Shown piece by piece: positions 1-64,000 of a DNA stretch of 64,000 nucleotides; the first letter of the stretch is position 1, and each line of letters begins with the position of its first letter. The stretch covers positions 416,001 to 480,000 of the forward strand of contig CAVSSM010000001.1 in assembly GCA_963730605.1 (NCBI GenBank), given 5' to 3'. A program made the translations under genes and the position numbers. This DNA comes from an uncultured Chlamydiae bacterium. Lineage in GTDB: Bacteria > Chlamydiota > Chlamydiia > Chlamydiales > SM23-39. The notes below the pieces were generated by a model. It ran no database searches, was not told the DNA's origin, and saw nothing but the letters and a program-made list of their open reading frames with translations.

Positions 1-102
1 GTCGTGGAAAGAAGCCAATAATTACAATCTCTAGGCTCTTTGCATAATTGTTGCAATAATTGTAAAAATATTTTATCGCTTGAATTTATGGCGACGGTCA
101 CT

Positions 103-1228
103 TTATACCGGACAAAAAATAAATTCATAGCGTGCAACCACCTGTAAAACACGAAAGTAGTCGCCTGAATTTTCTCAGAATCCACCTCCCAAAAATCGCC
201 CTACGGATCAGATTTAGCCCCTCCCTAAAGAGGCTCCTCGCCTTTCTCCCGTGAGTTTTGACCTCTATCGCCTGTATCTGATCCTTGATATCCCCCATTC
301 GATATGCCCAGCAGAAAGCGATCGCGAGGACGAACACCATCTTCTCAATCTTGATCGATGATGTGTGTGTCCTCCATTCGGAACCCACGGGTCTTCAAAC
401 AACCGAACATGGTTTCGATTTCCCAACTCCTCCTATGCATCCCCAGAGGATTCTCGAATTTATAGCTGGAGACTACGATCATTTGCTCCTTGGCGCCTTT
501 TCTCTTTTCGATCGAAACGTAGAGAGAAAGACCCCAGAGGTTAATGGGGTGATTCACAACTTTTTTCCGTGAGAGCCATTTCCGTAGGCGTCCTATTGGA
601 AGTTTGCCGTTCTCTCCGATTTCGACCATGGAGTTCTGTTTAACCCTGATGATGAATGGGATCTTCTGTTCGATTAGAAAGCGGAACCACTGCGTTCCTA
701 TGAACTCGCGATCCGCAAGAAGTACCTCGATTCTGCTGATCCCGAGATGTTCCACGACCCGCTTTAGGAGATCGATCCTATCCTCCGCACATGAGTTGCC
801 TTCAAGATTCGGCACAACCCAGAGTAGTGGAATGCCAATGCCTCTGTAAGCGATCGAGAGCATCAAAATATTGGGGATTAGAGTGCACTTATCGCCGAGT
901 GGAAACAGGCGGAAAACCAGAAGAACGATCCTACTCATGTCGAAGGTAAAACCGGTGAAGAATCGGCAGACTCTACGATACGATGACTCCTCCTTGGCCT
1001 CTGACTTGAAGGCTGAAGCAATTTGGGTCAGGTTTATGGTTCTGACAACGAACAGAGCCTGAATGATTTGCCCTAGACAGGCGAGACGGCACTTGTGCCA
1101 ATCGAAAAAAATGGATAAAGTTGCTTGCAACTCGCTGATGTGTTTCATTATACCTCGATGCTTGAAAGACAACGAGATATGATCGGCCTTCAGCGAGCCA
1201 TTGTCAGCAACTTATTTTTTGTCCAGTA
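103..1228 (-). mobile_element. Degenerate IS4-family element (transposase pseudogene, ORFs 345..1172 and 125..388)
   Basis: Motifs LLADREFIG and WEIETMFGCLKTRGF. Frameshift near 345-388. Lacks the LDRTNWKWG segment present in the related copy at 15153-15572. Inverted ends GGACAAAAAA..TTTTTTGTCC; the distal tip continues as CAGAGG beyond the nested IS630. Confidence 0.85.
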
Positions 1229-2460
1229 CTACAGCGTTTCATTAATTTTGACATAATTTCTTGATAAAAAATATACTTGACGCCTTGTAAAATTCGTGGG
1301 AGTGCAGGTATGCGAAAGAAGTATAAAGTCAAGTTAACACCTAGTCAGCGCAAGCAATTACTCGAAGTTGTGCATAAAGGAAAGCAGAAGGCAAAAACAA
1401 TCACTCATGCTCGAATACTATTGCAGGCAGATTCTGGTGAAGAGGGGCCGGGTTTGAGAGCAAAAGCTATTGCGGCAGGGTTGAATATTCACGAACGCAC
1501 TGTACATCGAGTCAGAGAATCTTTCGCAAACGATGGACTGGAAGCTGCTTTGCACCGAAAAAAACATCGCCAATACAAACCAAGAAAACTCGATGGTGAT
1601 CAAGAAGCCCATCTGGTTGCCATATGTTGCGGGGCCCCTCCGGAAGGGCGCAAAGAATGGACCTTGAGATTGTTAAGCGAAAGACTGGTTCAGCTAGAAG
1701 TTATTGATTCTATTTCCAGAAGCACAGTCCATCGCACTTTAAAAAAAATGAACTTAAGCCCTGGCTAAAGAAAGAATGGTGTATTCCTCCTGAGGAAAAC
1801 GCTGACTTTGTTTGCCGAATGGAAAATGTGTTAGGCCTCTATAAGTGCCCATACAATCCAGAATATCCAATGATTTGCATGGATGAGTCGAGTAAGCAAC
1901 ACGAGGCAGGAAAGCTGGATAACATTCCAGCAAAACGAGGTAAGGTTGAACGCTTTGATACAGGATATGAGCGCAATGGCGTGAGTAATATTCTGCTGAG
2001 TTTTGAGCCACTAACAGGGAAACGATACATTGATGTTTCGGAGAGAAGGACTCGATTGGATTGGGCCAAACATATACAGAAACTTGTAGAGGAGCATTAT
2101 CCCAAGGCAAAAAACATCCTCTTGGTCTGCGATAATTTAAATATCCATACAGGTGCTGCTCTTTATGAGCTTCTGCCGCCCAAAGAGGCGAAAAGGATCG
2201 TAGACCGTCTGGAATTTCGTTATACGCCGAAACATGGGAGCTGGTTAAACATGGCAGAAATCGAATTAAGCCACCTTTCCAGGCAATGTTTAAACCGACG
2301 CCTAAGAGACATAGTCGAGGTTAAAAAAGAAGTTGCCTCCTGGCTAGAGGGCAGAAACAAGGATGCGCATGTTATAGACTGGCGCTTCACAGTTGAGGAC
2401 GCAAGAATCAAGCTAAAAAAGCTTTACCCCACAATTGGCAAAATTAATGAAACGCTGTAG
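1229..2460 (+). mobile_element. IS630-family IS (two ORFs, ~1310..1768 and ..2460, joined by a -1 frameshift at the A-run near 1741)
   Basis: 22-bp TIR CTACAGCGTTTCATTAATTTTG/CAAAATTAATGAAACGCTGTAG, TA duplication at 1227-28 and 2461-62; motifs MDES, CDNLNIH, TPKHGSWLNMAEIE. Confidence 0.95.
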
Positions 2461-2462
2461 TA

Positions 2463-2665
2463 CAGAGGCCGTAGACGAGAGATCTCAGGAATGGGTCATG
2501 GGAATTTCTGTCGCGATTATGGCTATTGCCTTGGCAGTTGCTGGATTTTCCGCTCAATTTGCCCCAATATTCGGAGTTCATACCCTCGTTTTCATTGGGA
2601 GCCTTCTCCTTGGGGCAAGCGGTCTTCTAATGAAAAAATACTGTTCTCATCTTAGGAAATCATAG
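2463..2665 (+). pseudogene. C-terminal remnant of a membrane protein (MFS-like) cut off by IS insertion
   Basis: Two hydrophobic helices after AVDERSQEWVMG, resembling the C-terminal AVSDREQGDVMG of the MFS at 9330; no own start. Confidence 0.5.
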
Positions 2666-3697
2666 CCATTTGGAGGCATCGATCAGAAGGCCTGATGTGT
2701 TGCCGGGTCCTTGCATCTCCGGGCAGATGACCTCTTCGATTTGCAGAGCCTCCATGGCGCCAATGAGAAAGAGGAGATCAGAGAGCAGATAGGCGGCGTT
2801 TGGATCAGATTTTGGGCTGAGATCGTGATCGCTTTTTCCGAGCCGCTTTTCAATGAGTTGCCACAGGTCTTCTTTCGTAAAAGTCCCCTTTCCGACTCCT
2901 TTCTGAACGTTTGGGAACATGGCGCCAATCCCGACTACTGTTGGGCTCTCTTTCACCCAAGCAGGCGCCTCTTGAAATTGTGCGATAGTCCACGCAATCG
3001 CTTGCTTTGCCTCTTCTCGGGTGATCGGGTTTGGAGTGGATGTTTGACTTAAGGCTTTCTTTTGTATTTCTTGAATGAGATGGTTTTTCATCGGTACTTT
3101 GCCAAGAGACTTATTGTAGGATTGAAGGTTTCCATCGATTTCTCGCGTAAATTGAGTGCTTCCCCCTCCATTTTCCCAAATGAGCGCTCCCTTGTGGCTG
3201 TCCACAACCCCTTCCGCTTTGAGAGAACTGTAGCCAAGTGCGGCCTCTTCATTTTGCGAGAGGAGAAAGATCGAAATGCCTGATTCCTTGGCAAGGAGAT
3301 CCAATACTTCAGAGCCATTGCGGGCGACCCGATATGCATCAGTGGCTCCCGCAACAAACTTACACACAAGAGCCGGTTTTCCCGTTTTTCGTTGCATCTT
3401 TTGGATTGCAGAGCCAAGTTGAGCGACGATCTCTTCAGGAATGTTTTGGTTCGGATCTCGGTCGATAGAATCTCGAACGGGAATGGGTACCGATTCTGTG
3501 GCAGCCATCTCTACGATCCTCCCCCCTTTCGGATCGACCCAGGCCGCTTGCATTTTGAGGTTGCCGGAGCCAAGATCGAATGCCACTCGATACTCAAGCG
3601 CCTCATGGAGCTTTTCCGAGGCAATCTTTTCCTTAAGGGGGGCGGGTGAGCCGTAGACTGCAACCCACTCATCCCCAATAAAATAGTCATCAACCAA
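2660..3697 (-). CDS. Ppx/GppA-family phosphatase (ASKHA fold)
   Basis: Motifs AFDLGSGNLK, ATDAYRVARNG, LSQNEEAALGY, ENGGGSTQF. Start uncertain (possible slip from ATG at 3717). Confidence 0.8.
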   Translation of the reverse strand: MVDDYFIGDEWVAVYGSPAPLKEKIASEKLHEALEYRVAFDLGSGNLKMQAAWVDPKGGRIVEMAATESVPIPVRDSIDRDPNQNIPEEIVAQLGSAIQKMQRKTGKPALVCKFVAGATDAYRVARNGSEVLDLLAKESGISIFLLSQNEEAALGYSSLKAEGVVDSHKGALIWENGGGSTQFTREIDGNLQSYNKSLGKVPMKNHLIQEIQKKALSQTSTPNPITREEAKQAIAWTIAQFQEAPAWVKESPTVVGIGAMFPNVQKGVGKGTFTKEDLWQLIEKRLGKSDHDLSPKSDPNAAYLLSDLLFLIGAMEALQIEEVICPEMQGPGNTSGLLIDASKWL

Positions 3698-3837
3698 AAA
3701 ATAGTCTGTAATAACATATCTTCTCTTTTTTCACAACTATACTAGCATTTCCATTGAAGGTCAACAAAACATACATTTGTAGTTGATGTTTATTGCCAAA
3801 AACTACATATTAACAGCAATTAACAAGATTTAGGAAG

Positions 3838-6648
3838 ATGATGACGAATAAAATCTTTAGCACCTCTGCATTGCCAGCCCCGATTCCCCCGACTCCCGCA
3901 ACAAACTCACAATCCCTTCTGTCAGCGGCTATAGAGCCGGCCAGCTACCGGGCCTCTCATCGAAAAATGGCAGCGATTTTAGAAGCGCCTCCCAAATACA
4001 ACAGCCCGTCCTCCATTGTCTGGTTTGGCGATGAGCATTCGACAGAGATCGCCTTAGTAGGAGGTAAAGGGGCCAGTCTTTCAGTTTTGCAGTCTGTACC
4101 AGGAGTTCGGGTGCCTGAAGGGTTTATCGTAACAACCGAAATCTATCGACAATTCGTCGCCTCCAATCCCGCCTTAAAACAAGAATTGGAGGTACTAGAC
4201 GATCTATCCGACGCTTGGCTTTCCGCTATGATCGAATCGGGCGGAAGCTCGACTCCAGAAATCCGCGATCTGGAAACGCAAATAACGGAAGAGACCTCTC
4301 GCGTTAGGGAGAAATTTTTTGAAACGGCTTTCAGCCCCGCCCTCTATGAATCTTTGATGGAGCAATATAAGGCGCTTTCACTCTTAGTGAATGAGGCAAA
4401 CGTCCCGGTTGCAGTGAGAAGTTCTGCGATAGCGGAAGACCTCCCGAATGCCTCTTTCGCGGGACAGCACGATACGTTTCTCAACAGACAAGGAGAAGAG
4501 CAGATCCTCCATTCCGTCGCCCTTTGCTGGGCCTCGCTTTTTCATCCTCATACTGTGCAATACCGCAATCAACTCCGCCTCTTGCTTGCCCTTGAAAAGG
4601 GAGATCCGGCGATCGGTGTTGGTTTAAGACACAGCGTTGTGAAACTCGCCGTCGTCATTCAACGCTCTCTTCAATCCGCTGTGGCAGGAGTTGGATTTAA
4701 CGTGAATCCCTCTGGAGAAGCCAAAATCCACATTGAGACGAATTATGGATTGGGAGCAACGGTTGTCAGCGGCCTTGCGAATCCAGATTCCTGGGAAGTA
4801 GACCCGGAAGCCCAAACCTTGCTCGCTTCAGTCATGGGAGACAAGGAAATCAAGGCGATCGCCAAAGAACACGGAGACGTCGAATACCTCCCCATCCCTG
4901 AAATAGATCGGCACCGCTTTACCATCGACAAAGAAAGAGTCATGGAAATCGCAAGATCGATCCGCACGATCGGAGAGTACTATCAAAAGCGATTTGGTTA
5001 CAAATTTATCGATACAGAATTTGCCATTGACCCGCAAGGCGTCCTCTACTTTCTCCAAACAAGGCCTGAAACTGTTTTCTCCTCTTCTTCTTCGATTACT
5101 GTCACGGGAATTCCGAAAGAGAGCGCATCAAACGCCAATATGATTTTCCATGGAGGCTCTACCGGCTATCCAGGGGCCCACACTGGGCGTTTGGTCTATG
5201 CGAGAACTCCTAAAGAGGCCCTTGAAAAAATCAGCCAGGGCGACATCCTCGTCACCTCAAAAACCACTCCGGAGTGGACCATTGTATTCCCCAAGCTCGG
5301 CGGGATCATTGTCGATGTGGGAGGAGTTCTTAGCCATACAGCCATTGTGGGAAGAGAACAGCGCATCCCGACACTTTTAGCGACAGCCAATGCCACCAAA
5401 GAGCTCGCCGATTGGGATGGAAAAATCGTAACCCTCGACTCCTTGAATTCAGTTGTTTTTGAAGGAGCTCTCGAGATCTTCGAGGGGAAGATCGAAAATT
5501 TCGTTCGCCCCGAACTTCAAAATTCTGGCCTCGTTCAAGACTTAGAAATGCAAATCCACCGGATCGACGAGGAAGGAAAATGGACGAGCCGGCCGAATAT
5601 GCCCCTCACTTCGATGCAGCTGGACTTTATTCAAAAAGCCTATGATGAGATCAGCGAGAGGCTCGAATTGGAAGTGCCCTTGCGCTACAAGGTGATTAAC
5701 CAGCGCATTTACATCCAAATCGAGGATGATAAAGGCCAGCCTGCCGCCTACGCGAACCTCACGGAAGCGCTTCTCAAATGGGGCCTTGACCGCCTGGAAG
5801 GGTTGTTTGACGACCGAGTCGTTACCGTGAAGCAATTCCAAGAGCTGGCAGATCATTTTGAGCCTACTCCGGAAAAGCTGCGGCAATTTGGCCAGGTTTA
5901 TCAGAACTGGATGGTCCACTTCCTCAGCCGAGGCCGCTTTGGCCACGGCGCCGTTGCCATTCTCATGCAAGAGCAGATGAATCAGATCCCCGACCCTGCG
6001 CTCCTCTCTTCTTATCTCCACCTCCGTTTCCCCATGGCGAACTTGAGCTATGAAAAAGAGAAACAGCACGCTCGGCTAGCAAAGGAGCTGACCGATCTTG
6101 GGATCGCCAAGAACGCGGATGCCGAGGAAACAAAATCTCTCCTGCAAGCCAAGTACCCAGAAACCTGGCAACGAATTGCCGATTTTGCCAGAAGTTATGA
6201 GCATACTTCTTCAGAAAACATGGTCTCTTCCGTCCCCTACGACACGGTTCTGGAGCAGCTTCTTATGACGCTCGGCGATGCGGAGCACGAACCCGCGTCC
6301 GCAACTCTTACGCCGCAGCAAATCGCAAAAATGGACCTTCTCTTTGCTCAAAACCCAGAGCTCAGACGGACCATGGTCTTGGCTCACCGCCACCTCTACC
6401 AGAAAGAAAATGAGCATCATATCGTTGCAAGAGCTCAACATCAGATCCATGAGAAACTGCAACAATACGGAGAAATGCTGGTCGTTCGGGGTCTTCTCAG
6501 GTCGCCCGAGGAGGTCTTTAACCTCCAGATTGAAGAAGTGGCGAAAATGGCCGAGAGCGTTCAAAGTCCTGTAAAGCGAGTGCTAGAGCTCTCGCCTCTC
6601 TGGGTTCGGAAAAGAAGCTTCGATCCGGTTCAAAAGACAGGATCATAG
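3838..6648 (+). CDS. PEP-synthase/dikinase-like protein: ATP-grasp domain + phospho-His swivel domain + atypical helical C-terminal domain
   Basis: VGGKGASL, AVRSSAIAEDLPNASFAGQHDTFLN, DTEFA, LQTRPET, GGVLSHTAIVGRE. No PpsA TIM-barrel motifs visible in the C-terminal part. Confidence 0.85.
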   Translation: MMTNKIFSTSALPAPIPPTPATNSQSLLSAAIEPASYRASHRKMAAILEAPPKYNSPSSIVWFGDEHSTEIALVGGKGASLSVLQSVPGVRVPEGFIVTTEIYRQFVASNPALKQELEVLDDLSDAWLSAMIESGGSSTPEIRDLETQITEETSRVREKFFETAFSPALYESLMEQYKALSLLVNEANVPVAVRSSAIAEDLPNASFAGQHDTFLNRQGEEQILHSVALCWASLFHPHTVQYRNQLRLLLALEKGDPAIGVGLRHSVVKLAVVIQRSLQSAVAGVGFNVNPSGEAKIHIETNYGLGATVVSGLANPDSWEVDPEAQTLLASVMGDKEIKAIAKEHGDVEYLPIPEIDRHRFTIDKERVMEIARSIRTIGEYYQKRFGYKFIDTEFAIDPQGVLYFLQTRPETVFSSSSSITVTGIPKESASNANMIFHGGSTGYPGAHTGRLVYARTPKEALEKISQGDILVTSKTTPEWTIVFPKLGGIIVDVGGVLSHTAIVGREQRIPTLLATANATKELADWDGKIVTLDSLNSVVFEGALEIFEGKIENFVRPELQNSGLVQDLEMQIHRIDEEGKWTSRPNMPLTSMQLDFIQKAYDEISERLELEVPLRYKVINQRIYIQIEDDKGQPAAYANLTEALLKWGLDRLEGLFDDRVVTVKQFQELADHFEPTPEKLRQFGQVYQNWMVHFLSRGRFGHGAVAILMQEQMNQIPDPALLSSYLHLRFPMANLSYEKEKQHARLAKELTDLGIAKNADAEETKSLLQAKYPETWQRIADFARSYEHTSSENMVSSVPYDTVLEQLLMTLGDAEHEPASATLTPQQIAKMDLLFAQNPELRRTMVLAHRHLYQKENEHHIVARAQHQIHEKLQQYGEMLVVRGLLRSPEEVFNLQIEEVAKMAESVQSPVKRVLELSPLWVRKRSFDPVQKTGS

Positions 6649-6657
6649 TCTGTTCTT

Positions 6658-8436
6658 TCATACAGGCGCCTCAGGCAAAAATCCGCCTACTTGCATATTC
6701 CACATTCTCGCGTACAGCCCTCTTTTGCTCATCAAAGCGGTATGTGCGCCTTCTTCGACAATCTTGCCTTGATCAAAGACCAAAATCCGGTCCATGTGGG
6801 AGAGTGTTGACAGACGATGCGCAATCACAATAGTTGTCCGATTCTGCATGAGCTTTTCTAGACTGTCTTGAATGTATCGTTCCGTTACAGAGTCAAGAGA
6901 AGAGGTCGCTTCGTCCAAAATGAGAATAGGAGCGCCCGCTAAAATCGCGCGAGCGATTGCAATCCTTTGCTTTTCCCCTCCCGAGAGCTTAGTCCCTCGT
7001 TCTCCTACTTTTGCTTCATAACCATGAGGAATATTCCGGATGAACTCATCGCAATGGGCGAGGTGCGCCGCGCGGAGCATTTCCTCCTCTGTTGCTTCCG
7101 GCTTTCCATAGTTAATATTTTCTCTGAGCGTTCTGTGAAACAACACGGGGTCTTGAGGGATCAATGCAATCTGGCTGCGCAGGGACTCCAAGGTAACATT
7201 CGCAATTTCTTGACCATCGATGAGGACACGGCCGCTTTCCAGAGGGAAAAATCGCAAGATCAAGTTGATGAAGGAGGATTTCCCCGCGCCTGAGTAGCCG
7301 ACGAGGCCCACTTTTTCTCCTCCATGGATTTTGACCTGTTTGTTCTCGAATAGTTTTTGCTCTCCGTAGTGAAAATGAACCTTGTCAAAGACAATTTCAC
7401 CCATGGAGATTTTCAGGTCTTGCGCACCTGGCCTGTCTCCCAAATCTTGGACATCGCTCATGAGGGAATAGGCTTGCTTGGCCATCCCAAAAGATTGGAA
7501 TAAAGTGGGTAAAGAAATGCCGACGTTCCATAAGATTGTAATGAGGCTCCAGAGAGTCATGAACACCTGAACAGCTTGTCCAGTGGTGATTTGACCGTGG
7601 ATCCATAAGTAGAGAAGAGAACCGTTGATTCCGAGAACAAATCCAAGGAAATGAACGATAGAGATATAGCAGAAGGTCTTCTGAGTATACCGCTTTGCTG
7701 CAATATTTGTTTCCGCTTCCTTATTTTGGAAAGGAGCAATGGTATTTTTTTCATATTGAAAGCGATAGAAGAGATTAACAGCAAAATTGTTGGTAAAACT
7801 GTCGACAATTTTGCCAAGGAGTGTGCTTCGCGCTTCTCCGTGGCGGTGTTCTAAACAATCGATGGGACGAGTGACTGTGAGAGAAATTCCGATATGAATC
7901 ATAAGCCATGTAAACCAAATGCATGCGAAGAGAGGATGTATAAACCACAGAACAACCACTCCTGAAATGCATGCCACAAAAGAAGGGATGATGGGCCAAA
8001 ACAATTGCGAAATAATCGTTTCCACTTGGCTGGTCATATCTGTGATTTTATTTGCAAGACTCCCAGCAAATCGTTCATTGAAGTAGCGGGGAGAATGATG
8101 CTGGATATGGTCGAACATGGCCATGCGGAGATTTGCCTGAAGTGTTGGAATACCCTTGGCAAGAAGAAAGCCCATTGTGCGGGAGGCTACTTCGGTGAAA
8201 ATGACTAAACATATCGCTCCAATGATCGGCGCTTGCAATGCTTGCCATGCGGCCAGGCGATCTCCGTCGAAGCGGGTGAAAATATCTACAACTACATGCA
8301 AAATATAAGGCCACGCCAAAGCCTCTAGAGGCCACGCCAAGGAATCCAGAAGAAAAATGAAGGCAAAAAGCCATTTTTGAAGTCGGACATACTTCCATAT
8401 AAAACTGATAAGCTCTCTATAAGAAACCACTTTCAC
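6658..8436 (-). CDS. ABC exporter, fused permease/ATPase (MsbA/ATM-like)
   Basis: N-terminal TM helices, Walker A GYSGAGKS, signature LSGGEKQR, Walker B ILILDEAT, IAHRLST. Confidence 0.95.
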   Translation of the reverse strand: MKVVSYRELISFIWKYVRLQKWLFAFIFLLDSLAWPLEALAWPYILHVVVDIFTRFDGDRLAAWQALQAPIIGAICLVIFTEVASRTMGFLLAKGIPTLQANLRMAMFDHIQHHSPRYFNERFAGSLANKITDMTSQVETIISQLFWPIIPSFVACISGVVVLWFIHPLFACIWFTWLMIHIGISLTVTRPIDCLEHRHGEARSTLLGKIVDSFTNNFAVNLFYRFQYEKNTIAPFQNKEAETNIAAKRYTQKTFCYISIVHFLGFVLGINGSLLYLWIHGQITTGQAVQVFMTLWSLITILWNVGISLPTLFQSFGMAKQAYSLMSDVQDLGDRPGAQDLKISMGEIVFDKVHFHYGEQKLFENKQVKIHGGEKVGLVGYSGAGKSSFINLILRFFPLESGRVLIDGQEIANVTLESLRSQIALIPQDPVLFHRTLRENINYGKPEATEEEMLRAAHLAHCDEFIRNIPHGYEAKVGERGTKLSGGEKQRIAIARAILAGAPILILDEATSSLDSVTERYIQDSLEKLMQNRTTIVIAHRLSTLSHMDRILVFDQGKIVEEGAHTALMSKRGLYARMWNMQVGGFLPEAPV

Positions 8437-8477
8437 GCCCCTAGGTGTTTGCCCATTGCTATATCATCTCGACTTTG

Positions 8478-8975
8478 GGCGTTGTTGCGTAAATAGCCGC
8501 GGATGAGGTTCTACTTGCCCTCAAGCCAGTGAGTCTATAAATTTTTTGTCGCTTACACAAAAAGTTTAGGCTCAACATGACACCCGAGAAAGATACGATC
8601 CCTCCCAAGAAGAAAAGTACCTCATCCGCAACCGGCGAGAGTATAACCAATCGCTGGTGAATCGGGGAAGCATCACTTTTTGGTTCGATGAAAATGCCAT
8701 CCAAAAATGGTACTCAGTCGAGAGATCCAACAAACCAGGCCGGCCAGATACCTATTCGGACGATGCAATTCGATGCGGCTTACTCATCAAAGCGGTATTC
8801 CGGACAGCCCTTCGCGCTTTGCAGGGGGTTCCTCACATCGATCATCGTAATCCTGGATCTCGATCTCGTGTGCCCCCATTATTCCGTCTTTTGTCGTCGG
8901 GCTAAGGGTCTTCAAATCCCGTTGAGAAGACTGCTCAAACCCGGAGAAAAACTGAATGTTATATTCGACTCAACA
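8478..8975 (+). pseudogene. IS5-family (IS903 group) 5' fragment, frameshifted
   Basis: Left end GGCGTTGTTGCG; LVNRGSITFWFDE, GRPDTYSDDAI, PHYSVFCRRAK, DSTEG spread over several frames. Confidence 0.8.
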
Positions 8976-9329
8976 GAGGGATTATTGGTCTCCTTCCTCC
9001 CAAAAGCAGAGCAATGGGAGATCCTGAAAATGGTCTATCCTGAGACTCGTTCGCAAAAAATCTATTTCGCGATTCGCAATCAGAGTTGCGATTTTCCTGC
9101 TGTTGAAAAGGAGACACTTGCTCTACGCGACTTTCTTTATCAAACAATGACGATCTTCGGAGAGCGGCACTTTATTGAATAAGTGCCTACAAAAGCGGGT
9201 TGCCAAACGAGGTCAATAGGGCCCCCATAAATGGGGCTCGATATTTTTCGACTATAAATTTACAATGACTTGCTCAAAAAACGAAAAATCTAATGTTTAG
9301 GTTCTCTCAAAATAGTACCATGAGCCACG

Positions 9330-10538
9330 ATGATCATTTTGACCCTTTGCCTTCTTCTCTTTATCAACGCCATGAGCATCGGATTGGTCTTTCCTATTTT
9401 CGCCTCGCTATTTTTTGCAAGTGGCGAATCTCTATTTGCTAGCGATGCCAGCACCTATATCAAAACCCTATCGTATTCCATGATTTTAGCTCTGCCGAAT
9501 GTCTGCATGATCTTGGGAGCGCCGTTTTTAGGAAGAATGTCCGATCATGTAGGTCGTAAATCAGTGCTCGTTCTGGGCCTTGTCGGCGTTGCTACGAGCT
9601 TTTTCCTATCAGCTACGGCCATTTCTATCGGCAGCTTACTGCTCTTGTTTGCCAGCCGCGCTCTGGCGGGCTTTATGGATGGCTCGGAAGGGGTCGCCCA
9701 GGCGGCTATTGCAGATATCAGCCATCCTAAGGAAAAAGCCCGCCATATGGGGTTCGCGACATTCGCAGGAACTATTGGCTTCATTATAGGGCCTGTAGTC
9801 GGCGGATTTTTAGCAGAACCAACATTAACAGGAAAATACCATTTCCAAATACCATTTATCGCTTCATTTGTATTAACATTATTAAATGCCGTTTTTTTAT
9901 ATTTTTATTTCCCAAAACAACCATTGAGCCATGACTACCCTGCAAAAATCAGCTATCTCACTATTCTAACCAAGGGCTTCATCATCCTTTTCGACAAACG
10001 AGTCCGTCTCTATTCATTCATATTGTTTATTGTACACTGGTCGCTCGCGATGTTCTATCAGCTTTGCATCTTGTTTTTAGTCGACCAGTATCACTATTCT
10101 TCTGGAGACCTTGGCCTATTCACCATGTTTTTAGGGATGTGTTTTAGCGGCGGGATCTTTTTTGTGATCCACGCCCTGTTGAACCGCTTTGCGCATGCTT
10201 TCTTGCTAAAAATGGGGATCGGATTTTTGATTGTTTCTCTTTTCAGCGCTTTACTTCTCAATCATTCCGAGATCTTCCCCTGGGTTGCAGTAGTGCCTAT
10301 GATGCTCGGGATTGCCATGATGTACAACGTGCTCTTGTCTTTTCTCTCTAATGCAGTCTCAGATAGAGAACAGGGAGATGTGATGGGAAGCGGAACTTCG
10401 CTCAAGGCTCTTGCCTGGTTAAGTTCGGGCCTAGTAGTCAGTTGGCTATACCCCCATGTCGTTACCATTTTGATTCTTATGACAGGCTTTGCATTGTTAG
10501 GATTGATCAGCACCAGAAGGTTGCGTCACTCCGCATGA
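9330..10538 (+). CDS. MFS transporter (TetA/DHA1-like efflux)
   Basis: About 12 hydrophobic segments, motif A GRMSDHVGRK, motif C GFIIGPVVGG. Confidence 0.92.
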   Translation: MIILTLCLLLFINAMSIGLVFPIFASLFFASGESLFASDASTYIKTLSYSMILALPNVCMILGAPFLGRMSDHVGRKSVLVLGLVGVATSFFLSATAISIGSLLLLFASRALAGFMDGSEGVAQAAIADISHPKEKARHMGFATFAGTIGFIIGPVVGGFLAEPTLTGKYHFQIPFIASFVLTLLNAVFLYFYFPKQPLSHDYPAKISYLTILTKGFIILFDKRVRLYSFILFIVHWSLAMFYQLCILFLVDQYHYSSGDLGLFTMFLGMCFSGGIFFVIHALLNRFAHAFLLKMGIGFLIVSLFSALLLNHSEIFPWVAVVPMMLGIAMMYNVLLSFLSNAVSDREQGDVMGSGTSLKALAWLSSGLVVSWLYPHVVTILILMTGFALLGLISTRRLRHSA

Positions 10539-10830
10539 GTATTTTTATTTGAAAGCACTTCATTTGCGGCTCGTAAAGGACTTGGGATAAAATTGGCGTT
10601 GTAGTTGCCTTCTACGCTGAATGGGTTGTAGTTATAATGCAGCATGATTGCCCACGATGTTGAAGTGGTCGATGGAATTGGGTTGGCAAACCATCCGAAT
10701 GGGATATCATAGCGCTTACTCGAATAGAGAAAGGCTAATTTATCCGAAGGCATCGGGATTAGTTGGGTATAGTCTGCTGGACGAACCTCATCATACGCAG
10801 CTTCAGTTGGATATTGATCTGTGCGTAAAG
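10526..10830 (-). pseudogene. 3' remnant of an unknown gene truncated by IS630
   Basis: Protein-like frame (YSSKRYDIPFGWFANPIPS) running up to the IS end; the 5' part of the listed ORF is IS sequence. Confidence 0.5.
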
Positions 10831-10832
10831 TA

Positions 10833-11949
10833 TACCGCTCGTGATTCAAAATTTTGATGCGTGAAAATTTCCCTTGACTGCACAATGGCTGCGTGAATTT
10901 TTTAACCGACTCAGAACGACAGGAACTCAAACTCCGGCACCGGGGGGACCGCGATGGGCGGGTGCGTGATCGAATAAAGGCTGTTCTCCTCTATGATGAG
11001 GGGTGGGCTCCCAAAGACATTGCCAGGGTTCTGTTGATTTCTGACGAAGCAGTTCGTCACCATGTTGACGCATACAAAACGTCGAAAAAATTGCGCCCCG
11101 AAAGCGGCGGCTCCGAGGAGAAACTATCCCAAACGCAGTCCGAGCAACTTGAGGCTCATCTTCAAGAACACACGTACCTTTACGTCAAGGATATCGTCGC
11201 ATATGTAGAAGTGACTTTCGGTATTGTCTATACCGTCCACGGATTGAGGGATTGGCTGCGAAGACACGGATTTTCCTACAAAAAACCCGCCGTTGTACCC
11301 GGGAAAGCCAACAAAGAGCAGCAACAAAAGTGGCTCGCCGGATACGAGAAACTCAAGGCAGAACTCCTCGAGGATGAGACTATCTGCTTTATTGACGGCG
11401 TTCATCCAACGCACAATGTGCAGCCTGCTTATGGGTGGATCAAAAAAGGCGTGCGTAAAGAGATCCCAGCAAACACAGGACGTGCCAGGCTCAATCTTTC
11501 AGGGAGCATCGATGTCATCACCCACAGTGTGGTAATCCAAGAAGACGAGACTTTAAACGCAGAATCGATAATCCGGTTTTTCCAAAAGATCGAAGAATTT
11601 TACCCGAGTAAACGAAAGATCCATGTATTTTGCGATAATGCACCGTACTATCGGAATAGGGCTGTGAGGCAGTACCTAGAAACGGCAAAAGTTTGTTTGC
11701 ACTTTTTACCGCCCTATAGCCCCAATCTAAACCCGATAGAACGACTGTGGAAATGGATGAAGGAGCGGGTAGTTTACAATACTTATTACGAGTACTTTGA
11801 AGACTTTAGAGGAGCGATTCTTGGTTTTTTCGCTGTATTGGCGACTATGACCGCGGAGTCAACTTTAGGCCGGGATTTAAGAAGCCGGGTTAGGGATAAA
11901 TTTAGTCCCTTTCAGGCACCTGCTGCCAAGTTTTGAATTTCCTTGGGTA
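10833..11949 (+). mobile_element. IS630-family IS, single-ORF transposase 10893..11936
   Basis: Imperfect TIR TACCGCTCGTGATTCAAAA/TTTTGAATTTCCTTGGGTA, TA duplication; FIDG, CDNAPYY, LPPYSPNLNPIERLW; apparently identical copy at 41956..43072. Confidence 0.95.
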
Positions 11950-12316
11950 TAACCATCCACGACAAGCGTGGAGGCTTTTTGACACCCAACTCCGAAGAGC
12001 GGTGATTTATGGTCAGCCGTGGCTGCCACTTTACGGACGATTTACTTCGATCCGAAGATCTAGCACCCGTTGCTCAACCGATAGATCGAGCAAGAGTCAG
12101 ATTTAAGCGTCTGTTTCTTGCGCCAGCCCGAAGGCTTAACAAATAGGGTCGGGATTATTCCCGAGGCGGAGACAACTTAATGCCGTTGCACACCCTAAAA
12201 TGTGCTAAGTTTAAGAGTGGGAACATTTAAATACAAGGAGCGCCTTCCTCCAACAGCACAAGGCTGTTGGTTTCCGGCGTTAAATTTTGATGAAAAAGGC
12301 TTTCAAAGGAAGCTCA

Positions 12317-12578
12317 TTTTTGCCGATGACCGGACTCCCCCTGAGCTGACGTGCGAGACGATCGTCCCGTCATTTCGGGCTCCGGTTCGCAGCGGCCACC
12401 CCAATGACGATGCGTCGTTGAGGACCCCGGCCAAAGCTGCTCATTTCGAGTCCTCTCAGAGCCAATACTCTCGAGGCCCCCTTTCCGCAAGGAAAGGAGC
12501 GAGCCAAAGTATTGGCTCGCGTGGGGCTGAAAGATGGAGAGCTCCGCTCGTAATATGGCTCCGAGTCACCGGCAAAAA
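12317..12578. other. tRNA-Leu-3'-end-bounded fold-back element, copy A
   Basis: Starts TTTTTGCCGATGACCGGACTC (17/18 match to the tRNA-Leu 3'-end core at 27103-27120), ends TCCGAGTCACCGGCAAAAA (imperfect inverted repeat); many internal hairpins. Confidence 0.8.
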
Positions 12579-12613
12579 CGAAAAAGGGGAAGCAAAGTGT
12601 CCCCCGTTTTTGG

Positions 12614-12661
12614 AGGCAATCGGACGTAATCAGGACTTTTTATTGGAGTAAGCTCAAAGAA
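12614..12661 (+). repeat. Conserved att-like box M1
   Basis: AGGCAATCGGACGTAATCAGGACTTTTTATTGGAGTAAGCTCAAAGAA; related copies at 22517, 24976, 44596. Confidence 0.8.
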
Positions 12662-12725
12662 TCACTTGCCGTTCTGTGGCAAAATCAATGATTTTGCTAT
12701 ACTTTTGAAAAAAGAGAGGCTTTTT

Positions 12726-12965
12726 ATGAGTCCGACAGTTTTCAAGGAAGGGCCTTTTCGATTCTTCTTTTTCTCCAGGGAAGAGCCTCGAATGCATGTG
12801 CATATTTCTTGTCCTGATGGAGAAGCCAAATTTTGGATAGAGCCTATTATTTCTTTAGCTACATATCGTGGTCTAAATAAGAAACAACTGAATCAAATGC
12901 AATTATTAGTGGAGAAACATATTGATGAAATCCTCAGCTCTTGGAAAAACCATTTTTCCAGTTGA
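12726..12965 (+). CDS. DUF4160-family protein (putative TA component)
   Basis: MSPTVFKEGPFRFFFFSREEPRMHVHI...EAKFWIEP pattern; overlaps the downstream DUF2442 gene. Confidence 0.8.
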   Translation: MSPTVFKEGPFRFFFFSREEPRMHVHISCPDGEAKFWIEPIISLATYRGLNKKQLNQMQLLVEKHIDEILSSWKNHFSS

Positions 12966-13182
12966 AATCAACATTACCCGGTTTGGTTTGTGGCTGTGTC
13001 TTAGTGACGAAGAATTCTTCTTGACCTACGAAGAATATCCATTCTTTAAGAATGCTACCATTCCAGATATCTATGATGTAGAGCTTCATCATGACACCCA
13101 TCTGCATTGGCCAACTCTTGATGTCGATCTTAATGTTGCTATCCTAAAAAATCCCCATCACTTTCCTTTGATCGCACACTAA
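12925..13182 (+). CDS. DUF2442-family protein (putative TA partner)
   Basis: FLTYEEYPFFKNAT...LHWPTLDVDL pattern; usual partner of DUF4160. Confidence 0.8.
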   Translation: MKSSALGKTIFPVEINITRFGLWLCLSDEEFFLTYEEYPFFKNATIPDIYDVELHHDTHLHWPTLDVDLNVAILKNPHHFPLIAH

Positions 13183-13234
13183 ATACCACCATCCTGCCGA
13201 ATCCATCAAGAGGTCAAAAAGCTACTTAAAACGT

Positions 13235-15049
13235 TCAACCTCGCCTTGCAGTTGAGCCAAAAAATATGCTAGGAAAGTAACTTCGGAATAAAGAGATGGC
13301 CTCTTTAATAAACAGTCCACAGAAATAGAGAATTGTTCCCGCTCCTATTACTATAAGTACTCGCACAAAAAAAGAGCTTTTTGTGAATATTGTCTGGTCA
13401 ATAGAACATTTATACATTCAGCTAGTACCTGACCACAAAAGTTTTCATGGGTAGAGCCTCTTCATTTTCACTCGCGCATCTGGGATAGCAAATCCCCAAA
13501 GGATCTTTGCCCGTCTAGCATTTCTATCTGATACATAAGCGGCCACCTCTCTACCGAGAACTTCTTTTGAGCCTATTCGCCTTTTGAGGCACTGACCGCC
13601 AAGAACAGAAATTTCAATCTCTGCCATGTTCAACCAACTTGCATGTTTTGGCGTATGGCGCACCTCTAATTTCTTAATGATCCTCCTGGCTTCTTCGGGC
13701 TCAAACGTCTCGTAGAGATTAGCCAGTCGATGCGTATTCAAATTGTCCATGACAACCCTAATTTTTTCTGCCTCGGGAAAATGTTTGTCCACCAGATCCT
13801 TCATGCACTCGGCAAAATCTTTTTTTGTTCTCTGGTCTGTGACTTTTATTTCCCGCCAGCCTCCCAAGGGCTGTACAAAAACAAAGAGGTTGCTTGTTCC
13901 ATTCCTTTCGTACTCATAATCTCGGCGTTTGACTCTCCCTGGCACTGCGGCAATTGGCGCCAACACATCATCTACCAATTGGACTGGTGTTTCATCAAAA
14001 CACACAACGGGTTTCTTTTCGTTCAGCGGCTCCTCATATAAATCTAAAACATCTTCCATCCGACAAATATACTCGTAATCCACTTCTGGAACACACCAAC
14101 TCTTTACTTGCCATGGCTTTATTTCGTTTTTTTTAATGTTCTGCGAACCGTTTCGTCCGATATGGAATCTGTCAACTCTAGCGTAATGCAACGATCCGCA
14201 AGTAGCTGCATTGTCCAGCAGGCGCGTCCTTCGGGCGCCTCGCTGCAAGCAAGCGCGATTAAATGGGCTTTAGCCTTTCCAACCATCTTCTCCGGTCTTC
14301 CGGATCGCGCTTTTTCATTGAGTGATTGTTGTAGCCCGTGTTCACAGTAGGCTTTTCTTGTATTGTAAACGCTCACCTCGCTGCACCGTAGCAAAGAGGC
14401 AATCTCTTTATCTGGTTTCTTCTCATCAGCGAATAACAGAGTTTGCGCTCTTCTGATAATCCGCGCGGATGACTTCCCTTTTCTAACAATGTCCTCGAGT
14501 TCGCTGCGCACCTCAACTGTGAGATGAACGGACCATTTTTTGTTCATAGCTGCCTCCAAATGAAAGGCATATATGGAACACTATTCAAACATTTTTTTAA
14601 AAACTTTTGTGGTCAGGTACTAGCCCCTCATCATGCTTTATCATTCCATGGATCTTGCCAAAAAGTTCACCTGGATAAACATAGGATATCGCAATTTGTT
14701 CCCCTGGCGTTATTATCGGGAAAACGAGAGCCGATCCATCTTTTAGTTGTTTGGTTGCATACTCTATCGCTGGAAAAACTTGAAAAGTCTCGGGTAAGTG
14801 AAGATGTATGATTTGTACATTTTTTGCCTCCTTTTTTCCATCATTTCTCAATATGAGATTGCGAGTGGAAATAACTTCTCCATTCGTCATTTTAACGTGA
14901 CCTGGCAAAGTTGTATAGGCTATTATACGAGGATTCCTTTGCCATCTAATAGCAAGATATGCAGAAAGAATAACAGAGAGTATTACGATCATACTCTCAA
15001 TTAAAAGACGGGCATCTAACATATTTATTATAAAACTGGATGCTCTCAA
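13235..15049 (-). pseudogene. Membrane protein gene split by IS630 (5' part 14621-15049, 3' part 13235-13424)
   Basis: Removing the IS and one TA joins ...HDEGL to AECINVLLTRQY; the final TM segment needs one further slip in a T-run. Confidence 0.6.
13425..14620 (-). mobile_element. IS630-family IS (ORFs 14119..14547 and 13445..~14120, -1 frameshift)
   Basis: 21-bp TIR GTACCTGACCACAAAAGTTTT, TA duplication in CTAG context; FDETP, MDNLNTH, TPKHASWLNMAEIE. Confidence 0.95.
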
Positions 15050-15050
15050 T

Positions 15051-15152
15051 CGAATGACAGAACTTGGGATGCCGCAAAGTTACAAGGTGGTCGGTTAAAA
15101 TCAGGCGGCGATCAAGCAGCTAGCTGCTTGAAGGCAATTGCGCAACAAAGCC
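15051..15152 (+). pseudogene. IS903-group 3' remnant with right end
   Basis: Reads RMTELGMPQSYKVVG* then TTGCGCAACAAAGCC, an inverted match to the left end at 8478. Confidence 0.65.
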
Positions 15153-15572
15153 GATGCTCGATCGACAGTACCAAAATATTGATGTGAGTTTTACCCCATT
15201 TCCAGTTCGTCCGGTCTAACAGCAAAACGCACTGTTCACCCCATGTGAAGAATTTACAGGCGAGAATGACGATAAAGCTCATATCGAAGGAAAAACCGCC
15301 GAAAAATCGTTGAATTCTTCGATAGACGGACTCTTCCTTTGCCTGGGAGCAAAAGGCCTGGGCTATTTGGGTGAGATTTACGCTCCTGACAAGGAACAGG
15401 GCCTGTAGAATTTGGATCAGGAACGAAATTCGGGCTTTGTTCCAATCCAAGAAATGAATTAAAGTAGTCTCTAACTCGCTGATCTGTCTCATTATACCTC
15501 GCTGCTTAGTAACCAACGAGATATGGTGCCACTTCAGCGGGTTTCTTTCTTCAAATCATTTTTTGTCGTGTA
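15153..15572 (-). pseudogene. IS4-family 5' fragment (second subtype)
   Basis: Homologous to 345..1172 (LDWNKARI, SVYRRIQRFF, LDRTNWKWG); truncated by the IS903 end. Confidence 0.85.
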
Positions 15573-16803
15573 CTACAGCGTTTCATTAATTTTGACATAA
15601 TTTCTTGATAAAAAATATACTTGACGCCTTGTAAAATTCGTGGGAGTGCAGGTATGCGAAAGAAGTATAAAGTCAAGTTAACACCCAGTCAGCGCAAGCA
15701 ATTACTCGAAGTTGTGCATAAAGGAAAGCAGAAGGCAAAAACAATCACTCATGCTCGAATACTATTGCAGGCAGATTCTGGTGAAGAGGGGCCGGGTTTG
15801 AGAGCAAAAGCTATTGCGGCAGGGTTGAATATTCACGAACGCTCTGTACATCGAGCAGAGAATCTTTCGCAAACGATGGACTGGAAGCTGCTTTGCACCG
15901 AAAAAAACATCGCCAATACAAACCAAGAAAACTCGATGGTGATCAAGAAGCCCATCTGGTTGCCATATGTTGCGGAGCCCCTCCGGAAGGGCGCAAAGAA
16001 TGGACCTTGAGATTGTTAAGCGAAAGACTGGTTCAGCTAGAAGTTATTGATTCTATTTCCAGAAGCACAGTCCATCGCACTTTAAAAAAAATGAACTTAA
16101 GCCCTGGCTAAAGAAAGAATGGTGTATTCCTCCTGAGGAAAACGCTGACTTTGTTTGCCGAATGGAAAATGTGTTAGGCCTCTATAAGTGCCCATACAAT
16201 CCAGAATATCCAATGATTTGCATGGATGAGTCGAGTAAGCAACACGAGGCAGGAAAGCTGGATAACATTCCAGCAAAACGAGGTAAGGTTGAACGCTTTG
16301 ATACAGGATATGAGCGCAATGGCGTGAGTAATATTCTGCTGAGTTTTGAGCCACTAACAGGGAAACGATACATTGATGTTTCGGAGAGAAGGACTCGATT
16401 GGATTGGGCCAAACATATACAGAAACTTGTAGAGGAGCATTATCCCAAGGCAAAAAAGATCCTCTTGGTCTGCGATAATTTAAATATCCATACAGGTGCT
16501 GCTCTTTATGAGCTTCTGCCGCCCAAAGAGGCGAAAAGGATCGTAGACCGTCTGGAATTTCGTTATACGCCGAAACACGGGAGCTGGTTAAACATGGCAG
16601 AAATCGAATTAAGCCACCTTTCCAGGCAATGTTTAAACCGACGCCTAAGAGACATAGTCGAGGTTAAAAAAGAAGTTGCCTCCTGGCTAGAGGGCAGAAA
16701 CAAGGATGCGCATGTTATAGACTGGCGCTTCACAGTTGAGGACGCAAGAATCAAGCTAAAAAAGCTTTATCCCACAATTGGCAAAATTAATGAAACGCTG
16801 TAG
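15573..16803 (+). mobile_element. IS630-family IS, second copy of 1229..2460 with an extra 1-bp deletion near 15855
   Basis: Same TIRs and TA duplication; near-identical sequence; first ORF broken. Confidence 0.95.
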
Positions 16804-16906
16804 TACAGAGGCGCGTTTTATGGATAATAGAATTTATTATAAATTAATGTACTTTAAATCATCAATTTGATACAATATTTATTATAAAATCATTATATGA
16901 TAAAAA

Positions 16907-18409
16907 ATGACTAGCAAGATTAACTCAACGCATTCATATTCATCCGCAGAGAACATATCTCTTGAGGACCGTTATGCGGATTTAATTTTCCAAGACTTTA
17001 GTGTTTGGAAAAAATGTGATTTCCAAGATTATACCCGGTGCCAAAACGAATGGCCGCCCCAAAATATTAAACCCCACCTTGATCAATCAACGCCCGGGGC
17101 GATAGTTGCAACGGGTACAGAGCGGGGATTTTTCGATCTCCTTTTTTCTGATGAAGGGCTTTGCATAGGGTTGATTTCTCGAGACATTAATCCCCGTGCG
17201 AAGGCCTATATTGATTTCAATGTTCTATTGCTGCGTATCTCTCAAAATATGCAAGAATATACAGAGCTATCGGACCCCATTCCTTGGTCTTCAAATGACT
17301 ATGATGCCATTATGTCCAAGCGCATCGCCGTGATTACTGAAAAAACTCAAATGAGTGATCTACCACAGCGGGTTAAAAACTATTACCTGAAACACATCAA
17401 GACATTGGGAAGTGCTTATCTCCACCTTGGGACACATGGAGATTGGAGAAAAGAGAACCGCCTCAGTGCGTGCTGGTATCATCAAGATGAAGAGCAGTTT
17501 TTAAAGCTCCAACGATATGCCAGGGCCGGGAATATCATTGCTACTGTTGGTGATATCAACGACCTTAGGTTTTTGAAAGAGACAAAAATCAATATTGTTG
17601 ATACATCCAACATCCATGAGTATTGCGTTGTCAATTTACAAGGAGAAGGAGACTTCTCTCCCCGGGTGATTTGGACAGAATTATCTCTTGGAGACACACG
17701 GTATCATTCGTCCCCCCATACCCCCTATAAGCCTTTAAATACAGAGGAAGAGAAGGAATTCCAAATGTGGATTACACTATTCCAGCAAGTCCATTGCGAC
17801 ATAATAAGTGACAAGAAAAAACATTATTTTCAGATTGTGAATGAAAAATTAAAATTAGAGGCATCCGCTCCGTGCAATAACCCTAAAGAAGTCCTTCATA
17901 AACTGCGAAAATATATGCAAGAAAGTATTCTTACCGACCCCAACAAGCGAATTCTTAACGATCCAACTCTAGGATATATCTGTTTAAGTAATCTGAGTGA
18001 AATTAACAAATTAAGTCCTGAACAGATGAGCATTCTCTGCCGCAATCCACAAATTCGGCAGCATCTTCCCTTTTTACTTGGAGAAATTCGTAGCTTAAAA
18101 CCTGAACACTATATCGCCCTCATGAAAATCGAGGGAGCAAAAGAAGAATTCGAAAAACAATGCCTTCAACTCAACATCAACTTCGTTCATTTAGATTACT
18201 TCGGAGCTAGTCAGCGTGCTATATTGACTCAAGAATTGGGCCCTGCAAGATTGGCAAAACTCAAACTACGTGTCGCTCTGTCACGTCTTGCGCAATCCAT
18301 CCAAAGAAGATTGCCCTCCCCTGTCCAGGTCGCCATCATAGTTGGAGGACTTGCTACTCTAGGAGGTTACTGGGCGCTGCGCGGGGCAGATTTTACTCCT
18401 TCTGAGTAA
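16907..18409 (+). CDS. Hypothetical protein; possible SAM-binding-type N-terminal domain and C-terminal TM anchor
   Basis: 500-aa AT-rich ORF; GAIVATGTERG, ISRDINP, VGDINDL, DTSNIHEY; hydrophobic tail VAIIVGGLATLGGYWAL. Confidence 0.7.
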   Translation: MTSKINSTHSYSSAENISLEDRYADLIFQDFSVWKKCDFQDYTRCQNEWPPQNIKPHLDQSTPGAIVATGTERGFFDLLFSDEGLCIGLISRDINPRAKAYIDFNVLLLRISQNMQEYTELSDPIPWSSNDYDAIMSKRIAVITEKTQMSDLPQRVKNYYLKHIKTLGSAYLHLGTHGDWRKENRLSACWYHQDEEQFLKLQRYARAGNIIATVGDINDLRFLKETKINIVDTSNIHEYCVVNLQGEGDFSPRVIWTELSLGDTRYHSSPHTPYKPLNTEEEKEFQMWITLFQQVHCDIISDKKKHYFQIVNEKLKLEASAPCNNPKEVLHKLRKYMQESILTDPNKRILNDPTLGYICLSNLSEINKLSPEQMSILCRNPQIRQHLPFLLGEIRSLKPEHYIALMKIEGAKEEFEKQCLQLNINFVHLDYFGASQRAILTQELGPARLAKLKLRVALSRLAQSIQRRLPSPVQVAIIVGGLATLGGYWALRGADFTPSE

Positions 18410-18728
18410 CTATATTAATTTAATTTGAGCTTAAGCAGCTTTCGATCCAGCCCCCCCCGAACCTAGCCCACAGCTCTCTTAACGCATCCTGAGCCGAATC
18501 TAGGCCATTGTTGGCGATTCCATTAGAGAGGAGGCGCTGGAAGCGGACGATCTTTTTTATAGTGAAAACAGGCAGTAAAACTCATCCGTTTTCTGGTTTG
18601 CCGGCTTGGAAAGCCAGACACGGCATACTGGCTCTTAGTTTTCGCGCGGATCGACATAAATTGTTTGAGTGCCCAAGCTTTCAATAATTTTTATGATCTT
18701 TTTGATGTGTCAACAATAAGGTGATATG

Positions 18729-19643
18729 GAGCCTATCTCCTACTCATTAACCTAATCCAAACAAAACACATTCTCTCACCCAGTAAAGTAATACGCCGAG
18801 CATCAAAAAACCTTCCCAATATCTCATTCTTCTTTCCCATCGCACAACCAATCGTCGGTATTTTCGTTGTAACCACGAGATTCCTCGCTCCACTTTCCAT
18901 CGGTGGTTTTCTAGGACTTTCGTTTGTTGTTCCGCGTTGTCCCGTCCCATTCTTCAGTGAGAGATATACGGAAATAACTTCATCGCCAAAATTTGCAACC
19001 GCAATTCTTCCGCATCATACCCCTTATCTGCTTCCACGATCGGTGTTATTCCGCGTGCTACGAGAGGCTTTAGCCACCCGCTGATTTTTTTTTATCAGGG
19101 GAATCACCTCCTTTCGTTCATCACCGGCAGCCCCCGTACTTGTGGTCCTAAGAGGTTGACCTAAACCGTCGACAAGCAGGTGAGTGGTAACGCCTTTTCC
19201 TTTGTAACCATGGTCTACTTTTTCTCCGCCTCCCTTCCCAGCAGAAAAAAAACCATCAATTGCCAATCGGGTTAAATCGATCATTTTCCACTCCAGACAA
19301 ACTTCCTGCAATGCAGCGAGTACGCGCTCTAGAATTCCATTCTCTTTCCACAATCCCAGATATCGATGTGCACAAGATTTCGACGCCCATTGTTCACCGG
19401 TCGGCACGTCGCACCAACGCGCTCCGGTTGTCAGCACCCAAATCAAGGTATTGAGAACTTTTCTTGGATGCATTGGTTGCGTTCCGCTTACTGCTATTCC
19501 CCACGGATAAGGAATCAACGGCTCTATAACAGCCCATTCATGATCGTTAAGTCCTACGAACTTGCCCATCGATACAACTCCTTTAAAATCAGGGCAAATA
19601 CGGTATCACATAAAGAATTTATTTAACAAGGAGGGATAGGCTC
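18729..19643 (-). mobile_element. IS5-family element with inactivated transposase
   Basis: TIR GAGCCTATC/GATAGGCTC; TGARWCDVP, AIDG, ADKGYD, RWKVERGISWL; frameshift at the 9-base run near 19085-19093 and an in-frame TGA near 18955. Confidence 0.85.
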
Positions 19644-19665
19644 ATATTTTTAAGAGCCTGTTTCC

Positions 19666-20031
19666 CTAATCTCCAAAACTGCGCGCATGTTCAAATGCAT
19701 AATCGATAACTGGTTCTAGATTTTCGAGTACTTCATTGGAATTTTCTCCTCGTTTCAAAGCGTTCTCAGCTTCGCGAAGCGCTTTTAAAAGAAGATTGAA
19801 TTCTTGATCTATCTTCGAGCTATCATCTGGCTGATGAGGGCGATAGATTATTGGCGCTGGTTTGGGCTTCTCTTTGATGAACAGGCTTGCTATGGCTAAA
19901 ACTCCCAATCCAAGTCCTAACCAAGATCCAACCCCCCACGAAGTATCAACAGGCCTACGATCCCATATGTTGATATTTTCATTCACTGTTCCGCTTACAT
20001 GGATATCCTCACGGATAGTCAAATAATCCAT
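19666..20031 (-). CDS. Small single-TM hypothetical protein
   Basis: RBS-like AGAGGG before ATG, one TM helix then a helical tail. Confidence 0.6.
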   Translation of the reverse strand: MDYLTIREDIHVSGTVNENINIWDRRPVDTSWGVGSWLGLGLGVLAIASLFIKEKPKPAPIIYRPHQPDDSSKIDQEFNLLLKALREAENALKRGENSNEVLENLEPVIDYAFEHARSFGD

Positions 20032-20154
20032 TTTCCCTCTATTTTCATTGGACTGATTCGTTTCGTGGACGAAATCATAGACCAGCGAAAGATTTCCGTC
20101 TTGTACGAATTAGTTTTTTAATGTATAACTTAGTTCAAGTAGGATGGTTTTGGA

Positions 20155-20358
20155 ATGGAAATTTTGACCACGAAAGAAGTGTGCGCCCTGCTCAAGACTA
20201 AGCGTCTGTCCCTCTATAAACTTGTGAAGTCAGGCGAGATCCCGGCATTTCGCATGGGGCGCTCTTGGAAGTATGAGCGGACGGCGATCGAGGCCTGGAT
20301 CCGGAAGAAGATGCAACAAAACAATAAAGCAATAAAACAAGTCGTTCCACGTGGCTAA
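20155..20358 (+). CDS. Excisionase-like HTH (HTH_17/AlpA-like) DNA-binding protein
   Basis: ILTTKEVCALLK...LYKLVKSGEIPAFRMGRSWK. Confidence 0.88.
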   Translation: MEILTTKEVCALLKTKRLSLYKLVKSGEIPAFRMGRSWKYERTAIEAWIRKKMQQNNKAIKQVVPRG

Positions 20359-21472
20359 GAAGAAGTCGATAGCTGTATCACATGATGTCGTTGATCGCGA
20401 CAGCTACATCAAGGTCTTTGACCAGCTAAAGTCTGACATCAGGCAAACACAGCTGAGAACGGCCCTTTCGATAACGAAAGAGGTGGTTCTTTTGTATTGG
20501 CGAGCCGGGAAGGTTCTCTCAGAGAAAGTCCATAAGGAAGGGTGGGGATCAAAAACCATGGAGCGCTTAGCTATAGATCTAAAAAGCGAGTTCCCAGATG
20601 TTGGCGGATTCTCTCTAAGGAATCTTCACTACATGCGCAAATTTGCTAAAAGCTACCAGGACGTCAATTATGCAGCAGCTGCTGCACAAATTCCCTGGGG
20701 ACACAATATCCTGCTCTTGGACAGGCTTGATGATCCAGTCAAGCGTCTGTGGTACATCCAGCAAGCGATCGAGAACGGATGGAGTCGCAGCGAGCTAGAA
20801 GCTTGGATTGATTCAAATCTGTATGGACGAAAGGGGAAAGCCATCACCAATTTCAAAAAGACGCTCCCTTCTCCTCAATCTGAACTAGCCGAACAGGTTG
20901 TGAAAGATCCCTATAATTTCGACTTTATAACGCTGGCTACCGCCTACAAAGAGAAAGAGCTGGAACAGGGGATCATGGACCATCTTCAGAATTTTTTGGT
21001 GGAGTTAGGGGATGGGTTTGCCTTTCTTGGAAGACAGTACTGCATAGAAGTGGAAGGTGAGGATCATAAGCTCGATCTCTTGTTTTATCACGTGAAATTG
21101 CGCTGCTACATCGTAGTTGAGCTAAAGGCTACGGCATTCGATCCAAGAGACGCTGGCCAGATGAACTTTTATCTTTCTGCTGTCGATGATCTCCTCAAGC
21201 ATCCAGATGATCAGCCATCGATCGGGATTCTGCTTTGCAAGACGAAAAACAAAGTAAAAGTTGAATACGCCCTCCGAGACATCCACAAGCCGATGGGCGT
21301 CGCTGCATATGAAACTAAAATCGTTTCTTCCTTGCCCAAGAAGTTGAAGGGGACCTTACCTACAATTGAAGAGATCGAGGCCGAACTGTCTGCGGTAAAA
21401 ACGCTAGAGACGCGAGCTTCGGTTCGCAGAAAGCCATCAAAGAAGAAACGGCGCAGGAACCAACCTCAATAA
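20351..21472 (+). CDS. yhcG: YhcG/DUF1016 PD-(D/E)XK nuclease-domain protein
   Basis: GFSLRNLHYMRKFA, IPWGHN, KDPYNFDF, DLLFYHVKLRCYIVVELK, GQMNFYL. Confidence 0.92.
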   Translation: MAKKKSIAVSHDVVDRDSYIKVFDQLKSDIRQTQLRTALSITKEVVLLYWRAGKVLSEKVHKEGWGSKTMERLAIDLKSEFPDVGGFSLRNLHYMRKFAKSYQDVNYAAAAAQIPWGHNILLLDRLDDPVKRLWYIQQAIENGWSRSELEAWIDSNLYGRKGKAITNFKKTLPSPQSELAEQVVKDPYNFDFITLATAYKEKELEQGIMDHLQNFLVELGDGFAFLGRQYCIEVEGEDHKLDLLFYHVKLRCYIVVELKATAFDPRDAGQMNFYLSAVDDLLKHPDDQPSIGILLCKTKNKVKVEYALRDIHKPMGVAAYETKIVSSLPKKLKGTLPTIEEIEAELSAVKTLETRASVRRKPSKKKRRRNQPQ

Positions 21473-21717
21473 ACGCCTCTATTTTCGACGACCGCGCCTC
21501 GATCCATATCAAGTAGCCATCTCTCTGTTTTTTGAATTTGAGCCTCTCTTTGAGCCGTAAGGCACGACCGCTTCATCGGCTTCTTTAAGAATTAGATCTG
21601 CTCGACCTCGCCAAACGGCCTTAGAATCGATTATCTCAGGTCGCGACATATCAAGTAGCCATTAGGTTAGTCGATCGATTTTTTGGGCTTGCAATTCGTT
21701 AAGAGAAAAGCGCCCCG

Positions 21718-21870
21718 TTAGGAGAGGCGCTCGATTTGTTTGTTTTTCAGATAGCTGTCGATACCAGCAACGATTCCACAAATAGCACACAGGCCAAATA
21801 CAACCGCTACATTAGGTGCGGTAATAGTTGGAAATACTTTGTATGGTGTGAATTGTTCTACGAGAGTCAT
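21718..21870 (-). CDS. 50-aa single-TM small protein (not in ORF track)
   Basis: Own translation MTLVEQFTPYKVFPTITAPNVAVVFGLCAICGIVAGIDSYLKNKQIERLS*; GGGGGA immediately upstream. Confidence 0.45.
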   Translation of the reverse strand: MTLVEQFTPYKVFPTITAPNVAVVFGLCAICGIVAGIDSYLKNKQIERLS

Positions 21871-21991
21871 TCCCCCAATTTCTTAGAGCAGGATGTTTTT
21901 CAAGAAATAAGACTATCCTGTTGTCTTCAAAAACATCTTGCTTTTTTACGCTAACGGAATTAACTAAGCTCATAAGAATCACCGTGTTAAT

Positions 21992-22450
21992 TTAGGAAAC
22001 TCCGGATACCTTTGCCGCTGCACAACAAGTCATGCAACCAGCATATCCTGCCGGAGTTAACAAGAAAGCAGTGCAAGTAGCCTGAGCCGCTGCAGCTTTA
22101 GCATCGGCAGCTGCTCCAGTTTGGTCATTAGTAAAAAATTTAATTCCCGCTGTGAGTAGATTAGTCGCGGCCCGCCCACCCCCTGCAATGGGATTGCTGC
22201 AAATAGTAGGACAATCAAAAGCTATCCCTAGAGCTGGTCCAACCACTTTTCCCAATACCTCTACAGACAGTTTTCCATTTTCCATCACTTCTTTTGTCTT
22301 GGTTTTGACAATTTCCGCTCCTTGTTCGCACGTCTCTACGCAGACCCTTTCTGGAGCGTCATCTTTCCCACCGGGAAGAGGTTCGCAAGCCATTTGGCAG
22401 ACCTGTTTAGTTCCTGGATCTCTTGCTTGTGCCACTGGCAAATTCGACAT
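21992..22450 (-). CDS. Cys/Ala/Gly-rich hypothetical protein with four CxxxC motifs
   Basis: CQMAC, CVETC, CPTIC, CMTCC in a 152-aa ORF. Confidence 0.65.
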   Translation of the reverse strand: MSNLPVAQARDPGTKQVCQMACEPLPGGKDDAPERVCVETCEQGAEIVKTKTKEVMENGKLSVEVLGKVVGPALGIAFDCPTICSNPIAGGGRAATNLLTAGIKFFTNDQTGAAADAKAAAAQATCTAFLLTPAGYAGCMTCCAAAKVSGVS

Positions 22451-22469
22451 GGCGTTTTCGGTATAGAAC

Positions 22470-22509
22470 CAGGTGGTTGCACGCTATGAATTTATTTTTT
22501 GTCCAGTAC
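22470..22509 (+). mobile_element. Isolated IS4 terminus
   Basis: CAGGTGGTTGCACGCTATGAATTTATTTTTTGTCC is the reverse complement of ~110-143. Confidence 0.8.
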
Positions 22510-22516
22510 GACAAAG

Positions 22517-22564
22517 GGCAATCGGACGCTTTTAGAACTTTTGATTGGAAAAAATTTAAATGAA
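22517..22564 (+). repeat. Conserved att-like box M2
   Basis: GGCAATCGGACGCTTTTAGAACTTTTGATTGGAAAAA. Confidence 0.7.
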
Positions 22565-22664
22565 AAATTTATAACCATGCCGAAATTGTATTAACTATTT
22601 TAATCGTTTAAATAAAACACAATTAATGATATCGTGCAGATTAAATAAAAAAAGGAGCAGATAT

Positions 22665-23639
22665 ATGCAAGCAATTGAAATGAATATTGTACACAACGAT
22701 CTTATCTCTGATACGAGCTCTGATCAGCGCATTGCAGAACCATTGATTGCTACAGAAGCTGGCACATACTCTAAAGCCTCCGCAAGAAGAATAAGAATCG
22801 AATCTCAATCAGCACAATCGAGAATCGAAGATCAAATTGCTTGTGGTGGAGATCTCCCTCTCAATAAGGAAAATGCAAAGCGACGATTGCAGTACTTAGA
22901 TCAAATAATCGCAAAATCTTTTGGCGAATATTCCAATGCTTTAGTATTCATATACACATACGAAAAATTAGCCCTTCATATTTACTTGGGAAATACAGCT
23001 GAAGCAGTAGCTTGTTTATCAAAGCTGCAGGAACTAGAGAACGTCCAACCTTGTTCTGACGATGAGGACGACGTATTTATAGAAGGAAAAACTGCGCATG
23101 CTTTATTAGGTTGGGCAGCAGGCGATGGTACAGCTGAAGTAATGGACCTCGCAACATTCCCTGATCCGGTAACCCTTTTATTGTTAAAAGCAAAAGGCAT
23201 TCCGCTCCCTGAACCATACTTTTCTGTTGATGACTCTTTTACTGGCAACAAAGAAATCGATGAAAAACTTTTTTCTCGCAATTACCAAGAAGCACTCACA
23301 CTCTTAGACAAACAGCTAAAGGGCAACAAACTATTTGTGCTAGATCGAGAGATCTTCTTGCAAGCACGGGGTTTGTGTAAAGCAATATTGGACGATTATG
23401 AAGGAGCGCTTCAAGATTATAATGAAATTATAGATTCTCATCCATCTTTTAATATCCAAGAACTCCCATTAATTCGTGGCTTGATTCATTTCTTAAATAA
23501 CGATCCGGAAAAAGCTCGAATCGATATCTGGCCTCCTCTCAAAGAAGAAATGACACTACACGATTATTTTTGGAAAAAATTTAACCAGATCAATGATAAT
23601 TTGTCAGGATTCGCGATCGTAAAAATTCTCGATCTCTAG
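22665..23639 (+). CDS. TPR-like repeat protein
   Basis: [32 protein letters not shown] and [18 protein letters not shown] are TPR-like. Confidence 0.7.
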
Positions 23640-23644
23640 CAGTT

Positions 23645-24801
23645 GTGCTTCATTCCAGATCGAATAGCTCCGACCTCCTGCGCTGGGATACGGGGGTCAT
23701 GTTTGCCCGGAGTTACGTCTTACAGCTGAGCGACAACATCAAGCGAAGCAAGGAACAGGCGGCTAAGTCGGGAGCTTGGATCGGGCAGGCCCCGATTGGT
23801 TACAAACATTCGGTTGATGAGAAGGGCGGCAAAACGATCGTCCTCGATCCCGAAAGAGCCCCTCTCATCCGCAAACTCTTTGATCTCTATGCAACAGGTA
23901 AAACTATTCCCTTCTCGCCCTTAAAGAAGAAGCGGAAAAAATGGGGTTGAGAACGAAAAGAGGACAGAAGGTAGCGAAGTCCCAGATCGATGACATTCTC
24001 AAAAATTCCTTTTACTGCGGCACGATGGAAAGCAAATATGGGACCATCCAACATCGCTATGAGGCTCTCATCTCCCCTTCTCTTTTTCATCAAGTTCAGA
24101 ATGTAACCGCGGGATTCCATAAGAAGCCTTTTAAAGCGCTTAACGAACCCTTTGTCCTTCGAGGTATGGTCACTTGCGCCCATTGCGGCTGTTTGATCAC
24201 TCCCGAGATTAAGAAAAAAAGATACCTGTATTACAGCTGTACCAATGCGAAAGGGAACTGCAACCGGATCTATGTTAGGGAAGAGCCACTGGTCGATTCT
24301 TTGTCATCGTATTTTGACCAAATAGCTTTAAGCCAATCTCAGATCGATGAGGTAACGGGGTATTTGAAAGAGATCCATGACACCGAGAATCGATTCCACA
24401 AAGAGTGTATGGATAACCTCCGAAGAGAACAGGAAAAAATTCAAAAACGTCTCAGCCAGATGTACGATGACAAGCTGGACGGGCTGATCGACGAAGCCAT
24501 GTATCTCGACAAGATCCGGACTTACAAGGCTCGCCAGGCCGAAATCTTGGAAGAGATGGGGCGCCACCACGATGCTGATGAGAACTTCTACGTGACGGCC
24601 AACATGGTGATGAACCTGGCTGCTCGCTCCCGAGAAATCTTCCTGAGTTCTGAAGTGACCGAAAAACGCCAAATTTTAAATTTGGTATTTCAGAACTTGC
24701 AATTGAATGATCAGAAAAACCTGATTCTCGAGGTAAAAGAGCCGTTTTTAACCATGATAGGGATCAAAAACGGCACCATTCGTCCGATTGATTGCCGGTG
24801 A
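23645..24801 (+). pseudogene. Large serine recombinase lacking the catalytic N-terminus, frameshifted near 23905
   Basis: [28 protein letters not shown], zinc ribbon CAHCG...YYSC...C, coiled coil; stop codon lies inside the tRNA-Leu repeat. Confidence 0.9.
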
Positions 24802-24937
24802 CCGGACTCACCCTCGGCGGGCGAGCGAAGCGCTCGCCCCGTCATCTCGGGCTCCGATTCGGTCGCCATCGAGACGCCGGTCGCCCTCATTTCTCGTCCT
24901 AAAAACGATCCCCCGGACCGTTTTTTCACCGGCAAAA
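24792..24937. other. tRNA-Leu-3'-end-bounded fold-back element, copy B (includes a perfect 18-bp att core 24792-24809)
   Basis: TTGCCGGTGACCGGACTC identical to 27103-27120; inverted TCACCGGCAA at 24926-24935; perfect 9-bp hairpin 24819-24839. Confidence 0.85.
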
Positions 24938-24975
24938 TTGGGCCGATGGACTAACAGGACAATAACTTCAATTTT

Positions 24976-25025
24976 GCAGGCAATCGGACGTAATCAGAAC
25001 TTTCGACTAGAAAAAGCTCAAAGAA
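24976..25025 (+). repeat. Conserved att-like box M3
   Basis: GCAGGCAATCGGACGTAATCAGAACTTTCGACTAGAAAAAGCTCAAAGAA. Confidence 0.8.
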
Positions 25026-25241
25026 AAGCTTACAATTTTTTTATACAACACACGAACCTATCCTCCAATTCTTAATGATTCATTTATGGTCGATTTTGAG
25101 GCGATTTTTCGTCGTCGACCGCCCGAAGTAAATATCGGGACGGTGATCTTTACGAGGGCGGAGGCGCGAAAAGCGCCCAAAAGCGTGCCGTAAAGGGATC
25201 GTGAAGAATTGGAGGATAGGTTCACCTGTAATATCAAGTAT

Positions 25242-26135
25242 ATGCCTATGGATCAAGCCGATGAGTCGATCTTAGTTCCCTCTTCTCCCTCTTTTGAATC
25301 TCTCAAAAAGCATAACCAGCATGGCATGGAATATTGGAGCGCGCGAGATCTTCAGCCTTGCCTCGGGTATTCTCAGTGGCGTCGTTTTGAAAATGCGATC
25401 AAAAAAGCTATGGAATCTTGTAAACAGTCAGGAAACAACCCCGATGATCACTTTGCCGGCGCCGGCAAACCGATCCCTGGCGGCAAAGGATCGTCTCAAG
25501 TAGTTGATGATTACCATCTTTCGCGCTTTGCCTGCTATCTCATCGCTCAAAATGGAGATCCCAGAAAACCAGAAATCGCCCAAGCCCAAAAATACTTCGC
25601 GATTCAGACCCGCCGCCAGGAAATCTCCGATCAAATGGCTGCCGATATGGAACGGGTTGAGATGAGAAATCAAGCATCAGCGGAGTTTAAAGCTTTGTCT
25701 GGGGCCGCTCGAGAGGCTGGCGTTCAAAACGCTATGTTTGGCATCTTCCATGACGCTGGCTACAAGGGGCTTTATGGTGGATTGGGAGTTGATGCAATCA
25801 AATCTCGCAAAGGGATTGCCCAAAAAGAACAACTCATGGATCGAATGGATACGACCGAATTGGCTGCCAATCAGTTTCGAATGACACAAACGCGAGAAAA
25901 GTTAAAACGGGAAAATATCAAAAATCAAAGAGATGCGATAGAAACTCATGAAATGATAGGTAAAGGGGTGCGTACCCTAATCGAAGAATTTGGCGGCACT
26001 CCTCCTGAACATATTCCTCCAGCTGAGTCCATCAAAAAAATTGAGAAACGATTGAAAGCTACCCAACCTCGATTAACCCTCGATCCTAAAGATACACTAG
26101 GCGTCCAGGATCATTCAGAGATCAGCGAAGAATAA
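25242..26135 (+). CDS. dinD: DNA-damage-inducible protein D (BRO-N-like)
   Basis: EYWSARDLQPCLGYSQWRRF, YHLSRFACYLIAQNGDPRKPEIAQAQKYFAIQTRRQE, ELAANQFRMTQ. Confidence 0.92.
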   Translation: MPMDQADESILVPSSPSFESLKKHNQHGMEYWSARDLQPCLGYSQWRRFENAIKKAMESCKQSGNNPDDHFAGAGKPIPGGKGSSQVVDDYHLSRFACYLIAQNGDPRKPEIAQAQKYFAIQTRRQEISDQMAADMERVEMRNQASAEFKALSGAAREAGVQNAMFGIFHDAGYKGLYGGLGVDAIKSRKGIAQKEQLMDRMDTTELAANQFRMTQTREKLKRENIKNQRDAIETHEMIGKGVRTLIEEFGGTPPEHIPPAESIKKIEKRLKATQPRLTLDPKDTLGVQDHSEISEE

Positions 26136-26174
26136 TTTTGGCTCGGGGAAAACCAATGAATGTGAGACACATTA

Positions 26175-26678
26175 TTAGTGGTCTTCACTCGAATTTATAA
26201 GATCCTTTTTCTTGATGTAAAAGTTAGTTTTTGAGCCACCGCTGTCGTTTAATGTATAAATTCCAAAGTTTTTACAGGCATTCAAACCAATAATTGTATT
26301 TGGAATGATCCTGATTTCGTAGAAATTTCCACAAGAATTCTTCTTATTTATTTCTGCAAATTCTGAATCAGTGGCTACTACTTTGATTGCAGCATTTGAG
26401 TCTAGAGATGTCAATATGTCAGGATTGACGGATTTTAGGAAGGCATCGAGGTCGTTTTTGAGGGTCCTATTTAGTTCCTCGTTTCGGCCCTTGCCAAGGT
26501 TGCATAGAACGCAAAGGGTTTGAAGATTTGATAAGTCGTTTATGCCTCCTTTTGCAACAGGAATGATGTGGTCAACGTGCAATTCGACGCCAGATTTGCC
26601 GCAAATTTTACACGTATAAAGATCTCTCTTCCATACCTCCAGCCGCTTTTTTGGTCCTATGTATTCTCTTTTGCCCAT
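26175..26678 (-). CDS. HNH endonuclease
   Basis: RDLYTCKICG, LHVDHIIPVAKGG, NLQTLCVLCNLGKG. Confidence 0.92.
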   Translation of the reverse strand: MGKREYIGPKKRLEVWKRDLYTCKICGKSGVELHVDHIIPVAKGGINDLSNLQTLCVLCNLGKGRNEELNRTLKNDLDAFLKSVNPDILTSLDSNAAIKVVATDSEFAEINKKNSCGNFYEIRIIPNTIIGLNACKNFGIYTLNDSGGSKTNFYIKKKDLINSSEDH

Positions 26679-26728
26679 TCTTCAATATGATTTATATATG
26701 CTAAGAAAGCAAAAAAAGCGCCTTCTTT

Positions 26729-27072
26729 TTTTTGCTGGTGACCGGGCTCCTTTCGCGCGGGCACACGAAACGTGTGTCCCGTCTGGCGAAAGCCGCTTCC
26801 CATACCAACGATGATGCATCGTTCCCGGGCGACGGCGGTGATCCTCAATTTACTTCGACTTGGATCAGGGGAAGGGGCTTCGCCTCGCTCCCTTCCCCTA
26901 GCCCCTTTCCCCGCACGCGTGTACTTCGTCACGCGTGGGACGCCCTCGTGCACGGGCTTCGCCTGTTGCTGCCGGGCCGGCGATCCTCCCCGGTTTTGCC
27001 AAGGGCAAAACATCGGAGAGGATTCGAGTCCAGTACGGAAGCCGCACTGGCGGCTTCCTCACTCGGCAAAAA
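26729..27072. other. tRNA-Leu-3'-end-bounded fold-back element, copy C
   Basis: TTGCTGGTGACCGGGCTC (16/18 to core) ... TCACTCGGCAAAAA; at least seven internal hairpins. Confidence 0.85.
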
Positions 27073-27074
27073 TG

Positions 27075-27103
27075 AAAAAGCCCCGCTAAAGCGGGGCTAT
27101 TTT
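27075..27103. terminator. Bidirectional intrinsic terminator after tRNA-Leu
   Basis: AAAAAGCCCCGC-TAAA-GCGGGGCTATTTT. Confidence 0.8.
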
Positions 27104-27186
27104 TGCCGGTGACCGGACTCGAACCAGCACTCAATTGCTTGAAGTAGATTTTGAGTCTACCGCGGCTACCATTACGCCACACCGGC
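27104..27186 (-). tRNA. tRNA-Leu(CAA)
   Basis: Acceptor GCCGGTG/CACCGGC, anticodon arm GTAGA-CTCAAAA-TCTAC, long variable arm, GGTTCGAGTCC; no encoded CCA. Confidence 0.97.
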
Positions 27187-27242
27187 TTGAAAATAAAGCG
27201 CTCATGATAGTCCAGATAGCCCTTTTATAGAAAGAAGTCTCA

Positions 27243-27418
27243 GAGACTGTACACAAACTCAGGTGGCAACAAGTGGCTGAGCGAGACAAAGTCAGATCGA
27301 AGGAGCGAAGCTCCAGTTCGAGCGAGGAAGACATTCTTGAATACGAAGGATTCCGAGCGAGAATCGATATGGCAAAGTCGCAGCCAGCCAATTGTCACCC
27401 GAGTTTGTGTACAGTCTC
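27243..27418. mobile_element. MITE / palindromic element
   Basis: TIR GAGACTGTACACAAACTC/GAGTTTGTGTACAGTCTC, TCA on both flanks, no transposase. Confidence 0.85.
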
Positions 27419-27452
27419 TCAAGTCTCCGACAATAAAAGGTTTCAAAGAAAT

Positions 27453-28301
27453 TCATGGGGAACCCCGCGGATAGCCTTGGTTCGCCTTGGCCCATTCGTA
27501 AACCACCCTCTCCTTGCGCTCCTTGTCGAAACGAACCTGGAGTGTGATATAGGCGTGCGGATGGCGGTTGTCCTCGTCGCGTCCCTCCTCTTTCCGGAAC
27601 ACCCTGATAAAAATTTCTTTATTCATCCAAGGCTGGATGGCAGCGGCAGCGTCTGATTTGTCATATCGCTTGAATTCAAGGTATTCCCGATCCTTGTTAT
27701 AGAGAGGCGTTTCTTGATAATACTGCATGAGGAGGCCTGCGATCTCCAGCGTTCGGTCTTCCATCCCTTGGACATAAAAATCGACCTCCGCGCCAATCTG
27801 ATGCTTCGAAAAGCGGTTTTCCTTGGAAGCGTCAGAATAGGTATTGTGCTGGGGACACCTATGCCCGCAGGTGACGACCACTCGCTTGCCCGTCTTCTTC
27901 TGGATGTAATTGAGCAGGTCGATCAAAATCGGATAAACCCCCTCCTTGCCGGCAATGATGGGCAGGCCATGGCGGCCGCTCCCCTCGCAGTCTAGGATCG
28001 GCTCTCTATCGACTATAAGGAGAGGCGGATTGACCGGATTCCCCTTGCATCGGAAATATTCCCTCGTGATCCGAGGTAGGTTCGCCTCCGCTTCCCAGGG
28101 ATAGATGGAGCGAGGCGTATGGGCAGGAGCCGCAAGAAGATAAAAACAATCTCCCTGGTTCCGGTAGATCGTTTCGGCCTTGCAATTGCGGCGGCGCAGC
28201 TTCTCTCTCTCAGACTGTTCCAAGCGGCCGCAGCCAAGAGTGAGGCAGATTATTCCAAGATAGACTATAGACCCGAATAGGGAGAGGCGGGAGCCTGTCA
28301 T
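27453..28301 (-). CDS. Chlamydial lipoprotein with peptidase-M15-like motif
   Basis: Lipobox-like LTLGC; TCGHRCPQHN and SKHQIGAEVDF (H-x6-D). Start uncertain. Confidence 0.7.
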   Translation of the reverse strand: MTGSRLSLFGSIVYLGIICLTLGCGRLEQSEREKLRRRNCKAETIYRNQGDCFYLLAAPAHTPRSIYPWEAEANLPRITREYFRCKGNPVNPPLLIVDREPILDCEGSGRHGLPIIAGKEGVYPILIDLLNYIQKKTGKRVVVTCGHRCPQHNTYSDASKENRFSKHQIGAEVDFYVQGMEDRTLEIAGLLMQYYQETPLYNKDREYLEFKRYDKSDAAAAIQPWMNKEIFIRVFRKEEGRDEDNRHPHAYITLQVRFDKERKERVVYEWAKANQGYPRGSP

Positions 28302-29418
28302 GTCTGAATTTGTTGTCAAAAACCATCCGCCAAAGCGAGCTGAAGATACGTTACAAGACGCTTGCCCCCCTGTCAATAAAGAGCTGGCTCAATGCTGCCT
28401 TTTCCTGAATGAGGCCCTCAAAAATGTCCAGGATGCCTTTATGTTCATCAATCTCTCTGGGACACTCCTCGTTGCCAATGAGGCAGCCTCTAAATTCTTT
28501 TCCCTGCCGGCCGTTCCTGTGGGGCGAAAATTTTGGGATCTCTTTGCCGATGACTATTTCGGTTTTTCGATGAGGGAATCACTGGCATTCGGCCTAGCAC
28601 GCCGCCTCATCTATAAAAGCCATAGGCCCTTAGAACTGGAAATATCGGCCTCCTTCCTTTTTGTTGGGCCGCTTTTTGCCCATGGCCTTGCCCTCATTGC
28701 TCGCGATATCAGCGAGCGGCTGCGGCTGCAGGCGAGAGGCCATCAGAATGACCGAATGAGAGACTTAGGCATTATGGCGGCTCAAGTGGCTCATGAGATT
28801 CGCAACTCGCTGGGAGGGATCCGGGGATTTGCGTCGCTACTCTCTCGCGATCTTCGCGAAGAGCCCCATTTGAAGGAGATGGCCGCAGCGATTATCGAAG
28901 GGACCAAGGCGTTGGAAAAACTCGTGGCGGGACTCCTCCATTACGCCCGGCCCATCCAGCTTCAGCCAGAGACAAAAGATCTCAGAGTCTTGATCAAGGA
29001 GACCGCCAAATTCGCTGAGGTGGATCCGTCGTTTCCTCCTTCGGTGAAAATGACGCTCCATATCCCCAACGATCCGGCCTTAGCGCCTGTCGACGGCCAA
29101 GCGTTCAAATCCGCTCTTTTGAATCTGATCTTCAACGCGGTGCAAGCGATGCCCGATGGAGGCCGCCTAACTCTTTCACTGCTTAAAGTAGAAGGGTGCT
29201 GTCAAATCGAGGTCGCCGATACGGGGATCGGGATGGACTCGGACACTCTCGAGCATCTTTTTTCTCCCTTTTTCACGACAAAGAAAAAGGGAAACGGCCT
29301 CGGGCTTGTCGAAACAGAAAAAATCGTAAAAGCGCATAGAGGCTCGATCGATGTCCGCTCTCAAATTGGAAGGGGATCTACCTTCACCATCACATTGCCT
29401 CTAAGGAGAGGGACATGA
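28300..29418 (+). CDS. ctcB: PAS sensor histidine kinase (CtcB/AtoS)
   Basis: H-box AHEIRNSLGG, NLIFNAVQA, DTGIG, FFTTKKKGNGLGL. Confidence 0.9.
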   Translation: MSEFVVKNHPPKRAEDTLQDACPPVNKELAQCCLFLNEALKNVQDAFMFINLSGTLLVANEAASKFFSLPAVPVGRKFWDLFADDYFGFSMRESLAFGLARRLIYKSHRPLELEISASFLFVGPLFAHGLALIARDISERLRLQARGHQNDRMRDLGIMAAQVAHEIRNSLGGIRGFASLLSRDLREEPHLKEMAAAIIEGTKALEKLVAGLLHYARPIQLQPETKDLRVLIKETAKFAEVDPSFPPSVKMTLHIPNDPALAPVDGQAFKSALLNLIFNAVQAMPDGGRLTLSLLKVEGCCQIEVADTGIGMDSDTLEHLFSPFFTTKKKGNGLGLVETEKIVKAHRGSIDVRSQIGRGSTFTITLPLRRGT

Positions 29419-30753
29419 TTGAAAAAATACTCGTCGCAGACGACGATCCCCTGATGCTCCGCTTCATTGCCGAGACGCTGCGGCGCCGCGGGAAAGAAGT
29501 GTCTACCGCCAAAAATGGCTTTGAGGCGATCCGGATGATGGAGATAGAGCCCTACGATTTGCTCATAAGCGACGTGAGGATGCCTGTGAAAAGCGGCGTC
29601 GAGGTCATGTTGGCCATGAAAAAACTCCATCCCTACGGCCTCTCCATATTGATGACAGCTCACGGCAGTATCGAAGCCGCTGTCGAGGCGATACGCCTCG
29701 GGGCGTTCAACTACCTTTTGAAGCCGTTTTCTCCCGATGCTCTCGAGACGGCCGTGCAAAAAGCCGAAGAGCATGTGCGGCTGGTCAAAGAGAACCGGTT
29801 TCTGAAAGAGGAAAAGGATTTCCGCTTAGTGGCCAAAAGCGCTGAGATGCAGCGGATCGTCCAGGATTTGGAAAAGATTGCTCGTTCGAACGCCAGTGTT
29901 TTCATCACAGGAGAATCAGGCACAGGCAAAGAGGTCGTTGCGGCAGAGATCCACCGCCGCTCCATCCGTTCGTCCTCTCCATTCATCAAAGTCAACTGCG
30001 CAGCCATCCCCGAAACCCTCGTCGAATCTGAATTTTTTGGACATGAACGGGGGGCCTTTACCGGCGCCGTCGTAAAAAAGACGGGGCGTTTCGAGCTCGC
30101 CGACAAAGGGACCCTTTTCCTCGATGAAGTGACCGAAATCCCTATCGTTTTACAGCCAAAACTCCTCCGAGCAATCCAAGAGCAAGAATTCGAACGGGTG
30201 GGAGGAACAAAGCCGGTCAAAGTGAACGTCCGGTTTCTTGCCGCCTCGAACCGGAGCGTGCAGGAAGCGATCGAGACCAAGACGCTGCGAGACGACCTTT
30301 ACTATCGCTTAAGCGTCATACCAATCCATATCCCTCCGCTAAGAGCCCGCACTGAAGATATTTTGCCCTTAGCTCTCCATTTTCTTGAAAAAGCCTGCGC
30401 GGAAAACCATAAACCAGCCAAAACCTTTACCGAAAGAGCGGTCGAGAAATTACTCAAATACTCTTGGCCAGGCAACGCGAGGGAACTCTCGAACATCATC
30501 GAGAGAACCGTCAGTGCTCGACTTCGATCCGGTCATCGATGCAGAGCATCTCTATTTGGAGCGGGAAGAAAAGCCGCCCGGAAAAGACATTTGTCCAGGA
30601 ATTACGCTACACGAATTGGAAAAGCGGCTGATTTTGGACACCTTCGAAGCGTATCATCAAAACCGAACGAAAACGGCATCTGTTCTCGGCATTAGTGTCC
30701 GCACTCTCAGGAACAAACTGCACGAATACGGCCTCGAGGGCAACGGGTTTTAG
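29415..30753 (+). CDS. ctcC: Sigma54-dependent response regulator (CtcC/AtoC), apparent +1 frameshift near 30513
   Basis: Receiver domain, GESGTGKE, GAFTGA, WPGNAREL; the Fis-HTH (LGISVRTLRNKL) is in another frame. Confidence 0.9.
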
Positions 30754-30773
30754 AACAATACTTGACGTACTAT

Positions 30774-32364
30774 TAACCTGAGTTTTGGGTTCATTTGCCT
30801 GAGCTTCAATTTCTTTCGGCATCTTTTTGACTTTTCGCCTCGGCAAGATGCTCGTCCCGATATTGCTCTCGGCTCCAAAGCGCAAAAATATGCTCGAAAT
30901 ATCCTTGAATCTCATAGACTCGACTTTGTACAATTTTTGGCGAGCAGATCCAGGGCGAGCGCATCAAAAAAACAGCATTTTTCTAGTCCGTACCTCCCTA
31001 CTTTATTGACTGTTGAGTAAAAATTTTACGATCATAGACGCCTTTTTCAGGAGGCACTATGATTCAAGCAACCAACATTAGCATTTACATCGAGATGATT
31101 CCCGATCCACGAACCTGTCGGTTGGACCACGACTTCGTTGGTATTGTGACGATTGCGTTACTGGCCAAGATTTGTGGCGCTGAGGGATGGGAAGATATGG
31201 AGGAATTTGGGTTAAGCCGTATCGATTGGCTCCAATCCTTCCTCGAGTTACGAGCTGGTATCCCATCACCAGACACCTTTCGGCGGGTTATTTGCCACAT
31301 TGATCCGACCGCATTTCTAGAGGCATTCTTGGAATGGATTAAAGCGGTACAGAACATCGTTCCTGAATTGATAAATATAGATGGGAAGACTCTCCGATCT
31401 GCGTCAAAACGAGGAGAACACTCCCTCCATATTGTCTCTGCCTGGTGTGATAAAAACCATATGGTTTTGGGACACCTTCGCAATGATTCCAAGTCCAATG
31501 AGGTCAAGGCGATCCCCGAGTTGCTCAAGCAACTGGTGTTGCCGGAAGGTAGCATCGTCACGATAGACGCAGCAGGCACACAGAAAAATATCGCCAGTCA
31601 GATACGCGATATGGGAGCGGATTATGTATTAGCCCTGAAGGCAAATCAACCCACCCTTCAGGATGAAGTGGCGAATTATTTCGACCAGGCAGCAGAGGCC
31701 GGAGATGAATATGCACCGTTGAACATTTTTCAAACGGAGGAGAGAGGTCATGGACGAATGGAGTTCAGAAAGATTTATGCGACGGATGATTTGGACTGGT
31801 TGCCTCAGAAGAACGAGTGGGTGGGCCTACGGTCTATCATCAAATTAGACTCGGTGAGATGGGCAGAGGGCAAAAGACAACAGGAAATCAAGTATTACAT
31901 CAGCAGTTTACCACCCGAAGCGGAAACCCTCTCTCGTGTGATTAGAGGGCATTGGAGCATTGAGAGCAGATGTCATTGGGTATTGGATGTGGTATTCGCC
32001 GAAGATCGCAATCCGATAGTAGAAGGGCACGCTCCAGAAAATCTGAGGGCTGTGAACTTGTTAGCGGCAAAAATGTTGAAAGAGGAAAAATCGTGTAGAA
32101 AGGGCATTAGAGCCAAACGGTTTAAGGCGGCGCTTGATAATGACTACCTACACAGGGTGTTGCTGGCCGCTAACTTTTGATGCGCTCGCCCTGGAGCAGA
32201 TCCAGAGGAAGCGCTCTGCAATTTTTTTCTTTTTTTGCGAAATTCATAGCCGAAGGCACTATTTATGAGCAAAAAAAGGAAAAAAGGGCCAGCGATTCTC
32301 TCGGAGATGCCGTCACAAAATTGTACAAAGTCGAGATAGACAAATGAACCCAAAACTCAGGTTA
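30774..32364. mobile_element. MITE of ~340 bp interrupted by ISAs1
   Basis: 24-bp perfect IR TAACCTGAGTTTTGGGTTCATTTG (30774-30797 / 32341-32364) and inner IR TCGACTTTGTACAATTTT. Confidence 0.75.
30951..32193 (+). mobile_element. ISAs1-family IS, transposase 31059..32180
   Basis: TIR CAGGGCGAGCGCATCAAAA, 9-bp duplication GAGCAGATC; IDGKTLR, VTIDAAG, RGHWSIESRCHWVLDV. Confidence 0.96.
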
Positions 32365-32383
32365 TTATTCCCGATTCTTCAAG

Positions 32384-33694
32384 TTATTTCGGTATATTTT
32401 TAGCAAGTCCTACTATTATCACAGGAAGGACAACAGCCCAAATGGTAGCTCCACCAGCGATTACCTTAACGGTTGTCAGTAGTCCATCGAATGTGGCAAA
32501 GCTTAATCTAAACATGGCGCCATATGCTGCTAACCACTGATCAGGAGGCGCTGGTTTAGACAACCCACCGACGCATTTGGCAGAGCGCCATACGGTGGCA
32601 ATCCGATCAAACAAACCGCCTAAACCGCCAAATACAGCTAAAAAGGTTTTCGGATTTTGCTCTACTACGTTCCCTATTGGGTTATTGCCTAAAGAACGGC
32701 CGATGAATCTTCCAAACTCGGACGATTGCTGCTCAATGAATGACACGGCACTGCTTCCGAACTGCAGGGCGGCATGCTCTGAAACGGTGTCGACTTCATC
32801 ATTGAGCGCATCGGTCAAGCTAGTCTGGTCAACATATGACTTACCTAAAGATGTAAAATTCCACTTGGCCAATCTATACCGCTCGTGATTGAAAAATCGG
32901 TTTTGGTGCGACGCCCCACCCCAAAAATGATGCGTTTTTGGGGACCCCGGCGGCAGCGGCTTTGACTCAGATTTTTCATCTTCGCTTCCGAGGCAATTCG
33001 CTGCGCTCGTCTGCTCTGCACTGCGAAGGTCCACTGGACCTTTTCGTGTTTCCGCAGCCTTGCCTTTGGCAAGGTCGATTTCATCAACGGGCTGGGCTGT
33101 CATTTTCGTTGGAACACTCGTAGGAGTATCTATCGACGTTGAGGGCGGAGAACCGATTAAGCCCTGGTTATCAATAAAGCTAGAGGTATTACCCCAACAT
33201 GGACCCTCTTGGTCTCCAGACCCTACCAGCGGTTCTAGTCTTTGCTGTGGCTGTTGTGGCTGCTGCAGTTGTTGCATTTGCGTGCCGCGGGTCAGTGCGG
33301 AAAAGAAATTGCCAAATTTAAAGCCGAGAGCTACTGCGAATGCACCGGCAGTGAGGGCTGTATAAAAAAACGGCGTGACCCATAAAGGGATGCCCTTCGC
33401 TTTTGAAAAAAGAGCGTTGACTCTAGCTGTCAACCCCTCTAAATCGTTTTTGTGAGCCTGATGTGCGCGATAAAGTGTTCGAGTGAGTTCTGCCTTGCCG
33501 ATTGCGATGCTGTCTTTATTTAACGCTTCCATGAGGATACGGAGTTTGGCCGCAGTCTGATTCAAGTCGACTCTTTCTCCCCCTTCCGCCTTAGCGATGT
33601 CGGCTTGGATAAGAGCAGCTAGCTGCGCTCTCTCCGCATAGCTTTCTGGTGTTAAAGCAAATCCTTTAATTGCTTTTTGGATGGATGATGACAT
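32384..33694 (-). CDS. Putative membrane effector, paralog 1 (contains an in-frame MITE)
   Basis: Shared N-domain SYAERAQ...[10 protein letters not shown]...AHQAHK, TM helix, hydrophobic C-terminus. Confidence 0.75.
   Translation of the reverse strand: MSSSIQKAIKGFALTPESYAERAQLAALIQADIAKAEGGERVDLNQTAAKLRILMEALNKDSIAIGKAELTRTLYRAHQAHKNDLEGLTARVNALFSKAKGIPLWVTPFFYTALTAGAFAVALGFKFGNFFSALTRGTQMQQLQQPQQPQQRLEPLVGSGDQEGPCWGNTSSFIDNQGLIGSPPSTSIDTPTSVPTKMTAQPVDEIDLAKGKAAETRKGPVDLRSAEQTSAANCLGSEDEKSESKPLPPGSPKTHHFWGGASHQNRFFNHERYRLAKWNFTSLGKSYVDQTSLTDALNDEVDTVSEHAALQFGSSAVSFIEQQSSEFGRFIGRSLGNNPIGNVVEQNPKTFLAVFGGLGGLFDRIATVWRSAKCVGGLSKPAPPDQWLAAYGAMFRLSFATFDGLLTTVKVIAGGATIWAVVLPVIIVGLAKNIPK
32875..33095. 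mobile_element. IS630-type MITE inserted in frame
   Basis: Left end TATACCGCTCGTGATTGAAAA matches the IS at 10831/41954; imperfect inverted end CGATTTCATCAACGGGCTGG; internal hairpins; related relic at 59897-59950. Confidence 0.8.
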
Positions 33695-33721
33695 ATGCTT
33701 TTTTCTTCTCAAAGATGCAAT

Positions 33722-33751
33722 GTTGTACCGCACACAAACAAAAAATAGCAA
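33722..33751 (-). promoter_or_regulatory. Sigma70/66-type promoter of paralog 1
   Basis: TTGCTA-N18-TACAAC; conserved upstream of all three paralogs. Confidence 0.55.
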
Positions 33752-33770
33752 TAAAAAAAACTCCAGTTTA

Positions 33771-33832
33771 GAGGGTGTCTACAAATCAAAAGAACCGAAA
33801 AATCGACAGAACCTCACATGGTAGACACCCTC
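33771..33832. mobile_element. 62-bp MITE (IS5-like)
   Basis: TIR GAGGGTGTCTAC, TTA duplication; inverted sister copy at 54387. Confidence 0.85.
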
Positions 33833-33865
33833 TTACGTAAATAAATCAGAGAAGTGAAATTCTTC

Positions 33866-35449
33866 CTAAAGCAAAACTTGTCGATACTGCTTCGCGAGAT
33901 GTAAGAAACGGCTCCATTTTTTCGAAGGGTCATCATGCCCTTTTTCCAAAACGGCCAAAGCGTCATAAAAAAGATAAGGGTAGGCCATTTCTTCCAAAAG
34001 CTCCACTTCCGCTAAATGGACCGATCCCCGTTTGATCCCGGCAAGAACTTCAAGGTGCTCGACGATCCGGTCTAAGCTATGGCTTAGCTCCTCCATTTTT
34101 TTGATGGTAATCTCCCGGGTATTGGCTGGCATGGGCGCGGCGTAGATTTCATCGTGCACCTTGCCCCTCAAAGAAAACCCTAAATCGGGAAAAGAGGCGA
34201 TCGCCTCTTGTAATGGACTAAAGGGAATTTTCTGAAAGCCGATCCCCCCTTCCGTTGTGTTCAAAAACGTCACTTCAGGGTGAGATGCCGCAAAATCGGA
34301 AAAGGCCGAGGATTCCATGAGCCAACGGACTGCGGTGTAGATGGGTTTGCCGTTTCTATCTTTCCCTTTCATGATTTTGTCTGCCGCCCCGCACTCTTCT
34401 TCTAAATCTACGCACTCTTCCGCAACTCCCTCTGCATACCGTTTGCCATCCGTATAAGCTAAGTCGACGCCGCTCAAAAGAATCGGGTTGCAGCCGAGGA
34501 AGTGGGCCCAGGCAAGACAGATGGAGGTCACCGAAAGAGCGTCGCTTGTGAGACCTGCTCCTATCAGCGGATCAAAGAGGCCAAGCTCTTCTTCCATCCA
34601 CAGCTCCGGGACCCCGCCGATGCCGCTCCTCATATAGCCAAAGGGACCGTTGGCCGTTTGGAAGATCGCCGGGATAACTCTCGTCGAATAAAGAAGCGGC
34701 ACCTCGAAGGCAAAGCTATTCCTGAGACGCCGGTATTCCTCGAGGTTCGGATCGACCGCCATCCCGAAATGGGGATTGATCCCCTGAGAGCTCAACGCTG
34801 CAAGCGTCGAGCCTCCGGCGATGATGAGCGCCCTATTCTCCAATGTACGCAAAAGCGAAGTTGCCGTCGTGAGGGATGGCCCCGCGCCGCAAACGATCGC
34901 TGGCGTGCCGCGGAATCTGTCAGAAAGCTTGTTCGCATAAAAGGAAGAAGGAAGATGGCGGAGATTGCGGACGAAATTTTGAAAGGGCTGAAAGCCATGG
35001 AGCCGGTCCATATAGACCGCGTGTGAAAAAGCGGCCTTTCGCAAAATCTCCTCCTTGAGTGCCTTGTGTCCTCCCTTGGATGGCAATGCGGCAAAAGCGA
35101 CGCTACAGAAGGGATAGCTTTGAGCCAAATCATCTAAGTTCGAGGGCTTTCCCAAAACAACCTGGCTGTCTTCTAAAATTTTTCCGGCCTCTTCGGAGTG
35201 AAGGAAGCTGGCGATCTTCGCCAAATCGTCTTCAAGAAAAATCAACCGGCGAGAGGGGCTTTCCCGCAGCCATTTTGCGGCTATGGTGTAGGCCTCTCCT
35301 TGTCCAATCCCGTAAACATAAAGCACCTCGGCACCTTTTAGAAGAAAAGGTTTGAGGTCCTCTTTTTTTCCAGATCCCTGAACACGAGGAATCTCGAGGG
35401 CAAGCTGGGGGAATTTTTCCATGAGAAGGGAGTAATTCTTTTCAAACAT
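33866..35449 (-). CDS. DUF115 / Maf-like (MptE-like domain) protein
   Basis: PAIVCGAGPSL, ALIIAGGS, VDP, GCNPILLSGVDLAY, NTTEGG. Confidence 0.85.
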   Translation of the reverse strand: MFEKNYSLLMEKFPQLALEIPRVQGSGKKEDLKPFLLKGAEVLYVYGIGQGEAYTIAAKWLRESPSRRLIFLEDDLAKIASFLHSEEAGKILEDSQVVLGKPSNLDDLAQSYPFCSVAFAALPSKGGHKALKEEILRKAAFSHAVYMDRLHGFQPFQNFVRNLRHLPSSFYANKLSDRFRGTPAIVCGAGPSLTTATSLLRTLENRALIIAGGSTLAALSSQGINPHFGMAVDPNLEEYRRLRNSFAFEVPLLYSTRVIPAIFQTANGPFGYMRSGIGGVPELWMEEELGLFDPLIGAGLTSDALSVTSICLAWAHFLGCNPILLSGVDLAYTDGKRYAEGVAEECVDLEEECGAADKIMKGKDRNGKPIYTAVRWLMESSAFSDFAASHPEVTFLNTTEGGIGFQKIPFSPLQEAIASFPDLGFSLRGKVHDEIYAAPMPANTREITIKKMEELSHSLDRIVEHLEVLAGIKRGSVHLAEVELLEEMAYPYLFYDALAVLEKGHDDPSKKWSRFLHLAKQYRQVLL

Positions 35450-35936
35450 AGATGAGCTTTTTCCCATCCCAGCGGCCCTCTTTTTCGGTCCAAATCCTTT
35501 GATTGCAGTCCCATGTTTTTTCAAAATAGGCATCGCCCTTCCAAATGCCTTCAAAGTGTAGCTGTCCCAATTCATCCCACTGGCGAAAATGGAAACGGAC
35601 CGAGTCGATATATCCGATCTCCTCGATCAAATTTCCTTTCATGCTCCAGCGGCGGTGCGTATTGTTTGGCCTACCCATTTCATAGCTTCCCTCATCAACA
35701 AGCTGCCCGCCATCCGTCCACATCTGGTCGAGCCCATGTCGGATCCCATTTTGGAAGCTGGACTTTCTCTTCAGCTGACCGTTTGGCCAATAAAGGTGCG
35801 CCTCTCCATGCAGTTTGCCGTCAAGGTAGGTCTCAAAAGTCTTTGGCCTCCCATCCTCGTAAAAATAGGCCCTGGCCGCCTCATTGATATTGGCATACAA
35901 GGCGCCGCTCGGATAATATAGCTTACTCGATGGCAT
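35442..35936 (-). CDS. MORN-variant (YwqK-like) repeat protein
   Basis: GKLHGEAHLYWPNGQLK, GIRHGLDQMWTDGGQL repeats. Confidence 0.8.
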   Translation of the reverse strand: MPSSKLYYPSGALYANINEAARAYFYEDGRPKTFETYLDGKLHGEAHLYWPNGQLKRKSSFQNGIRHGLDQMWTDGGQLVDEGSYEMGRPNNTHRRWSMKGNLIEEIGYIDSVRFHFRQWDELGQLHFEGIWKGDAYFEKTWDCNQRIWTEKEGRWDGKKLIYV

Positions 35937-37281
35937 TGAGATGCTCCTGGATGACTTGTTGAAAAAATATGAGTCGGTTGATCTTGATTTTGTCCGGGTG
36001 GGGATCCGATTCGAGCGCGCGTAAAAAAACGGGGCTCCATATGCGCCAAAGAGGCAAAAGAAGCGTCTCGTAGGCTCTTTCCCCTTCAAAATCTTCCTCT
36101 TCCTCGAAGAGGGCGCCGGATGCGATCTTTCTACACTTCTCCAGGCTCTTCTTCCAGCTTTCCCAATCCATCGAAGAGGCGTGGGGAAGCGCCATGACCG
36201 CTTTATGCGCGATTTCCCTTAAATCCATTTTCTTTTCGATAGAGACCTTGCTGAGCTCTATGGGCTGAATGGGCAAGGCAAATCCCAACCCCCCTTCCGT
36301 CGCATCGAAGAAACGGCGCTCCGGGTGCCTCTTGGCCCATGCCTCCATCCACTGTTTGGCCATCAGCCAATCGGGCTGGGTCCAGACTTTGCTTCCATCC
36401 GAGGCTGCAGCCACGACCAAGTTCGTAAGGCCGCTCTCCTCCCCTCCCGCATACTTTCGCCCTCCCTTGTAGCAGTAGTCCATCCCCACAAGGATGATGG
36501 GATCGCAGCCCATGAGCGTGGCTAGGCTGACAAGGAAAGTCCCGACCGTCCATCCTCCATCGAATCCATCCCCTTCATTCAAAAACCGAAAATGGCTGTC
36601 TGGAAAAAGGATCGCTTCTCCATGGATGAGAGAAAAATTGTCGGGATTCATCCGGCTTTGAAAGCAAAAAGGGGTCTCCGAAAAAGGGTGCCGTTTGAAT
36701 TCACGGGTTGGCGCCTCCTTGTCGATCGAAGCGGCGAAATGGGGCTCGGCCTGAAGTCTATTTAGGGCGCTGCCTCCAGCGAAGATCAGAGCCTTATCTT
36801 GAAAGGACTGGAGCAAATGCCCATTTTTTTCCAGCGACGGCCCCGCGCCGACAATGATGGCAGGGATATGGGAAAATGAGCCTCGGAGCTTCATCCCATC
36901 GCGCACAGGGCGATTTTTTCTAAGGTAGGCATGCTTGGCGAGAAAGCATCCCCAATCGGCGGCATCGGAGAGGAGAAGATTCGCAGCGAGGTGAGCTTTT
37001 TCCAACTCTTTCCGAAAGAGGCGGGACGCCTCTTTTTTTCCTCCGACGACCTCCATCTTCAGAAACACGGCTTCCCACGCCGTCTCTAACGCCTGCTTTT
37101 CGATTTGGAGCGGGCTGTCGATGGATCTCCATTTCACTTGGGGATGCGGAGCCGGAGGAAGCGGCGAATCGATGAGAACAACCCGCCGCTCTTTTTTCTC
37201 GCCGACCCATTTTTTCGCCCATTTCCAATCCTTTCTTCCCGCCTCCATGAGGCAAAGAAACTCCACATCCGATAGGCTCAT
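35923..37281 (-). CDS. Second DUF115 / Maf-like protein
   Basis: PAIIVGAGPSL, ALIFAGGS, GCDPIILVGMD, DATEGG. Confidence 0.85.
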   Translation of the reverse strand: MSLSDVEFLCLMEAGRKDWKWAKKWVGEKKERRVVLIDSPLPPAPHPQVKWRSIDSPLQIEKQALETAWEAVFLKMEVVGGKKEASRLFRKELEKAHLAANLLLSDAADWGCFLAKHAYLRKNRPVRDGMKLRGSFSHIPAIIVGAGPSLEKNGHLLQSFQDKALIFAGGSALNRLQAEPHFAASIDKEAPTREFKRHPFSETPFCFQSRMNPDNFSLIHGEAILFPDSHFRFLNEGDGFDGGWTVGTFLVSLATLMGCDPIILVGMDYCYKGGRKYAGGEESGLTNLVVAAASDGSKVWTQPDWLMAKQWMEAWAKRHPERRFFDATEGGLGFALPIQPIELSKVSIEKKMDLREIAHKAVMALPHASSMDWESWKKSLEKCRKIASGALFEEEEDFEGERAYETLLLPLWRIWSPVFLRALESDPHPDKIKINRLIFFQQVIQEHLNAIE

Positions 37282-37689
37282 AGCGTCAATTGCTCCATAA
37301 GCTGGTCGAATCGAGGTAAAAAAGGGACCGAGGCGATTCCGTACAATTCCTGCCAAAATGTTTTGATCTCGTCCAAGCCGGCCAATGCGATAAAAGGAGC
37401 CCCGATCGCATCGTTGTAGCCTAGCACCTGCTTTTCGGCATCGGGCGTTAACTTTCCCGCCTTGCATTCGATGAGAAGAAGGGGCCTCATGCCAACAACA
37501 CCAGGAGTCAAGCAAAGGATATCGATCCGGCGGCTCAAACGAGGCAGAGCGAGGGAGGATATGTCTTTTTCCACGGCGATAAGTCCTTTGGGATAGCCGA
37601 GTTCATCGATCATTTTCCGGATCACGCGCTGCCGGATTTTTTCTTCGGGAGTCGCGGGGATGGATTTGCGGCGGATTGGATCGTAGAGT
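37278..37689 (-). CDS. HsdR N-terminal-domain (PD-(D/E)XK) protein; start unclear
   Basis: LYDPIRRK..ATPEEKIRQ, LGYPKGLIAVEK, RIDI, LIECKA, QVLGYN. Confidence 0.8.
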
Positions 37690-37699
37690 TTTTCGATAC

Positions 37700-38326
37700 T
37701 TATTGGATCTGCACCAGGCCGTAGTTGCGGTCTTCGCGCCGGTAGATCACCTTGAGCAACTGGTCCTCTTCCGAGCGGTAGATGAGGAAGGGATCGTCAG
37801 AAATTTCCATCTTCATCACTGCCTCGTCTTGGGTCAAAGTCTTGAGCGGCATCGTCTCTTTAGCAACGACCTCATGCATCAACTTGAGCCTTTCTTGGTT
37901 TTCCCGCGCATTTTCAGCCGTGATATCATCGTTGATCTCTTTGAGATCGTCTTGGAGCGGCTTGATCACATTGACATGGATATCGACCGTCGCGACATCT
38001 TTGGCCCGATGGGATTGGAGCTTGGTCTTATAACGGCGGACCAATTTGACGGTCCGGTCGGCTGCCTTGTCGATAGCGGAATAGATATTATCGGTGCTTG
38101 CTCCGACTTTAATGTGGAAATGGATGAAATTCATCAAGATCGAGCAGCTATGCTCGAGCTTTTGGGTGTCGAGGGTGACGGTGATGTCGATAATCTGGTC
38201 CGCGATCTTTTCGATCCGCGCGAGCTTTTCCCAAACATAGTTGCGGATCGCTTCCGTCACTTGGAAGTGTTTGCCTACCACATAAATAGTATAGCCTTCG
38301 TTTGCGAATTTGTCCGATTTGCCCAT
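37700..38326 (-). CDS. hpf: Long ribosome hibernation promoting factor
   Basis: GKHFQVTEAIRNYVWEKL, NIYSAIDKA, EAVMKME, VIYRREDRNYGLV. Confidence 0.92.
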   Translation of the reverse strand: MGKSDKFANEGYTIYVVGKHFQVTEAIRNYVWEKLARIEKIADQIIDITVTLDTQKLEHSCSILMNFIHFHIKVGASTDNIYSAIDKAADRTVKLVRRYKTKLQSHRAKDVATVDIHVNVIKPLQDDLKEINDDITAENARENQERLKLMHEVVAKETMPLKTLTQDEAVMKMEISDDPFLIYRSEEDQLLKVIYRREDRNYGLVQIQ

Positions 38327-38592
38327 ACCCATCCTTGCGCCCCAAAAATGCTGCCTTTTTGGGTTCCCCTTCTTTAGGAAACGAATATTAACAGGTCTTA
38401 ACCCGCATGCCAAGAGTTTTTCATTGATTGTTTCATGGATATAGTTGACTACCGCGTGCCATCATTGAGGAGCAAGGGGTGCCTATTGAGTTAGTAGAGA
38501 CAAAACTGACGGACGTGGAGCTAGCTCTCCTTAAGAAAAAGGCCTCTCAGAGAGAGGCCTTCAATGATAAACAAAAAATCCCGAAGGAAAAG

Positions 38593-40716
38593 TTAGCCGG
38601 CATAATAAAGGTAGCCGAGCCCCACGGCAGGAAGGGCAACAGCTCCGACCACAGCTCCGCCGAAGGCGTACGCTAGGACACCGCCTATGATTACACTTGT
38701 GCTCAAAGCAGTGCTCCGTGCCTGGTTGTATGCAGTGAACTTCGCCTTCTTGAAGGTCTTTGCGCTTTTATTCCCCCTCACCACTAGATTACTCGCTTGT
38801 GTACCCGCCGCTTCAGCTGCACGCCATACGTAGCCAACGCGTAAAGCCACACCGCTTCCACAGCCTAGGACTGCGCCTAGGATTGGCGTTTCTAAACCGG
38901 TCGCCATTTGCTTCATGCTCGTTCCAGCGGCGACTCCATAATTAACCACACCGGTCGCCATTTGCTTCATGCTCGTTCCAGCGGCGACTCCATAATTAAC
39001 CACACCGGTCGCCATTTGCTTCATGCTCGTTCCAGCGGCGACTCCATAATTAACCACACCGGTCGCCATTTGCTGAATGCTAGCGCGTGTTTCGTTCGGA
39101 ATCTTATTATAGCCAGCGATCATCAGCTGCGGCGTGTATCCGATGACAAGAGATGCAAGGCTTCGCTTGGTAAAGCCCGAGAGGCTTCGGAATCTAGGGA
39201 AGCAAGTCTGAAGTAGGTTGACTCCTTCAACCAATAGAGTAAACATTGGAGAAGTCGTGGGATACTGACTAATCCATTGGCCTACGGTTGGACTTACGGA
39301 TCGGCCCGTTTGGTTAATGAATCGGCCCGTATCGTTAAATCCTTGATCACAGAGAAAATTGCCAAGCCAATCCGCACTATTCTCACCCTTCTTACTGATT
39401 AAATTGCCAAACCGATCGATAGAGGACTCTACAAAATTTATTTTTTCTACTGCCCAATGTGTCTTCACTTGGGCATAGTCATATTCCTGAGATGCAGTGA
39501 TGATTTGCTCGGCAATTGTTGACTCATCTGGAGTTATCGTTCCATTCGAGGCTAGAGTTTTATTCCCGTGCAAACCTACAACGTCTTGAAAGTCCTTTCT
39601 TATTTGTGGCACGAACATCTTATAGATCGGATCTCGCACCGCATTCATTGCTAAAGGCTCGCAATGATTGATCCGTATCTGGTGTGCAACATATGCCTTA
39701 CCTAATAAAGATGTTTGCTGTTGGGCCACTGTACTTGGAATCAGATGAAGACATCTATCCCACAAGTCCCATGCTTGATTCAAAAGAAGATCTGTTCTGG
39801 TATTGCTTAATTGTTTAGAAACGTCTTTAAAAATGGGATCAAGGTCTATCTGGGATGAACTGAAATCGAGACGCTCTATGATAGCTGCGCCCAACTTTGA
39901 CACATCTTTTGTCGTTGCATCTACTGACAAAGGAAATAGAAGATCTAGACTAACATCAGCCGGCGTCGGCGTCGGAGTTGGTACTGGCGCTGGCGACTCT
40001 GGCGTTGGCGTCGGCGTCGGAGTTGGTACTGGCTCTGGCGATTTTGACGTTGGTGCCGGCGTCGGAGTTGGTACTGGCGCTGGCGACTTTGGCGTTGGTG
40101 CCGGCGTCGGAGTTGGTACTGGCGCTGGCGACTCTGGCGTTGGTGCCGGCGTCGGAGTTGGTACTGGCGCTGGCGACTCTGGCGTTGGTGTCGGCGTCGG
40201 AGTTGGTACTGGCGCTGGCGACTCTGGCGTTGGTGTCGGCGTCGGAGTTGGTACTGGCGCTGGCGAGTTTGGCGTTTTAGGTGGCTGCGGTTGCGGGCCG
40301 CCAGAGATCCTGGAAAAGATATAGCCAGAATTGTAAGCAAGAGCCAAGGTTCCTAGTGCTACCGCTCCGGCAACAAGGGCTTTATAAAAAATCGGTGTTG
40401 CCCATAAAGGGACGCTATTCGCTTTTAAAAAAAGAGTTTTGGTTCTAGCTGTCAACCCATGCAAATCTTCTTTATGAGCCTGATGTGCAGCCTGAAGTTT
40501 GCGGGTAAGTTTTGCTTTACCGATTGCGATGCTGTCTTTTTCCAATGCTTCCACGAGGGTATAGAGCTTCGCAGCAGTCTGATTCAAGTCGACTTTTTCG
40601 CCCCGTTCCGCCTTAGCGATATCGTCTTGGATACGAGTAGCTTGCTGCGCCCTTTCTGCATAGCTGTCTAGAGATAAAGAAAATTTTGTATCTGCTCTTT
40701 GTGTTGATGCTGACAT
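38593..40716 (-). CDS. Putative membrane effector, paralog 2, with Pro/Thr and 18-aa repeats
   Basis: Shared N-domain, TM, 7x 15-aa PT repeat, 3x [18 protein letters not shown], long hydrophobic C-terminal hairpin. Confidence 0.8.
38897..39072. repeat. 54-bp tandem repeat, about 3.3 units
   Basis: ACCGGTCGCCATTTGCTTCATGCTCGTTCCAGCGGCGACTCCATAATTAACCAC repeated. Confidence 0.92.
39958..40272. repeat. 45-bp tandem repeat, about 7 units ([15 protein letters not shown])
   Basis: GGAGTTGGTACTGGC recurs every 45 bp. Confidence 0.92.
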
Positions 40717-40744
40717 GACATTTTTCTCCTTAAGATGTGGTGAG

Positions 40745-40774
40745 ATTGTACCACGTAAATGGCTAAAATAGCAA
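40745..40774 (-). promoter_or_regulatory. Sigma70/66-type promoter of paralog 2
   Basis: TTGCTA-N18-TACAAT with extended TG. Confidence 0.6.
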
Positions 40775-40952
40775 TAAAAAAAGAAATTCAAGGATCAAGG
40801 CATTCAGCTGTAATCGATTCCATTTTTGGGCAAAGAGAATATTAAAAATTTTTAAAGACGATGAGGGACTCGGAGAATGAGTGTATCGAAAAGCAAAGTG
40901 AAATTTATCCTTTAAGAGAAGGCGGTTCTACGAAAGCAGGTCGCGCGAGTAT

Positions 40953-43838
40953 TCACTCCGAGCCGTTTTGCTGTTCAATAATAGAATCTTCACCAATTTG
41001 CTCTTCGTCAGGTGTTCCGGAGACTACGCAGCAACGTATTATTAATCCAGCCGTTCCTAGAATTACAATCACAGCGGTTGCGGTTGCAAGCCAAGGATGT
41101 TCTGAAACCGCGTCGGCCGCATAATTGAAAGCATCTGCCCCCTTTTGCTGAATGCTAGCGCGTGTTTCGTTCGGAATCTTATTATAGCCAGCGATCATCA
41201 GCTGCGGCGTGTATCCGATGAAAAGATATGCAATGCCTCGCTTGGTAAAGCCCGAGAGGCTTCGGAATCTAGGGAAGCAAGTCTGAAGTAGGTTGACTCC
41301 TTCAACCAATAGAGTAAACATTGGAGAAGTCGTGGGATACTGACTAATCCATTGGCCTACGGTTGGACTTACGGATCGGCCCGTTTGGTTAATGAATCGG
41401 CCCGTATCGTTAAATCCTCGATCACAGAGAGAATTGCCAAGCCAATCCGCACTATCCTCACCCTTCTTACTGATAAAATTGCCAAACCGATCGATAGAGG
41501 ACTCTACAAAATTTATTTTTTCTACTGCCCAATGTGTCTTCACTTGGGCATAGTCATATTTCTGAGATGCAGTGATGATTCGCTCGGCAATTCTTGACTC
41601 ATCTGGAGTTATCGTTCCATTCGAGGCTAGAGTTTTATTCCCGTGCAAACCTACAACGTCTTGAAAGTCCTTTCTTATTTGTGGCACGAACATCTTATAG
41701 ATCGGATCTCGCACCGCATTCATTGCTAAAGGCTCGCAATGATTGATCCGTATCTGGTGTGCAACATATGCCTTACCTAAAGATGTTTGCAGTTGGGCCA
41801 CTGTACTTGGAATCAGATGAAGACATCTATCCCACAAGTCCCATGCTTGATTCAAAAGAAGATCTGTTCTGGTATTGCTTAATTGTTCAGAAACGTCTTT
41901 AAAAATGGGATCAAGGTCTATCTGGGATGAATTGAAATCGAGACGCTCTATGATATACCGCTCGTGATTCAAAATTTTGATGCGTGAAAATTTCCCTTGA
42001 CTGCACAATGGCTGCGTGAATTTTTTAACCGACTCAGAACGACAGGAACTCAAACTCCGGCACCGGGGGGACCGCGATGGGCGGGTGCGTGATCGAATAA
42101 AGGCTGTTCTCCTCTATGATGAGGGGTGGGCTCCCAAAGACATTGCCAGGGTTCTGTTGATTTCTGACGAAGCAGTTCGTCACCATGTTGACGCATACAA
42201 AACGTCGAAAAAATTGCGCCCCGAAAGCGGCGGCTCCGAGGAGAAACTATCCCAAACGCAGTCCGAGCAACTTGAGGCTCATCTTCAAGAACACACGTAC
42301 CTTTACGTCAAGGATATCGTCGCATATGTAGAAGTGACTTTCGGTATTGTCTATACCGTCCACGGATTGAGGGATTGGCTGCGAAGACACGGATTTTCCT
42401 ACAAAAAACCCGCCGTTGTACCCGGGAAAGCCAACAAAGAGCAGCAACAAAAGTGGCTCGCCGGATACGAGAAACTCAAGGCAGAACTCCTCGAGGATGA
42501 GACTATCTGCTTTATTGACGGCGTTCATCCAACGCACAATGTGCAGCCTGCTTATGGGTGGATCAAAAAAGGCGTGCGTAAAGAGATCCCAGCAAACACA
42601 GGACGTGCCAGGCTCAATCTTTCAGGGAGCATCGATGTCATCACCCACAGTGTGGTAATCCAAGAAGACGAGACTTTAAACGCAGAATCGATAATCCGGT
42701 TTTTCCAAAAGATCGAAGAATTTTACCCGAGTAAACGAAAGATCCATGTATTTTGCGATAATGCACCGTACTATCGGAATAGGGCTGTGAGGCAGTACCT
42801 AGAAACGGCAAAAGTTTGTTTGCACTTTTTACCGCCCTATAGCCCCAATCTAAACCCGATAGAACGACTGTGGAAATGGATGAAGGAGCGGGTAGTTTAC
42901 AATACTTATTACGAGTACTTTGAAGACTTTAGAGGAGCGATTCTTGGTTTTTTCGCTGTATTGGCGACTATGACCGCGGAGTCAACTTTAGGCCGGGATT
43001 TAAGAAGCCGGGTTAGGGATAAATTTAGTCCCTTTCAGGCACCTGCTGCCAAGTTTTGAATTTCCTTGGGTATAGCTGCGCCCAACTTTGACACATCTTT
43101 TGTCGTTGCATCTACTGACAAAGGAAATAGAAGATCTAGACTAACATCTACCTTAGCTGGTTGTGGCACAGGCGGCTCAGGAGTCTGATCTGTGGTGTTC
43201 GTTGACGCGGAAGCCGGCGTCGGCGTCGGAGTTGGTACCGGCTCTGGCGATTTTGACGTTAGCATCGGCATCGGAGTTGGTACTGGCTCTGGCGATTTTG
43301 ACGTTGGTGCCGGCGTCGGAGTTGGTACTGGCGCTGGCGACTCTGGCGTTAGTGTCGATGGTGGAGTTGGTACTGGCTCTGGCAACTTTGGCGTTTTAGG
43401 TGGCTGCGGTTGCGGGCCGCTAGAGATCCTGGAAAAGATATAGCCAGAATTGTAAGCAAGAGCCAAGGTTCCTAGTGCTACCGCTCCGGCAACAAGGGCT
43501 TTATAAAAAATCGGTGTTGCCCATAAAGGGACGCTATTCGCTTTTAAAAAAAGAGTTTTGGTTCTAGCTGTCAACCCATGCAAATCTTCTTTATGAGCTT
43601 GATGTGCAGCCTGAAGTTTGCGGGTAAGTGGTTCATTACCGATCGCGATGCTGTCTAGATTCGCTGCTTCCACGAGAGTATCGAGCTTTACCGCAGTCTG
43701 ATTCAAGTCGACCGGTTCACCCTGTTCCGCTTTACTGATCTCGTCTTGGATTCGAGCGGCTTGCTGCGCCCTTTCTGCGTAGTTGTCTAATGTTAAGGTA
43801 AATTTTGTATTCGTTGCTTCTTGGGTTGATGCTGGCAT
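40953..43838 (-). pseudogene. Paralog 3, interrupted by IS630
   Basis: Near-identical to paralog 2 on both sides of the IS; the empty site TCTATGATAGCTGCG is present in paralog 2 near 39875. Confidence 0.92.
41956..43072 (+). mobile_element. IS630-family IS, copy of 10833..11949 (transposase 42016..43059)
   Basis: Same protein and ends; TA duplication at 41954-55 and 43073-74. Confidence 0.96.
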
Positions 43839-43935
43839 GGGCTTTCCCCCCCTTAAAAGCCCAAGCGTTGTACCACACAACCTATAAAAAGACAATGTCG
43901 CCCGTCTAATCACCTCAGTATGTTATCTTCGATTT

Positions 43936-44589
43936 ATGCAAATAAAGAGCCAAGGCATCCTGCTGCAAGTCATTCCATTTTTGGGGAAAGAGCGAGTATT
44001 CAAAGTTTTCATGAACGATGCCGGCCTTACCACCTTGATGGCAAAAAAACCTTCCCATGCACTTTTTTCCCCTTTCTGCATCGCGGAATGGATTTATCGA
44101 AAAAAACAAAGCGAAATGGTTGCTTTGACGGAGGCCTCTCTCATCGACAGCCTTCTTGACTTGCGGCAATCTTACGTGGCTCTGACGGCCGCCGGATCGA
44201 TGGCTAAAGACCTGCTTCGCACCCAACTGCCGGAGAGACCCTCGCCGGAGCTCTACAGCCTTCTTTTCAGTTATTTCAAGAAAATCGTTGTCTTTGAGCA
44301 TCCAGGTGTCTTAGCGGCCAGTTTCCGGGTGAAGCTCCTCCTCCATGAAGGGCTCCTCGCCCTCCAAACTAGCTGCGCCTATTGCGACCGGGAGGCGAGC
44401 TTCCTGGCGCAAGGGGAAAGCGTATGCTCCGCCCACACATCTCCTTTCGCCATCGGGTTTTTTCCCGCTGAATGGCAAATCCTGCACTGCCTCGCTTTCG
44501 CAAGACAGTTTTCTTTGCTGCAAGAGATCGATGGAGCGCCGGCGCTGAACGAAAAAATTTCCGCTTTGTTTGAAGAGCGCACGAAATAG
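43936..44589 (+). CDS. recO: DNA repair protein RecO
   Basis: GILLQVIPF, FSPFCIAEW, SFRVKLLLHEGLL, Cys cluster CAYC...VCSAH; chlamydial synteny. Confidence 0.85.
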   Translation: MQIKSQGILLQVIPFLGKERVFKVFMNDAGLTTLMAKKPSHALFSPFCIAEWIYRKKQSEMVALTEASLIDSLLDLRQSYVALTAAGSMAKDLLRTQLPERPSPELYSLLFSYFKKIVVFEHPGVLAASFRVKLLLHEGLLALQTSCAYCDREASFLAQGESVCSAHTSPFAIGFFPAEWQILHCLAFARQFSLLQEIDGAPALNEKISALFEERTK

Positions 44590-44595
44590 GAATGC

Positions 44596-44750
44596 GCAGG
44601 CAATCGGAGGTAATTAGAACATTTGATTGGAGTAAGAGGGTTTCTACTACGAAGAATATCCATTCTTTAAGGTTGTTTCGGTATAAAACTGCTCAACCTC
44701 GCCTTGCAGTGAGCCAAAAAACATGCTAGGAAGGTAACTTCGGAATAAAA
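44596..44750 (+). repeat. Collapsed cassette relic: box M4 plus fragments matching ~13024-13050 and 13235-13291
   Basis: GCAGGCAATCGGAGGTAATTAGAACATTTGATTGGAGTAAG; CTACGAAGAATATCCATTCTTTAAG; TCAACCTCGCCTTGCAGT...CTTCGGAATAAA. Confidence 0.85.
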
Positions 44751-44753
44751 TTT

Positions 44754-44826
44754 TGCACCGAAAGGGACTCGAACCCCTAACCCCTTGGTCCGAAGCCAAG
44801 TGCTCTATCCATTGAGCTATCGGTGC
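44754..44826 (-). tRNA. tRNA-Arg(TCG)
   Basis: Acceptor GCACCGA/TCGGTGC, anticodon arm CTTGG-CTTCGGA-CCAAG, GGTTCGAGTCC. Confidence 0.96.
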
Positions 44827-44852
44827 AAAGACGAAAACCTAGGTGATGAAGT

Positions 44853-44936
44853 TGCGAAAGGGGGGACTCGAACCCCCACGAGAGTGAACCCGCTACCACC
44901 TCAAGGTAGTGCGTCTGCCAATTCCGCCACTTTCGC
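44853..44936 (-). tRNA. tRNA-Leu(GAG)
   Basis: Acceptor GCGAAAG/CTTTCGC, anticodon arm CTACC-TTGAGGT-GGTAG, long variable arm. Confidence 0.96.
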
Positions 44937-44969
44937 ATGAAAGACGAAGGAATTATAGCCAAGGCGCTC

Positions 44970-46556
44970 TTATTGCGCAAACTCCCGAATCCAGGCGTCG
45001 GAGCTCAAAGGCTTGCCTGTTACATGGGCAATCAGCTCGCTCCAACTCATACTGTTTCCCGGGCGGAACAGCTTTTCATTGAGAAAGCGGCCTGCCTTTT
45101 CCGAAGAGAGGTCGGCGGATCCGGCCTCTTTGACTAGGATCTCTTGGATCGAGGAGGCAAACATCTCCCCGAGTAGGTAGCTGAAGTAATAGACAGGGGC
45201 AAGTCCGATGTGATACTTGGCCGCCCAGTCCCATTTCCCTTGACGGTTTCTAGGGAGAAGGATTTTTTGGTACTTCTCGACAAGCCGCCACCAAAGGGCG
45301 TTCAGATCTTGGCTGGGCTTTCGGTAGAGCTCGCTCTCAAACGCAGTCATCACCAGAACCCAGCGGCTAAAAATGAGTTGCCGCCGGCGCAAGCTTAGGT
45401 CGGCTTTGTTCCGGAGCGCTTCTTTCTCTTTGGAAGGGCCGACAAGGCGTCTCAAAGAGCCGCTCCGGTAAGCCTGGCGGCCGGCGATCAGAGCCATCGC
45501 CTCGGTGGGAATCATGTGAGGAGGCTCCCGAAGCAGCCAGGGAAGGCGCGGATCGTATCCAAGCTCGTAAATGGCATGGCCAAGCTCATGAAGGACCGTC
45601 TCGAGCCACTTCACCGAATTTTTGACATTGTTGAGGGTGCGGACATCGCTTGCCCGATCCACGTTGATAGAAAAGGCATGTTGGCTTTTGCCTGGTCGCT
45701 CGAACATGTCGCTCCGAGAAAGGATCGGGCTCACGTCGATACCCATCTCCTGGTAAAAATCGGCGCTGGCTTTAGAGATATCGACCCCGGCGACGAGTTG
45801 ATCGAGCTCTTCCGTATGGAGAGGGTCTTCTTGGCAAAATGGGTCGCTCCATGCCCAGGGCCCCAGTCGAGAACCGGGAACGCCGAACTCGTCGCTCAAG
45901 ACGCTTTCAATCTCCTTTACGAGGAGCGCATAGGCCTCATCCGATTTTTTGGCCAGATCGTCCAGGGTTTTCAAAAGCCACGCCGCGTCGACTTCTTGAA
46001 GATCGAGCTGCATTTGGAAATAGTCCGGATAGCCCAAAGACGCCGCGGCCTCGTTTCGTAAAGTAACGAGAGCGAGGATTTGAGGGGCGAGCACTTCTCC
46101 GATCTTCTTGGACGCTTCCCAAGCGGCCTCGCGCCTCTCCGGAGATTTTTCTTTCTTCAAAATGTCCCGGATTTCATTTTCGGAGATCTTTTTGCCATCG
46201 AATTCGGGGCGATACATCGCGTAGCTCATCGCAAGGGCCGCCTCTTTTTGAGCCATCTCTTCCAAAAGAGCTCGAGGGATCTGGTTCTGTTTGAAAGAGC
46301 GGATGAGGACGTTTAGCTGTCGTTTGAGGAGAGGATCGGCAATGGTGGGGTCTTTTTCCCAAATAAGGAGCTTTTGATAAACGGCAGGGTCGTTGAAAAG
46401 AAGTCTCAGCTCAGTATCGAGATCAGCTTTCAAGTCGGCTGCATCCGTGGATCCCGTCGTCTCCAGAATCCAGAGAGCTTTATTGAGCTGGGTCGATTTG
46501 CGCGATACGCGCGGCACAAAATCGGATAAAAAAGTTTCAAACGGATGCTTTAGCAT
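44970..46556 (-). CDS. M2/M3-type zinc metallopeptidase
   Basis: HELGH, downstream TEAMA, WAAKYHI...PVYYFSY; GGAGG RBS before MLKHPF. Confidence 0.88.
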   Translation of the reverse strand: MLKHPFETFLSDFVPRVSRKSTQLNKALWILETTGSTDAADLKADLDTELRLLFNDPAVYQKLLIWEKDPTIADPLLKRQLNVLIRSFKQNQIPRALLEEMAQKEAALAMSYAMYRPEFDGKKISENEIRDILKKEKSPERREAAWEASKKIGEVLAPQILALVTLRNEAAASLGYPDYFQMQLDLQEVDAAWLLKTLDDLAKKSDEAYALLVKEIESVLSDEFGVPGSRLGPWAWSDPFCQEDPLHTEELDQLVAGVDISKASADFYQEMGIDVSPILSRSDMFERPGKSQHAFSINVDRASDVRTLNNVKNSVKWLETVLHELGHAIYELGYDPRLPWLLREPPHMIPTEAMALIAGRQAYRSGSLRRLVGPSKEKEALRNKADLSLRRRQLIFSRWVLVMTAFESELYRKPSQDLNALWWRLVEKYQKILLPRNRQGKWDWAAKYHIGLAPVYYFSYLLGEMFASSIQEILVKEAGSADLSSEKAGRFLNEKLFRPGNSMSWSELIAHVTGKPLSSDAWIREFAQ

Positions 46557-46620
46557 CGAAACCTCCTCGGATCGTAAGCACAAAGACACGAATAGAAGAA
46601 AAATGGTAACATATTGAAGC

Positions 46621-46830
46621 ATGAAATGGCTCCTCCTTTTTTTCATCCGCCTCTACCAGGCAGCCCTTAGCCCCTTCGCCGGTCATTGCTGCCGATTTTT
46701 CCCCAGTTGTTCGGAATATGCCGCCCTTGCCATCGAAAAACATGGAGCCTGGCTTGGGGCCTGGCTTGCCTTGAAAAGGTTGGGGAAATGCCATCCCTTC
46801 CACTCCGGCGGCTCGGATCCGGTTCCTTAG
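46621..46830 (+). CDS. yidD: Membrane protein insertion efficiency factor
   Basis: CRFFPSCSEYA, KRLGKCHPF..GGSDPVP. Confidence 0.95.
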   Translation: MKWLLLFFIRLYQAALSPFAGHCCRFFPSCSEYAALAIEKHGAWLGAWLALKRLGKCHPFHSGGSDPVP

Positions 46831-48017
46831 GGAATACGAAGGACCATCCCTGGCACAAGACGGTCTTTTTCCAGACCGTTGCTCTGTATCAACGCATCGA
46901 CCGTAACCTTATGTTGCCGGGCGATCTTCCAAAGGGTATCCCCATCCTCGACTGTATATTCGCGGGGAACGCTCCGGGAAACAGCTTTTTGAGGCGGGGC
47001 CGGCAGAGGAATTGCAGGAGATGCAAAGCGGGTGATGGCTGCCTGGAGATCGATTGGCAGAGGAACCGTCTCCCCGGCAAAGGCGTAGAGCTTTTCCGCG
47101 GCAGCTTTCCATACGGCATCCGAGCGGGGCGACTGGAGTTGTTCGATGCAAAAACGCTCAGCTTCGTGCGATTTTTCACGCAAAAGATCGATGAGGAGCA
47201 GCACTCCGTCATCGACCAGCCGAGACTTGGCGAACAGGAAATCGGATTTGAGCAGAAGCGCCGCAGCGGGCGGGGCCCGGAGGGTAAGGTAAGAAAGAAG
47301 AAGAGAGCGCCGTTTGTCTAAAGATAAGTCAAGCTCCTTGGCTTGGGCCAAAGCAAAATGATCTAAAAGCTCCCAGGAGCCATCGAGGGCCAGGTCAAGG
47401 AGCAAATGGGGATCTTGAGAAGACCCCGTTTTTTGGAAAAGGGTCTGCAAGGCGTAGAACTCAGGCGTTGCAAAAAAGGCTTCGCATAAGCTCTGGTCTC
47501 TGCCGTTTTTTGGCCACTTTTGCAATGCGAAAAAAAGCCCTTTCGAAGTCAATGGCCATTTTTCTTGATAGGCGTAGTGGATAATAGCTTGGAACTCTTC
47601 ATCGGTAAGGCCGGGGTAAAGTTCGACCGTTTGCTCGTCTGTTAGGGCGACAGTGCGCCTTTGCCTGGGTGCGGCCGAAAGGGCTTTCTCCAGATTGAAA
47701 CAATGGGACGCGGTCAACGCCGACAAGGCAAGATCCCGCTTCGTATAGCCATCTTCGACAGGATCGCGGTTCGTAAGGGTTACGATGAGCTCGGAAAAAG
47801 AAAGTTGCAACATGTCGCTGAGCAGCTGCCGGTTGGCAGGCTCGGCAAGGCTCGGCCGGGCTGCCAATTTCGCGGCAGCCACCGGCAGGTCCTCCTGAAG
47901 CGCGGAAAAGACAAGGGCCATCACAAGCCCGATATTCAACGCCCCGCTAAAGATGAGAGCGATAGTCAATACGCGGAATTTATCCCAAGGATTGCTGCTT
48001 TCCATAAAGTTACTCAA
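46827..48017 (-). CDS. LysM-domain membrane protein
   Basis: N-terminal TM (ALIFSGALNIGL), C-terminal YTVEDGDTLWKIAR...LVPGMVLRIP. Confidence 0.9.
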   Translation of the reverse strand: MSNFMESSNPWDKFRVLTIALIFSGALNIGLVMALVFSALQEDLPVAAAKLAARPSLAEPANRQLLSDMLQLSFSELIVTLTNRDPVEDGYTKRDLALSALTASHCFNLEKALSAAPRQRRTVALTDEQTVELYPGLTDEEFQAIIHYAYQEKWPLTSKGLFFALQKWPKNGRDQSLCEAFFATPEFYALQTLFQKTGSSQDPHLLLDLALDGSWELLDHFALAQAKELDLSLDKRRSLLLSYLTLRAPPAAALLLKSDFLFAKSRLVDDGVLLLIDLLREKSHEAERFCIEQLQSPRSDAVWKAAAEKLYAFAGETVPLPIDLQAAITRFASPAIPLPAPPQKAVSRSVPREYTVEDGDTLWKIARQHKVTVDALIQSNGLEKDRLVPGMVLRIP

Positions 48018-48076
48018 ACAACATAAAAAAATAGAGGTTTCCTGAAAATTTGGGAAGAGGATACATTTGAAGAGCT

Positions 48077-50476
48077 ATGAAAATGCCCCTATCTCTCATT
48101 AAATCTTTTATCCAACTCGATTTGCAGCCATCACAAATCGCCGAAACCCTCACTTTGCTCGGATTGGAAGTCGATCGTATCGAAAACGAGCATCCCCTTT
48201 TTGCGGGAGTCGTGGTCGGCGAAGTATTGTCGGCAGACCCTCATGGAGGCGCGTCCAAGCTGAAAGTAGCTAAGGTGAGCGATGGGACCTCCGTCTACCA
48301 AGTGGTCTGTGGCGCTCCGAATTGCCGTCCTGGCCTTAAGACGGCTTTCGCAAAGCCGGGCGCAGTTCTTACGGCCGCAGACGGCAAGCAGAAAAAGATC
48401 GAAAAGGCAACGATACGCGGCGTAGAATCTTTCGGCATGCTCTGCAGCGAGGACGAGCTCTCCCTTCCCTCCCAAAATGAGGGCATCGTCGAGCTTCCCA
48501 GCGAAATGGAAACGGGAAAAAATTTAGTTCAAGACCTTTGGGACCCTGTGTTCGAAATATCCCTCACCCCGAACCTTGGGGCTTGTATGAGCGCCCTAGG
48601 AGTTGCGAGGGAGCTTGGGGCAGCCTTGGCCCTCCCAGTCCGCCGTCCTAAGGTTTCTTTGAAGACAAGTCCTTTGAAAAAGAAGATCCAGGTCGATTCT
48701 CACGATTTGAAGCTTTGCCCGAGATACATGGTTCGTATCATCGAAGGGGTGTCGATCGGCCCTTCCCCTTATTGGCTGCAAAAAAAGCTTCTCGCTTGCG
48801 GGCTCCAACCGATTTCCAATGCGGTCGACATTGCCAACTACATTATGCTGACATTGGGCCAGCCCCTGCATGTTTTCGATTACGACAAGATTGAGGGCCC
48901 GTCTCTCAAAATCGGGGCCGCTGCCGCCCCTCAAACATTCCTCGGCCTAGACAAAGTGGAAAGAGAGGTGCCGGTCGGCACAATTTTGATCTCGGACAGC
49001 CGAAAGCCCCTTGCGATCGCCGGAATTCTTGGCGGAGCAAACAGCGCGGTGACGGACAAGACGCAAAATCTTTTGATCGAAGCGGCTGTGTTCGATCCTG
49101 CAGCCATCCGGCAAGCGGCTAAAAACTTAAGCCTTAGAACAGAAAGCGCGCAGCGGTTTGAAAAAGGGATCGATCCGAACGGGACTCCCGATGCGCTCGA
49201 TGCGGCATGCGCGCTCATCGAAGAACTATGCGGCGGCCGCGTAGAGGCGAGCGCAATCGACTTGAAAAAAGGGACGTTTCCCCCGAAAGAAATTTGTTTT
49301 CGCATCGAGCGGGCAAACCAGCTTCTTGGAACCCGCCTTTCCATCAATGAAATCGAAGAAATTTTCAGCCGGCTGCAATTCTTATCCAAAGAAAAAGAGA
49401 GAAACGAGCTCCTCGTCAGCGTGCAGATGCGCCGCTCCGATATTTCAGAAGAGATCGACCTCATAGAAGAAGTGGCTCGCATTTACGGATACAACAATAT
49501 CGGAAAAGGTCATCAGCGCTGCAGAACGTCCCACATCCCCCATGATCCAACATATCTTTTCGAAAAAGAAATAAGGGAGCGTCTGGCTGGATTTGGCCTG
49601 CAGGAGTTTCTCAATTCCGACCTGATCAGCAAAAAGCTCGCGCAACTTGCCTTGGAATGGATTCGCCCGGGAGCCTCCCTGCTCACTGCGACCCATGCGA
49701 AAACAGAGGAATACTCGGTACTCCGCCCCTCTCTTCTTCCGGGCCTGCTTCAATCGGCCAAGAGAAACTTCAACTACAAAAATCATCACTTAGCAGCCTT
49801 TGAAATCGGCAGGATCCATTTTCTTCAAGAAAAGAAGCTGATCGAAGAGCCGATGGCAGCGATCGTCCTTTCCGGAGAAGCCGGCCCGTCCGATTGGAGC
49901 CGGAAAACACCGAAAAGCGATTTCTTCGATTTGAAAGGCTATTTGGAAAATCTCTTTCTTGCGATGCGCATTTCTTCTTTCACCATCCGCCCCTCGAAAC
50001 ATCCCACGTTTCATCCTCAGCGTCAAGCAAGCATTTATTGCGGCGAGATCTTCGTCGGCCTATTCGGCGAGATCCATCCCGCCCTCCTTGAATCCTCCGA
50101 CATCAAGCAGCGCATTTTGTATGCCGAGCTCAACCTTCATCTTCTAAGACTGCAGCCTCGGCCGCACGCGCGGATGTCGCCGCTACCCCAATTTCCTGTA
50201 TCGGATCGAGATTGGACAGTTTCCCTTCCCCTCTCGACCCCGGTCCAGTCGGTGCTCGAGAAGCTCCGCGCCGGAGCATCTATTCTTCTCGAAAAAATCG
50301 AGCTGATCGACTTGTACGTCCCTGAAACTGGCGCGCACAAGAATGCGACCTTCCGTTTTACCTATCGCGATCCCCTCAAGACAATTTCTTTCGAAGAAGT
50401 CGAAAATGCCCATGCTAGAGTGATATACACAAATGACTTCAAAAGTTGGGAAACTGCTGAGACTGCGGACACTTGA
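48077..50476 (+). CDS. pheT: Phenylalanine--tRNA ligase beta subunit
   Basis: VVCGAPNC, IRGVESFGMLCS, GQPLHVFD, RFEKGID, DLIEEVARIYGY, LRPSLLPGLL. Confidence 0.97.
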   Translation: MKMPLSLIKSFIQLDLQPSQIAETLTLLGLEVDRIENEHPLFAGVVVGEVLSADPHGGASKLKVAKVSDGTSVYQVVCGAPNCRPGLKTAFAKPGAVLTAADGKQKKIEKATIRGVESFGMLCSEDELSLPSQNEGIVELPSEMETGKNLVQDLWDPVFEISLTPNLGACMSALGVARELGAALALPVRRPKVSLKTSPLKKKIQVDSHDLKLCPRYMVRIIEGVSIGPSPYWLQKKLLACGLQPISNAVDIANYIMLTLGQPLHVFDYDKIEGPSLKIGAAAAPQTFLGLDKVEREVPVGTILISDSRKPLAIAGILGGANSAVTDKTQNLLIEAAVFDPAAIRQAAKNLSLRTESAQRFEKGIDPNGTPDALDAACALIEELCGGRVEASAIDLKKGTFPPKEICFRIERANQLLGTRLSINEIEEIFSRLQFLSKEKERNELLVSVQMRRSDISEEIDLIEEVARIYGYNNIGKGHQRCRTSHIPHDPTYLFEKEIRERLAGFGLQEFLNSDLISKKLAQLALEWIRPGASLLTATHAKTEEYSVLRPSLLPGLLQSAKRNFNYKNHHLAAFEIGRIHFLQEKKLIEEPMAAIVLSGEAGPSDWSRKTPKSDFFDLKGYLENLFLAMRISSFTIRPSKHPTFHPQRQASIYCGEIFVGLFGEIHPALLESSDIKQRILYAELNLHLLRLQPRPHARMSPLPQFPVSDRDWTVSLPLSTPVQSVLEKLRAGASILLEKIELIDLYVPETGAHKNATFRFTYRDPLKTISFEEVENAHARVIYTNDFKSWETAETADT

Positions 50477-50578
50477 AAAAGCTCGGGGGTTCGCTCTTTT
50501 GCAAGGGAAGCAGGCGGGCTCAAAGGCAGTGGCTGCCCGACGAAGGCAGAAACCAACTTGTGAAGTTGTTTGTGTATA
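50424..50578. mobile_element. TA-flanked MITE inserted in the last codons of pheT
   Basis: IR TATACACAAATGACTTCAAAAGTTGG / CCAACTTGTGAAGTTGTTTGTGTATA. Confidence 0.85.
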
Positions 50579-50652
50579 AACTCCTTGCCAAATGAACTCG
50601 GGTCGGAATAATATTTCCGTAAGTATTGCTCAATCCACCGAGGTTTTTTTCC

Positions 50653-51663
50653 ATGAAACGTTTTTCCCCATATTCAGCCTACATCGCTGCACTTGCTATT
50701 GCATCTTGCCAGACTATTGTTCCTCCTGACCAAATCATCTCGCAAAAATACGTGCACAAATACGGTTTTGATCTGTCCGAAGAAGAATGGGACCAAAGGG
50801 CGCAAGAGGGCCAAGTGATCGCAACGTTGAAAAACGGGGTGACGATCTCCCGCACGTTTGAGAATGGAAATCTCCACGGCCCCACGACCTATACCTTTCC
50901 GAACTCCGAGGTCGTTGAAAAGATTCTCTTATACGATCAAGGGAACTTGCTGAAACAGACTGTGCAGGATGCGAACGGCGTGCCGATCCGGGAAGAGGCC
51001 TACGAATTCGATGATCGGCTCATCGTTACTTTTTGGAGCGACACAGGCGTTCCGCTTAGCGTCGAAGAATATGATGGGGACCAACTCGTCGACGGGAAGT
51101 ACTTTTCTTCCGAGCACGAACTCGAAGCTCAAGTTGAAACCGGCAATGGTTTTCGAGTGAAACGGGATAGGTCAGGTCTATTGGTTTCTCGCGATCAAAT
51201 CGAAAACGGGATTATGTCGGTCCGAACGACGTATCATCCGAATGGCCAAATGCATACCGTTTCCCATTACCAGGATTATCTGCTTCACGGAAAACAATCG
51301 AAATTCACGATTTCAGGGCGCCCACTCATGAGCCTTCATTGGGATCGGGGGATCCTAGATGGGATCAAAACCGTTTATCGCAACGGCCTCAAAGTGGCTG
51401 AAATCCCATACTCCCAAGGCCAGAAAAACGGCATAGAAACCCACTACGATGATCTTGGGAATTTGATCGCCGAAATCTCGTGGCGCAATGACAAAAAGCA
51501 CGGCTGCTCTAAATCCTATACGGAGGAGAGCCAAGATAGCGAATGGTACTTCAACGGCTCCTTAGTTTCTGCCGATAAATTTGAATTGCTCGAAGTCCGC
51601 GAAGAGTTGATCGCCGATTTCAATCAAACAGACGGCGAAATCCAAGAACTGCACCAGAAGTAG
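50653..51663 (+). CDS. Chlamydial MORN-variant repeat lipoprotein
   Basis: Lipobox IASC, YVHKYG, GNLHGPTTYTFP, repeated HG motifs; follows pheT as in Chlamydia. Confidence 0.85.
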   Translation: MKRFSPYSAYIAALAIASCQTIVPPDQIISQKYVHKYGFDLSEEEWDQRAQEGQVIATLKNGVTISRTFENGNLHGPTTYTFPNSEVVEKILLYDQGNLLKQTVQDANGVPIREEAYEFDDRLIVTFWSDTGVPLSVEEYDGDQLVDGKYFSSEHELEAQVETGNGFRVKRDRSGLLVSRDQIENGIMSVRTTYHPNGQMHTVSHYQDYLLHGKQSKFTISGRPLMSLHWDRGILDGIKTVYRNGLKVAEIPYSQGQKNGIETHYDDLGNLIAEISWRNDKKHGCSKSYTEESQDSEWYFNGSLVSADKFELLEVREELIADFNQTDGEIQELHQK

Positions 51664-51731
51664 TATTGAAGAAGGGCAAGCAAGCGCTTGCCCTGAAGGA
51701 TCGGGGCCGGGGATGACCCGGGAGAGCGGGT

Positions 51732-52226
51732 TTATTTGCTCAGAGAGGTCGTGGCGGACTGGTCCTTGACTGCTGGGACTGTCGGCTTGACCGGAGCTGA
51801 GCTACTGACAGAATTTTTTGCCTCAGGAGCTGGCGCGAGCGCTGGAGGAGCCGAAGGCGCTGCGGTTTCTGCCGTCTTTTCTTTGCTTTCGCTTGCGATA
51901 GGCGCTGCCGTCTTCTCTTTTGCCAGGGGGGCTTCCTGCGGCGCTACCTTTATAGCCGGAACGGAAATAGGGGCTGCTATTTTCTCTGCCTCCGGATTTG
52001 TGGAGGGGGCCGATTTTTCTACGGGAGTCGCTGCTACCCCACATGATTTATTTTTTGGTTCGCAAACCGGTTTTGGGCACGGCTTTTCTTTTGGCGGCGC
52101 ACACTTCTGCGGCGCACACTTTGGCTGTCCGCAACCTCCGCCGTTTTGATTTTGCTGGTTCGGTTGGCATGCAAAAGCAAGAGCCAAAACGCTGCCGGCC
52201 AAGAGCCACTTTGAAACATTCTTCAT
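51732..52226 (-). CDS. Cys-rich lipoprotein with Pro/Ala-rich tail (OmcA-like)
   Basis: Signal + LAFAC, six further Cys in a Pro/Lys-rich stretch; GAGG RBS. Confidence 0.7.
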   Translation of the reverse strand: MKNVSKWLLAGSVLALAFACQPNQQNQNGGGCGQPKCAPQKCAPPKEKPCPKPVCEPKNKSCGVAATPVEKSAPSTNPEAEKIAAPISVPAIKVAPQEAPLAKEKTAAPIASESKEKTAETAAPSAPPALAPAPEAKNSVSSSAPVKPTVPAVKDQSATTSLSK

Positions 52227-52358
52227 AAATTTAACCTCGATTGGATTGAAAAAGTCTTAAAACAACTTTTCAAGTTGTTTTGGGTATAAGGTCTCATCTA
52301 CGGATTTTTTCTGCAATGAAGAATTGACTCCCAGCCCTCAGCGTGATAGAGAATAAAT

Positions 52359-54386
52359 ATGCCCTTTTGGAAAATCAAAATCCGTTCGTTTCTTTTGATT
52401 GTGTTTCTCTGCTCGACGATCATTTCCATAGGACTGATCACAACGTTTACCTATGTGAAATATTCAAACTCGATCAACGCGTTTTCCTTGAGGACGATCG
52501 ATCAGTCAAGCCGATTGATTACGAAAACCATCAGCTGTGTCGTCTTGGAAACCGAATCTCTCCCATCACTGGGAATGCATTTCTTTCAGCTCTTCCCAAA
52601 CATCGCTGTGCAAAACAAACACCTCATCGACTCTCTTTTCGAGATTCTCGAACACGACCCCAATCTTTTCGGTTATTATATTGGTCTTCCTGATGGAAGC
52701 TATCTCGAAACATTCAATTTTTTCTTTTTCAAAGAAGATTTTACTTTTCTCGAGCCTGTGCCGAAAAGCGCCCATTTCATTGCTGTGATATTGAGCGCTT
52801 CGGAGAGCAAAATTCCGACCATCCTCTTTTTCGATGAAAATTACGACCTCCTCTCCGATCGACCCCTTGTAATAGATCTTGATCCAAGAAAACTGAGTTG
52901 GTACCAAGGGGCGGTCAATGCCAAAACTCTTTATTGGGCAGATCCTTATCCTCAGTTCTACAAACATACCGATCGCGGTTTTACAGCAGCGGAGCCTTTT
53001 TACGACAAAAATGGTCGATTGATGGCAGTCATCGCAACCGATATCCCATACAACCGGGTTTCCGACTTGCTCACAAAAGAGCATATCAGTGCAAACGGGA
53101 AAGTTTTTGTCGTGGATGCAAACGGCAAAATATTCCTCCCTAAGGGAGAAATCAGCGAGTCTGATCAAGAGATCGCCTCCCTTGCTTATACTACTTTTGA
53201 GAATACTAAACAACCTGATTTCTCTTATGATTTTAAAGATAAGGTCTATCTCGTATCATGTCAGCCGTTTCCTACTTCTTTTGACAAGCACTGGACCATC
53301 ATCACCATCGCTCCTCGCTCTGATTTTTTTGCCGACCTCCTCGCAACCCAGCGCGCTGCCCTCCTTCTTTCGTTAGCAGTGGTAGCCGCCGCTTCCCTCT
53401 TCATCATTCTCGTTTCGATCCGTATTTCAAAACCGATCGTTCAATTGACAAAAGAAATCGACCGGATCGCAAAGCTCGATCTCGAAAGCACAACTGAAAT
53501 CCGTTCCTCCATCGAGGAAATCGGGCTCATCGGCGCCTCGGTCGAATCGATGAGAACCGCGCTCCGCTCTTTTGGCCATTATGTGCCGAAAGAGCTGGCA
53601 AAACGGCTCATGATGGAAAAAAACGAAATCGCCCTTGGCGGAGAAAAGAAAACGATCTCCATTTTCTTCACCGACATCGACAATTTCACTTCGATTACAG
53701 AAACGCTCCCGATCGAACAGCTAAGCGCCCAGCTCACCGAATACCTTGAAGCCTTGACCAAAATCATCACAGATTGCGGGGGGACGATCGACAAATACAT
53801 AGGCGACAGCATCATGTCAATCTGGGGAGCGCCGGGAGACCTGCCCGATTTTGCCGCTAAAGCCTGCAAGGCTGCGCTGCTTTGTCAAAAAAGGCTGGCC
53901 CGCCTGCATGAGGAATGGAGAAAAAAAGGGATGCCCCTCTTTGATACGAGGATGGCCATCGCAACAGGTTCCGTATTCGTAGGAAATTTCGGGACAAATG
54001 AAAGGATGATCTATTCGGCGCTCGGCGATACCGTGAACATCGCCTCCCGGTTACAATCGCTGAATAAAACATACCATACGCGCATCATCGTCGAAGAAGA
54101 TACGATCGCCGCAGCTGGCGCTCAATTCCTCTCCCGCCCCCTGGAAATCGCCGAGGTGAGAGGCAAAAGAAACAAACTCAAGATCTTTGAACTCGTCGCC
54201 TTAAGAGAGGAGAAGCCTGAAATCCGCCCCACCTTGCAGCAAATCGAACTTTGCGACTCGTTCAGAGCGGCTTACGACGCCTTTGAAAAAGGCGCTCTTG
54301 GGGAGGCAAAAAGGCTCTTTCAAGCCATCCAAGAAAAGTTCCCAGGCGACTATCCTACCAAACTCTATCTCGATAGATTGAAGTAA
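52359..54386 (+). CDS. Membrane class III adenylate/guanylate cyclase (Cache-HAMP-cyclase)
   Basis: FFTDIDNFT, IDKYIGDSIM, GDTVNIASRLQ, VRGK; two TM helices. Confidence 0.92.
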   Translation: MPFWKIKIRSFLLIVFLCSTIISIGLITTFTYVKYSNSINAFSLRTIDQSSRLITKTISCVVLETESLPSLGMHFFQLFPNIAVQNKHLIDSLFEILEHDPNLFGYYIGLPDGSYLETFNFFFFKEDFTFLEPVPKSAHFIAVILSASESKIPTILFFDENYDLLSDRPLVIDLDPRKLSWYQGAVNAKTLYWADPYPQFYKHTDRGFTAAEPFYDKNGRLMAVIATDIPYNRVSDLLTKEHISANGKVFVVDANGKIFLPKGEISESDQEIASLAYTTFENTKQPDFSYDFKDKVYLVSCQPFPTSFDKHWTIITIAPRSDFFADLLATQRAALLLSLAVVAAASLFIILVSIRISKPIVQLTKEIDRIAKLDLESTTEIRSSIEEIGLIGASVESMRTALRSFGHYVPKELAKRLMMEKNEIALGGEKKTISIFFTDIDNFTSITETLPIEQLSAQLTEYLEALTKIITDCGGTIDKYIGDSIMSIWGAPGDLPDFAAKACKAALLCQKRLARLHEEWRKKGMPLFDTRMAIATGSVFVGNFGTNERMIYSALGDTVNIASRLQSLNKTYHTRIIVEEDTIAAAGAQFLSRPLEIAEVRGKRNKLKIFELVALREEKPEIRPTLQQIELCDSFRAAYDAFEKGALGEAKRLFQAIQEKFPGDYPTKLYLDRLK

Positions 54387-54458
54387 GAGGGTGTCTACAA
54401 TGTGAGGTTCTGTCGATTTTTCGGTTCTTTTGAGCCGATTCACTTTGTAGACACCCTC
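54387..54458. mobile_element. 72-bp MITE (IS5-like) at the cyclase stop codon
   Basis: TIR GAGGGTGTCTAC, TAA duplication at 54384-86 and 54459-61. Confidence 0.88.
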
Positions 54459-54463
54459 TAAGA

Positions 54464-54651
54464 AACGCGAGTTTCGGATAACAAAGGCTGAGATGCAAAG
54501 GGATCGCTCTGCAGATTTTAAGCGGCCGGGAGAAGCCCATAGCGGAACGCCCTTACGGGCGAGCGCGGCCTTTGGCGCGTTTCTTTGCCGCTCCAAATCT
54601 GCCAGCGAGGATTTGCAGATCAGCTCTACTTTGTTATCCGAAACTCGCGTT
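54464..54651. mobile_element. MITE / palindromic element
   Basis: 23-bp perfect IR AACGCGAGTTTCGGATAACAAAG. Confidence 0.8.
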
Positions 54652-54658
54652 AACCTCT

Positions 54659-54674
54659 TGGCACGGTTTTTGCA
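54659..54674 (+). promoter_or_regulatory. Sigma54 -24/-12 promoter
   Basis: TGGCACGGTTTTTGCA = TGGCAC-N5-TTGCA, ~35 bp before the ATG at 54709. Confidence 0.85.
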
Positions 54675-54708
54675 TCTGGAATAGTGGGCGAAACCAAGAG
54701 GTGCACCC

Positions 54709-54924
54709 ATGAAACACAAGGTTCTCCTGAATAAGCTCGCCAAGCTCGAGACGGTCAATGACCAATTGGCGGCAGAAATCCATTACTTGGAACAGCTTAC
54801 CCGCGCTTTAGGATTCGCGGAAGGGCTAAAGACGCTCAAAGCCGCAGCGCTTGAGATGCTCGAAGCGGAACAAAAAAAAGGAGCTAAGACAGAAGATGGA
54901 GCAAATCCTCCTCTGTCCAATTGA
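54709..54924 (+). CDS. Small conserved chlamydial protein (resembles CT652.1 from memory)
   Basis: LAKLETVNDQL...LGFAEGLKTLKAAALE; GAGG RBS; sigma54 promoter. Confidence 0.75.
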   Translation: MKHKVLLNKLAKLETVNDQLAAEIHYLEQLTRALGFAEGLKTLKAAALEMLEAEQKKGAKTEDGANPPLSN

Positions 54925-57289
54925 ACGCTGCCGAGGACTCAAGAAGAGCTTCCGCCTTTTCGCGCTTGTCCGACTTGATTTGCAGCATCTTCTCTTCGAT
55001 GGTCGAGGGGGTAATGTAGCGCTTTGCGATGACGGTTTTCTTCTGGCCGATCCGGTGCGCCCGGTCGATCGCTTGGTTTTCGACCGCCTCATTCCACCAG
55101 GGGTCGAAAAGGAGGACATAGTCGGCGGCCGTCAGGTTCAGCCCCACCCCTCCGGCCTTGAGGCTCAAAAGAAAAAGGGGAACCCCGGGATCTTCCTGGA
55201 AACGGCGCACCCGCTCCGTTCGCTCAAGCGGCGCGACCGACCCATCCAAATAGAGGAAAGGCCAGCAAAGTTCCTGGCCGATCAGGGCCAGCATCGAAGT
55301 GAATTGACTGTAGATCAGCACTTTCCTCTTTTCCTGCATGGCCTCTTCCACATCCAAAAGGAGCCTCTCGATCTTAGCGCCCTTGAACTCCTTGCCGACA
55401 AGGCGCGGATCGGCGGCGATCTGCCTGAGCCTTAAAATCGCTTCCAAGATCTCCATCCTGTGGGCAGCGGTGCCGCTCTCTCCGATTTTTTTCAACAGCC
55501 CCGTCTTGATCCCCTCAATGTAGGAATCGTAGAGTTGCCTTTGCTCCTCAACCATTTCTACCCAAGAAATCTGCTCCATCTTGTCGGGAAGATCAAGCTC
55601 GTCCTTTTTTCTCCTAAGGATAAATGGTTTTATTTTCCCGGCGTCGGCCTCGATGTCTTGGATCAAGCCGGGCATGAGGAACCGGAACTGCGAGGCGATC
55701 TCCTCGGCCCTATTCTCGATCGGCGTTCCGTTCAGGGCAATCCGGAAACGCCCCCGCAAACGGCAAGCGGCCTTCGCGGTCTGAGTCGTAAACGTCTTAA
55801 CCGCATGCGACTCGTCGAGGACGATCGCCTCAAAGTCCGTTTCAGTCAGGACTTCCTCATCGATCCGAAGCAAGGCGTAAGATGTGATGAGGTACTGGCA
55901 TTGGGGAACTTTTGAGCCCCTAGCCGCTCCCGTGTGGACGATGGCGGAAGCTTCTGGCAAAAAGCGCAGGATTTCCGCTTGCCAATGATAGAGAAGGGAG
56001 GAGGGGGCGACGATGAGGATCGGCAAATTTGTCCGGATACGGGAAAAAAATGCCAGCACCTGGACCGTTTTGCCAAGCCCCATCTCATCGGCCAAAAGCG
56101 CAGAAAACCCTTGATTGTAGAGAAACCAAAGCCAATCGAGCCCTTTTTGCTGATGGGGCAGGAGCTCTCCGCGAAAGCCTGGGCCGGCAGGGGCTGCCTC
56201 CAGATCCGCTCCCTCTTTCAATCCTCTCACAGTCCGAAGAAGGGCCTCTTCCCACTGGGCCTCTGAGGAGTCGAGAAGAGGGATCAATTGAGAAAGCTCT
56301 GTCCGTTTGACCCTCAAGGTTTCCCCCACCCACTCACCTTCTGGCAGCTCCCCTAACTTTTGGTCAAGAAGACCAAAGGATCCGTGATCGATTTCGACAA
56401 ACAGCCGCCCCTGTTTGAGCCCAGGTTTGAGCGTAGAGCAAAGAGGGATTTGCTTTTCTTGAAAAAAGGCAATTCCCCGTACGGCCACGCACCCATTAAC
56501 TTCTTTCAAATCCCACTCGATCTTCGTTTGGCGAAAAAGCCGTTTTCCAAGGAGAAAAATTTCCCATCCGACATCGAGGAGAAGCGCCAGGGATTCCCGG
56601 ACTTGATCGCCTGGGCAGAAATAATGAGAAGCTCCCACTGTTTTGCACATGTACCCGGCCTCATGGAGGTCTTTTTCCCATTCGGGATTTTGCCTTTCCA
56701 GATTGGCGAAACATCCTGTGGAATCGGTGAGATGAAGGCGCGGCGGCGCTTCGCTTTTCAGCCATTGAATCGGAGGCTCCTCCTCAAGGAATCGCTTCTT
56801 CCGAGTCCCTTCAAGAAAAATTGGGCCTTTCAGAAATGGCTCCACCCATTTCCATGGCAGCGGAGAGTCGACCGGAAATGCCTTTCCTCTCCAAATGCAC
56901 CAGGCGGGAAATATTTTCTCGCACGCTTCGATGGGAATTGCCTCATCTCCCCGCTGCAGCCAGGCCGAGAAAAGCCCTGCATCGTCGCCCCGCCATGACA
57001 GTTTAGCGGGGATGCGCCACTCGGAAAGGAGCGGCAGTCCCGTTTTGGCAAGAAGGCAGAGAGCCTCGAGAACATCAGCTGCGGGGATTTCGATCTTGTT
57101 GAAGGAGAGGGTTTCGGAGTCTCTCGAAAAACGAGTGAGGATTTTCTTCAAAAAAAGGAGCGCTTCCTTGTCTTCGAGAGAAGAGAGCGCCTGAAGAGTG
57201 TCCCAGTAGAGGACGCGGCGAGGGGCTCCTTTTTCTTCGATTTTGAGGGAAAGACCTGCTCCCTGAAACGAGATTAGGTACTGCAGCAT
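54884..57289 (-). CDS. SNF2/SWI2-family helicase
   Basis: LADEMGLGKT, LDESHAVK, GTPIEN, SLKAGGVGLNLTAAD, QAIDRAHRIGQ. Confidence 0.95.
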   Translation of the reverse strand: MLQYLISFQGAGLSLKIEEKGAPRRVLYWDTLQALSSLEDKEALLFLKKILTRFSRDSETLSFNKIEIPAADVLEALCLLAKTGLPLLSEWRIPAKLSWRGDDAGLFSAWLQRGDEAIPIEACEKIFPAWCIWRGKAFPVDSPLPWKWVEPFLKGPIFLEGTRKKRFLEEEPPIQWLKSEAPPRLHLTDSTGCFANLERQNPEWEKDLHEAGYMCKTVGASHYFCPGDQVRESLALLLDVGWEIFLLGKRLFRQTKIEWDLKEVNGCVAVRGIAFFQEKQIPLCSTLKPGLKQGRLFVEIDHGSFGLLDQKLGELPEGEWVGETLRVKRTELSQLIPLLDSSEAQWEEALLRTVRGLKEGADLEAAPAGPGFRGELLPHQQKGLDWLWFLYNQGFSALLADEMGLGKTVQVLAFFSRIRTNLPILIVAPSSLLYHWQAEILRFLPEASAIVHTGAARGSKVPQCQYLITSYALLRIDEEVLTETDFEAIVLDESHAVKTFTTQTAKAACRLRGRFRIALNGTPIENRAEEIASQFRFLMPGLIQDIEADAGKIKPFILRRKKDELDLPDKMEQISWVEMVEEQRQLYDSYIEGIKTGLLKKIGESGTAAHRMEILEAILRLRQIAADPRLVGKEFKGAKIERLLLDVEEAMQEKRKVLIYSQFTSMLALIGQELCWPFLYLDGSVAPLERTERVRRFQEDPGVPLFLLSLKAGGVGLNLTAADYVLLFDPWWNEAVENQAIDRAHRIGQKKTVIAKRYITPSTIEEKMLQIKSDKREKAEALLESSAAFNWTEEDLLHLLS

Positions 57290-58194
57290 GCCATCTTTCT
57301 AAAAGGCTTGGCGCTATCCGTAAAAGGGCGGATCCGCCCTGTCCTGCATGCATCTTTGCAGCAGCCCTGGTGCGCTCGCCTGCAGTTCTGGCAGCAAAAG
57401 AAAAGAACGTTGCAGTCCATGTTCGCGCAATTGTAGTAGACGTCGTTCGGGGCGCCGCAATAAGAGCAGGAGCTGATCGTCTCCCCTTTCAGAGAGAGCG
57501 GAACGACAAGACGGTCGTCGAAAACGAAGAGCTTTCCTTTCCAATGGTCAGCTCCTTCGTCGAGTCCGTATTGAATAACCCCCCCTTCGAGCTGATAGAC
57601 TTTCTCAAACCCTTCTTTTTTCAAGACCGCTGAATAAAATTCGCAGCGGATCCCGCCCGTGCAATACATCATGACGGGGGTTTTAGCTGGATCGCTACTC
57701 TGTTTCAATTGCTTTGCATATTCGGGAAATTGACGGAACTGCTCTAATTTCGGCAGTTCAGCGCCCTCGAAGTGGCCCGCCATCCATTCATAATCATTAC
57801 GGACATCGAGAAGGAGGGTCTCCGGGTCTTTCGCTTCGAGCATCTTCTTCCAAACTTTCGGAGAAACAGGCTCCCCCCGGTTGGAAAAATCGACCTCGCA
57901 GTCGATCGCGACAAGCTGCTTGCGGTATTTGATCGTCATCTTCGGGAACGCGTGCTCATCTGCTCTATGGATTTTAAAGGAGACTCCAGAAAACCTGGAG
58001 TCGGAGCGGAGCCAATCCATATATTCCTCTGCATGAGCGGCGACCCCGCTCGCTTGGCCATTGATCCCTTGCTCGGAAATATAGATCCGGCCAGTGAAAT
58101 CGCGCGAGGTAAAGAATTCTTTATGGCGCAAGACCTCAGCATGAGGGTCATCGATCGACTGGATTGCGTAATAGGCTAAGATTGAATATCTCAT
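57274..58194 (-). CDS. trhO: Rhodanese-domain tRNA uridine(34) hydroxylase
   Basis: GRIYISEQGING, LDVRNDYE, MYCTGGIRCE, WKGKLFVFDDR. Confidence 0.92.
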   Translation of the reverse strand: MRYSILAYYAIQSIDDPHAEVLRHKEFFTSRDFTGRIYISEQGINGQASGVAAHAEEYMDWLRSDSRFSGVSFKIHRADEHAFPKMTIKYRKQLVAIDCEVDFSNRGEPVSPKVWKKMLEAKDPETLLLDVRNDYEWMAGHFEGAELPKLEQFRQFPEYAKQLKQSSDPAKTPVMMYCTGGIRCEFYSAVLKKEGFEKVYQLEGGVIQYGLDEGADHWKGKLFVFDDRLVVPLSLKGETISSCSYCGAPNDVYYNCANMDCNVLFFCCQNCRRAHQGCCKDACRTGRIRPFTDSAKPFRKMACCST

Positions 58195-58335
58195 AGAAGG
58201 AAATTCTACAAGATCCCGAGCAATTCGGGCAAGAGGGCGTCTTGGTAAGTTTTAATTTGAGCATTTGCGGCTTGTCCAAAAAATCCCCCATTGCTACACT
58301 GTCATGCTTTAAACCGAACTATTCTCGGAGAAACA

Positions 58336-58956
58336 ATGGCTCGTTACAGAGGTCCTAAAAATCGCATCGCCCGCAGGTTCGCCGCAAACATCTTCGGCAA
58401 AGCCCGCAACCCGCTCCTCCACAAACAACACCCTCCCGGCATGCACGGCGCAAAACGGAAGAAAAAATCGGATTATGGCATCCAGCTCGACGAGCGTCAA
58501 AAACTCAAGGCTGTCTACGGCATGATCAGCTACAAACAATTGGTCAACGCCTATAAAAAGGCTCTTCTTACTAAAGGCAACACCGCCCAGCTCTTCCTCG
58601 AGCATCTCGAATGCCGTCTCGATAACGTCGTCTACCGTCTTCGCCTGGCTCCTTCGATCTTCGCGGCGCAGCAGCTCGTAACGCATGGGCATATCCAAGT
58701 CGATGGCAAAAAAGTAGACCGCCGCTCTTTCCAGGTCAGGCCTGGAATGACGGTTTCCATCAAGCCGGCATCCCGCCAGATGAAAGTGATTCTGCATGCT
58801 CAAGAGCAAGCGAACCGCGACATCCCGGAATACTTCTCTTTAGGAGATGACAAGTTCTCTGGAACCGTTGTTTCTTCCCCCCAGCTAGACCAGGTACCCC
58901 TCCCTCTCCCGATCAATATTCCGCTCGTCTGCGAGTTCATCTCCCACACGACCTAA
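58336..58956 (+). CDS. rpsD: 30S ribosomal protein S4
   Basis: MARYRGP, PPGMHG, SDYGIQLDERQKLK, LECRLDNVVYRL. Confidence 0.97.
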   Translation: MARYRGPKNRIARRFAANIFGKARNPLLHKQHPPGMHGAKRKKKSDYGIQLDERQKLKAVYGMISYKQLVNAYKKALLTKGNTAQLFLEHLECRLDNVVYRLRLAPSIFAAQQLVTHGHIQVDGKKVDRRSFQVRPGMTVSIKPASRQMKVILHAQEQANRDIPEYFSLGDDKFSGTVVSSPQLDQVPLPLPINIPLVCEFISHTT

Positions 58957-59039
58957 GCTGTTCGAGGCGGACCCGCGCGGGCTCTTCAAAAACCCCGAGC
59001 TGTTCGAGGCGGACCCGCGCGGGCTCTTCAAAAACCCCG
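58956..59039. repeat. Perfect 42-bp tandem duplication after rpsD
   Basis: AGCTGTTCGAGGCGGACCCGCGCGGGCTCTTCAAAAACCCCG x2. Confidence 0.9.
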
Positions 59040-59221
59040 CGCTATACCGCGCCCGCTCATCTTGAGTGAATTTTGTTGAGCATCTTTTTTGCTCCAGCGC
59101 ATTGCTCGATCTCGTTAACATTGTGCAAGTTGGACTCGATCTCCGCAATGCCACTGGAGCCAAAAATCTGCTGTCAAAATTCACACAACCTAAGCGGGCG
59201 CGGTATAACTCACGAGGTTTT

Positions 59222-59812
59222 TTATTTTAAAAGCTCATCCAAAAACTTATCAACACACTTATCCAACCTTGAGTACACATCTTTGACCACATTTATGCCC
59301 GGTCTTGGCATCGTCGAATTTGTGTGTCCATGTTGATTGCACATGACAACAACCTGTTCCTCATGACCATCTAATGTGCATCGATTACTATTTTCCAATT
59401 TTGCGAAGACGCCTGGACCAGAAAAGTCATACTTTGCCATTGACTTACGTGAAGTGGATTCCGTTGCGGAAACTTGGTGTGCCGTGCACATATTTTTATT
59501 ATAAAACGCATTCTTGACAATCGGCTCTTCACAAGCTACAAGGTCGAAGGTAGGTCTTTTAGGAACAATGGGCGATCTTTCCTTCACGAAATAAGAAGCT
59601 ACATAGTCACGCACCATGGTAATCGTCTCAATAACCCTAGCTTCTAAATGATCGATAGATGACCTTTCCCCCATGAAAGAAGAGTATGTATTGGTACTGG
59701 CACGCAAGAGTGTAAGACAGTCAATAATCATTCCCAGATCCGGGATTCTTCGGATGCCAATGCCACCTATATTTAACACTGGATTTCTAAAATTAACATT
59801 TACAAAAAACAT
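59222..59812 (-). CDS. AT-rich hypothetical protein
   Basis: 196-aa ORF with GAGG RBS; no recognised motif. Confidence 0.6.
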   Translation of the reverse strand: MFFVNVNFRNPVLNIGGIGIRRIPDLGMIIDCLTLLRASTNTYSSFMGERSSIDHLEARVIETITMVRDYVASYFVKERSPIVPKRPTFDLVACEEPIVKNAFYNKNMCTAHQVSATESTSRKSMAKYDFSGPGVFAKLENSNRCTLDGHEEQVVVMCNQHGHTNSTMPRPGINVVKDVYSRLDKCVDKFLDELLK

Positions 59813-59968
59813 ATAGACCTCTATTTTATTTTAGTACAAAAAATAATTGTACCAACAAACTGATTAAATTTATAGTCCAAATTATCCAAATATTCGTGGC
59901 TGCGGAATCTTCGCAGAGCAGATGAGCGAAGCGAATCGGCCCGAAGGAAGACTAGCCCAAGCCATGTG

Positions 59969-61543
59969 TCATCTACTTGGAGAGCGGGTTACTAAGAAGC
60001 TGAAAATTTCATGGAGTCTGAGCATCCGCGCGCATCCTAAGAATGAGGCTAAATAGACCGCCCCCATCCCTCCAAACTGCAACGTCTGCGGGAGAGTTCT
60101 CCGGGTAAAGGAAAAACTTTCCCCGGCGCATACGGCCAAAGTCCCATCTCCTAGCCACGCCCCGCAAGCCAGGCTGCAAGAGCAAGCGAGAATGCTGGCA
60201 ACTGTAAGTTTGGCTAGATATCCCCAAAATCTTGACTCCAAGTTTTGCCCGCGCATAAGTAGCGCGCAATTGAGCCAAGCGCTGACGCTCGTCGCAAGGG
60301 CGATGCTGACCGCTCCCCAATGAAAGCCGAAGACAAGCACCGCATTGAAGAGGACGTTCATGGCGACGGAAAGGAGCGACGCGGCTGTTGGGGATCCATA
60401 GGATTTTTTTGCGAAGCTGCCGGCGGCAAGAAGCAAAACGAAGCTGGCAGGCACGAGGCCAAGTCCATAGGCCCAAAGGCAAAGGAGCGTCTCCTGAAGA
60501 TCAGCGGGAGAAAAATGGCCTCGGCCGTAGAGAAGATTGAGGCCGGAGGCGCCAAGAGTAAACAGGCCGAGGGCGCAGGGCACCATCAAAGCGGCCGCAT
60601 AGCGAAGCGAGCTGGAAAGGAGTCCCCGGTAGCGATCGAGGTCGCCGTCCTGCATCGCACGTGAAAGCGGCGGCAAAAGCGCCCCGGAGAGGGCGATGCC
60701 GAAAAGGGCGAGCGGAAGCTGCTGCACGCGGATCGCATACCAAAGGAATGTGGGGCCCGATGGATCCGCGATCCGGGCAAAGATCGCATCGAGGGCGCTA
60801 TTGATCTGCATCGCCCCGATCCCTACCGCCCCGAGAGCCATCGGCCTCATGATCTTCTTCCAGTCAGGAGAAAAAAACCTTGGGCGGAGCCATTCTCTCC
60901 AATTCAAATGAACTCTCACCTCTTTTCTTGCGACCATTGCCGTCGCTCCCCATTGAGCGGCAAAAGAGAGCGTCACGCCGATGCTCAACAAGCGGACCGC
61001 TTCCGGTAAAGAGAAGCGGGCGGCGAAGAGGGCGCAAAAGATCCAGACGGCATTAAAAAGAACGGGGGCGATCGCGCTTGAGAAATATTTTTTCTGGCAC
61101 TGAAGAAGAGCACCATTTAACGCGGAGAGGCAGATGAAGAGGAGTCCTGGGGCCATCCATAATGCAAGAGTCGCGATTTCGCGCCATGCGGGAGGCAAAC
61201 TCCCGAGCATGAACCAGAGGGCTCCCATAACGGCCACGATCAAAGCAAGAAGCCCCGCAAGGAGGGAATAGGCCGAGTCGCGGTAGAAAGCAAAAGCGGC
61301 CTCAGGGCTCTTTGCCCGAAGCGTTTCAAAATGGGGAACGAAGCCGGATTGGAGATTTCCCTCCCCGACGAGGCGGCGCAGCAAGTTCGCAAGCCGGTAG
61401 GCCACCATGAAAGCGGCGATTTCAGGCGCGGCGCCAAAGCAAAAAGCCATGGCCATATCGCGGAAAAGTCCGCTCAAGCGGCTTAAAGTCGTGCCGGCAA
61501 AAAAATATTTCGCCGATCTGAGGATGGAGTGAGCGGTATCCAT
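59969..61543 (-). CDS. murJ: Lipid II flippase
   Basis: TTLSRLSGLFRD, RLANLLRRLVGEG, RVQQLPLALFG. Confidence 0.95.
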   Translation of the reverse strand: MDTAHSILRSAKYFFAGTTLSRLSGLFRDMAMAFCFGAAPEIAAFMVAYRLANLLRRLVGEGNLQSGFVPHFETLRAKSPEAAFAFYRDSAYSLLAGLLALIVAVMGALWFMLGSLPPAWREIATLALWMAPGLLFICLSALNGALLQCQKKYFSSAIAPVLFNAVWIFCALFAARFSLPEAVRLLSIGVTLSFAAQWGATAMVARKEVRVHLNWREWLRPRFFSPDWKKIMRPMALGAVGIGAMQINSALDAIFARIADPSGPTFLWYAIRVQQLPLALFGIALSGALLPPLSRAMQDGDLDRYRGLLSSSLRYAAALMVPCALGLFTLGASGLNLLYGRGHFSPADLQETLLCLWAYGLGLVPASFVLLLAAGSFAKKSYGSPTAASLLSVAMNVLFNAVLVFGFHWGAVSIALATSVSAWLNCALLMRGQNLESRFWGYLAKLTVASILACSCSLACGAWLGDGTLAVCAGESFSFTRRTLPQTLQFGGMGAVYLASFLGCARMLRLHEIFSFLVTRSPSR

Positions 61544-61589
61544 AGTTGTATTGTTGTCTTTTCAGAGAAAATACATTAACATGGTCGCC

Positions 61590-62439
61590 ATGACGAAGCA
61601 AATTTGGCTTGGCGCACACACTTCGGCGGCAGGGGGGTCGTTCAATGCCCTCTATGAAGGACGAGAAATCGGCGCGTCCGCCATCCAGCTTTTCACAAGC
61701 AACCAAAAACAATGGCAGGGCCGCAAGATCGGCGATGAAGAGGTCAAGCTCTGGGAAAAAGCCTTGGAGGAAACCGGGATCCGGGAAGTGATGAGCCATG
61801 ATAGCTACTTGATCAACCTGGGCTCGCCCGACCCGGAGCTTCTCCGCAAAAGCCGACGGGCTTTCCGCGAGGAGATCGAACGGTGCCAATTGTTGAAAAT
61901 CCCCTATTTAAATTTCCATCCGGGCGCTGCCACAGACAAGGATGTTGCCAAGTGCCTCGCGAGCATCGCTGAAAGCCTTCTCGAAAATGAATCTCTCCTC
62001 CATCAAGGAAAAACAAGGCTCCTCTTAGAAACGACAGCCGGACAAGGGACGAGCGTCGGCTACCGGTTCGAACACATCGCGGAGATCATCCGACGATGTG
62101 CATCGAAAAGTCCCTATCGGCGTTTGCATCGACACTTGCCATATCTTCGTCGCCGGTTACGACATCAGAACCAGAGACGGCTGGGAAAAGACGCTGAAGG
62201 AATTCGATGAGATCATCGGGCTCTCCCATCTCTATGCTTTTCATCTGAATGATTCCCAAAAAGATCTCGGGTCCCGGGTCGATCGGCATGCTTGCATCGG
62301 CCAGGGCAAAATTGGGTCGGAGTCGTTCCAGTTTCTGATGACGGCGCCGCAAACGGCCGCTTTACCCAAATATTTGGAGACGCCCGATGGACCTAGCAGT
62401 TGGAAAAAAGAAATTACCGAGCTTAGAGGGTATTGCTGA
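61590..62439 (+). CDS. nfo: Endonuclease IV, apparent +1 frameshift near 62090
   Basis: [27 protein letters not shown], then IDTCHIF, HLNDS, DRH, LETP in the next frame. Confidence 0.92.
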
Positions 62440-62451
62440 ATTAAGGCTTCA

Positions 62452-63827
62452 ATGATAAGAACAAAAATCAAAGAAATCCTTCATGCCAAAGATCCTAATT
62501 TTTTCCTCGGCAAAGAAGTCCAGGTCGCCGGATGGATCCGGACCGTGCGGGACCAAAAAACTTTCGCGTTTATCGAGATCAATGACGGATCGACCCTGTC
62601 GAACCTCCAAGCCATTGCCGACGCCTCGCTCGACGGATATTCGGGCCTTCTTCCCCAATTGACGACAGGAACCTCGCTGACTGTGAAGGGCCGGCTCATC
62701 GAGAGCCCGGGGAAAAACCAGGCCCTTGAGCTCAAAGCGGAAGAAATCAAGGTTTTAGGCCTCTCTGACCCAACACGCTACCCGCTTCAAAAAAAGCGGC
62801 ACTCTTTTGAATTTTTGCGAACGATTGCCCATCTCCGCCCCCGTACGAATACGCAGGGGGCGGTCTTCCGCGTCCGCAGCGCTTTAGCCTTCGCAACCCA
62901 TCTTTTTTTCAGAAAAGGGGATTCCTTTACGTCCAAACTCCCCTCATTACCGGATCCGACTGCGAAGGCGGCGGAGAAATGTTCCGGGTGACAACCCTTA
63001 AAAAACAGGACGACCCTTCCAAGGATTTCTTCGGCAAGGCCACTTATCTGACCGTCTCAGGCCAGCTCGAAGGAGAAATCTTAGCGACTGCCCTCTCCGA
63101 CGTTTACACGTTCGGGCCGACTTTCCGCGCAGAAAATTCGAATACTTCCCGCCACCTTGCCGAATTTTGGATGATCGAGCCGGAAATGGCCTTCGCCGAT
63201 CTCCGAGCCGATATGGAATGCGCGGAAAGTTATTTGAAATTCTCTATCTCTTATGTCCTCGAGCATTGCTTCGAGGATCTCCAGTTTTTCGATAAATTCA
63301 TCGAAAACGGGCTCCTCGAGCGGCTTAAATCCGTGGCGAGCGCCTCGTTTGAGCACATCCCCTATACGCAAGCGATCGAGATTTTGAAAAAAGCACCGAA
63401 GCGGTTTGAATTCCCAGTCGAGTGGGGTGCCGACCTCCAGTCGGAACACGAACGGTATCTCGCTGAAGAATATTGCAAAAAGCCCGTTATCATCACCGAC
63501 TATCCCGCAAAGATCAAAGCTTTTTACATGCGCTCCAATCCAGATGGAAAAACCGTCGCGGCCATGGATGTCCTCGTGCCCAAAATCGGGGAAATCATCG
63601 GCGGGTCCCAGCGCGAAGAGCGGCTCGATGTCTTAGAGAAGAAGATCGCCGATTTCGGTTTCAAGCGAGATGATTATTGGTGGTACCTTGAGCTGCGCGA
63701 ATATGGAACGGTCCCTCATGCGGGCTTCGGCTTGGGTTTCGAGCGGCTTGTCCTCTTCGTCACCGGCATGGAAAATATCCGAGACGTCATCCCCTTCCCC
63801 CGCTTCCCCGGCCATGCCGACTTTTGA
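62452..63827 (+). CDS. asnS: Asparagine--tRNA ligase, apparent 1-bp deletion in the T-run 62903-62909
   Basis: [53 protein letters not shown]. Confidence 0.95.
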
Positions 63828-64000
63828 GAGGTGGCAATGTCTTTAGCGTTTCTAGGGCAGATTGGATAAATCTTGCCGTCTCGAGTTTGGGGTCAAGGGA
63901 TGGATTGTATTCCACAAACTCAACAGCCAAAGGCGGATTTTTTTGCAGCGTTGAAAAAAAGGATAGCATCTCATCGGGATGGATCCCTCCTTCAACCGGA
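63787..64000 (-). CDS. Arginase-family protein, C-terminal part (runs off window)
   Basis: [10 protein letters not shown]...[10 protein letters not shown] pattern. Confidence 0.65.

Follow-up and report, generated by a model that had tools for sequence, protein, structure and literature searches.

Structured, mobile-looking units at chlamydial tRNA 3' ends, probable distant relatives of the tRNA-linked repeats of Escherichia coli

Introduction

The closest described counterparts of the sequences reported here are the tRNA-linked repeats (TLRs) of Escherichia coli, a set of 22 repeats at ten loci that is defined by an 18-19-bp direct repeat and includes the 178-bp repeats of tyrT/tyrV, RtT, the lys-operon repeats and rrA, rrB and rrF (PMC8144298). 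The passages of that paper that deal with these repeats, in which Egan and Landy (1978) and Rudd (1999) are cited, give them no known function save for the rr RNAs, describe the direct repeat alone and mention there neither an inverted copy nor mobility (PMC8144298). A preprint, as far as its text bears on the subject, reports merely raised coverage of the tyrT region (bioRxiv 2024.07.17.603846), and the current version of PMC10542128 holds nothing relevant to tRNA-linked repeats. The literature covered, which takes in few of the older subscription papers, gives no account of a host-matched mirror copy, of the junction or of chlamydial members.

Integrative elements that target tRNA genes insert in the gene, restore its 3' end, leave a displaced copy and accrete in tandem. 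The attP site of CTX phage and the attC sites of integrons are acted on by tyrosine recombinases as single strands in folded form. Elements of the IS200/IS605 group are not known to duplicate their target. One of them, IS608, is described as picking its target by base pairing and as retargetable to 12/17-nt sites (PMC5934647).

Here we describe a family of tRNA-linked units that we met in a window of 64,000 nucleotides from the genome of an uncultured Chlamydiae bacterium, where an earlier note had marked three fold-back copies, A, B and C, built on the 3' end of tRNA-Leu.

Results

The three folded copies are real. Their coordinates and sequences were confirmed (Table 1), and each folds as RNA better than all of its shuffles on both strands, with plus/minus z-scores of -8.0/-7.6 for C (0 of 100 shuffles folding as well), -5.4/-6.0 for A (0/200) and -2.7/-4.2 for B (0/200). 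With up to three mismatches allowed, the 18-nt core has only six matches in the 2.2-Mb genome, four of them at the window locus. The inverted T-loop piece TTCGAGTCC is present at 12445 in A and 27023 in C. B is a full unit, matched by the covariance model over its full length (35 bits), because it holds a recurrent variant of the T-loop copy, TTCTCGTCC, at 24891-24899 together with the standard third hairpin. C is a composite of a left module, whose extension is common to C2:134856, and a complete right module at 26928-27125 (100 bits) that is 74% identical to tRNA-Tyr units on contig C2.

Several details of the earlier description need amendment. The first hairpin is followed by CCGTC in A, B and C alike, and the spacer between core and hairpin, given as exactly 10 nt in all three, is 9 nt in B and C. 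The bulge ascribed to the closing stems of A and C is absent from A, which has an A.C mismatch on the plus strand. The second stems of A and C, put forward as a covarying pair, do not represent covariation of the family, because the stem of A lies in a genome-wide REP-like repeat (136 genome matches at up to five mismatches) and that of C is similar. This palindromic repeat also occurs at window positions 32919-32948 and in places forms tandem runs with a period of 36-51 nt. No Rfam family reached its gathering score within the window, and the stretch 24700-27300 gave merely sub-threshold terminator-like matches, so that the comparison with Rfam leaves A, B and C without a match. The ORFs across A and C have no Pfam match, and a coding role for them was rejected on this ground.

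Table 1. Coordinates of the units, islands and host gene in the window
Feature	Position	Strand	Evidence and remarks
Element A	12317..12611	+	Folding; model 15.8 bits; lacks an adjoining tRNA after island insertion
A, distal direct copy (core, antisense tRNA-Leu(CAA) 3' end)	12320-12337	+	Identity 17/18; then first hairpin
A, REP-like module inside second hairpin	12399-12428	+	Repeat search
A, T-loop copy	12445-12453	+	Then expanded third-hairpin region, acceptor copy to 12578
A, inverted acceptor copy	12566-12577		
A, apex hairpin	12579-12611	+	Compared with unit L121
Distal arm (attR-like) of serine-recombinase island	12609..12661	+	Repeat D1; unsplit form in L207
Degenerate second distal arm, nested island	22510..22563	+	63% identity
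Large serine recombinase pseudogene, two frames	23645..24801	+	Pfam Recombinase and Zn_ribbon_recom
Element B	24792..24975	+	Model 35.1 bits, full length
B, core (antisense tRNA-Leu(CAA) 3' end)	24792-24809		Identity 18/18
B, first hairpin	24819-24839	+	Stem analysis
B, third hairpin	24901-24925	+	Stem analysis
B, inverted acceptor copy	24926-24937		
B, apex	to 24975	+	Stem analysis
Second island	24972..26731	.	Distal arm 24972-25025; Bro-N protein 25209-26135 (+); HNH protein 26175-26678 (-)
Element C, left module	26729..26927	+	Model 11.4 bits; direct copy, first hairpin 26759-26779, REP-like stem, left-extension hairpins
C, core (antisense tRNA-Leu(CAA) 3' end)	26732-26749		Identity 16/18
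Element C, complete right module	26928..27102	+	Model 100.5 bits; junction at 26941
C right, second hairpin	26983-27023	+	Stem analysis
C right, T-loop copy	27023-27031	+	Stem analysis
C right, third hairpin	27037-27058	+	Stem analysis
C right, acceptor copy	27059-27073	+	Stem analysis; inverted acceptor copy 27059-27071
C right, bidirectional terminator-like apex	27075-27102	+	Stem analysis
tRNA-Leu(CAA), host gene adjoining C	27104..27186	-	tRNA prediction; T arm and acceptor strand pair with the inverted copy of C

The assembly (2.2 Mb, 83% complete) contains 39 tRNAs, and the 3' side of each was inspected alongside searches with the copies. At tRNA-Tyr (contig C2) three exact 184-bp tandem units lie behind a 3'-half copy, and there are two partial units in addition; three exact 137-bp units are found at tRNA-Ser(GGA), further units stand behind tRNA-Ser(GCT) and tRNA-Met(CAT), and one orphan lies at C2:134885; 34 of the 39 tRNAs have no unit. 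A covariance model built from 16 chlamydia-type units gave 11 strong and 4 weak matches on this genome. A decayed unit-like remnant, a tRNA-Leu-like core with a T-loop copy and no adjoining tRNA, was also seen at C2:102652-102715, and ARAGORN found no tmRNA gene in the 83%-complete assembly.

The family is not specific to tRNA-Leu, as had been supposed: it stands behind four further tRNAs of this genome, and the 93 pattern matches that have a T arm within 140 nt (42 others were dropped) represent 27 tRNA types and tmRNA as hosts. The expected association with tRNA 3' ends elsewhere was borne out, an antisense tRNA gene lying within 700 nt of 98 of 135 distinct matches (16 of the 135 end 150 nt or less from the edge of their locus). 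Since the search pattern demanded TTCRARTCC, the conservation of those fixed bases is no evidence. In its strict form the pattern matched 14 of 401 genomes of the phylum (control matches, 0), at least 120 metagenome stretches and 100 stretches in a collection of species genomes, where the 80 matches listed belong mostly to Patescibacteria and chlamydiae; an identical 25-base motif occurs in both groups, and viral contigs gave no pattern matches. With 25 candidates scored per genome, so that the counts are lower bounds drawn from related and incomplete genomes, the covariance model detects the element in at least 53 of 103 genomes of the family and at least 25 of 151 genomes of the phylum (f9, 13/22; family f4, 0/27). 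None of 196 units bears an ORF, and their earlier description as gene-less is supported.

Read on the tRNA-antisense strand, a unit of about 140-200 bp begins with a direct copy of the last ~18 bases of the gene, which ends in the T loop after GGAY. Next come the first hairpin, the CGGG..CC linker and the second hairpin, whose bulged stem is conserved, and then a mirror copy, TTCRARTCC, with 2-4 host bases. A third hairpin set between AC and T follows (AC before it in 40 of 74 units, T after it in 57/74), then the mirror copy of the acceptor strand, an apex ranging from a 3-nt loop to a bidirectional terminator-like hairpin, and the gene's own end. The mirror copy is usually split in this way by a conserved hairpin, and in the tRNA-Met unit it is perfect and unsplit. 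In the consensus fold the mirror copy pairs with the tRNA-side gene end to form a three-way junction with a conserved 2-nt bulge, in place of the first-to-last fold described before; A and B fold first-to-last probably because islands inserted between each of them and the tRNA have left them without a tRNA-side partner.

Both sides change in 23 of the 38 consensus pairs, a figure reached by none of 500 shuffles, and 93% of cells pair in the consensus stems as against 38-58% in slid controls. Relatedness can inflate such covariation tests. In helices 2 and 4 the covariation comes from differences between the hosts; in helix 3, which stems from the element itself, eight of the nine pairs show double changes. 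The proposal that these are selected structures, and not decayed att scars, is sustained by these counts. The variable second stem comprises 224 Watson-Crick, 3 G.T and 6 A.C pairs, and the loops are mostly AAA/AAG, TGCT, GCAG and ATTG, seldom GNRA or UUCG; nearly pure Watson-Crick stems with triloops and non-GNRA tetraloops fit DNA better than structured RNA. A preference for the plus strand, also proposed, was not recovered in anchored stem counts, in the z-scores, which are alike on both strands, or in an alignment-free stem count that is greedy and noisy (G.T 37 vs A.C 55, p 0.08). There is a slight lean to the tRNA-sense strand, with cGNAg triloops numbering 10 vs 0 and DNA energy lower in 13 of 19. 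T.G pairs are seen in the stem between copy and host, where C-to-T bias can produce them.

Of 87 representatives, 47 have a distal copy no more than 110 nt away (within 130 nt in 83 of 196 units, 64 others having short flanks), and its identity to the gene ends inside the T loop, extending four bases past GGAY in only one of the 47. The nested units L334 and L391 repeat this junction with just ~5 host bases. The insertion point is fixed in the T loop, after the antisense GGAY and beside tRNA positions 58/59. Empty and filled sites beside serine-recombinase islands show insertion at tRNA genes, as first suggested: at tRNA-Ser(TGA) the recombinase end abuts the gene in L190, L191 and L192, and a displaced core plus element is present in L188 and L290; at tRNA-Leu(CAA) the site is empty in L199 and filled in window copy B, L121, L212 and L214. 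The displaced old gene end retains its genomic flank. Insertion, as these comparisons show, displaces the old 18-nt gene end with its flank and leaves the gene with an intact end.

The inverted copy matches the gene at which the unit now stands. In 89 of 93 units both of its variable T-loop bases agree with those of the host (shuffle mean 26, maximum 44), and 61/93 agree at the two positions that follow (shuffle mean 10). Once near-duplicates had been removed, leaving 87 units of which 74 have a third hairpin, the acceptor copy matched the host in at least six of eight bases in 48/74 (shuffle mean 6, maximum 16) and in fewer in 26/74. At position 57 the mirror copy equals the host in all 40 units with a body of standard length, and in the six units where the distal copy differs from the host at this position the mirror copy follows the host each time. 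It also holds T-loop bases that are absent from the distal direct copy. In the tRNA-Tyr units on C2 (L015) the inverted copy mismatches the host T stem and the direct copies are exact, and a TTCTC variant (B, L174, L265) disrupts pairing at positions 57-58. Overall, the comparison shows that the units carry an inverted copy of the T loop, T stem and acceptor strand of their current host.

Bodies were compared in 45 units parsed from about 127 loci, 38 of them with a host. For 28 of the 38 the nearest body sits at a different tRNA type; for 10 it shares the tRNA (shuffle mean 3), and for 12 the genus (shuffle mean 5). Bodies are shown by this comparison to move between tRNA types, with some lineage inertia, nearest bodies from the same tRNA and from the same genus both being above chance. 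A different element outside the A/B/C family, at C7:76600-76780, has long terminal inverted repeats and is inserted into a tRNA-Asn fragment, within its T loop and apparently at TA.

The window holds an accretion array at one tRNA, arranged as A, serine-recombinase island, B, second island, C. The 54-nt repeat behind A and B is found in 11 of 103 related genomes. In L207 this repeat and the end of the recombinase are fused directly, at a 10-bp inverted repeat with TTGC in its centre, which makes the repeat the distal arm of islands whose crossover lies at the extreme 3' end of tRNA-Leu(CAA). The recombinase pseudogene has no catalytic-domain match in Pfam, and comparison with L199 and L207 identifies its end as the proximal island arm, which continues into core B; the second island has no recombinase left. 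In the simplest order, A would have inserted, the island 12612-24795, with its nested arm at 22510, would have landed between the gene end and the apex of A, B would then have inserted, the second island (24972-26731) would have landed, and C would have inserted last. Alternatively for B, an element circle integrated into the recombinase's own site would give the identical sequence.

The gene of the serine recombinase at tRNA-Leu(CAA) extends across the enzyme's own attachment site (24781-24801 with 24972-25025; L207, L199, L212, L214): the protein of the unsplit form is ~30 residues longer, and that of the integrated form either has a C terminus encoded by the antisense tRNA end or stops at that point, which may be a switch that depends on integration. 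The distal arm has a fourth copy at window 44596-44640, ~150 nt behind tRNA-Arg(TCG), with no recombinase match nearby. At L191 (C2:145.3-147.1 kb) a large serine recombinase has a 601-codon open frame that ends in tRNA-Ser(TGA), and its last codons contain a sense copy of the T-loop motif. Other mobile DNA in the window includes a MITE-like element with 49-nt inverted arms at 27221-27440, just upstream of tRNA-Leu, with similar elements behind tRNA-Arg(TCT) on C1 and tRNA-Leu(CAG) on C9, and IS630-like and IS5-like elements at 10893-11936, 13421-14624, 15569-16807 and 18729-19644, which in contigs of four related runs show higher depth and other flanks, as multi-copy active elements do. A near-perfect inverted duplication of a MITE, a distal arm and the start of a Bro-N gene at C10:9300-10900 is possibly an assembly artefact or a fold-back rearrangement.

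A search for a partner enzyme gave no candidate that tracks the element. Y1 transposases were counted by hand in 22 of 53 positive and 18 of 50 negative genomes, and the sole Y1 match of this genome is marginal (E 3e-5), its locus looking like a decayed IS605-type remnant. Serine recombinases, also counted by hand, occur in 12/53 vs 8/50 genomes, and the adjacent recombinase, once proposed as the partner, has a different crossover. There is no IS110 transposase in this 83%-complete genome, its only GIY-YIG match lies within a 608-aa frame, and it has 12 tyrosine-recombinase matches, the repeats of its tyrosine integrases extending to the anticodon loop. Three equally scoring reverse transcriptase genes with 445-codon frames (C1:286945, C4:461, C8:30230) probably represent a single group II intron in several copies. 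Of 176 ORFs extracted beside the units, 107 were tested; none of these is a recombinase, and many are housekeeping genes; together with the islands' having att arms of their own, this speaks against the suggestion that the units delimit cargo. Four low-depth contig sets with patchy cover showed, among the matches listed, no joint across A, B or C of the kind that a circle or an empty allele would give, a result that weighs neither for nor against excision.

Discussion

The chlamydial units are probably distant relatives of the E. coli TLRs and probably work alike, to judge from the tyrT, lys and rrnB sequences with which we compared them. Both lie downstream of a stable-RNA gene (in the window, C adjoins tRNA-Leu, and A and B have been displaced by islands), both have at one end a copy of the gene's 3' end, 18-19 bp in E. 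coli and matched over 17/18, 18/18 and 16/18 bases in A, B and C, both break in the T loop, after GGAY in the chlamydial units and GGAT in E. coli, and both form tandem arrays. The E. coli body, hairpin-CCCT-CGGGCC-hairpin (CGGGCC or CGGGTC), shares by inspection a CGGGCC-type motif found in 25 of 38 chlamydial bodies. The E. coli repeats also have TTC..TCC or a shortened T-loop copy, the tRNA cases with a short host-matched mirror copy, and the T-loop motif is present in rrB even behind 5S rRNA. They differ in that the chlamydial mirror copy is longer and split by a hairpin, a form not seen in the E. coli units compared. In a 4-kb E. coli search the covariance model gave weak scores, 12.7 bits for rttR and 10.1 for the lysQ repeat, partly from the tRNA arm, and on the whole E. 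coli chromosome it had no matches, the likeness in sequence being too slight for such a scan or for Rfam.

Other known systems share parts of this architecture. Derivatives of IS200/IS605 and REP/TnpA-REP sequences are likewise described as gene-less imperfect hairpins with conserved bulges (PMC6006769), whereas the chlamydial target is a duplicated 18-nt gene end, the putative guide is 15-20 nt long and split by a hairpin, and no GTAG-type foot was identified in the units. An assignment to IS200/IS605 derivatives or REPINs was rejected since there is no cognate Y1 association and an 18-nt gene end is duplicated, as element end or as target copy. Like attP and attC, the units have two inverted site copies that form a duplex, with extruded hairpins and extrahelical bases; they have the conserved 2-nt bulge and three-way junction, but no strand preference, and their target is the tRNA T arm and not dif or attI, with a site sequence that depends on the host. 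Membership of the integron attC/CTX attP class was set aside, there being no linked integrase in 107 neighbouring ORFs and no dif-like target. Gene-end restoration, a displaced copy and tandem accretion are shared with tRNA-targeting integrative elements, from which the units differ in that they lack an integrase and cargo, hold a mirror copy of their target and have a crossover region unlike that of either integrase class in this genome. A classical MITE was rejected because the inverted segments are host-specific, not family-specific, and the sites are tRNA/tmRNA ends, and the att arms of the adjacent islands were rejected because those arms join at TTGC and the element junctions lie in the T loop.

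We hypothesize that A, B and C are non-autonomous mobile DNA that is handled in single-stranded, folded form, its mirror copy selecting the target, a reading to which we give slightly less than an even chance because no partner was found. An enzyme acting in trans, perhaps one of the HUH/Y1 type or a tyrosine recombinase that carries out a single strand exchange, would cut and join the element while this is folded, single-stranded DNA. The inverted copy would fold the element end and base-pair with the target across the cut, insertion would be viable only where the element's own end restores the gene, and the three-way junction and bulged stem would be putative protein-binding sites. The closest working model would be element-target base pairing in the style of IS200/IS605, and the inverted copy holds the T-loop bases that the distal direct copy lacks and agrees with the host at position 57 (6 of 6), as a cut-spanning guide would. 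Patchy spread and exact tandem arrays (3 x 184 and 3 x 137 bp) speak for mobility; the lack of a strand asymmetry, which single-strand mechanisms often leave, speaks against this model, as do the lack of an ORF-bearing version among 196 units, the lack of co-occurrence with Y1 transposases or serine recombinases and the lineage inertia of the bodies; the poor acceptor copies (26/74), the Tyr T-stem mismatch and the TTCTC variant argue against a strict guide, and the rrB repeat, behind a 5S rRNA that lacks a T loop, also counts against the model. The earlier conception of tiny tRNA-targeting elements stands as far as gene-less, inserted and selected units are concerned, and a folded single strand remains our best guess for their mechanism.

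We consider it unlikely that the units are instead a host-selected RNA trailer, in which a read-through transcript would fold like a tRNA, with acceptor and T stems and the body in the T loop, and be processed, terminate or act as a small RNA, insertions being rare accidents. The E. coli repeats behind 5S rRNA are described as transcribed, processed and bound by Hfq and CsrA (PMC8144298), and rttR carries an RNA annotation; here many units give a bidirectional terminator-like apex, a new unit stands behind the tRNA after every island insertion, and the inverted and direct copies on the tRNA-sense strand are able to form acceptor and T stems. However, the T-loop segment is antisense and no T-loop mimic, the inverted copy tracks the intact gene and not the distal copy, the stems are nearly without G.U pairs and RNA tetraloops, a terminator usually separates the gene from the remainder of the unit, and 34 of 39 tRNAs here and about half of the related genomes do without. 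The position of the T-loop junction, the same in chlamydiae, CPR and E. coli, also makes it quite improbable that no enzyme is involved and that replication template switching at the tRNA end makes direct-inverted-direct duplications and captures hairpin modules from MITEs or REPs, strand switching then keeping the palindromes matched. A direct-inverted-direct layout is typical for tandem inversion duplications. That process would suit this layout in the units, the modules common to dispersed repeats (the REP-like piece of A; L037), the near-perfect stems on both strands and the perfect unsplit mirror copy of the tRNA-Met unit, but not the conserved hairpin that interrupts the mirror copy midway and has fixed flanks (AC 40/74, T 57/74), or homologous bodies at 27 tRNA types in two phyla.

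Reverse transcription of an element RNA with a tRNA-like end, with template switching onto tRNA or gene tailoring the copies, would account for re-tailoring that needs no mutation beforehand; three identical reverse transcriptase genes are present in the genome, and the direct copy is about 18 nt long. Among the units inspected, however, neither copy has a non-genomic CCA, the rrB repeat contains bases past the mature 5S end, the distal copy keeps the old genomic flank and the stems are DNA-like, and we regard retro-insertion as very unlikely. Equally hard to credit is that the units are att arms or hitch-hikers of serine-recombinase or tyrosine-integrase islands. B does lie exactly between both arms of a serine recombinase site, as do the units of L212 and L214, and a unit or apex stands in front of several of the 16 distal-arm loci examined, so that the recombinase could excise the unit as a circle. 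Against this, the serine recombinase has its crossover at the extreme 3' end (TTGC) and the repeats of the tyrosine integrases extend as far as the anticodon loop, whereas the units join within the T loop; the layout is accounted for by sequential insertion, none of the 107 neighbouring ORFs is a recombinase, and there is no co-occurrence.

The folded, target-selecting mobile DNA that we favour may extend beyond chlamydiae. It is possible, if doubtful, that these units, the E. coli TLRs and similar CPR elements form one overlooked superfamily of natural DNA-guided insertion elements, with a folded strand, a 15-20-nt mirror guide that finds a tRNA T arm, a probably widespread enzyme that cuts and joins in the T loop, and retargeting by change of the guide. 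The units are real, selected and mobile-looking, and the E. coli TLRs anticipate their architecture. Those repeats have been known since 1978, and in the passages concerned a 2021 paper still gives them no function (PMC8144298); for testing them the chlamydial family supplies sites with and without the insert, a junction at one fixed point of the T loop, mirror copies that match their hosts across 27 tRNA types, and covariation. Units of this kind are easily mistaken for tRNA fragments or for the att sites of islands. Should the mirror copy prove to be a guide, they would form an insertion system that is natural and programmable, recognizes long targets and relies on an enzyme yet to be discovered.
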